From: Eutreptiella sp. 'Long Island Sound 2002'
Taxonomy: Eukaryota; Protista; Euglenida
DNA length: 64,000 nucleotides
Assembly: GCA_964036045.1 (NCBI GenBank)
Contig: OZ038378.1
Span: forward strand, 104,656,001 to 104,720,000
Direction: 5' to 3'
The notes beneath the pieces were generated by a model. It was not told the origin of the DNA and did not search any database. It saw only the letters and a program-made list of their open reading frames with translations. This document shows, one piece after another, positions 1-64,000 of this stretch. Every line of letters begins with the position of its first letter. Within the stretch, counting starts at the first letter, position 1. The position numbers and the translations under genes were made by a program.

Positions 1-855
1 AACCCAAGGAAAGTATCTATGCAACCCCAACACTCATGCAGTACACTCGAAAGTCGCATTAAAATATTCGGTTGCACGGTCCAAGAGTTATATATCACTT
101 TATACCCTCTTGACCATTATCCCTTGCTACACCGGGCATGTGTACGCACCAAAGGCGTTTGATGCTTCCTAAATTAAGTTGAGACCAAGGCAGTTCCAAC
201 CCAACCTTCATTATTCTCTTTTCTCACACTCGCTCGTAGATATGGCTCTTCAAAGTGGTCCCACGATTCGCTTTTGTTTCCCTTATATCTCCAAGTCAAA
301 TTGGTGGCAAGTATAAGGGAAACCTGATTCGGGCATAGGGAAAGGAGTACGACCAATCGAAGAAGTCCAAATCAAGTGCGGCGATGTCGAAGTCGAAAAT
401 CCGATTTGGACATCGCGAAAAATTCTGATTAAAATTTCCGGTGCTTATTTAGAGAATTGCGGAAGCAACGAACCCTTTGCTGATGAGATCTGACCCTACA
501 ACGGAATATCCGTCAAAATATCTGGAAATAACAGTTAACCAATCGGTTAACGCAAAATCGCGAGCCAACTGACAGTCGCCGATACATTGACTATCAGAAC
601 GAAAGGCTGAAAAATTACGGAAACATTATGATAATAAAACCCTGTTGATTCCTGATATTCTGATATATAAATCTCCGCTGGCGGCGCCTCGGTTCTGAAT
701 ATGGCCGCTCATAGCCGGAATGGCCAAACCTATCACACTATCACATCGGGTTAGCTCAGGTGGATGGGAGAGTATGATATCAGCCAATGGCGGCTTGCCG
801 GCACATAGATACACACCCCAAGTGACCCCAATATGGCCACGGGGGTCCGGACCGG
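1..855. repeat. Left copy of an ~860-bp repeat; inverted partner at 62407-63263; runs off the window start
   Basis: The reverse complement of 1-855 aligns by eye with 62407-63263 (e.g. ...gtgaccccaatatggccacgggggtccg vs cggacccccgtggccatgtttgggtcac; ccaaggcagttccaacc vs ggttagaactaccttgg). Diverged copies, no shared ORF. Confidence 0.9.
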
Positions 856-885
856 CTTCAGCCTCGGCAGGAGGCGGACGGCCTG

Positions 886-1479
886 GTGGAACAAGAGGAG
901 GACGGAGAAGGGGTAGAGGAGGGAGAGGGAGCGGTGGAGGACAGTGGACGGGAGAGTGCTGCTGGCGACAGAGGGGACGAGCGAGATAGTGGAGGGGGGA
1001 CAGGAGAGGACAGGGAAAGGGACAGCAGCAAGCGAGGAAGGGAAGAGGACGAGCAGGAGCCACCAGAGAGGCAGCAGGGAGGGGAGGACGAGGATGGGAG
1101 GCCAAAGAGGAAGCAGGCGAGGGGAGCCACATACGGAGAGGAACAAATAGGCCGGGAGGAACAGGGAGCGGTGCGACAAGGGGTGACAGTGTATGGTCCG
1201 TACGAAGTGCGTGGGAAGTGGAGGATGTATGTGGGGACGGTGGAGGAGATGATTGAACAGCAAAAACCCACGGAGCATGTGACGAAGGCGGCCATCGTGC
1301 AGTGGGAGGATCAGGGGGAGGAGAATGAGGAGAGACTGCCATACCCGGTGGAGAGATTGCAGATATGCCTGCAAGGTAGAGAGATGGAAATACAGGGGCA
1401 GCTGGTTCTGGAGCAGGAGGCGCCTGAGTTGGAAGGTGAGGAGGTGTCGACAGGGAGTAAAAAAAAGAAGCGGAAGTGA
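886..1479 (+). pseudogene. N-terminal region of the LINE polyprotein (acidic/Gly-rich, then a possible small beta-barrel domain)
   Basis: 197-aa ORF directly upstream of the endonuclease; contains VYGPYEVRGKWRMYVGTVEEM...AIVQWED. Confidence 0.5.
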
Positions 1480-1615
1480 CAATTCATGAAGCGGTGGGCG
1501 GAGAAGAAGGCGAAGAAAAGCCCCAGGCGACAGCAAGGCGGATGGAGCGGTGGGGAAGGAAGATGCCCGCTTGAGCGCAGGGAGGTGCGGGAAGACAGAG
1601 AGGGCAGGTGGCAAC

Positions 1616-2310
1616 CTATGAAGTTGTACACTCAAAATGACCCCGCGGCACTGTTTCGGGCGGATAAAGCAGGGTGGCCGCAGATGAGACTGCATGAGGC
1701 AGACCCTGAGGTCGTGGCGTACCAGGAGATACGGTTGAAGGGGAAGGACAACGTTGTGTGCGCACAGATGTATGACAAGGAGGGGAGAGAGTACCAGCGG
1801 GAATAGGCACAAGGGGTGCCGCTGTTGTTGCGCAGAGGACTCAGCGTCGTTCAGGACAAGAAGTTGGGACCGAGGAGACGAAGGGCGGACTATGATGTGG
1901 TGACGGAGCATGGACAGGTGGTAATCATCAACTGCGATGTCCTGCATGGAAGGAGGGTCAAGGAGTATGTGGGGCAGCTGAGAATGGAGTACATCAGGGC
2001 GCTGGAGAGGGGGCCCGTCATCGTGGTTGGGGACTTCAACTACCATCCGCTGAGGAGAGGCGCGGAGACGGAGGTGGACCGCGAAGTGGGGATGTTCGTG
2101 GAGGAAATGCGGCTACAGGATGTGTCATACAGTGAGGCACCAGGCTCCTCACACTACCCGGTACCGAAAGGCAGCACGGCGTCGCGGATAGACGCGGTGT
2201 ATGCGGACCCAAGGTGGGTCAAGGGGGTGAACGCGGGGTATATGGTGGCGCCAGACAAAATGCAGCACAGGAAAGGGCATTGCCCAATGATGTTGACAGT
2301 GGACGTGAAG
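1616..2310 (+). pseudogene. Apurinic/apyrimidinic-like endonuclease domain of the LINE
   Basis: Motifs MKLYTQN, AYQEIRL, VIVVGDFNY, SRIDAVY and GHCPMML; in-frame stop at 1804-1806. Confidence 0.9.
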
Positions 2311-3029
2311 GTCGGGGAGCCGGGGGACGATGAGGAGGATGAGCAGGGGTTGGAAGAAGAGGGAGGCAGTCTGCCCCCACGGGTACAATGGCTGGAGGAG
2401 GGGGATGAGAGGTGGAAGCAGTGCGGACAGCAGGTGCACGTCGAAATGAGGTGGGGGAGCCATGTGCATCAGGCCATGAGGACAGCAGCAAGAGTTTGCG
2501 GGTCTAACAGACAGGTGGAGGAATCGCAGGCACAGCTCAAGCTGCAACAACTCATAGCAACACGGAGGAAGCGGCAGCAAGAGGAGGTCAAAGCGAGGGC
2601 GCAGGCAGAGGGGTGCGAAGTGGCAAGCGGAAGTGGCACAGGCAAAGAAGAGGGTACAGGCGGCAATGAGGGCGTGGAGGATGAACATGAGAGGATATAC
2701 CAGAAGGTGGTGGCCCATTTTAAAGCTACATGGAGAGAGTAATGCAGTACAACTCGCTGCGGTACGTCCGGGAGCTCGCGGAGGGTGGACGGCAGCAAGA
2801 TATCCGGGCGGTGAGACGGCAGGATGGCAGGGTCACCGGCAACAAACGGGAGGTGCTGGAGGAGGGGGCACAGAGCTTCAGGAAGCAGCACAACCAGGGG
2901 CAGCAGGCGCTCAGCAGAACCACGCAGAGGAAGGTACAGGCGTTGCCAAGGTTGTTCACGGCAGAGCAGAGCGACGCAATACACCGCAGCAGGGTGACGC
3001 TGGGGGAAATAAAGGAGGCGGTAGGGGCT

Positions 3030-4617
3030 CTTAAGAGAAAAAAAAGCCCGGGAGTGGACCAGCTGGTGGCGGAGGCATACGAGCACCCAGAGGCACCAGA
3101 GCTGGATGGTCTGGCGGACAGGGTCACGAATGTGTAGCAGACAGGCAATCCCCAAGCGGAGTCGGGGGGCAAGGTGCGGCCCGTGTATAAGAAAGAGGAT
3201 CAACTCAGGCCAGGGAACTGGAGGCCCATATGCTGTTCTGTCACGGAGGCCAGTCTGGTGTGGATGGTGATCTTCGGGAGGATACAGCGGCGGCTGTATG
3301 CGGCGGCAGTCATACTGGACAGCATGTGGGGGTCCGTGCCGGGCAGGTCCATACAGGAGGCAAGCTTCCTGTACGACATGTACATCGATGATGAGGACCT
3401 GGAGGCATTCATGGCGTCCGCAGACGTGAAGGAGGCGTTGCCAAACACGCCGCACAGGATCATAGAGGAGGTATGGCGGCAGCTGGGGCTCCCGTACAGT
3501 GACTTCGTAGGGAAGTACCTGCGCTCAAGAAAGTACACAGTCGCCACAGGTAAGGGCTGTACGGAGTGGGTAACCCCAGGTAGCGGTGTGCCACAGGGCG
3601 TGGTGGAGGGCCCATTCCTGTACATGATGGCCATGCTCCCCCTGATGAGTTGGATAGCGCGGGAGTATCCACAACTGGCGAGGGCACCACACACGGCACC
3701 AGCGCAGGCGTATGTGGATGATGCGGTTCCCATGGCCCGGGATGAAAAGGCTCAACAGGTGGTGCAGGACCTGATGCAGACGCATGGGAGGGATAACCAC
3801 CTGGTCTGGAGCCCAGAGAAGTCGGCGGTTCTGAGGAGGGGTGGCGAAGGTGGTATGGCGCTGGAAGTGGGGGACGGGTTGGCGTGGCTGGAGAGGGCAA
3901 AGGAAGCGGTGGTTCTTGGACATGTACAGGCCATGGAGGCGGGCCCCGTCAAGCTGCAAGAAAAAATGCTCAGGGCGTTCAGGGCGATGCTGGTGGTCCT
4001 CCGGAATCACCCCCCGTCAGTACAGACGACCCTGTACTACCTACGAGCACTGCTCAATGCAGGGATAGAGTACGAGGAAATGCACCTCCTGCACTGGAGG
4101 GGGCAGTTGGAGGAGGTAGAGGGGGAGGTGGGGGGGCTCATCAGGGGATATGAGGGGATACCCCCGGAGGTACCATGGTGGGTGTTGCGGACGCCGACTG
4201 CCTACTATGGGGGGGGGATGCCCACGGCGGGGGAGGCGTACAGGGCACATACGGCGAGAACGCTGAGCACGATGTGCCACAATCAGGAGGAGGTGGTGCA
4301 ACGGGTGTGCTATCACGCGGTCACGGAGGTGCAGAAGGAGGAGAACATGTGCCCGCGCTATGTGGGGCACAGGCGAAGGCGGCTGGCTGCAGGGAAGAAG
4401 GAGCGCATGTGGCGTGTCCTACAGGCGGTGTCGGCGGGGGAGGAGCACATGTTGGCGAGCAACAGGACGTGCGACAGGCGTGGACCGGTCCTGGTGCTGG
4501 ACGTGGAGTTCGGGGGGCCGCCGAATGTCAGGAAGGAAGGAGTACGTTTGGAGGTGCTGCACGTGCGCAAGATTGATATGAAGGAGTACAGAAAAGCAGG
4601 ACTGCACCACGCGGAGT
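3030..4617 (+). pseudogene. Non-LTR reverse transcriptase domain and thumb/linker
   Basis: KKSPGVDQL, PGNWRPICC, ASADVKEALPNTPH, GSGVPQGVVEGPFLY and QAYVDDAV (YxDD) in ORFs 2730-3137 and 3174-4688. Confidence 0.95.
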
Positions 4618-5109
4618 TGAGAAGGTTTTATAGTGATTTTAACACTGTGTGTTTGTTGTGCCTCTCCTGCTGCTTGCTGCTGCTGTAGGGTTACCTGCTG
4701 CTTGTTAATTGATGAAAAAAAGGTTTATTTTTGCTGCAATACAACCAATCCAGGATACCCCAAGCCAGAGAGAGGCAAGTGGAGGAGAATCTGGATCAGA
4801 GCATGAAGGGCTGCAGTCACAAACAGTTAGATAAAGAAAACCATCAACAATAGACCACAGCAATTAGCATACATTGCAACTCAGGATGAAATATTTTACA
4901 TGATTGAGAAAAGCTGATTGGAAAACTGCCCCAAGGGCTCACTCTCATCCTCAGTGCCATTTTGAGATGTACACTCCTTGTTTTTGGGTCCCAAAGCGCT
5001 GAGGTGGCATGGCATGTGGCGATGAGGTCACTGCCATGTCACATGGGATATTCCTACTTAGCTAGGCTGACCAGGAATTGAACCCAGGACCTCTCAAAAA
5101 GATGTTCCA

Positions 5110-6359
5110 GCCCTGTCTGTGAAATCAAGCAGGTTCACCACGATCTTGGAGGTGGCAATAGCCTTAGCCTCCTGAGACCTGCGTCCCCCAGGGCGTCGGG
5201 TCTTCTTCTTCTTCTTCTTCATCTTCCCACTTGGGTTCTCGGGGTCCTCCGGGTCGTCGTCCTCCGAGGGCGAGGAGAAGTCATCGACGGTGGTTCATCA
5301 TCGGAGGGATTCCCGCCTAGGTCACTGGAGCTGTAGGGCTCCACATCCACCATTGCCCTAAGGACTGTCAGCCCGGGCCAGTCCAGCTCGGCTCTCGTAG
5401 AATTCCCCACGTTTGGCTGGGCCGTCCTCGGCACGAAAGGGCTTCTAGGTATCACAGCAGGGGTTGGCATCGGTCGGCTCCTCAAGGCTCCCCAGGGTGT
5501 TCGTCAGCCCTGCCTCCAGGTGGTTGGCCTGTACTCGATGGGGTGACATTCCCACCGTGGTAGGTGACGCTCGGGGCGGTATCAGGGACTCCATTTTCTC
5601 TCGAATCTCTTGAGTGAGGTCACCAACATATTTAGACATGGCTCCTCGGAGCACCTCGTTGATCTCCGACCGCGTCAGGGACCTGTTGGAGGATCTTTCC
5701 GATCCTCTACTCCTGCTCCCGCATGACTCAGGTCCTCTCCCCAACCCACTCAAGGTTGCATACCCAGGAACATCCACATAGGCTCCCGTAGCGGGTAGGG
5801 GATGGTGATAGTCAGTCGCATACCATCGCGGAGCAGAACTGGAGGTCACCGGCTCACTGGTTGTAGTTGCTTCTTGAAACGCAGTGGTAGGTGGGTTCAC
5901 ACCATAGGCAGGGTAGGTAGGCATACCAGTAAAGCCTGTGCCCTCAGCCATAGGCGGGTTGGTTATGGGTGTGGATGTTGCAGCGGCTGGGTCTGAAGTT
6001 GGGAGTGTGGTGGTTATAGGAGAGGATGATGCGTGGAGGCCAGAAGCGCTTGGTGCGCCTTCGAAGGTAGGATCATTCGTCGGGTCGTGCCCTTCGTCTG
6101 CTACTTCTTCTGCTATGCTTTCTCCGGCATCCTTCTCGCTCTCTCTCTTTCTCTTCACATGATGTGTGTCCACCTCCTCGACTGAGAGGGCCCGGAAGGC
6201 CGACTGAAGTCCTTCCATCGAATCCTCTGCAACGTCCACTGGCCCATGTAAGGGCTCCGAAGGTACAGCGCTAGGTCCAGGTCCAGGTTCACCAGGTGCT
6301 GGCATTGCTGGTGCCTCAGGCGCCCTCTTCACGTCGGTGTCCTCTTTCTTGGTGTCCAT
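5110..6359 (-). pseudogene. gag-like N-terminal fragment, frameshifted and truncated at the 3' LTR
   Basis: 304-aa low-complexity ORF starts ~100 bp after the PBS and continues across frameshifts to ...SQEAKAIATSKIVVNLLDFTD, where it joins the downstream repeat. The gag call is positional. Confidence 0.5.
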
Positions 6360-6454
6360 ACTCGTTCGCCCTTCTTGCTTATATATGACTCATCGCGGCG
6401 CACTGGATGTACGGCACGGGGTTGCTGCCCGTACGCAGAGACAGTCTGCCCCTT

Positions 6455-6462
6455 GCTACCAG
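6455..6462 (-). promoter_or_regulatory. Primer-binding-site-like motif (TGGTAGCA, initiator tRNA-Met type)
   Basis: Lies immediately 3' of the upstream LTR on the minus strand; complementary to the ...UGCUACCA end of eukaryotic initiator tRNA-Met. Confidence 0.6.
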
Positions 6463-6902
6463 AAGGTATTATAGTGATTTCAACACTGTGTGTTTGTTGT
6501 GCCTCTCCTGCTGCTTGCTGCTGGTGTGGGGTTTCCTGCTGCTTGTCTTTGATGAGGAAAATATTTAATTTGCTGAAATACAACCAATCCAGGATAACCA
6601 AAGCCAGAGATAAGCAAGTAGAAGAGAATCAGGATCAAAGCATAAAGGGCTGCAGTCACAAAGAGTTAGATAAAAAAAACAATCAACAATAGACTACAGC
6701 AATTAGCATACATTGCAACTCAGGATGAAATATTTTACATGATTGAGAAGACCTGATTGGAAAACTGCCCCAAGGGCTCACTCTCATCCTCAGTGCCATT
6801 TTGAGATGTACACTCTTTGTTTTTGGGTCCCATAGCGCTGAGGTGGCATGGCATGTGGCGATGAGGTCACTGCCATGTCACATGGGATAATCCTACTTAG
6901 CT

Positions 6903-6980
6903 AGGCTGACCGGGAATTGAACCCAGGACCTCTCAAAAAGAGGTGCCCCAGCCCCCTAGGGTGCATACCACTAGGATAGC
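6903..6980 (-). pseudogene. tRNA-Pro-like segment (A and B boxes) inside the LTR; 3' half repeated at 5063-5094
   Basis: The minus strand reads CTAGTGGTATG...GAGAGGTCCTGGGTTCAATTCCCGGTCAGCCT, resembling eukaryotic tRNA-Pro (CTAGTGGTATG...GAGAGGTCCCGGGTTCAAATCCCGGACGAGCCC). The anticodon arm is altered. Confidence 0.6.
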
Positions 6981-8249
6981 TAAGAATTCATGAGAAAACA
7001 TAGATAAATTAATAGGCTCTGCCCTGGATATGTCAGTTCTCAGTCAACTCTGGAAAGTATGAATAGCCTCACATTAATAGGGGATTAAGGGGTCCACTCC
7101 ATATCCTGATTTAGTGTTTGGTTCCATAAGTCAAAATGGGCTGTCACCCATTTTGGTTAGGCCAATACTAAGATAAAAATGCTAGAGTGCTTAATGCATC
7201 TCTAATACAACTAGAGTATGCCTCAAGGCATTGGAAAAGCACTTTTTCTTACTGGCTCTATCGGGACTCCAGAGTCGAGGAATGGGGCGTATGCATGTGG
7301 ATGATGAGGAGAGCGCGGGCACAAGAAGACCGCGGTAGGTGGGACAGGCGGATGCAGAAGATGTGGAACGAGCGGGTGGCGCAGTGGGGGATCATGAGGA
7401 AGAAAACAAGGCGCGCGAGGGGAGCAAAGGCAATACAAGAGAAGGTGGTGCTGGACAGGGGAGAAAGGAACAAGGCCAGACCGGACATACTGTTGTGTGC
7501 GCTGCTGAGACTCAAAGGGCCGGGGAGAAAGGTGTAAAGTAAGAGCCGATAGTGGTACGATGTCCATGCGGATATGTTTCGGAGAGACAACATCCTGGAG
7601 GGGGCAGGACAGGGGGACCAGTGTTGGAGATGCACCAAGGAGGCGTGGCAGGTACCGTGGCTGGTCCTGAGAATGACGGCATAGGCATTCCGGACCGCGA
7701 CAATGCGCAATACGGACGCCAGGGGACGGTGGTGGGGGCCAGTATTGCGGCTGCCCAGGGAGGTGCAGGAGGATGAGGAGGCCCAAGAGGGCGCGGAGGT
7801 CTTGTGGGGGGAGGAACAGGAGGGGAAAAGAGCAGGAGTCCTGGTAGAATGGGACACAGTGCAGGGACCGCAGGAGAAGGATGGTGGAATGGCGCTGAGG
7901 TTCCGGATGACGGACACGAATAGGCCCAAAGAAGAGGCGCCCATAGTGCCCGTGGGCCACAAGTTTGGGGAAAGTGCGAGGAGGATCAAACTGACGGTCC
8001 ACGGGTTGCCAGTGGACAGAGTATGGTACCTGGTTCCTGTGCAAACATACCTGGAGCAGGGCAGGGCAAAGGCAGACAGGGCATGGTGTGGTGGCTGGAA
8101 GGCCAGGACGGACAATAAGTGGGCAGTGTACAGGGGGGTGAGAGAACTGAGCGTCGAGGATGGCGTACGAGAGTATGGCATAGGAAGGCACAGGGTGTAC
8201 TGCCACTACCCCAGGGAAGTGGTGCGCATACCGGAGCCCACAGAGGAGA

Positions 8250-8670
8250 GGGTGCTGATTTTTCTGGACGGGTCCGGGGTTGAACGACAGCCCCCCAAGG
8301 CGGAGGCAGCGGCTATAAGGGTCAAGGAGTTGGGACAAGAGACGGAAAGCGTGGTGGACAAGATGGTGTACGGGGCAGCGTCCCATGGAGAGGTACAAGC
8401 CGTGGCGGACGTGGTTGGGAAGATAGGGGAGGACGTAGGGGAAGTGTTGATGCTGGTGGACGCGGAAGCGGACATGGCGTCCCTCAGGAGACTAGCCAGC
8501 AGGTGGTGCATGAGGCCCTGGGCACGGGGCTGGCGTCGCAGGTGTACGGGATATGGCACAGGCTGGAGATGAAGAAAGTGCCCCTGGTCATACACCTGGT
8601 AAAACGGGAGTCACATCAAGCGGGAGTGGGGAATCATGAGGCGGATGGAGCGGCACAAGCAGTCAACCAG
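8250..8670 (+). pseudogene. RNase H domain of the LINE
   Basis: VLIFLDGSG ... SHGEVQAV ... MLVDAEAD ... (frameshift) ... ESHQAGVGNHEADGAA: the D-E-D-H-D catalytic pattern. Confidence 0.85.
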
Positions 8671-9049
8671 AAGCAGAATCCGGAATGGAGGGTGCCAGAG
8701 AGAAAGCAGCACCTCCACTTGGTACATATACCTCCAAGAGTGGGGGAAGAAGAGAAAGCCCAGTGGGTGGTTGAGGAGGACAGGGGCAAACGGGAACTAT
8801 GAGTGTACCCACAGCCGGTGCAAATGCTAGCTCAGGTACGAGGGAGGTCGGAAACGGTAGAACTGAGCGAATGCTTGCAGGGCAAGGTGGGACAGCGGGT
8901 CCACTTCCTGAATGTGCTGAGGCCAGAGACGCTACCCAAAAGGCTGCAAACTAGACGACTGGAGGCAATCACGGGTCAGGTGCCAGTGCGAGAGACGTTC
9001 ATGAGGTGGTACAGGCATAAGGGAATGGACCTTCCAGAGGAGTACATGA

Positions 9050-9100
9050 GATGCCACTGCGGCCGAGGGCAAGAAACGTACCAGCACTTCAGGCGGTGTG
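9050..9100 (+). other. C-terminal zinc-knuckle-like motif of the LINE polyprotein
   Basis: CHCGRGQETYQHFRRC in ORF 8803-9162. Confidence 0.7.
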
Positions 9101-11187
9101 AACAGTATATGTGGGTTTTGGAGCCGCTGGTTAGGAATCAGGACATCCCGCTGCTCAACTAGGGTGAGAAAGGCGGACGAGCGATGGAGAGGGAGGTCAG
9201 GGAAGAAGGGCATCGCAAGGGGCTGTGGCCATGGTGATCGTGAAATCAGTATGGCGGGGACTCGAGCCACTGACCGAACTCCGGCGCTGAGCAGGCCCTA
9301 GGGGAGCGGACCGGGGCAAGACAGCAAGTTGATGGCCCAGCAGGCCCACGAGCGCGTGGCGGATGACGCAAGGCAAGAAGAAGGGGCAGCCAAGAGGAAC
9401 CAAGAGGCGCAAGCGGACACGAAAAAAAGAAGCAAGGGGTGCGAGGACAAGGAAGAAACCGTCCAGTACGTGACCAGCGGCCGCCTGGGAAGTGTCCACA
9501 GTACGCAGAGGCATGGAAGACGACCAGGAGCAGCGGTACGCCGGGAGCACAGCACACAAAGGGCGCGCAAACAGTGGCACAGAGGAGACCGCCAGGTGCG
9601 GGGCGCGGGTAGAAGAGGGACGAGACGACACGGCCAGGGCTCGAACAAGATGCCATGTGTGCAGAAAGATGTCCCGCAAGCCTAAGCTGAAGTCAAGCCA
9701 GTCGCCGGCAGCGGAGGAGGCGCCGCCACTGCAGGCCGTGAGGAGATAAGGGGGGCAGGGGCTGGTGGGAGTGAGGGTTGACGTGGCCGGAATGCAGTCG
9801 GCCCCAGCCCCGCAGCCCCTCTCGCCGACGTCCTTGGCGGCATCCGCACAGGTGTCATCATCCTCGTCTCCGGAGAGTCCGGACACGGTCCAGCAGGAGG
9901 GGCGGCGAACAGAAGAGCAGAAGAGGAGAGACTAGGCCGCGGTAGAGACAGGGTAGGGAGAAGAAAGGGGGGGGCAAGCAGAGACAAGTCGGGGGGGGAC
10001 CGAGGTGGTAGCAGCGGGAGCTGAAGGGCAGGGGGAGGAGCGGGAGGAGCAAGCGGTAGCGAGGCGGCGGGCGGACCTGTACAACCTGGCAGAGAGCAAC
10101 ATGCTCGACGACATCCTTGTGGTGTCGGAGGACGAGGGGGAGGAGGAGAGGAGGAGGGCAGTGGAGAGGGGCCCAGGGCAGCCGGCGGCACCCAATGTGC
10201 CGGCTGCTGCCATGAGGTCCATCCTCCCAGAGCTGCAGAAGAATGAGGAGGGCAAGAGTAGGCGAGGACGGGCGGAGGCCGGAGCAGCAGAGAGCGGGCA
10301 CAGCAGGGTACGCACCGGAGGACAGGGGCAGACAGGCAAGGCAGGGAAAGGGCAGGCGGGGGCGTCAGGGGCCAGGCATGTGACAGAGCCCCTGGGGGGG
10401 AAAGGGGGAAAAGGGGGCGCACAGGGTCGACAGTGGCCGCAGCCTTAACGCTCGTTCAAACAGCCGCCGCCTGCGTCACCCCCACAGGTCAGTGCGGCGG
10501 TGCGGGCAGAGGAGGAGAGGGAGGCACGCTGCCAGCAGGCGTGGTACGAGGCGCTGGCGCACATGGAGCGCCAGCGCCGTGACCACCAACCCCCGGAGCC
10601 GGGGTCAGACACCATCTACCGGCTGGAGATAGTGTCAGGGAGGCGGGGGTCGAAGCGCCAGGGTGGACAGGAGGGGTAGGGAGGGGTGCACAGCGGACAA
10701 CCCAGTGGCGGGCTGGAGAGAGGGGAAGAGCAGGCAGGATAGAGCAGAGCAGGAGCGGCGGGGCGCCGGGGCCAGCGGGAGGGAGGGCAAGAGAGTGGGA
10801 GCCAGCGAAGTGGACAGGCACGGAGCGCGGTGCAGGGCAGTGATGCGGGGCTAGAAGAAGGCGTTAAGAGCTGGCATAGTGGGCACGGTGCGCAAGGGAA
10901 GGGAGCGGGACAAGAGGGGCTCCAGGGAAAGGGACACGGCAAGGCGAGACCCCAAGGAGCAGGCAGCAAGGGGCACGGGAAAGCGGGGCAAACGGGCAAA
11001 GGGCAGGGGAAGGCGGGTGGCCGTGGGTACATGGGCTCACCAGGGTTCCCAGGGTAGGTATTGGTTTGGTGGGGAGGTATAGTCCGGTCAGCCATCCCGC
11101 CAGTCATCCCACAATATTTGCCACCAGCTTACCCTGCGATGGGGATGATGTACCCACCCCCACCAGCGTACCCGGGCTGAAAAAAAA

Positions 11188-12460
11188 CCATTTTTTGGCC
11201 TAAAACAGTGTTTCTGGGGCCTGAGTGGTCAGTTGTAGGGCTCCCCACCCTATTTTGAGGCTGCTGGACTCCATAAAAAGGTGTTTTGCAAGTTTTTGGA
11301 GCAGTTTATTGAGTTTTTTGGAGCCGCCATCACCAAACAACCGCATTTTTTTGCCCCAAAATGGCCAAAAAAAGACATTTTTTTGCCCAAAACAGTGTTT
11401 TTGGGGCGTGAGTGGTCAGTTGTAGGGCCCCACACCCTATTTTCAGGGTGCTGGACTCAAGACACAAGTGTTTTGCAAGGTTTTGGAGCAAGTAACCGAG
11501 TTTTTCGGAGCCGCCATCACCAAAAACCGCATTTTTGGCCCAAAAAAACCAAAAAAAGGCCATTTTTTGGCCTAAAACAGTGTGTTTGGGGCCTGAGTGG
11601 TCAGTTGTAGGGCTCCCCACCCTATTTTGAGGGTGCTGGACTCAAGTAAAAGTGTTTTGCAAGGTTTTGAAGCAAGTTATCGATCGTTTTCGAGCCGCCA
11701 TCACCAAAAAACCGCATTTTTTGCCCCGAAATGGCCAAAACAGTTTTTTGCCCAAAACAGTGTTTTTGGGGCCTGAATGGGCAGTTGTGGGGCCCTCCAC
11801 CTTATTTTGAGGGTGCTGGAGTGAAATAAACGTGTTTTGCAATTTTTTGGAGCAGGTTATCGAGTGTTTCGGAGACGCCATCACCAAAAAAAAACGCATT
11901 TTTTGCCCAAAAATGGCCAAAAAATGCCTTTTTTTGCCCTGAAACAGCGTTTTTGGGGCCTGAGTGGTCAGTTGTAGGGCCTCATACCCTATTTGCAGGG
12001 TGCTGGACTCGGGGAAAAACGTTTTGCAAGGTTTTGGAGCAGATAATCAAGGGTTTCAGGGCCGCCGACACCAAAAAAACGCATTTTTTGGTCAAAAATG
12101 GCCAAAAAAAGCCAATTTTTGGCCTAAAACAGTGTTTCTGGGGCCTGAGTGGTCACAGGTAGGGCCCCATACCCTATTTTGAGGATGCTGGAGTCTCAAA
12201 AGCGCGTTTTGCAGTGTTTTGGAGCAAATGATCAAGGGTTTCGGAGCCACCATCACCAAAAAACCGCTTTTTTTGCCCAAAAAAAGCGATTTTTTTGGCC
12301 TAAAACAGCATTTTGGGGGCATGAGTGTTCAGTTGTAGGGCCCCATACCCTATTTTGAGTGTGGTGGACTCAGGAAAACTTGTTTTGCAAGGTTTTGGAG
12401 CAAGTTATAGTGTTTTTGTAGCGGCCATCACCAAAAAACCGTATTTCTTGCCAAAAACAA
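11188..12460. repeat. Tandem satellite, ~185-bp unit, about 7 copies, rich in A/T tracts
   Basis: Anchor GAGTGGTCAGTTGTAGG or a variant at 11223, 11410, 11595, 11775, 11962, 12147 and 12322. Confidence 0.95.
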
Positions 12461-12469
12461 ACATGTATG

Positions 12470-12717
12470 GTTTGAGCTATACAAAAGCTGCTATTCGCAA
12501 CTAGGTGGTGAATGTCATATTTCTCGGATACGGCCGATTTTAGATGGAATCAAGCCTGCATTGTCGATCTAGGGGCTGGAAAATTTCGAAATTTTGAGGT
12601 CGGGGGGGGAGGCTAACTCCGGAAAATATCCTTTTTATGGTATAATTTGATAAAAAAAGTAGTATTTCTGACTGTAGCTGGTTTTTGGATTTTTGGACCC
12701 CATAAAATCCTAGGTGC
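12470..12717. repeat. ~250-bp repeat module; inverted partner at 60548-60795
   Basis: ctgctattcgcaactaggtggtgaatg...ggaccccataaaatcctaggtg matches the reverse complement of cacctagcattttatggggtcc...cattcaccacctagttgcgaatagcag. Confidence 0.92.
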
Positions 12718-12719
12718 AT

Positions 12720-15700
12720 CGCTAGCACAGGTACAGCAGCGCCTGCAGGCCGGTGGGAAGACTGTGGGGGGCACAGGGAGCGAGGGGAGAAGAGCACAGG
12801 AGGGCATGGGAGATGATAGGGAAAGAGGAGAGTAGGCGCGGGAGAGGGAAGCAAAGATCATGGGAGGAGTGGACGTGGGGCGGAGGGGTGGACGGAGGGA
12901 CAAGGCAGGCCGCGGGGAGGGGAGGCGCAGGCAGTAAAGGAGCTGCAGCAAGCGTGGGCTGATCTTCGGAGAAGGCTGGAGAAGGTGGTGAGGGCGGAAC
13001 GGGAAGGCGGGTGGCACGGGGAGAGCGGGGGGCCGGAGGGTCGCCGCCCAATACTGCTATTCAGGCAGCCAGCTATCCCGCTGGAGCAGGGGAGTGAGAT
13101 GCAGGAGAGGGCATGGAGGCAGATCAGGGGTGAGGCAACGACGCTGGCGGAGAGGGACAGGGAGGTGGCGGCGCCAGAGCGCAGGGTGTGAGAGGAGGAG
13201 GAGGCGGTGGCCCGAGGGGCGCACGGGGTCCTCCCGGACCCGGAAAGGAAAAACCCCTCCACGGATGTGGAGGGGCAGTCGCTATCCGGGAGGAGGGCTA
13301 GGGAGGTGGGGTGGGGAGCAGGGGAGGCAGCCCCAGCCCGGAGCCGACGCTGACCGACTGGGGCTCGGATTCGCCGTCCCTGCGGCGGTATGCGCTGCCG
13401 CCGGTACCGAGGGGGTCCGGGACCGTCGCGGGGTGGAGGGCGGAGGACATGGTGGAGCTGGTCCGCTACGTGAAGTGGGCGGGGAGGACGAGGGAGGGGC
13501 GGGGGATGCGAGGGACCTGCCCCTTCAGCGACCTGGTCAGCAGGGCGGTTAGGCCAAGGGAAAGGGGGCCTCAGAAGGAGGAGGGCCGGTGGAGGAGGAT
13601 GCTGGGAGAGGCACTCCCGGGGGTGAGCCTGGACTGTCCCCGAGAGCGGGGGAAAATGCCCAGGGTGCGGAAGCTGCGGGAGCTGATGCAGCTGGAGGGG
13701 TGTTACGAGGGTGAGGGGTAGGGCGAGGCAGCAACAGGACCGCAGTGCACATCCTCCTTAACACGTGGGCGCCAGGTACACGGGGAGTGGAGGGTGGACA
13801 GTCGGACGAGAGGCAAGGAGGGTTCCAGGAGGGGAAGACTCGAGGAGTCGGCAAGGGAAGGAGATGGTTGAAGACAGGCGTAGGGGACGCAAGGAGTAGA
13901 GGAAAGGCGAGGGGGCGCGGAGGAGCAAGAAGTGGCGGGGGCACGTCCAGCGTTGGAGGATGGCGAGCATGGCAGCGGGGGAGGAGGTGATGGCAGACGA
14001 AGACAAGAACCCCCAGAGAAGGGAACAGGGTCCGTGGCGACAGCGGCTAGGGCGGTGGAGTACGGGAGCGACAACGGGTGCGGATGGAGCGGCCGGGCAG
14101 CAGGGCGCAGGAAGTTTCGTGGGTGCTGCACTAAGCTCGTCCAAGAGCAAGAAGCCTGACATGATGCAGAAGTACTGTTGGACCCGCTGTACTGTGGACT
14201 GGTGTGCTGGTGGAGTACGGCGAGCGGTGGTATGGAACCGGGCAGCGATGCCAAATTCGCCGGGCCTGCGGGGATACTCAGCGTCGGGTCAAGACGGACA
14301 GGAGCCTGTCAGGAACAGCTGGCGGTGACATGGAGCTGAGATGCCTGCTCGAAGCGCTGGGCCTACGAGGATCGCATTGGCTCTTGTGGGCCCGATGGGC
14401 GGTTCACTCTTGCCCGCCGCGTGAGGGATAGCTCGATCAGCCACCGGCACAAGTCCTGGCAGATCTCAACAACCCATCATCTAACCTGTCAACAAGCAGG
14501 ACCCTAATCCAGTCCGCATGTAAACACCCCCCCTCGCCGTGAATCCACGGCGTCCTGGATAGGGTCAGAGTCGGGGAGGGGGGCATAGCACAAATACTGG
14601 GGACAGTAGCACATCAGAGTGGGCAGGGTGAGGGTACGACCCGACACCAGGGGGAAGGGTAGGGACAACAGAATAGGGCATAGGTAGATCTCACGGCTGG
14701 TACACGCGGGAGAATGCACGGCAACGGCAGAGACGGCGGACGGAAAAGTACAGACAGGACCATCAGAGTGACAGCGGATAGGAGTTGAGGAGGGGGACGC
14801 AGGGGGCCAACAACGACACAAAGATATACCACGTCCCGCGCAGAGAACAGCCATGCCGATGACCCGCATTGAACCGTACCGGCCGCCCCGCGCCACCATC
14901 AGGGAGCTGATGGAGGGGAAGCCTGCGGGGGCGGACGACGGAGGAATCCCCCCGAAGGGGTATCCGGAGAGGCCGCCGGAGTCGGCCTACAGGACAGAGG
15001 ACAGGGCGGGTGCTGAGAAACGCGTGAGAGCGCGCGAGATACAGCCCTGGCGCGGGGAAGACAAGCGGAGAGCACAAAAAGCAGGAGAACAGCAGTAAGA
15101 GGGCGGGCGGGAGACAGGGGAGGGGAGGGGGAGGGGAGGGGAGAGACGGGAGGGACGAGAGGAGAGGGACACGAGGGAGGGGCGCCCACCTGGCATGGTT
15201 GGGGACTGCCAAGGGGCACGCCCCAGGAGGGCGAGGGGACAGGAGATGAGAACAGAGGGGAACCGTGACCCGATGACCAGTGCAGTGCTGACGTGCTCGC
15301 ATGCAGGGAGGAGGGTACCACAAGGCAGGAAGGACTGCGAGAGAGGGGGGGGGGGGGAACCAAAGGAAAACCCACAAGCACCGCAGGAGGGCGAACAGCA
15401 CAGAGCGAGTAGGCAGCGGGGGGACGGGAAGGAGCAAGCGGTGCAGAAGAGGGGCCACGGGTGGCGCGCAAAAAAAAAAAAATCACAGGTGACCAGGCGG
15501 GGAAGAGGCACGGGTACCGGGGGCGGGGCCAGGAAGAAGAGCCCTCAACAGGTCACGAAAGAGACACACCACCCACACGAAAGGGGGGGGGGCGACCCGT
15601 GCTAGGTGCACAAAACGGTCCCTGGATGGATGAGCATCCAGTGGGCCCGCGCAGAAGGTTTGCAGGCAGCCCGGTGAAGTATAAACACGGGATGATGGGA

Positions 15701-16490
15701 AAAGGGGACGGGACAGAGAAGGGCATGTGGCTAGGGCCGCACAACAGCCCTAGGAGATTCAGAAGGCGCTGGGCACGGGAAATAGGCCGTGATGGGTGAC
15801 GGGACGTGGCACAGGGCAAAGGGACGTCACAGGGTTGCGAACCAGGGAAAGAGGGGAGGCGGAGAAAATTGAGCACCAGCGCTGTGGGATTGGGAAACCA
15901 GTCGCCCTGGGGTAGTGAAGCATGGGCCAACAATGGGGAGCCTGGCGACGGGAAGTCGGGAAAATGCCCAGAACTCCAGGACGGCCGTGAGGTGTACGCA
16001 GGGGTGAGGGTTGACCCTGAGGTCCCCGCGTCAATGGCCTGAGTACACGTGGGCTCACGCGTGAGCGGGACCTGGGGGAGTGTGAAAAGGGTTGCCCGCT
16101 GGCCTCCAGCTGCGGATGGACGACACCCAAGTGCATCCAGGAGCCGAGTTGAGAGGTTGAGAGAGAGAAATGCTGCGCTGTCGGAGACAGCTATCCACAG
16201 GAAACCCGCCTGCAGGCACCCAAATAGGCTGTGCTAGAGGGGGAATGCCGGAAGGTCCTTCGATAGGAGACCGCAAGGAGCTGAGACTGTGAGGGCAGCG
16301 ACTGAAGGAAACCTACCGCTGGTCATGCCCCAAGGCAAACTGGTTGAAGTTCTCGGCCGTGAGGTGAGACGGGGGTCGCCAGGGGAACTAATGGTGGATA
16401 GCTCTCCTTCCTGGCAGAGGCGGCTACCATGTAAAACAAACAAGGGGATGTCAGATGAGGCTGCGAACGCCGCCGCCCTTACTTACTTAC
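12720..16490 (+). mobile_element. Degenerate G-rich retroelement-like remnants (probably two pieces, boundary ~14515), ending in a (TTAC)n tail
   Basis: Purine/G-rich coding-like composition similar to the LINE N-terminus; CTTACTTACTTAC at 16478-16490. No diagnostic domain recognised. Confidence 0.4.
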
Positions 16491-16494
16491 TCAC

Positions 16495-18850
16495 TTGGTG
16501 GTGTGTCTGAGGGTAGGGGCGTCGCTCCCTTCCCGCCTTTCTCCGCTAGGGGTTGCAGTTGGTGCTCGGGTGTTGGTTGGGACGTGGCCTCCCCCTTCTT
16601 CATCGTGTTCAGGGGTCGTGCGTGTGGATAGGGGCGTTGTTTTTACCCCGCCTTTCCTTCTCTGGCCGTGCATTGCGTGGTCCTGGTTGGGATACCCCTG
16701 ACGCCCGCCTGTCGGCCGGCATTTCACTGGCTGGGGTGTGTAGCTTTTCTCGTGTGGGGCAGGCGGTTCCTAACCTGTCCCGGCGGCTTGCGCCGTCTGG
16801 TGTGCGGGCCTTCTTCCAAATTGGGGGTTTTGTGACCCCGCCTCTCCTGGAGGTCGGTGCCGTCTGCGGTTGGGGGTTCTGTGGGGGTCGCTGTGGGCGT
16901 CTTTTCCCCCCTCGACCACCTCCTTTTTTTTTGCGGGCGTTTGTTCCTGGCCATCCCACTGGGGACCCTTCTTCGCTTGTCGGGCAGGGGGTGTGAGTGT
17001 GGTCTTCAGTTCTGTTGTGTTGTGGTTCACCGGGTGTTGCTGTTGCCTGTTCTTGCCGTGGTCCTCTTGGTCCCCGCTTCCCCCCCTTTCGTGGGTTTTT
17101 TTTTCACGGTCCTTGTTGTGTCCGCGTCCCTGTGGTCGGCAGAGGTGTGTGCCGGCATGTCTGGGGTGTCTTTTCCTCTGGTTCATCGGTGGCTGCGTGG
17201 TCGTGGTGGGTGGCTTTATTCTGGCTGGGTGTCGTTAGGCTAGGCTGTGCGGTCTCTCGGTGTCCTATCGGTGGGTCTCGTGGGCGTCGCACATGGTGTC
17301 GCCTGGTTTGTGGGGTGGAGAGGGCCGCCAGGCTGTTTCCTCTTCGTAGGTGGGTGGGGTTTCCCCCCTTCCCTGTCCTGGTTTTTTTTCGGGGGGGGGG
17401 CTTGCCTGTTCCTCCCTCTGCCCTCCCTGGGCCCGTGCACGCACTGGTCGGTGAGCGGCGTGGCTAACTGGCTCGCTGTTCGTGATGCAGGTGGCCGGCG
17501 GCCGTGCCCCGGCTCTATGCGCCTTGTGGCTTATATACACGCATAGGCTGGCGGCTTGTTATGTTGGGTTAGGCTTGGGTTCTGCCGGCTCGGCAGTTGC
17601 GCCACCCAGTTTTGTTGGGTCATGGGTCAGGGGGGGCAGAGGGTGGCTGGGGCGGTTCTTTGGGCCAGGGTTGCCCCGTGACCCCCGGTCCCTGTGGTGT
17701 CGGATTGGTGCTGGCGGGTTAAAGTTTCCGGTGGCGATTCCTGCCGCCTGGCCGCTGCGGGCAGGGGGCAGGGGCCGCGTCAGGTTTTTCCGGCACCCCC
17801 GTTTGTGGTGGGCTGGTGTGGTGGTGTCCCATTAATTTGGGCGTGTTTCTTTCCTTTCTAGCGTGTGAGGTGGCTTGACCGAGTTGGGCCTGCGGTAAGC
17901 GTTCCTTGCCTTCGTTTTGTTGTGTGCTTTGGTGTGCCGTGGTGTGCTGTGCTATGCTTTGCTGTGCTGCGCCGCGCTGCTCGGCGCTTTACTGCGCTGC
18001 GCCCTGCTCTGCCGTGCTGTAGAGTGCCGTACTGCTGCGGGTTGCGCCTTGCTGTGCAGTGCTGCGCCGTGTCGTGCTGTGCTGTGCCGTTTGGCGGGGT
18101 GCCGTGCCGGGCTGCGCTTGACTGTGGTGTGCTGTGCTGTGTTGCGTTGTGTCGTGCTTCTTCGTCTTTTGCTGTGCCTTGCTGTGTGGCGCGTCAGTCG
18201 CAATCCCTAGTCCGGCGTGGAGTGGCGTTGGCGCTGGTCAGACTGGTGGCTTTGCTGTGGGGGTCGTGTGCTCGGGTTATGTGGCTCGCTGCTGGCTGGT
18301 GGGCGTGGTTTGGCGTGGTGCGGCTCCTTGGATCGGTGCTGCTGGGAGTCTCGGTGTGCTGTCCGGTCCGGTGGGCCTGGCGGGTGTCTGCCGTATTACT
18401 CGCCCTTGGGGCCTGCGCCTTGGTCCCGGGCTGTGCCGTGTGGCAGGGGGCCGTGCCGCGCTGCGCTGCACCGTGGTGTGCTGTGCTGTGTTGCGTTGTG
18501 TCGTGCTTTTTCGTCTTTTGCTGTGCCTTGCTGTGCGGTGCGCCAGTCGCAATCCCTGGTCCGGCGTGGAGTGGCGTTGGCGCTGGTCAGACTGGTGGCC
18601 TTGCTGTGTGGGTCGTGTGCTCGGGTCATGTGGCTCGCTGCTGGCTGGTGGGCGTGTTTTGGCGTGGTGCGGCTCCTTGGATCGGTGCTGCTGGGAGTCT
18701 GGGTGTGCCGGTGGGCCAGGCGGGTGTCCGTCGGATTACTCACCCTTGGGGCCTGCGCCTTGGTCTCAGGGCTTCTGGGGGTCCCTGTTTCTGGGGATGC
18801 GCCGGGTTCCGCGGGGTGGGATGGCGTGGTCTCCTCGGCCTGGCTCGTTC
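16495..18850. repeat. GT-rich complex repeat with degenerate GCTGT-type pentamers and an internal ~349-bp tandem duplication
   Basis: gtggtgtgctgtgctgtgttgcgttgtgtcgtgctt at 18124 and 18473, with continuing similarity. Confidence 0.75.
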
Positions 18851-19830
18851 CCCCCCAGGAACACGCGCAACCACAGCAGCAAAGCCCCAGGCCTTGAACA
18901 ACAAGTTGTTAAGAAATGCCGGCCAACAGCAAGATTGCCGGCAAGTACCCCTGCCCGAGAGAACCGTGTTGGGTACAGACAAGATCACATTGCACTGCAA
19001 ACCACAACCTATCCGTGGGCGCAACAGCCCAGTCAATTGCATGAAGCCAGGGCGGCAGTGCACCCTTGGTAGCTAAGCCTCCGTGCTGCACCACGGGCGA
19101 TACGAAAAAATTTGTGTCCGGTTTATGTGTCGACAACCAGTACAACTCAATCAATCAAAGCGCAAGCCCAAAATGACAATGAACCTGTGCTGCACTAGAT
19201 ACAGGAGCGCAGCAGTTTGCCTTGGACGCCGTATAAGAACGAGATCATTGCCCTCATTGCAGAGTAGGCACCCCCTGGTCTCTTCTCATATGGGATTCCA
19301 ACACAGAAATGGTGGGGAAGATTCAAGCATAGGCATCCAGAAATTTGTGAACGAACCTGCGCAATGGCAGACACTCAGGGAGTAATGTCGATGCTGACCA
19401 AAGACCAGTAGGAACAGTGTTTTCATCAACACCGACGCGCAGTGCTGATGGTTGTCGGGATGGACTGCAAATACCGCTGACTCTGTTGTTCAAGGAGAAG
19501 CGCCGTGCCAGCTGCTGGCACCACAGAGCCAGAATTACCCTGTACCTACGCAGCACAGGTACAGACTGGTCGTCTCATGCAGTATTTGGTGATTGGATAC
19601 AACACTTCTTCGTCGAGCGGGTCCCACCGTCAGATCATCTGCTCGGCAAGGCGCTTCTAATGTGTGATGGGTCCCGCACACATTGGGAACCCCAGCTGCC
19701 GCAGATGTGCAAGTCAAAGGGGGTTGAAATCCTCCTGTTGCCACCTAAGTGCACCAACATCATGCATTAGCTCAACAAAGCCGTCTTTGGCCCTCCCAAA
19801 AGGGGTTGTTGTGATGGACAGATACTTGGG
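18850..19830 (+). pseudogene. pogo/Tigger-type (DDE_1) transposase remnant
   Basis: ADGCRDGLQIPLTLLFKEK...VFGDWIQHFF...ALLMCDGSRTH...GVEILLLPPKCTNIMH*LNKAVFGPPK fits the DDE_1 consensus (DG.H/SH...LPP..T..LQPLD..VFGPLK). Confidence 0.8.
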
Positions 19831-20034
19831 CCTGTCAGCGCTGCCGTCCCAGAGTGACCCATGCAGTTTTAGTACATATGTCTTATGAGGCCTGGTGTCT
19901 GGAGAAACATCCTTGGGAATTTTCACTTGATTTTGCCACTTGTGTGGCTCACGCCCTTCCGGAACGCTCTTCTTGGTTAAATTTGGGTTTTTTTTGAGTT
20001 CAGATCGATCAGTAATTGGCTAAGAAGGTCCTAG

Positions 20035-22206
20035 TGACGCGAAATCGTGGGCTGTCCACGATTGCGCAAGAACAGGCCACTTAATGGGTGTTTCCTGGGA
20101 TGGATGAATGTACCTTAGGTACTCCGTAGACCTTTTGGAGCCTGCGGACAGGCAGCGCGAACGCTGCCGCGAAGCGCCAGATTGTCGCAGGCGATAATTG
20201 CCAGCTCACGCTCAGGCATGAAAGACCACCAAAAGGCAGTGATTTTACAATAAATTTTTATTGCAGATCATTAATTTTAATTACGACGGGTTCATCCAAG
20301 GGTGTAGCATAAGTTACGGGCATGCGTGGGATCTGTGCTTCACAGAGACCAAACACTCTGCCCTTTTCTGTGCACAGGACACCAGACTGTGTCATGTATG
20401 GGACCATGCAAGGGTCCTACGATGATTTAAGCCAAGCTATGGACATGGAGAACCCTGTGGGAACGACGGACGCCGAAGTGATTTCAGTGCTCCTCGTGTG
20501 TCGCTCCGTGCCTAGAAGGATGACCAAGAGTGGGGCTGGTGCGCTACTGGAGGCGCTTGCACGTCCGGAGAAAAGAGGCTTTTCCGAGTTTGACAAATCT
20601 CAAGAGATTTTGCGAAAAATCAGGGATTTCGACAAAAACTTTGCAGGAACTTCAAGGGCCGTAGCAACGGAACTAGTGAAGCGAAGCAAAGCGTCAAACT
20701 ACAGAATCCTCACGATATCCGTACAATAAGGAGCCAAAAGCTGGGCACCCCACTACCGCTTCAAAATCATCGTACCGTGCAGCAGGTCCCATGTAGCGTG
20801 ACGTGAGTGGCACTGCGGCAGAGACGCCCAGCGATCCGCAGTGCAACGCCCGAGGACAAAAACTGCGCTCGGCTGTATGGAGGTGCGTTGCTGCGCCGGC
20901 TTGCGTAGCACCCCTCCGCCCCATGGGTCCGCACGACACCAGACCCAGCCGTCGCTCGTGAAGATCGTCAGCGATTCCCCCCGTGTGACGCAGCTGTTCT
21001 GCTCTCACTGTAGTAATGCTGACCTCGGAAGCACCATGGGAGCCCTCGCTGCAGACCAAGGCAGCTTGCAGCATCGTGGCAAAAGAGACCCTCGCTGTAC
21101 AACGTCGAGTACAGCATCGTGGCAGATCCCGTGCGCTTGGACGCGCCAAGCGCATTGAGGCATGGTGTGCGAAGGGGTTTGGTACGTAAATACCAGTCAG
21201 GGAGCGCCGCTGACGCTCTTCAGTGGCCAGTCCAGTGAGACCAGCGTGGGACCCCAGCGCGCTGTGTCGTTTTTATTTTCTGGGCCGGCATTAATTTTAT
21301 TATTAATCTGCCATGTCTCTGGTGGTGGCAATCAGTGGTTCAGCGTTCTTGTTGGGCAGCCACCCTTTTACTGCTGGCGCGCAGAGGCGTCAGCGCGTGT
21401 AAGCTATGCACAGGAAACACCCACGCGTGGGGCTTGCAGAGCTGCCATCAGCCTAGCAAGCCTTTTAAGGAGAGGGGTGACGCGAAATCGTGGGCTGTCC
21501 ACGATTGCGCAAGAACAGGCCACTTAATGGGTGTTTCCTGGGATGGATGAATGTACCTTAGGTACTCCGTAGACCTTTTGGAGCCTGCGGACAGGCAGCG
21601 CGAACGCTGCCGCGAAGCGCCAGATTGTCGCAGGCGATAATTGCCAGCTCACGCTCAGGCATGAAAGACCACCAAAAGGCAGTGATTTTACAATAAATTT
21701 TTATTGCAGATCATTAATTTTAATTACGACGGGTTCATCCAAGGGTGTAGCATAAGTTACGGGCATGCGTGGGATCTGTGCTTCACAGAGACCAAACACT
21801 CTGCCCTTTTCTGTGCACAGGACACCAGACTGTGTCATGTATGGGACCATGCAAGGGTCCTACGATGATTTAAGCCAAGCTATGGACATGGAGAACCCTG
21901 TGGGAACGACGGACGCCGAAGTGATTTCAGTGCTCCTCGTGTGTCGCTCCGTGCCTAGAAGGATGACCAAGAGTGGGGCTGGTGCGCTACTGGAGGCGCT
22001 TGCACGTCCGGAGAAAAGAGGTCTTTCCGAGTTTGACAAATCTCATAAGATTTTGCGAAAAATCAGGGATTTCGACAAAAACTTTGCAGGAACTTCAAGG
22101 GCCGTAGCAACGGAACTAGTGAAGCGAAGCAAAGCGTCAAACTACAGAATCCTCACGATATCCGTACAATAAGGAGCCAAAAGCTGGGCACCCCACTACC
22201 GCTTCA
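20035..22206 (+). mobile_element. Young non-autonomous LTR element (TRIM/LARD-like): LTRs 20035-20763 and 21478-22206, 714-bp non-coding interior
   Basis: Two 729-bp LTRs with TG...CA ends and about four substitutions noticed; 4-bp TSD CTAG (20031-20034, 22207-22210); polypurine tract AAGGAGAGGGG just before the 3' LTR. Confidence 0.95.
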
Positions 22207-22229
22207 CTAGCGTCCCGGTGTATGCCTCA

Positions 22230-22240
22230 TGGTAGCAGAG
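22230..22240 (+). promoter_or_regulatory. Primer-binding site TGGTAGCAGAG (initiator tRNA-Met) of an older LTR element
   Basis: Follows ...gtatgcctCA; complementary to the ...CUCUGCUACCA end of initiator tRNA-Met; a gag-like ORF starts 54 bp downstream. Confidence 0.85.
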
Positions 22241-22293
22241 GCCTGGCCTCTGTGGCCTAATCCGAACTCCAGCATCCGCGTGTCGACCTGGGT

Positions 22294-24430
22294 ATGCTGC
22301 TTGAGAGTCTGGGGAGCTCGCCCTTTCGAGATGCGATTGCCGGTAGGGGGCCGAAAGAAAATTACTCAGAAAGCGGGTCAGGGTTGGTGCTAATGGCTGA
22401 CATGGGATCCGGCAGCTCAGAAGCCGGGGATCCCCACTACAGGGACGAGGATCTGGTGTATTCCGGGTCAGACTATGGGCTGGTCACAGCCGAAGAAGAC
22501 GAAGAGGCCGTCCTCTACGCCTTGACACCCGAGTTCTGGGACCTGCAACGTCCAGATATTGAAGATCTGGAGGTGGCGCGGTTCTGCGAAGCCAAGCAGG
22601 ACCACCCATGCCACCTGCGGTACCCCAAGGGCAGAGCTGAGGGGGGTAGACCCCGTTTGGATGGCAACGACCACCCCATGCAAGGAGAGGTGACGCCTGG
22701 CGGTCTTGGCGGCGGCAACAGGGCCTCCAATGTCGGGTCCTTTCCAGAAGCTGTGGAGGAGATGAGGGTAGACGAGGACTCGGGCTTGTTGCCCATGGTG
22801 GTTCCTGCCTTCTCTGCCCCTTGGCCCCCCAGTCCGCCTGCTGGCCTGCCCCCTCATGGCGCATCTATCGCCGAGGTGCAGCGGCTGCACCACAACTTCG
22901 AGAAGCTTACATAGCTGCTCAGGAACCTGGAGAAGATAAATGCCTGTGTGGGCGAACTGGAGCGCAAAGTGCAGCGGTCATTGCCCCAGGATGGAAGGAA
23001 GAAGGACGAGATCAAAGCTCTCGGCGCGAGAGGGATGGAGCTGGAGGTGTCCAAAAACACGCTCCCGGAGTTCGTACATGCAGACTTCGATTTGAGGATC
23101 ACTGAGTTCCAGTAGCACCTGGTATCCCATGGGTTCCGGCAAACGGTGGTGCGACCGCCCAGCGCAGTGCTACCGGCACAGATCTTCCATTTGTCTTCCT
23201 CTCCCTCAGTTCCACTAGCCAGACCCTCTGGGGAACTGCCCTGTGCCCATATACCTCCGGTCCCCACACGCTCAGCGTCAGCGCGTCTACCAGATGTGGT
23301 GCCACAATGCCCCCATCGACAGCTTTGAATTCAGCCACCCATCTTCCTCTCAAACAATCCCTTCGAGGCCCGAGATTCCGGTCCCTGGACCCTCGTTTCC
23401 CACTCTGTCGGCCTATCCCGGGCCCGATCCCCACTACACCATGTACAATCCACGCCTAGACGGCGGCTTTCCTCCACCTTACCTCGCCCGGTGAGGAGTC
23501 GCCCGGATTGCTGGAGTTCCCCGTCACGACCGACCTCGGAGGCTCGACTGAAGCCATGGTGCAGCCCATTATGCATGGCTCATCTTCAAGGGCGCCCGCG
23601 ATGCCTTCCACAGCCTCCTTCCTTGGCAGTACGCCAAAGAAATCAGGGTCCCACCTTCGACTTGCAGCTGGAGAAATTTGCGAAGAGGGAGAGAATATGG
23701 GACAGCTGGATATTCTCCCAGCTCATGGGCTGCCTGGACGCCTTGGTTGACAGGGCGAAGAGACATTTGCACATCCTACTTTGCATTCCGTCGCTGCAAG
23801 AGTCCCTCGAGCTGATCTGCGAGAGTCCCTCGAGCTGATGCATTCAGACTGCCTGACCCTGACGTTCTCGGAGGCGTGGCATGTTGTGGATGATTCGGTG
23901 TTTGTCGACCGCCCTGGAGTGCCAAGAAGGGAGTTCTTCCCCTGCAACCTCCAACTTTGCCACAACGAGTCCCTCACGTACAGCAGATGCCGCCCCATCT
24001 GCTGCACAATCTGCTGCCAAAAGGTCACCGGATCATGGCAGGTCACCTTGAAGACGGGGCAGACTCGGCCATCGGCGGCTTCGGCTTCGGCGATCTTGCG
24101 GGCGTAGAAGAAGGCCAGCTGGGCCAGCAGATGCTCAATCCCGGACTGGTCGTCAAAGTCCTCAACCGGCGCTCTCAATCGCTTGTACTTTGCAATGTAG
24201 CTCGCCCACATTCCCTGGGTAAGCCCATGAGGATGGTGGCGAAGCGCAACTGCGTCCTCATCCACTGCAGTTCGGTCAAACAGGCGGCGTACGCTAAGGG
24301 ATTTCACCGGGTGGTACACCCAATGGGGGGGACATGCACCCATCAAGGTGCAACAGCTGGTTGGCAGCTTGTTTGCGGACCAGATGATAGCCTGGGTCAC
24401 CACAAAGCTGCAAGATGAAGTCAAACAGGG
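22294..24430 (+). pseudogene. Degenerate gag-like region of the iMet-primed LTR element; distal part possibly inverted
   Basis: ORF 22294-22914 continues across stops (coiled-coil-like LHHNFEKLT*LLRNLEKINACVGELERKV). A minus-strand frame at ~23960-24300 (MWASYIAKYKRLRAPVEDFDDQSGIEHLLAQL) also looks coding. An 18-bp direct repeat lies at 23799 and 23822. Confidence 0.55.
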
Positions 24431-27099
24431 TGTGCACAGCACCGACCGCGTTGTTGTTGTGGGCTGGGTTGTGTGGTTCGTGGTTGTTTTTGGATGCCGT
24501 GTGGTGCTGGTGTCGTGCTGTGTGGTGCATTGTCGGGCTGTGTTCTTGGTTTCGTCGCTGACGATCTTCCGTGAGCGGTGTCTCACCCTGTTTTGTTGGT
24601 GCCCTGCGGTGCCCTGTTGTGCCGTGCTGTTTTTTGCAGTGATTTGACGTGTGTGGTGCTGTTGCGCGTTTTTGTGTGGTGTGTTGTGCTGTCTGCTGTT
24701 CTGGTGCGCGGTGTCGTCCAGTTGTCAAACCGCTGCGCGTTTTTTCTGCCCTGCCCCCCGCCCCCGCCGCCTGGTCCCCTGTCGTGGCCTCTTGCTTGGG
24801 TTCTGTCCTGGGGGGGTGCTGTGTTGTTCTGTTGTGCCGCCTGCCGTGTGGTGTGCTGCTGTTTGCGTTGTTTCTTCCTGGTGCTGCCCTGTTGCTTCGT
24901 TTGCGTTGGCTGGTGCCGTCTGTTGTTGCGTGTGGTTACTGGGTGTTCGTTGCTTGGTCTGGTTGCCCGCTGTTGTTTCCCTTCTGGCGTGCTTTGTTGC
25001 AGCTGCTCCTGCCTGGCTTCATGGCTTGCTGCCCTGCTGTGTGCAGTGGTTCCTTGTGGCGTCCCGCTCCCCTGTGCTGTGTCCACACAATGGCGCAGCA
25101 GGCCACGCGGCCAGACAGGGACACTGGCGACAACACGCTCAACGAGAGTACCACAGCAGGCAGCGGACACGAACGAAAACAGCCCAGACCAACACAGAAA
25201 GGCAGGGAAAAGCGCGAAGCAACACCAGGCACGGATCAGCGACCAACTGACAGCGGGACACAGAACAAGCCAACAAAACGCAGGCGCGCGGGGACAGCAC
25301 ACTACAGCCCCGCACAAGACGCGCCACCGAACACAACACAGGGAGAAACAGTGCAACACACCGTGAGCGGTGCCACAGGGCACAACAGCGCCACACCCGA
25401 AGACGCCGCGCCAGAGCAAGACACAGGGCAGCGATCAACAGAAACACCACAATAAAACGAACGACCCAACACAGCACAGGGAGGGACACCACAGCACGAG
25501 ACACCACAACAGGGAACCGCCCAGGACCACCACAGACCGGCGCCCCACAAGGCACAACTTCCGGCGACAGGACCAGACATCACCACAGCACAACAGGACG
25601 CAGCCCAGCAACGCAACAGATAGCGACGCAGCACAGCACCGCACCTAACACCACAGCACACAGGGACAGCACAGGATAAAAAAATCAAACAGCGCAGCAA
25701 GCACCAACGCAGGACAGCGAGCAACGAGACAACACAACGAACCACCGCACGACACAAGTACGCCAGCACGGCACAGCGCGGCAGCACACACACCCCACAG
25801 CAGACAACACCACAAGCGCAAGGTGGGCACAACAAGAAACAGAAAATAACAAAACAAACGGGGCGCCCGGGAACGCCACAAACAGACACAGCGCAGGCGA
25901 GGGGAGGGGGGGCAGCACCACACCCACAAGGCGCACCACAACAAAGGAATACCCGCCACCAAAAGGAACAACACGGCAGAAAGCACCGCAGGGCAAGCAA
26001 GCAGAGCAGGAAACGGGCGCGGGGCGGCAGCCGCCCCCGAAAAAAAAAGGCAGCGGCAACGACAAATGGGGGAAACCACAAAAAGCCAAAAAAAACAAAA
26101 GGAGAGAAAAACAAAAAACTGCGGCGGGGGGGGAGGGGGAGGGGGGGAAACAGGGGCAAGAAGCCAAAGATCCAGGAGGAAGAAGGAAAAGAGAAAAAGA
26201 GGAAACACAACGGAAAGCAGGAAAAAAAACCAAAAGCGGGGGGGGGGGGGACAACAAGAGGCTAAAGGCAAAAGACAGAGAGAGAGACAATGACAACGGC
26301 TAAATGGTAACCCGAATCAAAGAACGAAACAAGGCAACATACAGAAACAGGGCCACCCAAGCGCGGAGGCCGCCGAGGAAACAAAGCAAGCAGAAAGAAC
26401 GGCCACAGAAAAGGTGAGGCGCACCAAAACGCACCCAGGAGGGCAGCCCGCCCGACCCGGCGAAGAGCAACGAGCACACGCACACACGCACGGGACCTAG
26501 GAGTGGCGTCCTCCGACCCGCAAGGGGAGGTGTCCGCGCCACAGAAAACAGCCCCGTTGCACCGGCCTAGTCCCCCGTCGAACGACAGACGGTATGGGAA
26601 ACCGACGGTCTGAGTGACCGGGTCCAAAGAGGCATACCTCTGCAGCGCACGTAGGAAAAGACCGACGGCGGAGGCACCCACCGCGGAATACCCCATCGCG
26701 GGGCCGCGAACGGGTAGGACCCGGAGCTAGTCCAGCGCCCCCGCCTCGGCAGAGTCCAGGGGCAGGCACAATGAGCCCGGTTGTCGGCCAACATCCACGC
26801 TCCACGCAGCCGTCCAGTAAATCTCGGGGCCGAAGCACCTAGGTTGGTAAAGTGCACAACAGCGTCAGAAAAGCCGACTGGAGCACCGGAAGCGAGCGGA
26901 CCGAGGCAGGGCGCACCGCGCCAAGCCACGAGGCACGCAAGAGAGGCACGCCGCCGGCCACGACCAAGGCACACGGACAGGTGCCAAGCAACAACGGCCC
27001 CCGGGTGCAGCATACCCGGGAAGCGCACAAAACACGCAAAGAACCACCGCACGGGAGCAGGTGCCAGGTAACACCGAACCTGCACACCACAAACCCGAC

Positions 27100-28685
27100 C
27101 CAGGATTTGCAGCGTTCAGCTGGAGGGACCACAAATAGAAACGCACGCCAACATCCCAGCCAGGAATGGCGGGGCGCTCCCGAAACCCGCACCAGAGCAA
27201 AAAAACCCACACTGCACACCCAAGCCAGGACTGGCGTGGTGCAGGCGAAGCAAAAACACAAACACACACGCCCCAACACCGCAGCCAGGAGTGGCCGGGT
27301 GGAAGCCAAAAACCAAACCTACACACACGCACCACAAACCCCAGCAAGGATTGGCGGGGTACAAGCGGAGCGCGCACGGAAACACACACACCTGAACACC
27401 CCAGCCAGGAATGGTCGGGCGCAGCCACAACCTGAACCCGAGCACACATGCCCACACCGCACGACCGAGCCAGGAATGTTGGGGTACAAGCGGGGCACGC
27501 AGACACAGCCCAACACCCCAGCCAAGAATGGTGGGGTACAGGTGCAGCGAGCACAAAACACACCCGTCCCAAAACCTGGGCTAGGAATGGCGGGGCGCAC
27601 CGGAAACCGGCACCCAAGCACACACAGCCACCCCGCACACCCCAGTGAGGACTGGCGAGGTGCAGGCAGAGAGCGCACACAAAGAAACACGCCTCAACAC
27701 CCCAGCCAGGATCGGCGGGGTGATAGCCAAAACGAGAACCCACAGACACGCACCACGAACCCCAGCCAGAAATGGCGGCGTACAGGCGGTGAACGCATAC
27801 AGACACACACGGCCGAACATGCCAGCCAAGAATGGCGGGGCTCAGCCGAAACACGAACCCAAGCACACGCACCCACACCGCACACTCGAGCCAGGAATTG
27901 CGGGCAACACGTGGAGCGTGCACAGGAAAACACACACCCCAACAGGCCAGGCAGAAATGGCGGTGTACAGGCCGAGCGAGCACAAAAACACATGAACCCA
28001 ACACCTCAGCCAGGAAAGGCGGGGCGCAGCCGACACCCGCACCGAAGCACACATATTCACACCGCACACCCGAGCCAGGACTCGCCAGCTGCAGGCAGAG
28101 CGCACACACAATCACACATGCCCGAGCACCCTAGCCAGGATTGGCGGGGTGCAAGCAGGAACCCGAACCCACACGCACGCACCACGAACCCCAGCCAGGA
28201 TTGGCGAGGTACACGCAGAGTGCACACGGAAAAACCCCCTGGCCAACAACCCAGCCAGGAATGGCGGGACGCAGCCAGAAACTTGAACTGTAGCACACAC
28301 ACCCACACCGCACACCCCGGCCCTGATTGGCAGAGTGAAAGACAAAACCCGTACCCGGACAAACGCACCACGAACCCCAGGAAGGCCTTGTCGCGTACAG
28401 TTGGGGGGCCCACACAAAGACACACACCCCAAAGCTCTCGCCAGGAATGGCCGGGCGCAGCTGAAACCCGAGCCCAAGCACACACACCCACACCGCACAT
28501 CCCAACCAGGACTGGCAGGGTACAAGAAGAAATCGCACAGAAAGACCCACACCCCAGCCAGGAATGGCGGGGTGAAGCCGAAATGCAAACCCACACCACA
28601 CACCCCATCTACGAATCGCTGGGTGCAGCCGAAACCCGTGCTCAAACACACGCACCACAAGCCCCAGGCAGGATTGGCGGGGTTA
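27100..28685. repeat. CA-rich satellite, ~60-bp subunit with core CCAGCCAGGAATGGCGGGG; second copy ~36050-37650
   Basis: The core recurs about every 60 bp (e.g. ~27159, 27222, 27283, 27343, 27403). Confidence 0.88.
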
Positions 28686-29203
28686 TTGCGAAACCCAGAC
28701 CCAAACACAAGCGCTACAAGACAGTAGGAAAACCAGTGTCCATGTCCCGGGCACTGAGGCAGCCCGTGCTATGCAGGTGGACCGTCTGAACATTACCGGG
28801 AGACAGGGGGTAAGGCTGCATCCTGAGGCCTGCGCTACCTTGGGGCTCGAGGCGGAGCATGCGACACCCAAGCACCTTGGAAGCAAAGTACCAAGAGCAC
28901 GCCGCTGGTATGCCTTGGGAACGGGATAGGCCAGGAGGTCCGGAGAACTCCTAGGGTACCGCTCAAAGGAGGAAACGTGCACAGGCCCGGGGGCACACCC
29001 TCCCGGCCAGACAAGTGCGTCACACCAGTGGCAATTAGCGGTCCCCGTGCTGTCCAGGGCCGCTTTGTTGGGGCGACCAGTCAGGTCTAGCGGGATGTAA
29101 GTCGCCTCACCTCTGTAACCGCGGAGCCTCTTTATGTTCCTCCTAGGGCGACGCCAAGGTATGGGGCGCCCCTGCACGACAAAGTGCACCTACCTACCTA
29201 CCT
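28686..29203 (+). mobile_element. LINE/SINE-like 3' module ending in (CTAC)n; second copy ~37650-38154
   Basis: A ~520-bp unique module terminates in CCTACCTACCTACCT (29189-29203; 38140-38154). Confidence 0.55.
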
Positions 29204-29205
29204 CA

Positions 29206-31140
29206 GGCATCGTTGGTGAGCCCCTACCCCTCCCGTTTCAAGATGCAGTATGGCAGGAGGATAGCTCAGTTGCTTTGGCATTGCGGTGTTGGAATAATCT
29301 TCAATCAGTGTCGGAGATTCTCACTTCAAGTGCATGCATGCTTCCACCGGTCATGGCTAGGCCGAATTTGTTCTCAACATGCAAGGTCCCAGGATTGGCA
29401 TTTGATAAGGCTTTCCGTCTTCGGCCATGAATCGGTTAAGTCCTCCTGCCTGGGCACGGATTGGTGGGGGTCTTTCTCTAAGGGCCAGGACTGGGGCGGG
29501 ACCATCTCCCTCAAGGCCTGGATTGGGGCAGGGCCATCTCTCTTAGAGGCGGGACTATCACTCTTTGGGATTGGACAGTCTCATCATCGATGTGCTGTCA
29601 TTGGACTCAGGATATCTCTCCATTCCTACTCACTCTGCGGGCCAGATCTAGGACGCTTCATGTGACCCGGGGCATCTTTTTACCACGTTTCTCTCTGAGT
29701 AGCATTGGATTAGTCAGGTGTCAGACGAACAAGCAGATATGCGATATTGACTTCACATGTCCATGTGTGGATTGGTTCGAATGCACATGACCATTGTGAT
29801 TCTCTATGCCTTCGGTTCTTTAAGACAGGGACCAGCTGACGGGGCTGAGTGGCATGTCCACGCATGTGAGGGCATGAGGTATATGTTGTGTGTTGGCTTT
29901 GTAATTTCCTTGTGCCTTTCGTTCGTGACACACTGTGGTGATCGCAGCAAGTGGTATGTAGCACAAACTAAATATGTGAGGTTACGGGGCTGGCCCTTAT
30001 TGCTGCTTTGTTCGCGAGCACCAAGTGAACCCGCCAAGTGTATTCAGTGCCTGGCCATTGTGTATTATGTTGCTGAGTGATGGGCTCGTATGGTCCGGTG
30101 TGAAGTACCAAGGCCCTGCTAGCATGATGAAATATGTAATGTGTCAAAAATGCCAGGTGTCCGATATTGTCTTGAGGTCTCTGCCGCGACTCATATTTAA
30201 TGATCCTCATTGCAAGCTCTTTACATGTGATCATCCGTGATTCATGATTGGCAACAGGTCAAGTATTTGGTCATGCCGTACTTTGTATTCATGGAGGACG
30301 TGGTGTTATGCTTGATCCACGGTGGGAAGGTCTCTCATCTTTCTCAATTCCAGTTTGTGCCGTCTTGTAGGCAAGAGTGAGGATGAGCCATATGGGGCCA
30401 CGCTTATGTTCAATCTGATGATGTCCTTCTGAGGGGGAAAAGGTTTTTCCTCCTTTGCCATGTACCATAGGGAGTTCTTTGATGTGAATGATCCCATGAG
30501 TCAATATCATTTTCCGAATGTCTTGAGTCGCGGTTGTGCTCGCATGGCGTCAGGCTTCTGTATAGGAACACATAGTTCACATGTGCATAGTACATAAAAT
30601 TGATTCTTGGAATAGGAATGCAACATCGGCTTACATACTCGCATATCTTGTATCGGGACATCACTTCCACTTCTGTTTCTTCCTCTCCTCTTGCCCAACA
30701 TTGACATTATTTGGTCCCTCTCCGTGATTATGTCTATCCATTGATGTGGGTACGCCCAACCAAATTTGGCCATCAATTATTGGGATTTCATTGGTCGAGT
30801 TCATTGCATTTCATTGATCAAGTGTTCGGAATTTATTGAAAGGGTTCCCAAGAGGTGTGCTTGCGGGATAATTTCGAATTTTGTGAAACATAGAAGCACT
30901 GAGAAGGTCACGGATGATGGGAGTCACGGGGAAGAGAGTGGAGAAACCGGTTATAGGCAGTAGAAATCGCACAATGGCAGGTGCAGGTCCTATAGATTCT
31001 CTTCAAGACGAGCACGTAGGGTAAGTGCTTCAGGATGTGTGTCCGTGCCGCACAATGTCTGACAATATGCAGGAAAAAACACACCACCCAAACCTGCAGG
31101 CTGTCCAACACCCTGTTCCAGACTTTCGGGTTGTGCAACG
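29206..31140. other. Unidentified non-repetitive, coding-like degenerate segment; second copy ~38155-40080
   Basis: Lower GC than its neighbours; several 60-90-aa ORF pieces are shared by both copies; no family recognised. Confidence 0.4.
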
Positions 31141-31560
31141 CGTGATGTGACCAGCCAAGATTGAGGGACTCTGTTGGCTACCAGAGCTCAGGGCCTTGCG
31201 AGAAGGATAGAGCAGGGCCATCGCGCCCTACCACCTCACCAGGAACGCGCAGCCAGAGCAGCAAAGCCCGGGGCCTTGGACAACAACTTGTTAATAAATG
31301 CCGGCCAACAGCAAGAGCGCCACAAAGAACCCATGCCCGAGACAACCGTGATGGATACGCACAGGATCACAATGCACCGCAAACTGCCGCCTATCCGCTG
31401 CAGGAACACCTCGGTCAATTGCATGAAGCTTGGGCAGCAGTCCTGACATGGCAGCTAAGCGTCCGTGCTGCCCATCGATGCTACAGTGTCGCAGAACGGA
31501 CGATACGAAATACATTTTCTTCGGTTCATGTGCGGACGACCCATTCAACTTGATTCATCC
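31140..31560 (+). pseudogene. 5' fragment of the pogo-like element (paralog of 18850-19160)
   Basis: cagcaaagccc...aacaacttgttaataaatgccggccaacagcaag matches 18868-18935. Confidence 0.75.
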
Positions 31561-31569
31561 AATCGCCCG

Positions 31570-32260
31570 GGTCCAATCTTTGGGGGCTGCGGCCGGGGCC
31601 CGCTACCCACTGGCTGTGGTTGTGGAGAGTGTGGGTGTGGGGACCCGTCACCAACCCCACGGCGCGCGCTCTTGCGAGCTGGCTTTGCGCGCTGTGGGGG
31701 CGGCACAATGACGCTCCAGGGGGGGGGGGGGCTGCCTGGGTGTGGGGCGTCCGGGCTTCGGCGCTCTCGCTTACCCAACCGCCCGTCCTCGGGCCGTGCG
31801 GCTGGGTCCCGCTACCCACTGGCTGCGGGTTTGGGGAGTGTGGGGGTGGGGACCCGTCACCAACCCCACAGCGGGCGCTCTTGCGAGCTGGGCTTGCGCG
31901 CTGTGGGGGCGGCACGGCGGCGCCCGAGGGGGGGCGTTTCTTGCCTGAATGTGAAGCGTCCAGGGTTGGGCGCTCACCCACGCCCGACAGCCCGTCCTTC
32001 TGACGAGCGGCCGGGGCCTGATACCCAATGGCTGCTGGTGTGGGGGCTATGGGCGTGAGGACCCGTCACCAACCCCGCAGCGCGCGCTCCTGCGAGCTTG
32101 CTTTGCCCGCTGCGAGGGCAGCACGAGGGCACCCAGGGGGGGGGCGTCTCTTACCTTGGTGTGGGGCGTCTGTGGTTGGGCGGTCTCTCACGGCTGACCG
32201 CCCGTCGTTGGGTCGTGTGGCTGGGGCCCCCTACCGACTGGCTGTTAATGTCGGGGCCTG
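31570..32260. repeat. ~209-bp GC-rich satellite (about 3.5 copies), same family as 43600-45490
   Basis: Recurring ggggcccgctacccactggctg...gacccgtcaccaacccca...gcgcgctcttgcgagctgg. Confidence 0.85.
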
Positions 32261-32830
32261 TGCCGCGGTTCGTCTTGATTTGTGCGCGCTTCCCGAGTTG
32301 GCGGCACCCGGTGCCATTGTTGCTTGGCACCTGTCCTTGTGCCATGGCTGTTGCCGGCTGCGTGCCTCTCTGGCCTGCCTCGTGGCCCCGCGTTGGTGCA
32401 CCGCGCCTCGTCTGGTCCGGTCGCTCTCGATGCTTCGGTTGGCTTTCCCTTTGCCGTGGTGCCTTCCCCCATCCCGGGGGCTGTCGCCCCGGGCTTTACT
32501 GGGCGGCTGCGCAGGGCACGTGGAGGCCCGCCGAGAACCGGGCTCTTTGTGCCTGCCGCTGGCCCCTGCCGAGGCAGGGGCGCTTGGCTCGCTCCGCGTT
32601 GTATCCGTTCAGGGTTCTGTGATGGGGTCGTCCTTGGAGGTTCCCTCCAGTCTCAGTGTTGGGCTGCGTGCGCTGTGGTTGTTGGTCCTGTGTGGACCCG
32701 GTCACTGACGCGTCCGGTTTCCCGTACCGTTCCTCTTTCCGACGGGGGACTCCGCCAGTGCACCGGAGCTGTTTAGTTTGGACGCCAACGCATCCACTTA
32801 CGGGTCGGAGGACACCACGCCCGGGTCCCG
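32260..32830 (+). repeat. Conserved ~570-bp module 'M' (also ~45495-46075 +, ~26440-27060 -, ~35430-36010 -)
   Basis: Shared ...gtggacccggtcactgacgcgtccggtttccc...tacgggtcggaggac(a/g)ccac in four copies, two per orientation. Confidence 0.85.
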
Positions 32831-33469
32831 TGCGTGTGTGCTTGTAGGTGCTCTTCTTGGCTGGTTCCGGCAGGCTGGCCTCCCGGGCGCGTTTCGGTGC
32901 GCCTCACCTTTCCTTCGGCCGTTTTGTCCTTCTTCTTTGTTCGGCCACCTCCGGGCTGGGGTTGCCCCTTTCCTGTCCTTTTGTTCGCCTTCCTGTCGTT
33001 TCCCCTCCTTCCTTCTTTTCCCCTCTCGCGCCCCAGCTTCCTCCAGCTTTTTGTGCAACCTGCCCCTGGGTGCCGTGGTCCTTGGCGCTCTTCGCTTGCT
33101 CCGCCCCCCCCCCCACCCCCCCCCCTTTTTTTTCCCTGTTTTTTGTTCGGACGCCCCCTTGTATCGGGTTTTCCGTTGTTTCCGGCCCTGGGTGCCCTGG
33201 GCCTTTGCGCTTTGTGGCTGCCCGCCCCCCTCCTTCTGTCTCTCTATTTCTTTGTTTGGGGGTGTTTTTTTCTGTCGCGTTCCCGCTTTTTCCTGGTTAC
33301 CGCCGCTCTTCGCTTCTGCTCCGCCTGCCTAGGTTTCTTTCTCCTCCTCCGTGTGCGGCCTTGCAAGTGGTGCGTGCGCTGTGTGCTTGGGCTGTCCCCC
33401 CCCCCCCTCCGGTGGCTGCTCGTGTCCTGCTGTGTCTCATGTTTTGCTGTGTGGTGCCGTGGACTGTTG

Positions 33470-36400
33470 ATGGCTGGTTTGTGTGGTTCGTGGTTGTTTT
33501 TGGATGCCGTGTGGTGCATTGTCCTGCTGTGTTCTTGGTTTCGTCGCTGGCAATCTCCCGTGAGCGTTGTCTCTGCCTGTTTTGTTGGTGTCGTGCGGTG
33601 TCCTGTGCGGTGATTTGTTGTGTGTGATGCCGTCGCGCGTTTTTGTGTAGTGTGTTGTGCTGTCTGCTGTCCTGGTGCGCGGTGTCGTCCAGTTGTCAAA
33701 CCGCTGCGCGGTCTTTCTGCCCTGCCCCCCGCTCCTGTCGCCTGGTCCCCTGTCGTGGCCTGTTGTTTGTGTTCTGTCCTGGGGGGGTGCTGTGTTGTTC
33801 TGTTGTGCCACCTGCCGTGTGGTGGGCTGCTGTTTGCGTCCTTTCTTCGTGGTGCTGCCCTGTACCTTCGTTCGCGCTGTCTGGTGCTGTGTGTTATTGC
33901 GTGTGGTTACTGGGTGTTCGTTGCCTGGTCTGGTTGCCCGCTGTTGTTTCCCTTCTGGCATGTCTTGTCGCAGGTGCTCCTGCCTGGCTGCGTGGCTTGC
34001 CGCCCTGCTGTGTGCAGTGGTTCCTTGTGGCGTCCCGCTCCCCTGTGCTGTGTCCACACAACGGCGCAGCAGGCCACGCGGCCAGACAGGGACACCGGCG
34101 ACAACACACTCCACCAGAGCACCACAGCAGGCAGCAGACACGAACGGAAACAGCCCAGACGAACCCGGAAAGACAGGGGAAAACGGGAGGCAACACCAGG
34201 CACGGATCAGCGACCAAATGACAGGGAGACACAGAACAAACCGACACAACGCAGGCGCGCGGGGACAGCACACCACAGCACCGCACAAGACGCGCCACCA
34301 AACACAACAAAGGGAGAAACAGTGCAACACACCGTAAGCAGCGCCAGGGTACACAACAGCGCCACACCCGAAGACGCCGCGCCAGAGCAAGACACAGGGC
34401 AGCGAACAACAGAAACACCACAATAACACGAACGACCCAACACAGCACAGGGAGGGACACCACAGCATGAGACACCACAACACGGAACCGCCCAGGACCA
34501 CCACAGACCGGCACCCCACAAGGCACAACTTCACGCGACAACACCAGACATCACAACAGCACAACAGGACGCAGCCGGGCAACGCAATGGATAGCAACGC
34601 AGCACATCACCGCACCTAACACCACAGCACACAGGGACAGCACAGTAAGCACCAACACAGGACAGCGAGCAACGAGACCACACAACGAACCACCGCACGA
34701 CACAAGTACGCCAGCACGGCACAGCACGGCAGCACACACACCACACGGCGGACAACACCACAAGCGGATGCAGCGCACGACAAGAAACAGGAACTAACAA
34801 GAGAAACGGGGCGGCCGGGAGTGAACACACCACAAACAGACACGGCGCCGGCCAGGGGGGGGGGCAGCACCACCACCACAAGGCGCACCACACCAAGGGA
34901 ATACCCACAACCAAAAGGAACAACACGGCACACAGCACCGCAGGGCAAGCAGGCAGAGCAGGAAACGGGCGCGGGGCGGTAGGCCCCCCCCCAAAAAAAA
35001 GCATGCGCCAACAACAAGAGAGGGAAACAACAAAAAGCCAAAAAAAAACAAAAAGAGAGAAAAACAAGAAACTGCAGTGGGGGCAGAAGGGGGGAGGATA
35101 AAACAGGGGCAAGAAGCCAGGGAGCCAGGAGGAAGAAGGAAAAAAGAAAAAGAGGAAACACAAGGGAAGGCAGGAGAAAAAAAACCAAAGACGGGGGGGG
35201 GCAACAGGAGGCCAAAGGCAAAAGACAGAGAGAGAGGAAATGACAATGGCCAAATGGAAACCCGAAACAAAAAACGAAACGAGGCAACATACAGAAACAA
35301 GGCAACCCAAGCCTGGAGGCTGCCGAGGAAACAAAGCAAGCACAGAGAACGGCCACAGAAAAGGTGAGGCGCACCAAAACGCGACCAGGAGGGCAGCCCG
35401 CCGGACCCGGCCAAGAAGAACGAGCACACGCACACACGCATGGGACCCAGGAGTGGCGTCCTCCGACCCGCAAGGGGAGGTGTCGGCGCCACACAAAAAA
35501 GCCCCGGTGCACCGGCCTAGTCCCCCGTCCAACAACAGACGGTATGGGAAACCGGGAGTCTGAGTGACCAGGTCCACACAGGCATACCACTGCAGCGCAG
35601 GTAGCAAAAGACCGACGGCGGAGGGACCCGCTATGGAAAACCCCGTCGCGGGGCCGCGAACGGGTAGGACCCGGAGCGAGTTCAGCGCCCCCGCCTCGGC
35701 GGAGTCCAGGGGCAGCCACAATGAGCTCGGTTGTCGGCCAAACTCCTCGCTCCGCGCAGCCGTCCAGTAAATCTGGGGGCGGAAGCACCTGGCTTGGAGA
35801 AGGCACAACGGTGTCAGGAAAGCCGACTGGAGCACCGGAAGCGACCGGACCGAGGCAAGGCTCTCCGCGCCAAGCCACGAGGCACGCCAGAGAGGCACGC
35901 CGCCGGCCACGACCAAGGCACACAGACATGTTTCAAGCAACAACGGCCCGCGGGTGCAGCATACCCGGGAAGCGCACAAAACACACAAAGAACCACCGCA
36001 CGGGAGCAGGTGCCAGGGAACACCCAACTTGCACACCACAAACCCCACCCAGGATTTGCGGCGTCCAGCTGGAGGGACCACAAAGAGAAACACACGCCAA
36101 CATCCCAGCCAGGAATGGCGGGGCGCGGCCGAAACCCGCACCCAGGCAATAACACCCACACTGCACACCCGAGCCAGGACTGGCGGGGTGCAGGCGGAGC
36201 GAGAAGACAAACACACACGCCCCAACACCGCAGCCAGAAGTGGCGGGTGAAAGCCAAAACCCGAACGTACACACACGCACCACAAACCCCAGCAGGGATT
36301 AGCGGGGTACAAGCGGAGCGCGCACACAAACACACACACCTGAACACCCCAGCCAGGAATGGCGGGGCGCAGCCAAAACCCGAACCCGAGCACAAATGCC

Positions 36401-39400
36401 CACACCGCACACCCGAGCCAGGAATGTAGGGCTACAGTCAGAGCACGCAGACACGGCCCAACACCCGAGCCAAGAATGGTGGCGTACAAGTGGAGCGAGC
36501 ACGAAACACACCCGTCCCAAAACCTGGGCCAGGAATGGCGGGGCACAGCAGAAACCGGCACCCAAGCACACACACCCACACCGCACACCCCAGCGAGGAC
36601 TGGCGAGGTGCAGGGGGAGAGCGCACACAAACACACACGCTTCAACAACCCAGCCAGCATGGGCGGGGTGAAAGCCAAAACGAGAACCCACACACACCCA
36701 CCACGAACCCCAGCCAGAAATGGCGGCGTACAAGCAGCGAACGCATACAGACACATACGGCCGAACATGCCAGCCCGGAATGGCGGGGCTCAGCCGAAAC
36801 ACGAACCCAAGCACACGCACCCACACCGCACACTGGAGCCAGGAATTGTGCGCTACAAGTGGAGCGTGCGCAGAACCACACACAACCCAACACGCCTGCC
36901 AGAAATGGCGGTGTACAGGCAGAGCGAGCACAAAAAAAACATGAACCCAACATCTCAGCCAGGAAAGGCGGGGCGCAGCCGACACCCGCACCCAAGCACA
37001 CACATTCACACCGCACACCCGAGCCCGGACTTGCAGGCTGCAGGCAGAGCACACACACAATCACACACGCCCGAGCACCCTAGCCAGAATTGGCGGGGTG
37101 CAAGCAGAAACCCGAACCCACACGCACGCACCACGAACCCTAGCCAGGATTGGCAGGGTACACGCAGAGCGCGCACACAAAAGCACACTGACCAACAACC
37201 GAGCCAGGAATGGCGGGACGCAGCCGGAACTTGAACTGTAGCACACACACCCACACCGCACACCCGAGCCCGGATTGGCACAGTGGAAGACAAAATCTGT
37301 ACACGGACACACGCACCACGAACCTCAGGCAGGCCTTGTCGCGTAGAGTTGGGGGGCCCACACAAACACACACACCCCAAAAACCCTCGCAAGGAATGGC
37401 CGGGCGCGGCCGAAAACCGAGCCCAAGCACACACACCCACACCGCACACCCCAAGCAGGACCGGCAGGGTACAAGAAGAAAGCGCACAGAAAGACCCACA
37501 GCTCAGCGAGGAATGGCGGGGTGAGGCCGAAACGCAAACCCACACCACACACCCCATCAACAAATCGCTGGGTGCAGCCGAAACCCGTGCTCAAACACAC
37601 GCACCACGGGCCCCAGGCAGGAATGGCGGGGTTATCGCGAAACCCAGACCCAAACACAAGCGCTACAAGACAGTAGGAAAACCAGTCGCCATATTCCGGG
37701 CACTGAGGCAGCCCGTGCTATGCAGGTGGACCGTCTAAACATGACCGGTAGACAGGGGGTAAGGCTGCATCCTAAGGCCTGCGCTACCTTCGGGCTCGAG
37801 GCGGAGCGTGCGACACCCAAGCACCTTGGAAGCAAAGTACCAAGGAGCACGCCACTGGTATGCCTTGGGAACGGGATACGCCAGGAGGTCCGGGGAACTC
37901 CTAGCGTTCCGCTCAAATAGGGGACGTGCACAGGCCCGAGGGCACACCCTCCTCGCCTGACAAGTGCGTCACGCCAGTGGCAATTAGCGGTCCCCGTGCT
38001 GTCCAGGGCCGCTTTGTTGGGGGCCACCAGTCAGGTCTGGCGGGATGTAAGTTGCCTCCCCTCTGTAACCACGGAGCCTCTTCCTGTTCCTCAAAGGGGC
38101 GACGCCAAGGTATGGGGCGCCCCTGCAGGACCAGGTGCACCTACCTACCTACCTCAGGCATCGTTGGTGAGCCACTACCTCTCTTTTGTCAAGATGCAGT
38201 ATGGCAGGAGGAGAGCTCAGTTAATTTGGCATTGCGGTGTGGGGATAATCTTCAATCAATGTCGGAGATTCTCACTTCAAGTGCACGCATGCTCTCACCG
38301 GTCATGGCTAGGCAGAATTCTTTCTCAACATGCAAGGTTCGGGGATTGGCGTTTGATAAGGCTTTCTGTCTTCGGCCATGAATCGGTTAAGTCCTCCTGC
38401 CTGGGCACGGATTGGTGGGGGTCTTTCTCTAAGGGCCTGGACTGGGGCGGGACCATCCCCCTCAAGGCCTGGATTGGGGCAGGGCCATCTCTCTTAGAGG
38501 CAGGACTATCACTCTTTGGGATTGGACAATCTCATCATCGATGTGCTGTCATTGGACTCAGGATATCCCTCCATTTGTACTCACTCTGCGGGCCAGGTCT
38601 AGGACGCTTCATGTGACCTGGGGCATGTTTTTACCCCATTTCTCTCTGAGTAGCATTGGATTGGTCAGGTGTCAGACGAACAAGCAGATATGCGATACTG
38701 ATTTCACATGTCCATGTGCGGATTGTTTCGAATGCACATGACCATTGTGATTGTCTATGCCTTTGGTTCTTTAAAACAGGGACCATGTGACGGGGCTGAG
38801 TGGCATGTCCTCGCATGTGAGGGCATGAGGCATATGTTGTGTGTTGGCTTTGTAATTCCTTTGTGCCTTTGGTTCGTGAAACACTGTAGTGATCGCAGCA
38901 AGTGGTATGTAGCACAAACTACATATGTGAGGTTTGGTCGGCTGGCCCTTCTTGCTGCTTCGTGCGCGAGCACCAAGTGAACCCGCCAAGTGTATTCAGT
39001 GCCTGACCATTGTGTATTATGTTGCTGAGGGATAGGCTCGCACTGTCCGGTGTGAAGTACCAAGGCCTTGCTAGCATGATGACATATGCAATGTGTCAAA
39101 AATGCCAGGTGTCTGGTATTGTCTTGAGGTCCCTCTCGCGACTCATATTTAATGATCCTCATTGCAAGCTCTTTACATGTGATCATCCGTGATTCATGAG
39201 TGGCAACAGGTCAAGTATTTGGTCATGTATTCATGGAGGACGTGCTGTCATGCTTGATCCACGGTGGGAACGTTTCTCATCTTTCTCAATTCCAGTTTGT
39301 GCCGTCTTGTAGGCAAGAGTGAGGATGAGCCATATGGGGCCACGCTTAAGTTCAATGTGATGATGTCATTCTGCTCTGTACTAGGTTTTCCTGCTTTGCC

Positions 39401-40262
39401 ATGTACCATAGGGAGTTCTTTGATGTGAATGATCCCATGAGTCAATATCATTTTCCGAATGTGTTGAGTCGAGGTTGTGCTCGCATGGCGTCAGGCTTCT
39501 GTAAGGGAACACATAGTTCACATGTGCATAGTACATAAAATCGATTCTTGGAATAGGAATGCAACATCGGCTTACATACTCGCATATCTTGTTTCGGGAC
39601 ATCACTTCCACTTCTGTTTCCTCCTCTCCTCTTGCCCAACATTGTCATTATTTGGTCCCTCTCCGTGATCATGTCTATGTATTGATGTGGGTACGCTCAA
39701 CGAAATTTGGCCATCAATTATTGGGATTTCATTTGTCGAGTTCATTCCATTTCATTGATCAAGTGTTCGGAATTTATTGGAAGGGTTGCCAAGGGGTGTG
39801 TTTGCGGGATTTTTTGTAATGTTGTGAAACATAGAAGCACTGATAAGGTCACGGATGATGGGAGTCACAGGCAAGAGGGTAGAGAAACCGGTTATAGGCG
39901 GTAGAACTCCCACAATGGCAGGTGCAGGTCCTATAGATCCTCTTCAAGACAAGCAGGTAGGGTAAGTGCTTCAGGATGTGTGTCAGTGCCGCACAATGTC
40001 TGAGAATATGCGGGAAATAACACACCACCCAAACCTGCAGGCTGTCCCACACCCTGTTCCAGACTTCCCGGTTGTGCAACGCGTGATGTGACTAGCCAAG
40101 ATTGAGGCACTCTGTCGGCTACCAGAGCTCAAGACCTTGCGAGAAGTATGGAGCAAGGCCATTGGCGCCCTAGAACCTCACCAAGAAGCCAGGAACGCGC
40201 AGCCAGAGCAGCAAAGCCCCGGGCTTTGAACAACAAGTTGTTAAGAAATGCCGGCCAACAGC
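33470..40262. repeat. Second copy of the ~9-kb duplication
   Basis: Collinear with 24450-31310. Confidence 0.92.
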
Positions 40263-40490
40263 TCCTGCAGATGTGCAAGTCAAAGAGGGTTGAAAACCTC
40301 CTGTTGCCACCTAAGTGCACCAACATCATGCACTCGCTCGACAAAGCCGTCTCTGGCAGTCCAAAAAGGGGTTCTCATGATAGAAAGATAATAGTCCACG
40401 TCAGCGCCCCAGTTCCAGAGTGAGGCATGCCGACTCAGTACATATGTCTTATGAGGCCTGGTGTATGGAGATGACAAGCAAAGTGTTCTC
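40080..40490 (+). pseudogene. Internally deleted pogo-like transposase fragment
   Basis: ALNNKLLRNAGQQ is fused directly to LLQMCKSKRVENLLLPPKCTNIMHSLDKAV; in the 18850-19830 copy these are ~770 bp apart. Confidence 0.8.
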
Positions 40491-41559
40491 AATGGTTTTC
40501 ATGCAACAAGCCGAGGGGTCTGCACGAGATGGCGACGAATAATGTGCGGGCAGCCATCGCCTCTGAAAGGTATCCGTCAGATGACAAAGTCAGACTGCAC
40601 GATATGCACGTGCATGATCAGGTATTAGTGATGAGCATTCTCAGGAAGCTTCAATGAAACAATGATACATGATATGTTGTGACGGTTGTGGAAAGGTAAG
40701 GCGAATCATTCGTCTTTCGTGCTTGGTCCGGCCCTTGGTTTGCTGGTGCCAAGCACCATAAAAAGAAAACCCCTTCTTACGTTCTTAGCCATTTTCAGGT
40801 CACTTTTCTATGTAGTAAGCTGAGCCGGGCGGTGACAAACAAATGCAGAGACACTCCTTTGCCTTGGGTCTAACCTAGCAGCGCAAGGACAAGGAGCGTG
40901 GATTGGGAACAAATAGAGAGACAGGGTCCAAATAGCATAAACTTGACATAATCATAACCTGGGCCTACTGGATCAGATTTTGACAAAACTAAGGGCATTT
41001 GTGGTCAATTTGGGGCTGCTGGAATCATTCCATACCTTCAAAAGGGAGCGTTGCGCTCTAAGAATTCTCAAATGGAAAAGCAGTTCTAAAACAAAATGAC
41101 GCCAGGTATTCAGTCAACAGCGTTATGAGATTTTTGGAATCATTCATAAATCTGGTCTTAGATTGAAGTTTCGTGTATAGTAGGTTGATTTTACTTTGGA
41201 CAGTCAAAATGAAAGATCCTAAATGCCGGCGACTGCAAAATGCAGCCGTGCAAAGCAAATGAATAATATGGCAAATAGATTTCTTCAGATTTGGGCCCTG
41301 TGGCTTATGTATAGTGTTGTTCGACAGCTCAACGTTGCTAGTGCACCTTTCCGTCACATCCCTGGCTTATGTTGAATCTTCTGGTAAAGAAGTCAAAACC
41401 TCGTAAAAGTCCTAACGTTGCAAAACAGCCATGATTCATCAAAACAAATATGCCTACATGAATCAGCTCCCCGAGGCAGTCATTTAGAGGGGCTGCATTG
41501 TACACCTTTTGGAACATGTTTTGTTTCGGCGCGCAGATCGTATATAATGGGATAACGAC

Positions 41560-42760
41560 TGCTTTTAGAGAGGGGCGGGGCCCCTCTCCCCGGCCCCTCA
41601 ATCAAAAGCCATCGGTGGGGAGGGACTTGAACAACCTGGGCAAAGTTGCAAGAGGCGGGGTAGCACAGCAATGATTCGGATGACACTGGCCAGGACAAAG
41701 AACACAAAGGCGGAAGAACATCCACTGCCAAGAAATGCACAAATTTGGCTTTCAAAACACCACCAGTTTCCGCAAACAGGATTTTTTTCCTTGACGTTCT
41801 GGCCTGAGATGGTCATTTGAAGGGGCTGTAACAAGGCCGAATCTTGCAAGCGTGAGCAACTACAATGTTCAGTCCCAACTGTCTGCAGACTGCCCGAAAA
41901 ACCGCTTCAAAGGCCGCTAAATCAGCAGAACGACCATTGTCCGGGAAATAAGGGTAAAATTGCATTAGATTTCGATCGGTAATATGGTGGTTGTTTGGAG
42001 GCCTCCCCATTTACCCCCGGGTATGCTTAAGGTACGGTATTGGCCTCGTTTTTGATCCAGCCTGAGGGGCCCCACACACCGACCCCCACCAGAACACAAC
42101 CTTCAATGGAGGGATTTGAACGGGCTAGGGAAAGTTGCACGAGCCGGGGTTGCACAGCAAGGGTTCATATGACGGCGAGGAGGACACAAAACATAAGGGT
42201 AAAAAGACCATCCAGAGGTGGAGAAGGCGAAAACCCTGAAAATACGGGATCAACGGTGCAAGCACCGGCCGGTAGGCTCCGTTTTTGTGGGCCAAGCCCC
42301 ACAAAAACGGAACCTAGCTGGTGCTGCCTCATGCCTCTTACCCATGGTTGCCCAAATAGCGCAAGAGCCTTGTGTGATGGGCAGTAAGTATACATGCCAG
42401 ATATGGCAGAAATATCGCAAAAAAATATGAAAAAGTGGACCAAAATTGGCCGTAAATTATTAAAATAGCACCAATTGTGGCAGATGCGACTGTTTTCTTG
42501 AGGTGTTCACCCCAGGCAGTCATTTTAAAGGGCTGCAATATAGCCCAACTTTGCAAGCAGAATCCAATACAAAATCAAGCCCCAAATGTCCGGGGACTGC
42601 CTGAATAACCGCGTAAACGGCCGCTAACTCACCCACACGACCACCGTCGGCGAGGAAAGGGAAACGTCCCGTTCTTAGATTTTGATTTTGATCATTTTAA
42701 GGGGCAGCATGGTACATTTTTGGAGGCCTCTCAATTTACCCCAGGGGGTGGCGTAATGTA
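41560..42760. repeat. Diverged repeat family with local duplicated segments (third copy ~49600-50050), containing a strong hairpin
   Basis: Shared gggaaagttgcacgag(c/g)cgggg / gggcaaagttgcaagaggcgggg at ~41640, 42130 and 49723; ggccgctaa at ~41912 and 42619. Confidence 0.7.
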
Positions 42761-42764
42761 CAGT

Positions 42765-45700
42765 ATGGGGTTTGATGTTTGAGGTTTGACCTTTGGGGTA
42801 CTAGGCGTTCTTCGGCCCCGGGGGGGCACCTGGTCGGGCATGGTCTTATCCTCCCCACCGGGACGTAGTGCGGGGCCCTCCATGACACACCTCCTGCCTG
42901 GTGGCGTAGTCCCCGGTGTTCACGGGGCACGGAGCCCTGTCCCTCCTGGCTTCCCCATATCACCACTCCCCGGTCAGTGCGTCACTTAGCAACCGTGGTT
43001 GCAGGCGCTTACCCACTACGCCAGCCCCCTGATGTGTGGTTGCCCGGGCTGCCGGCACTGCCGGGCCCGTGCTACTAGCTTGTCGCCATTGGGACCCCCA
43101 CGGGCTGGCGAGGAGGCTGCCTAGCCGCGGGTTTGTGCGTAGCACTGTGTGTTACTACTGCTTTGGCAGGTGCAGTGCCCTGGTCGTGTGTGCGCTGCGC
43201 TCGGGGTCAGTCTGGGGGGTCGGGGCCGGTGCCGGTTCTCGCTTCTCCCCTTGAGCTCCTCCCTGCCCTCGCGTCCCTCGCAGTGCGTGCTGCGGGTTGT
43301 CCTGCCCAGGTGTCCCTTCCCTTCGCCTGCCGGTACGCCATTCCATGTCGTCTGTGCGTTCAGGGGGCTCCGTCCGGTTGCCCTTTTGGTCCACAAGGCG
43401 TGGCAGTTGCATGTCTGTGCGCTTGTGCTCCCGCGGCTTACACCCCCCCCCCTTTCGGCGTCGGTGTGGCGCGCAAACAACACGCGTTTCTGGTGCAGGG
43501 CGCCGGTAGGGCTGTTCGAGGCCGTTCGTGCCCCTTCACCTTTCCTGCCCCGGTCCCTTGCTCAGCCTATTTTGCTTTTGGGGGGGGCGCCCAGTCACTT
43601 CGTCCTTTTGCCTGGCTTGGGGTTGCTCGCCCCCCTGCAAGCTGCCTGCTTTTGCGAGCTGGCTCTGCGCCCTGTGGGGGTGGCAGGAGGGCGCCGGAGG
43701 GGGGGCGCCTCTTGCTTGGGTGCGGGGCGTCCAGGGTTGGGCGCTCCCCCTCGCCCGACCGCCCGTCCTAGGGGCGCGTGGCCGGGGCTTGCTACCCACT
43801 GGCTGTGGTCGCACGGGCTGTGGTCTTGGGGACCTGTCCAGACCCCATAGCGCGCGCTCTTTTGTGCTGGATTGGCGCGCTGTCCGGGCGCTACGAGGGC
43901 GCCTCGGAAGGGCGTGCCTTGCCTGGGTGTGGCACCTCCTGTATTAGGCCCCCACCCATGCCCAACCACCCGTCCTCTGGGCGTGCGTGCGGGACCCGCT
44001 ACCCATTGGCCGCGGGTGCGGGGGCCGTGGGTGTGGGGACCCGTCACCAACCCCACATCGCGCGATCTTGTGAGCTGGCTTTGGGCGCTGTGGGGGTGGC
44101 ACGGGGTTGCTAATGGGGGGCCGCCGGTTACCTGGATGTGGGGCTTCCAGGGTTCGGCGCTCACCGACGCTCGAAGGCTCGTTCTTGGAGCGTGCGCCCG
44201 GGGCCTGCTACTCACTGGCTGTTCGTGCGGGGGCAGTGGGCAGAGAGACCCGTCACCAACCTCTCGGCACGCTCTCTTGCGAGCTGGCTGTGCGCGCTGT
44301 GGGGGTGGCTCGGGGGCGCCCGTGGGGGGGCCTCGGGTACATTGGTGTGGGGCGCCCGGGATTGGGCGCTCACCCACGCCCGACCGCTCGTTCTTCCGGC
44401 GTGCGGCCGGGGCCTGCTACTCACTGCCTGTGGGTGGAGGCGGTGTGAGCGTGGAGATGCGTCACCAGCCCCACAGCGCGCGCTCCTGTTTGCTGCCGAG
44501 GCGCGCCCTGGGGGCAGCACGAGGGCGCCCAAGAGAGCGTCTCCTGCCTGGGTGTGGGGCATTAGGGGTTGGGCGCTCACCCACGCCCGACTGCCCGTCC
44601 TTGGGGCGTGCGGCCGGGGTCCGCTACCCACTCGCTGCAGGTGCGGGGGGGGGTTCGGCTTGGGGACCCGTCACGAACCACACAGCGTGCGCTTTTGCGA
44701 GTTTGCTTAGCGCGCTGTGGGAGCGGCACAAGGGCGCGCCAGGGGGGGCATCTCTTGCCTGGGTGTGGGGCGTCCTGAGTTGGGCGCTCACCCACGCCCC
44801 ATCGCCCGTCCTTGGGGCGTGTGGCCGTGGCCCGCTACCCCTGGCCGCACTAGTGGGGGGTGTGGGCGTGGGGACCCATCACCAACCCAACGGCGCGTGC
44901 TCTTGCGAGCTGGCTTGGCGTGCTGTGGGGGCGGCACGAGGCACCTGGGGGGGGGGTCTCTTGCCTGGGTGAGGGGCGTCCTTGGTTGGGAGCTCACGCA
45001 AGCCTGACCGCCCGTCCTTGGGGCGTGCGGCCGGGGACGGCTATCCACTGGCTGCGGGTGCGGGGAGTGTGGGGGTGGGGACCCTCTCACCAACGCCACA
45101 GCGGGCGCTCTTGCGAGCTGTGTTTGCGCGCTGTGGGGGCGGCATGAGGGCACTCGGGGGGGGGCTTCTCTTGCCTGGGTGCGGGGCGTCCCAAGGTTGG
45201 GCGCTCACACGCGCCCGACGGCTCGTCCTTCCGACGTGCGGCCGGGGCCTGCTACCAACTGGCTGCTGGTGCGGGGGCCGTGGGCGTGGGAACCCGTCAC
45301 CAACCCCGCAGCGCGCGCAGTTGCGGGCTGGCTTTGCGCGCTGCAAGGGCAGCACGAGGGCGCCCTGGGGGGGGCTGTCTCTTGCCTCTGTATGGGGCGT
45401 CCGTGGTTGGGCGCTCTCCCATGCCCAACCTCCAGTAGTTGGGGAGTGCGGCCGGGGCCCGCTACCCACTCGCTGTGGGTGCGGTGTGCGGCCCTGGAGG
45501 CCTGTGCCGCGGTTCGTCTTGTTTTGTGCGCGCTTCCCGGATTGGCGGCAGCCGTTGGCCGTTGTTTTTTGGCACCTGTCCTTGTGCCGTGGCTGTTGCC
45601 GGCTGCGTGCCTCTCTGGCGTGCCTCGTGGCCCCGCGTTGGTGCGCCGCGCCTCGTCCGGTCTGGTCGCTCCCGGTACTTCAGTTGGCTTTCCAGGTGCC

Positions 45701-47820
45701 GTGGTGCCTTGCCCCATCTTCAGGGCTGTCGCCCCCGGCTTTACTGGGCGGCTGCGCGGGGCACGTGGAGGCCGGCCGAGAACCAGGCCCTTTGTGCCTA
45801 CCGCTGGCCCCTACCGAGGCAGGGGCGCTGGGCTCGCTCCGTGTCGTACTCGGTCAGGGTTCTGTGATGGGGTTGTCCCCGGCGGTTCCCTCCGGCTTCC
45901 CTGTTGGGCTGCGTGCCCTGCGGTTGTTGGTCGTGTGTGGACCCGGTCACTGACGCGTCCGGTTTCCCCTACCGTCTGTCTTTCGACAGGGGACTCGGCC
46001 TGTGGAGCGGAGCTGTTTAGTTTAGACGCCGACGCATCCCCCTACGGGTCGGAGGACGCCACGCCTGCGCGCTCTCCTTGGCTGGGTCGGGCAGGCCCGC
46101 CCCTGGGCGCGTTTTGGTGCGCCTCACCTTTCCTTCTTCTTCGTCCGGCCATCTCCGGGCTGCGGTTGCCCCTTTCCCGTCCTTTTGTCAGCCTTCCTGT
46201 TGTTTCCCCTCCTTCTTTCTTTTCTCATCTCGTGCCTCGGCTGTCTCTGGCTTTTTGTGCAACCCGGCCCTAGGTGGCGCGGGCCCTGGCGCTCTTCGTT
46301 TGCTCCGCCCCCCCCCCACACCCCCCCTTTTTTTTCCCTTCTTTTTTTCTGGCGCCACCTAGTCTCGTGTTTTCCACTGTGTCCGGCCCTGGGTGCCCTG
46401 GGCCTTTGCGCTTTGTGGCTGCCAGCCCCTCATCCTTCTCCCTCTCTCTTTGTTTCTTTTGATGGTTTTATTTGTCGTGGTTTCGCTTTTTCCTCTTTCC
46501 CGCCGCTCTTGGCTTCTGCCCCGCCTGCCTCGGTTTCCTTCTCCTGATCCGTGTGCGGCCTTGCGAGTAATGCGTGCGCTGTGTGCTGGGGTCGTTCCTC
46601 TCCCCTCCCCTCCGGTGGCTGCTCGTGTCCTGCTGTGTCTCGTGTCTTGCTGTGTGGTGCTGCGGTCTGTTCTGGGATGGTTGGTGTGGTTTGTGTTTGT
46701 TTTTTGATGCCATGTCGTGCTGGTGTTGTGCTTTGTGGTGTGTTGTCATGCTGTGTTTTTGGTTTCCTCGCTGGAGGTCTCCCCTGAGCGTTGTCTCCCC
46801 CCGTTATGTTGGTGCCGTGCGGTACCCTGTTGTGCGGTGGTTTTTGTGCGTGCTTTGTCGTTTGTGGTGCCGTCGTGTGTTGTTGTGTGGTGTGTTGTGC
46901 TGTCTGCTGACCTGGTGCCCGGTCAGTCCGGTCGTCGGCCCTGCTGCGCGGTTTTTCTGTTCTGCCCCCCCCGGTTGCCTGGTCCCCTATCTGATCTGTC
47001 TCGGGGTGCTGCTGCGTTGTTCCTTTGTGCCACGTGCAGTGTTGTGTGCTGCTGTTTGCGTTTTTTCTTGCTGGTGCTGTCCTCTTGCTTCCTTTCCGCT
47101 GGCTGGTGCCGTGTGTTGTTGCGTGTGGGTGCTGGGTGTTCGTTGCTTGGTATGGTTGCCCACTGTTGTTTTCCTTCTGGCGTGCTTTGTCGCGGGTGCT
47201 CCTGCCTGGCCGCGTGGCTTGCTGCCCTGCTGTGTGCTGTGGTTTCTTTGTGGCGTCCTGCTCCCCTGTGCTGTGCTCTGTGTTCTTTGGTGCTGTGTTG
47301 CCGTGTGGTGCCGTGCCGTGGTGCCCCTCTGTCCGTTTTGCTTCGCTGGTAGTGTTGGTTTGTGTTCTTTCCCTGTGTCTGCGGTGCTGTGTTGCGCTGT
47401 GCGCCGTGCTGTTTGGTGCCGGTTTGGTCTGTGCTGTTGTTGGTGCCTCGCGGTGTGGGGTGTCGCTGTGTGTCGTGCTCTTTCCCTTGGCGTTCTGTGG
47501 TGTGGTGGTGCTGCCCTGTTGCGTGGCGTGGTGTGCTGTGGGGTCGTTCTGTGTCGTGTCGTGTCCTGAGGTGCCGTGTTGCCTTGTGGTGCCGTGCTGC
47601 TGTGCTGTGCTGTTTGTTCTCTTTTGCTGTGGGTGGTCCTTTCTCCTTCTCCTGTTGTCTGGCGTGCTGGTGCGGTGTCCTGTTGTGTCCTGTGCTGGGT
47701 CCTGCGTTGCTGTGCTGCCTTGTGGTGCTGTGCTGGCTGGCTGTGCTGTGCGGCTGTCTGCAGTGCGGTTTTTCATTTTTCCTTTTGTCCTTCTCTCCTT
47801 TGCTAAAAACCCCTGCTGTT
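42765..47820 (-). mobile_element. Composite repeat; on the minus strand: pentamer-rich block, AG-rich block, module M, ~209-bp satellite, 3' module with a 7-mer tail
   Basis: The 3' module 42765-43500 is homologous to 52265+ and 56736+; the module order parallels 25081-29203. Confidence 0.55.
43600..45490. repeat. ~209-bp GC-rich satellite, about 9 copies
   Basis: Anchor accaacccca or a variant at 44046, 44255, 44464, 44673, 44881, 45089 and 45299. Confidence 0.92.
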
Positions 47821-48174
47821 TCCCCCTACCTTTGAAAACCTTCTGAGAACCAAAAATTAAGCTGTTTCTCACTAAAAAATTAGGCAATACGCAACTCACG
47901 CACCAAAGCTGGCAGCAATACTGGAATTACATTTCTGACCTACCTGTTGCCACGCGGCCTCGGAGATGGTGGTCTTGGTTGCAGGAGGTTGACCGCTTTT
48001 CCCTCAGGGCCGGTTGCCTAAGCTGACGAAAAGGGGTGAGGGGGGTCACGAGGGAGGGGAGGTAGGTGCATGGGGAAGGAAAGAAGAGGAAAGGAAGCAG
48101 GGCGAAGGGACGCGGCGTCTGAGAACCATTTTCTGAGTTTTACGCGCTGCTCTCGACGGGCTCTTCTACATACA

Positions 48175-48770
48175 CAACACAACACACCGAGCGCGCGCAC
48201 CAGTGAACAGGAGCCAAGTGGCCCAGGACACCACACACGCAACACGACCAACCACGCGAGCACACCGCTGAACAGGAGCCAAGTGGCCCAAGACACCGCA
48301 CAAGCAAAGCAACCCACCGAACGGGCGCACCGGTGCACAGGGGCCAAGTGGCCCTGGACACCGCAGAAGCAACGCAAAGCACCGAGCGGGCACACCGGTG
48401 AACAGGAGCCAAGTGGCCCAGGACACCACACACACAAAGCAGCACACCAAGCGGACACACCGGTGAACAGGAGCCAAGTGACCCAGGACACCCCACTCAT
48501 AACACAACACACCGAGCGGACGCACCGGTGAACAGGAGTCAAGTGGCCCATGACACCGCACACGCAACACGACAAACCACGCGAGCACACCGGTGAACAG
48601 GAGCCGAGTGGCCGAGGACACCGCACAAGCAAAGCAACGCACCGAACCAGCGAACCGGTGAACAGGAGCAAAGTGGCCCTGGACACCGCAGACGCAACGC
48701 AACGCATCGAGCGGGCACACCGGTGAACAGGAGCCAAGGGGCCCAGGACACCGCACACACGTAGGGCGGC
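48175..48770. repeat. 65-bp tandem repeat, about 9 copies
   Basis: GTGAACAGGAGCCAAGTGGCCCAGGACACC or a variant at 48203, 48268, 48333, 48398 and onward. Confidence 0.95.
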
Positions 48771-48779
48771 CGAGGGACA

Positions 48780-49343
48780 GGAAAGAACCAACGGCCCATG
48801 GGTCGGACACACTGGGGCGACTCAGCCGACCCACCGGGCCAGTGGCAGGAGCGGTACTCCAAGGCCACTGGTCCGAGCCCGGCCAGGCTGCATCGGGGAC
48901 CATGGCAAACGTCACCCAGAGCCATGGAAGCAACCGATGACAGGCGAGCCGGTACACAGTCCAGGAGGGGGTCGCCTGCCAAGCGGAGCGGCCCCGCAAC
49001 TCAAGCCACAAGGTTGAGGCGGTCGTACCGTAGACAACCGGGAGCAATACCCCTTGTGGTGAGAGATACTCCACACGGCCGGGCAGCCCCCAGAGCTGCC
49101 GCCCAAATGAGGGGGCATGTGGCCCTACCCATGGACACATGTGGGGACACCCTCCCACCCGGGACACATGGACCGGGTGGCCGCGACACTGCCTTCCCAA
49201 GCACCTGCGGAAGCGTCTTAGGAGGCACCTGACCTAGGGCAGTGAGAGGGACAGGACGTCCCCTTGGTAAGACCTTCTTCCTGCACTGTCAAAGGAGGCA
49301 TCCCGAGCTCCCGAAGATACCTACCTAACTACCCTACCTACCT
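48780..49343 (+). mobile_element. LINE/SINE-like 3' module ending in a degenerate (TACC)n tail
   Basis: TACCTACCTAACTACCCTACCTACC at ~49318-49343, directly downstream of the 65-bp array. Confidence 0.5.
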
Positions 49344-50035
49344 TTGCGTTATTGGCGTGTTAGACAGTGTGGGGGGTGACCTTCTGCTCGTATGAGAGTT
49401 ACGGTGCTTATGGCGTTGACTCTTCACATATTTAAGAGCATAAAAGATTAACGTGTTTCGCAGCGCGCTTTTTTGCCTGGCCATTTTTGATGCTAATCAG
49501 CTTTATTTTCAGCTATTTAGAAAGCTTTTCTTTTCGTGTTTTACTTATCTGTTCATTTCTATCTGGCAACATGGCGCAACGCGCGCAACTGAACCTCGTC
49601 GTGGTGGCCATGACTACATCGTAACGTACGGTATGGACCTTCTTTTCGAATGGGCGTCGGGGACACCACCCCCCGACGCCCACCAGAAAACAACCCCCAG
49701 GGGGGAGACTTGAGTAGGCTCGGGAAAGTTGCACGAGGCGGGGTCGCAAGCGTGGTCGGATGAGAGCGGGGAGGACAAGGAACACAAAGGCACAAAGACC
49801 ATTCAAAGGCGGAGAAGGCGAGGACCATGAGAACACAGGATCAACATCGAAAGTGCCTGCCGCTAGGCTCTGTTTTTGTGGGCGCAGCCGCACAAAATCG
49901 GAGCTTAGCGGGTGCTGCCTTATGCCTCTTGCCCACTATGGTTGCCCAATTGGCGAAAAAGGGTTTTGAGAAGGCCAGTAAGTCAGAAGTAGGTATGCCC
50001 CATCGGGCAACAATACGGCAAAGAACTGCCAAAAA

Positions 50036-52264
50036 TTGCACCAAATTGGCCACACATCATCAGAACGGCACCGAATGTGGTCCTTGAGATTGATATTCGA
50101 ATGTATTGGCCCAGATTCCCTCGCAAATGCGGAAGACATGAAAGAGATCACGAGAAAGATCAACGAGTGTGTTTCATCGAACGTGGCGGAGGAGTATATC
50201 AAGGCGCACTATCCGAAGCACTGCTTGCCCTGTTTCCTCATTGATAAACACGGAGGTTCTGGGAGGTTGTTGGTCGTTCATTATGGTGAGCTAGACAGAC
50301 TGACCAAGAGGCACTCCAAGAACCCGTCCCAGCCTCAAAAGGGTACTCGACAGACCTTTACCATGTCGGTACAAGAGCAAGCTGGACAGGCGAAGCATGC
50401 ACTGGAACGTTTAGCAGCCGCAGAGAGCCGAGGACGTGTCGGCGCTTTTTGCTCTGAACGGCAAATGGAGGGTAATGACCTTTGGCCTTTCAAATGGCCC
50501 TACCACGTTCCAGAAGCTCATTAGCCAGGTTCCGCAACGCATGAAGCAAGACCAAACAGTGCAAGACCTGCTGAAGCATGGAGCCGTCATCGAGTTTGAC
50601 ATTGACGAGGTTCCTCGCTGCAGACACAGTTGAGGATCACTGGAAGCTCATGGAGCAATTCCTGCACTCTTGCGATGAGTGTTCTACGAAGGTCAAACTC
50701 AGCAACTGCATGTTCATGAAGAGTCCCTGGAGTATGTAGCCTTTGAAGTCGGTCGGCCAAGGTGGAGACCCGTTGAGCACAGGGTTGCACAGACACTACA
50801 AGCTACAATCGGGGATGACAAGCCATGAGGCGTAAAGGATATCTGCTCTTTCCTTGGTGGCTGCAACTTTTACAGCAGGCACGTACCTAATTTCACAAAC
50901 TATGGCCACTTGCTCACAGACCTGACCAAAGAATACAAGAAGTAGCACTTGAGACAGGACGAGGTGAAGCAGCTTCAGGAGGAGAAGGAGAAGTCGGGGA
51001 ATATTGGCATGCTCGGGACCGCTAACTCCGAAAGACAGTTCCTTGTTATCACTGACGCTTCACTATTTGGCCGTGGTCGTACCCCTTTTCAATTGCAGAA
51101 GCTCCCTGCGGTGATGACCTGTACTCCTGCTGATGAACTGCAGATGACAAAAAAAATCGACTGTGACGGCACTCTCAAACACAACTATGACCAAAGTTGC
51201 TGGCGGCTGGTACCCACTGGACATTGGAACTGGAAGTGGAACTCAACGTGTGCTAATTACAATACGTACGAGAGAGAGCTGCTCTCTGGCATACTCCTTT
51301 TGTCAGGACAAGGGCGCCTACTCGGAACCTATCCGCTGGTCTGGTTTTGGGATTTCCTGAAGGGGGACATGGCAGAGAATCGGAAGTTGAGGCGTTGGTG
51401 GACTTATTTGGCACAGTTGCGCTGGAACATCTACATCGTCCCTGAACTTGAAAAGGTGGTCTGCAACTGGCTTTCAAGGGTTATCTTCGATGACAAGATC
51501 TCAGCAGGTTCTGAGCAATTAGCCTGACAAACGTTTTGCAAAAATGGGCCTACACCTGGATTCAGGGATGTGGAACGTGGCTCTGGTGGACTCAATACGT
51601 TGCAAGCACTATGAGGAAGAGTACCGGACGGTCATGAAGGCTTCTTTTGAAGGGGCTATGTGGTCTATCTCTACGTGTGAATTACCGAGGAAGGAGTGAC
51701 AGACATGTCTCCTGAAAGGTGCAGTGCGTGGTGCTTCACAATGGATACATGACGGCAATGGGTACCCGTCACCAGAGCAATGGCTGAGCCAGTTTGCGGA
51801 AGACCACAGAGGTTCCTGAGAACAGTTTGAAGAAAATCATTGAGGAGTTGTACGACACATGTCAAAGTGTTTAAGGAGCCAGAGCAACAGCCCTGGCGAC
51901 CAATTGACGTACGAGCGCTGCCCATTCCACACATGGTGAATACGTTGGTCTATGTGGACTTTCTTGACCAACCCCGCTGCAAGACCTACAACTATGCCTT
52001 GGGATTGTGTATGCTCTGAGTTTGTTTCATCAGACTGTGCCGTGCAGGTAAGCCATTGATTGAGAGGGCGTTCTGAAGGCCATACTGAGGCACTGGATAC
52101 GCTTGTTCCAACCGATGGTGAACATCAACTCCGACCGAGACATCAGGCTCACGGGAGAGCAAGGCTGGTACCTGAAAGCGTTCGGAGCGATGGGTGTTGA
52201 AGTGAGCTTTGGCCAGTCGTACCCACCTCAAAGCAACACACTCCCCGAGCGCATGAACGATGAG
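50036..52264 (+). pseudogene. Degenerate Ty3/gypsy pol: RT, RNase H and integrase core, interrupted at ERMNDE
   Basis: WRVMTFGLSNGPTTFQ and VIEFDIDEV (decayed YxDD); ITDASLFG...NYNTYERELLSGILLL...RWWTYL (RNase H); INSDRDIRLTG...YPPQSNTLPERMN (integrase). The order RT-RH-INT is Ty3/gypsy. Confidence 0.9.
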
Positions 52265-55200
52265 GTTTGCGGTCGTAGTCTTCAGGTTTAGGGTACTAGA
52301 CGCCTTTCCATCCCGGGGGGCCACTTGGTCAGGCCAGGTGATATCCTCCCAATCGGGACCTAGTGGGATGCCCTTCATGACACACCTCCTGCCTGGTGGC
52401 GGAGTCCCTCGGGTTGACAGGGCTCGGGTCCCTTTCCCTCCCCACGTTCACCCTTTCGCAACTCCCTGGTCAGTGTGTTGCTGAGTGAGTAGGTTGCAGG
52501 CGCTTACCCACTACATCCCCCCTGATGCATGGTTGCCTGAGGTGCCGGTGCTGCTGGGCCCGTGCTACTGGCTTGTGGCCACCGGGATCCGCATGAGCTG
52601 GCGCAGAGGCTGCCTAGCCGCGAGGCTGGTAATTGATGTGTTGCACCACTACTGCCTTGGCGGGTGCAGTGCCCTGTTAGTTTGTGGACGGCTTTCCGGG
52701 AGGTCAGGGGGAATGGTGCTGGTGCCAGCTCTTGTTTTTGTCCCCCCCCCCTATCGCGCGCCCCGCGGTGCGTATAGCGGGTTGCCCCTTCTAGGTGTCC
52801 CTACCCCTCGCCTGCCGGTACGCCATCCGAGATGGTCTGCGTGTTCCGCGAGCTCGGTCCAGTTGCTCCTCGGGTGTGCGCCGCATGTCCGTTGTGTAGC
52901 TGTGCACTCACGCTCCTGCAACGTCCGCATCACCCTCCTCCCTCTGCCTTTTGGCGCCCGCATTTTGGGAGGTCCCTTTGCAGGGCGCTGGCAGAGCCGC
53001 TCCAGTTGGTCCGTGCCCCTCCGCGTTTCCTATCCGGGTCCCCGGCTCTGCCTGTACGTTTTGGGGGGGGGGGGGCTCCGTCCGTGTGTCTCAATGCCTG
53101 GCTTTCGGTCGCGTGCCTTCATGGGAGAGGGTCTGTGTTGCCGGAGCAGCCATTTGTCCGGTGGGGCTGGGCAGGGGTGGGGAGAACGGGTCTTTTGCTC
53201 GGGGTTGGCCTGCTGGTTCTCGCCCAGCGGGGGGAGTGATCGACCAGGCCGCTCTGCTGCGCCTCCGGGTGTGTGGCAGCTTCCTGCTGCCGCCCAGGCG
53301 GGACGTGGAGTGTTGCTGCGGGGCCTGGGAGGTCACGGTGACGCCCGAGCATCCTGCGTCAAGCTGCTTTGCGCAGCCCGCGGGGGGGTGTCTCAGCCGT
53401 CGGTCTGCGCACCCTGCCGAGCACAAAGGCAATTTCTCACTGCGTCATTCTGGCCATGGAGAGGACTGCCTCCATACTGCTCTGGTTAGAATCTCTGTGC
53501 TCCTTGGCGCCCCCTAAGCAGGGCGTCCCTTGGCATGTATATTGTCTTTGCTCACCCAGCCACTGGTTGGTTGGCCTGTGCAGCTGCCTAGAGGTGGCCA
53601 CTGGGCCCTGGGGGCTTTCCTCTCTCTGGCTTGCTGTCCCCCCATAGAAGGTGTGGCAAACGTCACTTGCCCGCAGCCATCTGTGGGACCTCCGGGCGTT
53701 CAGCCCGTGTGCATCCAGCAGGCCTCCAGGACGGCGGGGCCCCGGAACCATCGCTGGCCTGCATGCGCGCGCGGTGCGGCATGCAGAGGTCATGGGGCGC
53801 GGGGTCGAGTGGCGGTTAGTGTGGGTATTGTACATGGATTAGTCTTGCCGGGTACCCGGCGGTGGGAGACGGTGTGCCCCTGTCATGGCCATCAAGTTGG
53901 CTAGGGGGCAGGGTCCGGGTTCAGGGGTCAGCGGGTCAGCTATAGTCCGGGGTCCTCTGCTCCTGTCAGCAGACTTGTGGTGGGGGCTGGCCCGGCGCCA
54001 GGTCGGTACGCCATGCGGCTCTGCAGGCCAGCCCTGCCCGCTGGGATCACCCCCCTGCCCGCCTGTTGGGCCCCCACCGGCAGGGGGCCCCATATCCCCG
54101 CCCTCCGACTCCTCGGACCGCTGCCCTGTGCCCCGTTGGGACGCCCGCGGCCACAGACGCGTGCTCCACCTGAAGGCAGAGCGCTTGGGCATCCTGGTGC
54201 AGGACTGCCCCTGGGGAGGGCGGAAAGCCGCTCAGGGCAGGGTGGACCAGGACGTTGTTGGCGGCGTCCACCATCCCGCCTGTTGCGGACGCAGAGGGCT
54301 GGCGGGCTGGCGATGCCGAGGCGGTGCTGCGTGCATGCGCCGTGTTGTGTTGCAATGGCGCGCCATGAGGTGTGGGTTCCCTGGCCCACTCCAAAGGGGG
54401 GCAGTAACCCCCCCTGGCTTGCAGGGGGGCGGTCTCGAGACGTGCCGTGATGGAGTTGGAGTCACCAGCTTGCGTTCTCCTTTTCGCCCGCCTGAGTGGC
54501 GTGGCGTGTCGAGTGCCTCCGTGTGTCCTCTTGTAGGGGGGTCAAGGGAGCAGTGATCTACCCGCGCTGGGCCGTTCTGTCGCGACAAGGGCCACTGGCA
54601 GCGACGCAGGCTACTGCCTCTGGTCCAGGCCAGGGGCGGCAGTAGTTGGTCACGGGGGGGTCAGAGGGCGGTGGCCCGGGCTACCACCCCTTCGTTTCTG
54701 GGGCCGTCGGCGAGTGACGTCCCTGCGGGCCGGGATTAGGGAGACGAGGGAGTTAGAAGGGTAGGAGGACCCCTCTTCTGCCCATGCTGGGGCGTCGCAT
54801 GTCCACGGTGCGTGACTTGCCACATAGCGTTGGGTGCCGCATTCGCTGCAAGTGCGCCGCTGGTTGTGGCGTCATGGCCGCATTGTCCATCCAGCAGGCC
54901 CCCCGGACTGGCAGGCGGGGGGTGTCTCGCGATGCGCCCCGTTGTGGTACGGTGGTGCAGAGGTTTGCCGGTCCACGGAGAGGGTGGGAACCGGTATTCC
55001 TGATGGTAAGAACCAAGTTATGGCGGGGCTATTGCGCGTGCCCTGCCGCCGTGGGGGCCCCTGGCAACAGCCTTCGTTCCCCTGACCGCCCAGCGTCGAA
55101 ACACAGGGGATGGGCCCGCCGTGTAAAGGGGGTGTGCTGTGTTCCTCGCCATGGCGTGCGGGCCCAGGCGCCAGTCCCCTCCTGCTAGGGGGGATCGCAC

Positions 55201-55749
55201 AGGTCGGTCTTTCGCAGAGAAGGCCATCCATGGCCCGCAGCGGTGGGTACTGGTCAAACGGGCGGTCAGAGGGGACGGAGGGGTAGGAGGCACGAGGGTT
55301 AGGGGGGTTCGTTTCTGGTGTTGCTTGGGCGTGGGGCACCGCCAGCAGGTGGTACACCAACTGCGCACTGTCGTTGCGCCCGCCTGGGAGGCTGTGACAG
55401 TCCCCTCCCCGCGGTCCGCGGAGCGGCAGATTCCGCTCTCCATTGTCGGCCTGGCCGTGTTCCTGCGAGTCGTTGGTGTGTCGGCCCCTCCCCGCCCTCC
55501 CGCCCCCTGATGTGTGAGCGATGGGGAGGACGGCAGGTGCTGGGTCTCGGCGTGTCACGGTATGCTGGGGGAGGGTCAGCATCCTGTACTGGTGCGATGG
55601 GGGTTCGTGCTAGCCAGGGCGGCGGTACAACCCCTGGCCCTCTGTCTCCGCTGTCGGAGGTCACAGGCACAGGTTAGAAAACTTCGGCCGGATGCCAGGT
55701 GTGCTGGGCAGTGCGCAGCAGCTGTGGCCCTCTTGTACTCTGCTCTGCG
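52265..55749 (-). mobile_element. GC-rich insertion into the integrase with a 7-mer-tailed 3' module; paralog 56736-59832, whose unique continuation reaches ~60547
   Basis: Begins precisely after gatgag of the integrase in both copies; homologous to 42765-43500; no RT motif found. Confidence 0.6.
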
Positions 55750-56735
55750 GGGCGCCTACTCGGAACCAAACCGCTGGTCTGGTTTGGGGATCAGGAGTCT
55801 ACCGAATATTTCCTGAATGGGGACCTGGCAGAGAATCGGAAGGTGAGGCGTTAATGGACTTACTTGGCACAGCCGCGCTGGAACATCTACAGGGTCCCTG
55901 AACTTATAAACGAGGTCTGCAACTGTCTTTCAAGAGAGATTTTCGATTACAAGATCTCAGCAAGTTCTGAGCAATGATCCCGAGAAGCGTTTGCAAATAA
56001 AGACGTACACTTGGACTTAGGGATGTCGGACGTGGCTCTGGTGGACTCAATACGTTGCAAGTACTATGAGGAAGAATACCAGACGGTGATGAGAGCTCTG
56101 GCGGACTGGGCTATTTGTGAATCAACTATCTGGTCTATCTCTACATGTTGATTACTGAGGAAGGCGTGACAGACATGTCTCCTGGAAGGTGCAGTGCGTG
56201 GTGCTTCACAATGGATACATGAGGGCAATGGGCACCGGGCACCGCAGCAATGACTGAGCAGCTTCAGGAAGACCACATAAGTTCCTGAGAAGATTTTGAA
56301 GAAAATGATTGAGGAGTTGTACGACACATGTCAGGAGTCTTTAACGAGCCAGAGCAACACCCCAGGCGACCAATTGACATACGAGCGCTGCCTATTCCAC
56401 ACATGGTGAATATGTTGGTCTTTGTGGACTTTATGGACCAACCCTGCTGCGAGACCTACAACTGTGCCTTGATGATTGTGTATGCTGTGAGTTTGTTTCA
56501 TCAGGTTGTGCCGTGCAGGTAAGCCAATGATTGCCAGGGCGTTCTGAAGGCCATAGTGAGGCACCGGATACACTTGTTCCAACCGATTGTGAACATCCGC
56601 TCAGACCAAGACATCAGGCTCACGGGAGAGCCAGGCTGGTACCTGAACGCGTTCAGAGCAATGGGTGTTGAAGTGAGCTTTGGCTAATCGTACCAACCTC
56701 AAAGCAACACACTCCGCGAGCACATGAACGATGAG
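55750..56735 (+). pseudogene. Duplicated Ty3/gypsy RNase H-to-integrase fragment
   Basis: Collinear with 51312-52264, with the same insertion junction. Confidence 0.88.
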
Positions 56736-59700
56736 GTTTGCGGTTCCAGGTTTGAGGTTTAGGGTACTAGACGCCTCTCCTTCCCGGGGGGCCACTTGGT
56801 CAGGTCAGGTGATATCCTCACCATCGGGGCCTAGTGGGATGCCCCTCATGACACACCTCCTGCCTGGTGGCGGAGTCTATCGGGATGACAGGGTTCGGGT
56901 CCCTTTCTCTCCCAGGCTTCACCCTTTCGTCACTCCCTGGTCAGTCTGTTGCTTAGTATGTAGGTTACAGGCGCTTACCCACTACGTCCCCCCCTGATGC
57001 ATGGTCGCCTGGGGTGCTGGCGCTGCTGGGCCCGTGCTACAGGCTTGTTGCCACCAGGAGCCGCATGAGCTGGCGCAGAGGCTGTCTAGCCGCGGGGCTG
57101 GTGATTGATGCGTTGCACCACTACTGCCTTGGCGGGTCAAGTGCCCTGTTGGTGCGTGGGCGGCGCTCACGGCGGGTCAGGGGGGGTGGGGCCGGTGAAA
57201 GCTCTTGTTTTGGTCTCCCCCCCCTATCGCGCCCCCCGCGGCGCGTATAGCGGGTTGCCCCCTCCAGGTGTCCCTTGCCTTCGCCTGCTGGTACGCCTTT
57301 TGAGATGGTCTGCGAGTTCCGCCAGCCGGGTTCAGATGCCCCTCCGGTGCGCCATGTGCCCGTTGTGTAGGTGTCCACTCGGGCTCCTGCAACGTACGCG
57401 TCACCCTCCTCCCCCTGCCTTTTGGCGCCCGCATTTCGGTTGGTCCCTTCCCAGGGCGCTGGCAGGGCCGCTGCAGGTCGTCTGTGCCCCTCCCTGTTTC
57501 CTTTCTGGGACCCTGGCTCTGCCTGCCCAGTGTGGGGCGGGGATGGCCCGGTCCGTGTGTCTCACCGCCTGGCTTTCGGTCGCCTGCCTTCACGGGGGTG
57601 GGACCGTGTGGCCGGAGAAGCCCGTTGTCCGGTGTGGCCCGGCAGGGGTGGGGGCAACGGGGTTTGCCGGCTGGTTCTCGCCCAGCGGGGGGAGTGCTCG
57701 GCCAGGCCGCCGTGCTGCGCCTCGGCGTGTGCTGCAGCTTGCTCCTGCAGCCCAGGCGGGGCGTGGGGTGTTGTGGGCGGGGCGTGGGGGGTCACGGTGA
57801 CACCCCAGCATCCTGCGTCAAGCTGCTTTGCGCGGCCCGCGGGGGGGTATCTCAGCCATCTGTCTGCCCTTCCTGCACGAGCAAAAAGGCAATTTCTCAC
57901 TGCGTCATTCCGACCAAGGAGGGGACCTCCTCTATACTGCTCCTGTTAGTATCCGTGCGCTCTTTGGCGGTGCCTGGCAGCCGCCCAAGGGGAGCGTCCC
58001 TTGGCATGAATATTGTGTTTGCTCACCACGCCAACTGGTCGAGCGGCCCGTACAGCTGCCTGGAGGTGGCCACTGGGCCCTTGGAGCTCCCCTCTCTCAG
58101 CCGCGTCCCTGCGTCACGTCCCTGGCTTGCTGTCCCTCGCTGGAAGGTGTGGCAAACGTTGCTCGCCCGCAGCCATCTATGGGGCCTCCGGGCGTTCAGC
58201 CGATTTGCGTACAGCGGGCCTCCACTTTGGCGGGGCCCCAGGACCATCACTTGCCAGCATGCGTGCGCGTTGCAGCATAGAAGGTCATGGGTCGCAGAGT
58301 GGATTGGCGGTTAGGGGGGGTATGCTGCATGGATTAGTCTGGCCGGGTAGCCTGCGGTTGGAGACGGTGTGCGCCTGTTGTGAGCAGTGCGGGGTCCCTT
58401 GTCATGGCCATCGAGTTGACAGGGGGGCATCGTCCTGGTTCAGGGGTCAGCGGGTCAGCTATAGTCGGGGGCCCTCTGCTCCTGTTAGCAGCCTCATGGC
58501 GGGGGCTGGCCTGGTGCCGGCTCAGTCCACTGTGTACGCCACACGGCTCTGCAGGCCAGCCCCCCCCGCTGGTATCAGCCCCCTGCCCGCCTGTTGGGCC
58601 CCCACCAGCGAGGGGCCCTGTCCTCCCCCCCTCCGACTCCTCGGACCGCAGCAAGCTGCCGCGTTGGGACGCCCGCGGCCACAGACGCGTGCTCCATCTG
58701 AAGGCAGAGCGCTTGGGCATCCTGGTGCAGGACTGCCCCTGGAGAGGGCTGAAAGCCGCTCAGAACCGTGTGGAGCATGACGTTGGCGGCGGCGTTGGAC
58801 GCCGCGGCCAAGTCCACCATCCCGCCTGTCGCGGACGCAGAGGGCTTGCGGGCTGGCCGTGCCGAGGCGGTGCAGCATGCATGCCCCGTGGCGTGGTGCA
58901 ATGGTGCGCTGAGAGGTGCGGGTTTGCTGGCCCACCGCAGAGGGGGGCAGTGATCCCCCGCGGCCTGGGAGGGGCGATCTCCTGGCGTGCTGTGATGCGA
59001 TTGGGGTTACTAGCTTGTGTTCCCCTTGTCGCCAACCTGAGTGGTGTGGCGTGCCCAGTGCCTTGGTGTGTGCTCTTGTAGAGGGGACGGGGGAGCAGTG
59101 ATCTCCCCGCACTGGGCCGTTCTGTCGCAACAAGTGAACTGGCGGCAGCGCAGGCTACTGCCTCCGGGAACTGCGGTCCAGGGGCGGCAGTAGAGGGTCA
59201 CCCGGGCTACCCCCTCTTCCTTTTCTGGGGCCATCGCCGTGTGAAGTCCGTGCGGGCCGCGACTAGGGGGAAGGGGGAGTTAGATGGGTAGGATGACCCC
59301 TCTTCTGCCCATGCTGGGGCGTCCCGTGTCGCCGGTGCGTGGCTCGCCGGATAGATTTGGTTGCCCTGTTCGCCGCAAGTGTGCTGCTCATCGTGGCGTC
59401 ATCGCCGCGCCGTCCCTCAAGCGGGCCCCCCTTGACGGGCAGGGCGGGGGTCTCGCGGTGCTTCTCGTTGTGGTACGGTGGTGCAGAGTTTTGCCGGTCC
59501 GCCCAGGGGGGGGGAGCCGGTGGTCCGCATGGTAAGAACCAAGCGGCCGGGGTCAGGGACCGCAGTCTGAGGGAGTTCCCCCTCTCGGCCCCCTGATGCG
59601 TGAGCAATGAAGGGGGGCGGCACGTGCTTGCGCTGGGCGCGTCAGGGTTGGGGGGAGGATCCCTGTCCTGGTGCCGTACAACCCCCTGTCCTCTGTCTTT

Positions 59701-60547
59701 GCTGTCGAACGTCACAGGCACGGGTCAGGAAACCTTGAGTGGACAGGCTGTGCAGCTCCGCACCGGTGCAGGGGTGCTGGGCAGTGCGCGACGGCTTTGG
59801 CCCTCTTGTACTCCGCTCTGCAGGGCGCCTACGTTTCTGCGGGAGTTAGGTCTGTGGCGGTGGCCAGTTTCGCGGGCGGTGTTGCCAGTTAATGCGGGCA
59901 GCGGGGCTGCCCCTCAATGGCTTCTGTTTCCATGACGCAGAGCACCACCCCCCGCTCCAGAAAGGCCAGTCATCCCAACCCTCGGTCCAACCACCCTGCC
60001 GAAATAATGCCACGGAGAACCCTGTCGTGGTCCACCTGGGCCATCCAGCCCCCCGGGAGCACCTCACCGTACCGCCAATTTGACCAGAGGAACACGTAGA
60101 AAGAACGGTTTCTCTGGTACCTGAAGTGGCCACGTTCAGCACCTCCAGCACCACTGAGAGGGTCTTGCTCCTCAGGTCATTGCGGATGTCATCCCAGTCC
60201 CGCACTCAGGCATCCCCGGAGCCAGCATGTCGCGTGTCCCCCCCGCCCGCTGCCCCTTGCTGGCTCAGCTTGGCGCTCCCGCACCGCCGGAGCGGCGGCC
60301 ATCTGTGCGGATTCTGCCCGGCGTTCTTGCGCCGCTGGCGCGGTGGCCATCCGCACCGGTTCCGTCCGCGGCCCCCGTGCTGCAGGAGCAGGGTCGTGGC
60401 GGTGTTGGGGTTCGGAGGGGACCAGGGCCCTGAAAGAGGGGTCAATGTTGTACATGGGCTGGGGATGGTGGTGCTAGCTGTGGTTTGCTCGCATGCGCTA
60501 GATTCCGGGACGAGCAAGAGGAACCACCCTGGCGATCGAGGACTCAT

Positions 60548-60795
60548 CACCTAGCATTTTATGGGGTCCAAAAATCGCAAAACGAGCTACAGCAAAAATA
60601 CTACCTTTTTTGTCAAATTATACCATAAAGAGCTTAGTTTCCGGAGTTAGCCCCCCCCTCCCACCTTCCAAATTCAAAATGTTCCAGCCCGGAGATCGAC
60701 AATGCAGGCTTGATTCCATCTAAAATCGGCCGTATGCAAGAAATATGGCATTCACCACCTAGTTGCGAATAGCAGTTTTTGTACAGCTGAAACAA
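60548..60795. repeat. Inverted copy of the ~250-bp module at 12470-12717
   Basis: See the partner; CACCTAG occurs at 60548, ~60756 and 60796. Confidence 0.92.
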
Positions 60796-60802
60796 CACCT
60801 AG

Positions 60803-61750
60803 GAGCACTGCCCATTCCACGCATGGTGAATATTTTGGTCTATGTGGATTTTTTTGACCGACTCCGCTGCGAGACGTTTGTTTCATCAGGTTTGGCCGTG
60901 CTGGTAAGCCACTGACAGAGGTTGCTTCTGAAGGCCATACTGAGGCACTGGATACACCTTTTCCATCTTATGGGAAACATCAACTCTGACAGACACATCA
61001 TGTTCACGAGAGAGCAAGGCTGCTACCTGAAGGCATTCAGATTGATGGGTGCCGAAGTGAGCTTTGGCCAATCTTGCCGACCTCAAAGCAACAGACTCTT
61101 CGAGCGCATGAAAGATGAGTACAAGGGGACATTGAGGATCCTGAAGACATTGATCAAGTCATCAAATCAGGTGCTGTTGAAGGACTAAACCATGGTTCTT
61201 TTTAACAACAAATTACGGGGATTCTGGGTGTTTCGTGGAGTGAGCTGTTCCTTTCAGGGCCTACTTGGCGATGCTGTTACTGCCTGAAGGAGGCACCAAG
61301 TATACGCTCTGGTATGGACCTTATTTCATCGTTGGGACAACGGGCGCTGGCATAGTCGGGCATTGCAGCCTCACACTCGGCCGCGCAGTACCTGTAGCAC
61401 ATGAGTAGCTCAAACGCTATTCATTTGAATTGGTTGATGATCAAAATCCTGATGCTGAGGAAATTGAGATGGACACAACGGCAGGAAAAGATGAAGCAGC
61501 GGCGCTGGAAGATGAGGCTGACTTGGTCAAGAGCAAAGCTTACGTAACGCTTTATACCACGCGTGAGAAGAAGTCAGACAGCAACTACATCGTGGAACAG
61601 CATGTCAAGGCGAAGTATCGTCAAGCCTCGAGGTTCATGGCACAGTTGGTAGGGTACCCTGCTTCTGACGTTACTTGGAAGCCAATGAAGGCGTTTGTTC
61701 ATGCTGACAGAAAATTGAACGAGCTTTTTGTCCAGGTATCTTTTGCCTGA
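60803..61750 (+). pseudogene. Ty3/gypsy integrase core (uninterrupted) and C-terminal chromodomain
   Basis: QSNRLFERMKDEYKGTLRIL runs through the site filled in the other two copies; YIVEQHV...QLVGYPASDVTWKP fits the chromodomain pattern Y.VE.I...W.GY...TWEP. Confidence 0.82.
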
Positions 61751-62406
61751 GCACCAAAGTATGACACTGCTATGCGAGGTGCCGGAAGACTATGTCAAAA
61801 GTATATCGAAAAACAGGAGGTTATTCAAGGGAACACCTCTGAAATGCCACAGCAGGAAACAGCCTCCTCTCAGACTTCTTCTTCATCACGTAAAATGCCG
61901 CACCTCAGCCAGACTCCACAGCCGCGCCCGCAGAGCCAGCCTCTCAGTACTCCAAGGATGGAGCAGAAAGTACAAGCAAGCGAAGAAGGAAAGGTACAAA
62001 CCTCATGGGAGGTGAAAGAGGATTTATTTCCTCACGCAGAATCCCCCCTTGGATTCCTGTTTGGCAGTTAAGCAGAGGGGTGCACTTCTGAGGTCACTGC
62101 GACCACAAGCTACAACAAGGAGTTCTGGATAAGTACTCTAAGACTTGGTATGTTCTTGGGTTGTCCTGTTGTATCAATACCAAGGACAGCAAGCAGTCCA
62201 GGGTATTAAAGAGGTCCACAATTGATTGCAAAGTTCAAATAAGAACACGTGTGGTGCCTTGGTTGACAGCTGGCCCTCTGCAGGACCAGAGCAAGAGAGA
62301 TATCAAGGAGGCACTCGCTCGAAAGTGCCGGCCCTACACTTCCGGGCAAGGCAGCGCGAACGTCAACGATCATTAAGCTTTCCAAAAGCTCTAACCTCAC
62401 CGTAAC

Positions 62407-63263
62407 CCGGTTCGGACCCCCGTGGCCATGTTTGGGTCACTTGGGGTGTGTATCTATGGGCCGGCAAGCCGCCATTGGCTGATATCGTTCTCCTTCATCG
62501 GCCTGACCTAACCTGATGTGATAGTGTGATAGGCTTTGCCATTCAAGCTATGAGCGGCCACATTCAATAAAGAGGCGCCGCCGGCTGAGAGTTATATATC
62601 AAAATATCAGGAATCAACAGGGTTTTTTTATCATAATGTTTCCGTAATTTTTCAGCTATCTGTTCTGATTGTCAATGTATCGGCGACTGTCAGTTGGCCC
62701 ACAATTTTGCGGTAACCGATTGGTTAACTGTTATTTCCAGATATTTTAGCGGAAACCCCGATGAAGGGTCAGATTTCATCAGAAAAGAGTTTGTTGCTTC
62801 CGCAATTTACATGTTATATACTCGCAAAATCAATCCTATTTTTTCAGACATTCAGAATCGGATCTTCAGTTTCGAGGTCGCCGCACTGGATATGATGAAT
62901 TTCGGATGGTCCTACATTTTTCCCCGATCACGAATCAACCTTCCTTTTGTTATCTTTTTCATTTTTCTTGGAGATATAGGCGAAACAAAATTGATTCGTG
63001 AGACCACTTTGAAAAATCATAACCCCGGCTCATCGCGAGGAATTCCAATTTTGAGATTCTGGTTAGAACTACCTTGGTCTTCACTTAATTCAGAAGGCGT
63101 CAAACGCCCTTGGTATGCACACCTGCCAGTGGTATTTAAAGGATCATGGTCAAGAGGGTAGAAAGTTCTTTACAACTCCTGGACCATGAAAACGAATATT
63201 TTAATATGGGTTTCGAGCGTACTGCACGAGTGTTGGTGTTGCATAGAAACTTTTTTTTGGGTT
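62407..63263. repeat. Right, inverted copy of the ~860-bp repeat at 1-855
   Basis: See the partner; the similarity may continue beyond 63263, but the left copy leaves the window. Confidence 0.9.
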
Positions 63264-64000
63264 CCTACGTATTTTTAACGTGACGTTATGTCCATGGAGT
63301 GACATGGCATACGGTGGTGGGAGCCACTTTTAAGGGTATGTGTTATATGGATGGTATGTGCTTCGTTATGCTCACGCCCATGTTATATATCTCCGTTTGT
63401 AGGAAGATATGTGGAGTCATATGTGGCAGGGGCTTTGCCCATGTCCTGCTGGTGTGCTCCATAGCGCTAGGTTAGGGCTAGACTAAGTCTACCGCACATA
63501 TAGTGCATGTAGAAAGGCTTACAGAGCGACCCACAAGCGCCACTATCAATTTTCCCATTTTCATGGTGCGTGTCGTGAGGAGGTTCGAAGGTGTCCCTAT
63601 GCGTCCATGTGGGGATCCAAGTGGAGAATTGTTCACAAATGATTCCAAGCAATAGTGTGTTGAACAATATGTTGATACCGTGGGTGAGCGAAGTTTCATA
63701 CTTTTGTGATTACTTTGAAGTTGGCAATATTTGCATGTTTTTGACCTCATTTTATGCTCATTTTTGTATTTTATGTGCTCAACTGGTCCATTACCAGTAA
63801 AGTGCTTAGAGATCTGTGAACTATGGTATGTTGCCTAAGTGTTGGCATATGCTTCGGTGTTGCACCTCACCATATGCCAGATCACGTGATCACTTTGGCG
63901 TGGCACACGAGGCCTCACAAAATTAGGTCTCAAATTCGTGAGTTGACTTGTGAAGCATGGCCCGTGTATATCCGGAGGGGTTTGGGAGCCAATGTTGGGA

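Follow-up and report, generated by a model that had tools for sequence, protein, structure and literature searches.

An LTR retrotransposon without genes, residing in a euglenid genome, has as the 11 nt directly after its 5' LTR the sequence AAATCATCGTA, which is the exact reverse complement, in 11 of 11 pairs, of TACGATGATTT inside its own LTR. When these two sites are aligned with their counterparts in related families, the comparison shows that the complementarity between the putative primer and the PBS is maintained by compensatory change. Because this covariation, which is the main evidence, extends across families, self-priming of the Tf1 type is well supported by sequence, and it is probable that the reverse transcription of the element is primed by its own RNA in the manner of Tf1. 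The priming mechanism as such is already known from fungi, vertebrates and plants; what is new is the euglenid host and the dependence of the elements on a helper.

The element and its family

The element occupies 2172 bp of the window, by which is meant the whole stretch of 64,000 nucleotides that was analysed (C1:104656001-104720000), and the genome searches cover the 2.28-Gb assembly to which the window belongs. A 24-nt Euglena gracilis spliced-leader query has 5458 matches in this genome, while its reversed control has none, and at the three loci examined a GT donor comes after the leader, with a 5S rRNA gene about 510 nt away, which we take to be the linked SL-RNA/5S arrangement of Euglena. 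From the number of leader matches and the adjoining 5S rRNA genes it follows that the host is a euglenid. The assembly of E. gracilis is 2.37 Gb, with LTR elements at 22-33% (PMC11252322).

The features are listed below with their positions in the window. The LTRs, the CTAG duplication, the polypurine tract and the 11-nt complement all lie where the first-pass annotation of this DNA, made from the letters of the sequence, had placed them.

20031-20034 (left) and 22207-22210 (right), + strand: target-site duplication CTAG, a perfect 4 bp
20035-20763, + strand: 5' LTR, 729 bp, TG..CA, from the sequence and a repeat search
20035-20417 and 20418-20763, + strand: predicted U3 and predicted R-U5, the boundary being placed by the position of the primer site
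20408-20417, + strand: GCAAGGGTCC, a conserved motif adjoining the primer site on its 5' side
20418-20428, + strand: predicted self-primer TACGATGATTT, LTR positions 384-394, equal to the first 11 nt of the predicted RNA
20764-21477, + strand: internal region, 714 nt, non-coding
20764-20774, + strand: PBS AAATCATCGTA, at offset 0 after U5, without TGG
20785-20792, + strand: GGTCCCAT, which complements ATGGGACC at 20398-20405 and is collinear with the primer-PBS duplex
21411-21423, + strand: 5' arm of a 13-nt stem, pairing with 21528-21540, so that the stem brackets the junction of polypurine tract and U3
21467-21477, + strand: polypurine tract AAGGAGAGGGG, abutting the 3' LTR, invariant in 27 copies
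21478-22206, + strand: 3' LTR, 729 bp, TG..CA, in which the 11-mer recurs at 21861-21871
50481-52258, 55726-56729 and 61316-61792: degenerate remnants of Ty3 pol

The two LTRs are 99.45% identical, and the 4 positions at which they differ are two pairs of adjacent nucleotides, at 545-546 and 569-570 of the LTR. With a transcription start at 20418, the LTR arm of the 8-nt duplex (20398-20405) would fall in U3.

At least 42 full-length copies of the element, with identities of 93-100%, are found in the genome. The core of the LTR, defined as a 22-mer around the LTR 11-mer, has 166 exact genomic occurrences, and these either pair at a distance of 1.44-1.48 kb and at no other, or are found solo, interrupted or in tandem arrays. 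The PBS together with the next 5 nt, searched as its reverse complement, has 84 exact genomic copies, every one of them within members of the family. When 26 copies are considered, 23 are flanked by perfect 4-bp target duplications, each different, and the number of positions at which the two LTRs of one copy disagree is 0-12, its median 3. From this follows that the family was moved by an integrase until very recently, in line with the recent activity that the first-pass annotation had claimed.

The same annotation had described the element as non-coding, and this description holds up. A Pfam search of the open reading frames of the element gave no match; no reading frame is kept open across copies, individual ones being open in 6-15 of 27; and the internal 714 nt have no similarity to the gag/pol sequences with which they were compared, by tblastx to pol loci. 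The element is therefore non-autonomous, and we regard it as practically certain that it is a recently active non-autonomous LTR retrotransposon.

Complementarity and its covariation

The complementarity is bounded at exactly 11 nt, since on one side C stands opposite C and on the other A stands opposite A. The chance expectation for such a match at offset 0 is 719/4^11, or about 1.7e-4, and an empirical control gives a similar impression: in a set of 8563 further internal 11-mers, taken from seven elements, a perfect complement in the element's own LTR is found at only 2 loci. Both figures agree with the value of about 2e-4 that had been put forward together with the 11-nt limit on both sides. 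When the RNA from the predicted start at 20418 to 40 nt beyond the PBS is folded, all 11 primer-PBS pairs are present in the predicted minimum-free-energy structure, with a mean pair probability of 0.96, and past a 2-nt bulge the predicted helix resumes, with AAGC pairing with GCUU of U5. The geometry is workable for priming: the base that directly follows U5 is the partner of the 11-mer's 3' end, and extension from there would copy U5 and R.

Consider next how the two sites vary within the family. The PBS is identical in 30 of 30 retrieved loci, and the LTR 11-mer is identical, in both LTRs, in all of these loci but one. The exception, L029, has the last base of the 11-mer altered in both LTRs and the PBS unaltered. 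Under the self-priming model this pattern is the expected one, because the parental 3' LTR would serve as template for the LTR copy, and the primer for the PBS. Among 27 copies, LTR positions 331-420 and the bin with the PBS have no variants common to copies. The 11-mers are in this sense invariant within the family, where so little varies that 11 sites are too few for significance. Changes confined to a single copy, whether in the PBS or in the LTR 11-mer, are uncompensated; they are read as post-insertion decay, partly at CpG, and as uninformative on function.

Between families the outcome is different. Two families were chosen by their LTR ends alone, while three comparison families were preselected for the self-priming signature. 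The former are represented by one copy each, L069 and L070. L069 was picked solely by the end of its LTR, with the junction of ACCGCTTCA and AAAT followed by any base except C, which has 111 matches in the genome, most of them in a family whose LTR is followed by AAATAAATCTG. The PBS of L069 is accordingly AAATAAATCTG, and its perfect complement CAGATTTATTT is found 540 nt ahead of the LTR end. L070 was picked solely by the junction between polypurine tract and LTR start, AGGGG and 0-2 nt followed by TGA(A/C)GC(A/G)(A/G)AATC, which has 355 matches in several families. It is one unit of the TGACGCAGAATC family, in which GCTTCA closes the LTR and the PBS AAATTTTTGTA comes next; against this PBS the LTR site TACAAGAATTT forms 10 Watson-Crick pairs and 1 G-U pair. 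In a further related family, L065A, the sequence at the PBS position and the LTR site are AAATAATTCTG and CAGAATTATTT.

In all four related families, that is, the present element, L069, L070 and L065A, the LTR site lies in the same alignment columns, and it is directly preceded by a CAA(A/G)G..C motif, GCAAGGGTCC of the element aligning with GCAAGGCCCG, GCAAAGCTCG and TCAAAGGTTC of the others. This motif, at 20408-20417 in the element, may be a core-promoter or initiator context. When the four families are compared two by two, each of the six comparisons has 1-5 pairs altered on both sides and 0 altered on one side only, and in all four the complementarity ends sharply at 11-12 nt. The compensatory changes for which the first-pass annotation had suggested looking are thus found between the four related families and not within the family of the element, where the single-copy variants lack them; together with the homologous position of the LTR site, they lend support to its reading of the element as self-primed.

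Matches at offset 0 occur also in three unrelated families, with lengths of 11 nt (L066), 12 nt (L067) and 9 nt (L065B). No two of the seven families have the same PBS, and in each of them the PBS is matched by the family's own LTR. Folding predicts the primer-PBS duplex for L065A, L065B and L069 and, for the most part, for L067, and the predicted minimum-free-energy fold of L066 does not contain it. An abundant unrelated LTR element in the same genome, also found on the minus strand of the window at 4620-7253, carries a PBS of the usual TGG type, TGGTAGCAAGAGGCAG, from which it follows that the self-priming signature is not a general property of the DNA of this genome.

Mechanism of priming and alternative readings

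Where transcription starts, where RNase H cuts and what acts as helper are points that we infer, and the proposed cycle would be as follows. Transcription would begin at 20418 or within one base of it, and the first 11 nt of the RNA, UACGAUGAUUU, would fold back on 20764-20774, the 11 nt past U5. The RNase H of the reverse transcriptase provided by the helper would then cleave after nucleotide 11, and the 3' end of the freed primer would be extended into U5 and R. In later steps there would be strand transfers, a plus strand primed at the polypurine tract and integration with a 4-bp stagger. Gag, protease, reverse transcriptase/RNase H and integrase would all be supplied in trans by an autonomous element of the Ty3 type.

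The start is the part of this scheme that can be stated most sharply, in that it gives the precise prediction of an RNA 5' end at 20418. Where an element primes itself, the primer is the template for the progeny PBS, so that complementarity is expected to extend exactly as far as the 5' end of the primer. The sharp limit at 11-12 nt in the four related families thus speaks for a start at 20418, give or take 1 nt; by our estimate from the sequences a start there is somewhat more likely than not.

The complementarity could also have arisen, or could be used, in other ways. A chance match in a decayed element that has no working PBS is effectively refuted already, for while the probability of about 2e-4 for a single 11-mer is not zero, the element belongs to a family with recent transposition, identical or near-identical LTRs and intact duplications, of the 30 retrieved loci all but one agree in their 11-mer and PBS, and the signature recurs with compensatory changes in its relatives. 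It is very improbable, too, that a host tRNA, a tRNA fragment or some other small RNA primes at 20764, with the match to the LTR being incidental. Internal fragments of tRNA, half-tRNA-Met and half-tRNA-Ile, do serve as primers elsewhere, in Ty1/copia lineages (PMC6317226), but the PBS of the element is without TGG, and the 16-mer that a primer reaching 5 nt further would have is found exactly only at the PBS sites of the family itself, its matches with 1 mismatch being at the level of the control. Since each of the seven families has its own PBS matched by its own LTR, a host-derived primer would furthermore require seven coincidences. A search with ARAGORN, covering the window and 54 loci, gave no tRNA gene with which the PBS could be compared.

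It is unlikely, though worth more consideration here, that the complementarity is functional and yet serves something other than 5'-end priming of the Tf1 type, such as an upstream start with internal excision of the primer, a pairing that involves the 11-mer of the 3' LTR, or a role in circularisation, packaging or strand transfer. The collinear 8-nt duplex between 20398-20405 and 20785-20792 is located upstream of the predicted start, and by its position in U3 hints that transcription may start further upstream than 20418; the genomic RNA, moreover, contains two copies of the 11-mer only where R starts with it or upstream of it, and the start at 20418 is itself deduced from the sequence. Against a role of this kind stands the offset, which is always 0 after U5, the sole geometry that permits extension of the LTR 11-mer into U5. 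The length of 11-12 nt is like that of Tf1, and the 5' limit is sharp in four related families, whereas a longer primer would give a longer PBS. The 8-nt duplex, finally, is absent from the related families that were examined. Self-priming from the 5' end of the RNA thus remains the preferred reading.

When this reading is set beside the systems in which self-priming has been studied, the closest likeness is to Tf1, the PBS of which complements its own LTR; the pairing partner is formed by nucleotides 1 to 11 of the mRNA, and RNase H cuts between nucleotides 11 and 12 (PMC7175516, PMC4600332). Tj1 of S. japonicus has been interpreted as self-primed in the same way (PMC4600332). Tf1 and Tf2 of Schizosaccharomyces pombe and Tj1, which are chromoviruses of the Ty3 type, and the present element have in common an 11-nt complement of their own LTR at the PBS and the lack of a PBS of the tRNA type, and tandem elements that share one LTR occur both for the Tf1 type (PMC11042837) and in the present family. 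The differences are that Tf1 and Tj1 are autonomous, experimentally proven and hosted by fungi, whereas the element encodes nothing, is read as self-priming from its sequence, and is hosted by a euglenid, with a target duplication of 4 bp. To our knowledge, experimental proof of self-priming is confined to the fission-yeast elements.

Predictions of self-priming, which show it to be widespread and already catalogued, also cover the Tf1/sushi group in fungi and vertebrates, the Tcn1 clade found in mosses and club-mosses, the TAR lineage of Ty1/copia, and 12% of the plant elements in a survey (PMC6317226). For these plant and vertebrate lineages and for the element the type of inference is the same, namely complementarity between PBS and LTR. 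The predicted lineages are, however, autonomous and classified by pol, while the element has no pol and a host among the Euglenozoa, and the evidence here adds compensatory change in non-autonomous families. Because the Tf1/sushi clade is defined by pol, which the element lacks, the element is not assignable to it.

Helper, related groups and scope

The enzymes that the element lacks would come from a helper, which was sought by several routes. Among the 166 LTR cores no pair encloses a long internal region, as an autonomous version of the family would, and among the genome matches examined there is no autonomous element that shares the LTR, the LTR ends or the PBS. The first-pass annotation had proposed a search for autonomous Ty3 elements with the same LTR ends; the search returned only small elements, the internal regions of such relatives being about 0.15-0.7 kb. 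A pair of LTRs 11.7 kb apart, at C2:102886073 to 102897798, was considered as a helper and rejected, as it is an element of the L065A type in which an unrelated, tRNA-primed LTR element is nested. The suggestion that a Ty3 lineage with a chromodomain in the window could act as mobiliser gained no support either, for the Ty3 remnants of the window are degenerate, have no detected chromodomain and are without similarity or link to the element.

In the genome as a whole, where about 27,000 integrase candidates are found, two groups may be mentioned. A chromovirus of 14.5 kb on C9 (L064, L068) has a reading frame of 1411 aa, an in-frame stop, a pol of 1588 aa with reverse transcriptase, RNase H, integrase and chromodomain, and a further reading frame of 528 aa; an LTR pair and a PBS were not found for it. 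A Ty3 family (L058/L072) has reading frames of 1434-1998 aa and a run of G followed by a 195-nt segment and then by a 10-nt complement; chance would supply matches of 10 nt in 1.8 kb, and about one 195-nt segment is present per unit. The helper may be sought as an element with intact gag-pol, with ends of the form TGAAGCGG...CCGCTTCA, a PBS starting with AAAT and a tract of the AGGAGGGG type.

Elements that depend on a helper are known under several names. TRIMs are less than 1 kb in total with LTRs of about 100-250 bp, LARDs have a long internal region, and most known members of the TRIM and LARD types have PBSs of the tRNA type. With TRIMs such as Cassandra, with LARDs and with derivatives of the Dasheng type the present element shares LTRs, a PBS, a polypurine tract, target duplications, the absence of coding capacity and the dependence on a helper. 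With its 2172 bp and LTRs of 729 bp it fits neither TRIM nor LARD by size, and, in contrast to elements of these types, no autonomous master with the same LTR was found for it in the genome. Non-autonomous LTR elements tend toward tandem arrays (PMC6934838, PMC11042837).

It is tempting, and in our judgement still somewhat doubtful, to regard self-priming as general throughout an entire group of euglenid LTR elements that depend on a helper. The hallmarks of such a group may be LTR ends of the form TGA(A/C)GC...GCTTCA, the motif ahead of the primer, a polypurine tract of the AGGAGGGG type, which is common to the related families, and the lack of a master with the same LTR. If so, the RNase H of the helper would recognise the geometry of the fold-back duplex and not its sequence. 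Priming of the Tf1 type in Discoba, far from fungi, animals and plants, would further imply either an ancient origin or horizontal transfer.

The maintenance by compensatory change in several euglenid families would in any case extend the range of self-priming to a distant branch of the eukaryotes, and in the literature searched no report of self-priming in Euglena was found. It would show, too, that elements without genes can prime themselves with borrowed enzymes; a host tRNA would be dispensable for them, and as helper any element would do whose RNase H accepts the fold-back duplex. As pipelines for LTR annotation expect PBSs of the tRNA type, many elements of Euglena may remain unclassified.

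One more feature of the element has counterparts outside its own family. The 13-nt stem, the arms of which lie on either side of the junction between polypurine tract and U3, has a length that was reached by 0 of 300 shuffles, and analogous stems are found in two other families. A stem that brackets this junction could be a new cis-element of the group of related elements.

Pairing and base changes around the proposed priming sites

In the studied 2172-bp element (window 20035-22206), the duplex between the LTR 11-mer predicted to act as self-primer (20418-20428) and the primer-binding site (20764-20774) is collinear with a second complementarity of 8 nt, between 20398-20405 and 20785-20792, and the two duplexes are separated by an internal loop of 12 x 10 nt. 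If transcription starts at 20418, the LTR arm of this 8-nt duplex would fall in U3. When an equivalent duplex was looked for in the related families, none was seen.

At the other end of the internal region, a 13-nt stem, in which 21411-21423 pairs with 21528-21540, has the polypurine tract and the initial 50 nt of U3 between its arms, and it is matched by none of 300 shuffles. Its LTR arm is present again at 20085-20097. Analogous stems occur at the equivalent position in L067, an unrelated family with the same signature (11 nt; shuffles 1/300), and in the related family L065A (10 nt; 5/300). The stem is weak in the unrelated families L065B and L066 and absent from the related family L070. It may serve as a cis-acting element in the priming of the plus strand.

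In one copy of the studied family, L029 (C12:7327645-7332840), the final base of the LTR 11-mer is changed from T to G in both LTRs and the primer-binding site is intact. This pattern fits a replication cycle where the parent's 3' LTR serves as template for the LTR copy and the primer as template for the primer-binding site. The mismatch at the 3' end of the primer should disable the L029 copy.

Tandem arrays with shared LTRs

Tandems of the form LTR-internal-LTR-internal-LTR are common in the studied family and its relatives, with single LTRs shared between 3 to 5 units:

C1:135523127-135526779, studied family
C3:122240788-122243748, studied family
C4:143494747-143497724, studied family
C7:85.78-86.27 Mb, studied family
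C7:18899967-18905433 and C8:68198924-68204073, related families

They are of the same kind, with single common LTRs, as the tandems of Tf1 and Tf2, which arise by integrase-independent single-strand annealing (PMC11042837).

Other retroelements and repeats

The following features lie in the window, except where another locus is named:

C9:22013000-22027499, minus strand, giant chromovirus-like element (L064 and L068)
3174-4688, plus strand, ORF of 504 aa that contains RVT_1, a reverse-transcriptase domain (E 7e-15)
4620-7253, minus strand, part of an abundant LTR element, also found at L071:227-1341
5445-6359, minus strand, 304-aa ORF of the abundant element
11138-12468, repeats recurring about every 185 nt
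24516-40262, direct duplication of about 6.8 kb
48108-48825, 65-nt tandem repeats

In the C9 element an in-frame stop separates an ORF of 1411 aa from the pol that follows, which is 1588 aa long and has reverse transcriptase, RNase H, integrase, chromodomain and Tf2-type SH3. After pol comes a 528-aa ORF that matches no Pfam family. Within the 14.5 kb covered by L064 and L068, no LTRs were found. The C21 region at 31.05-31.22 Mb (L058 and L072) holds Ty3 units, carrying a 1998-aa ORF, that repeat head to tail about every 15.9 kb. A 22-mer that lies 690 nt upstream of this ORF and follows a long G-run occurs about once per unit and has 40 matches genome-wide; usually there is an integrase about 10.4 kb upstream of it. 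Compared by tblastn, the 504-aa ORF shows no similarity to the pols of the chromoviruses examined, so it is probably part of a retroelement of another class.

The abundant element has an LTR of about 780 nt, which begins with TGAGTAAGAAATAG and contains a tRNA T-arm-like motif, and a primer-binding site of tRNA type, TGGTAGCAAGAGGCAG. Two copies of the studied family, L018 and L028, are insertions within copies of it. The copies of the 6.8-kb duplication are 8.99 kb apart with 90% identity, and inside them are internal repeats of about 190-430 nt.

Spliced-leader and 5S rRNA loci

L031, C1:27992-31015
L032, C1:111846-114869
L033, C1:143016-146039

Each of these three loci has a 5S rRNA gene at a distance of about 510 nt from a spliced-leader exon, which carries a GT donor. 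The units that contain them exceed 3 kb in length and share 99% identity. In the genome as a whole the spliced leader occurs 5458 times, and these occurrences are dispersed over the chromosomes, not gathered in a single array.
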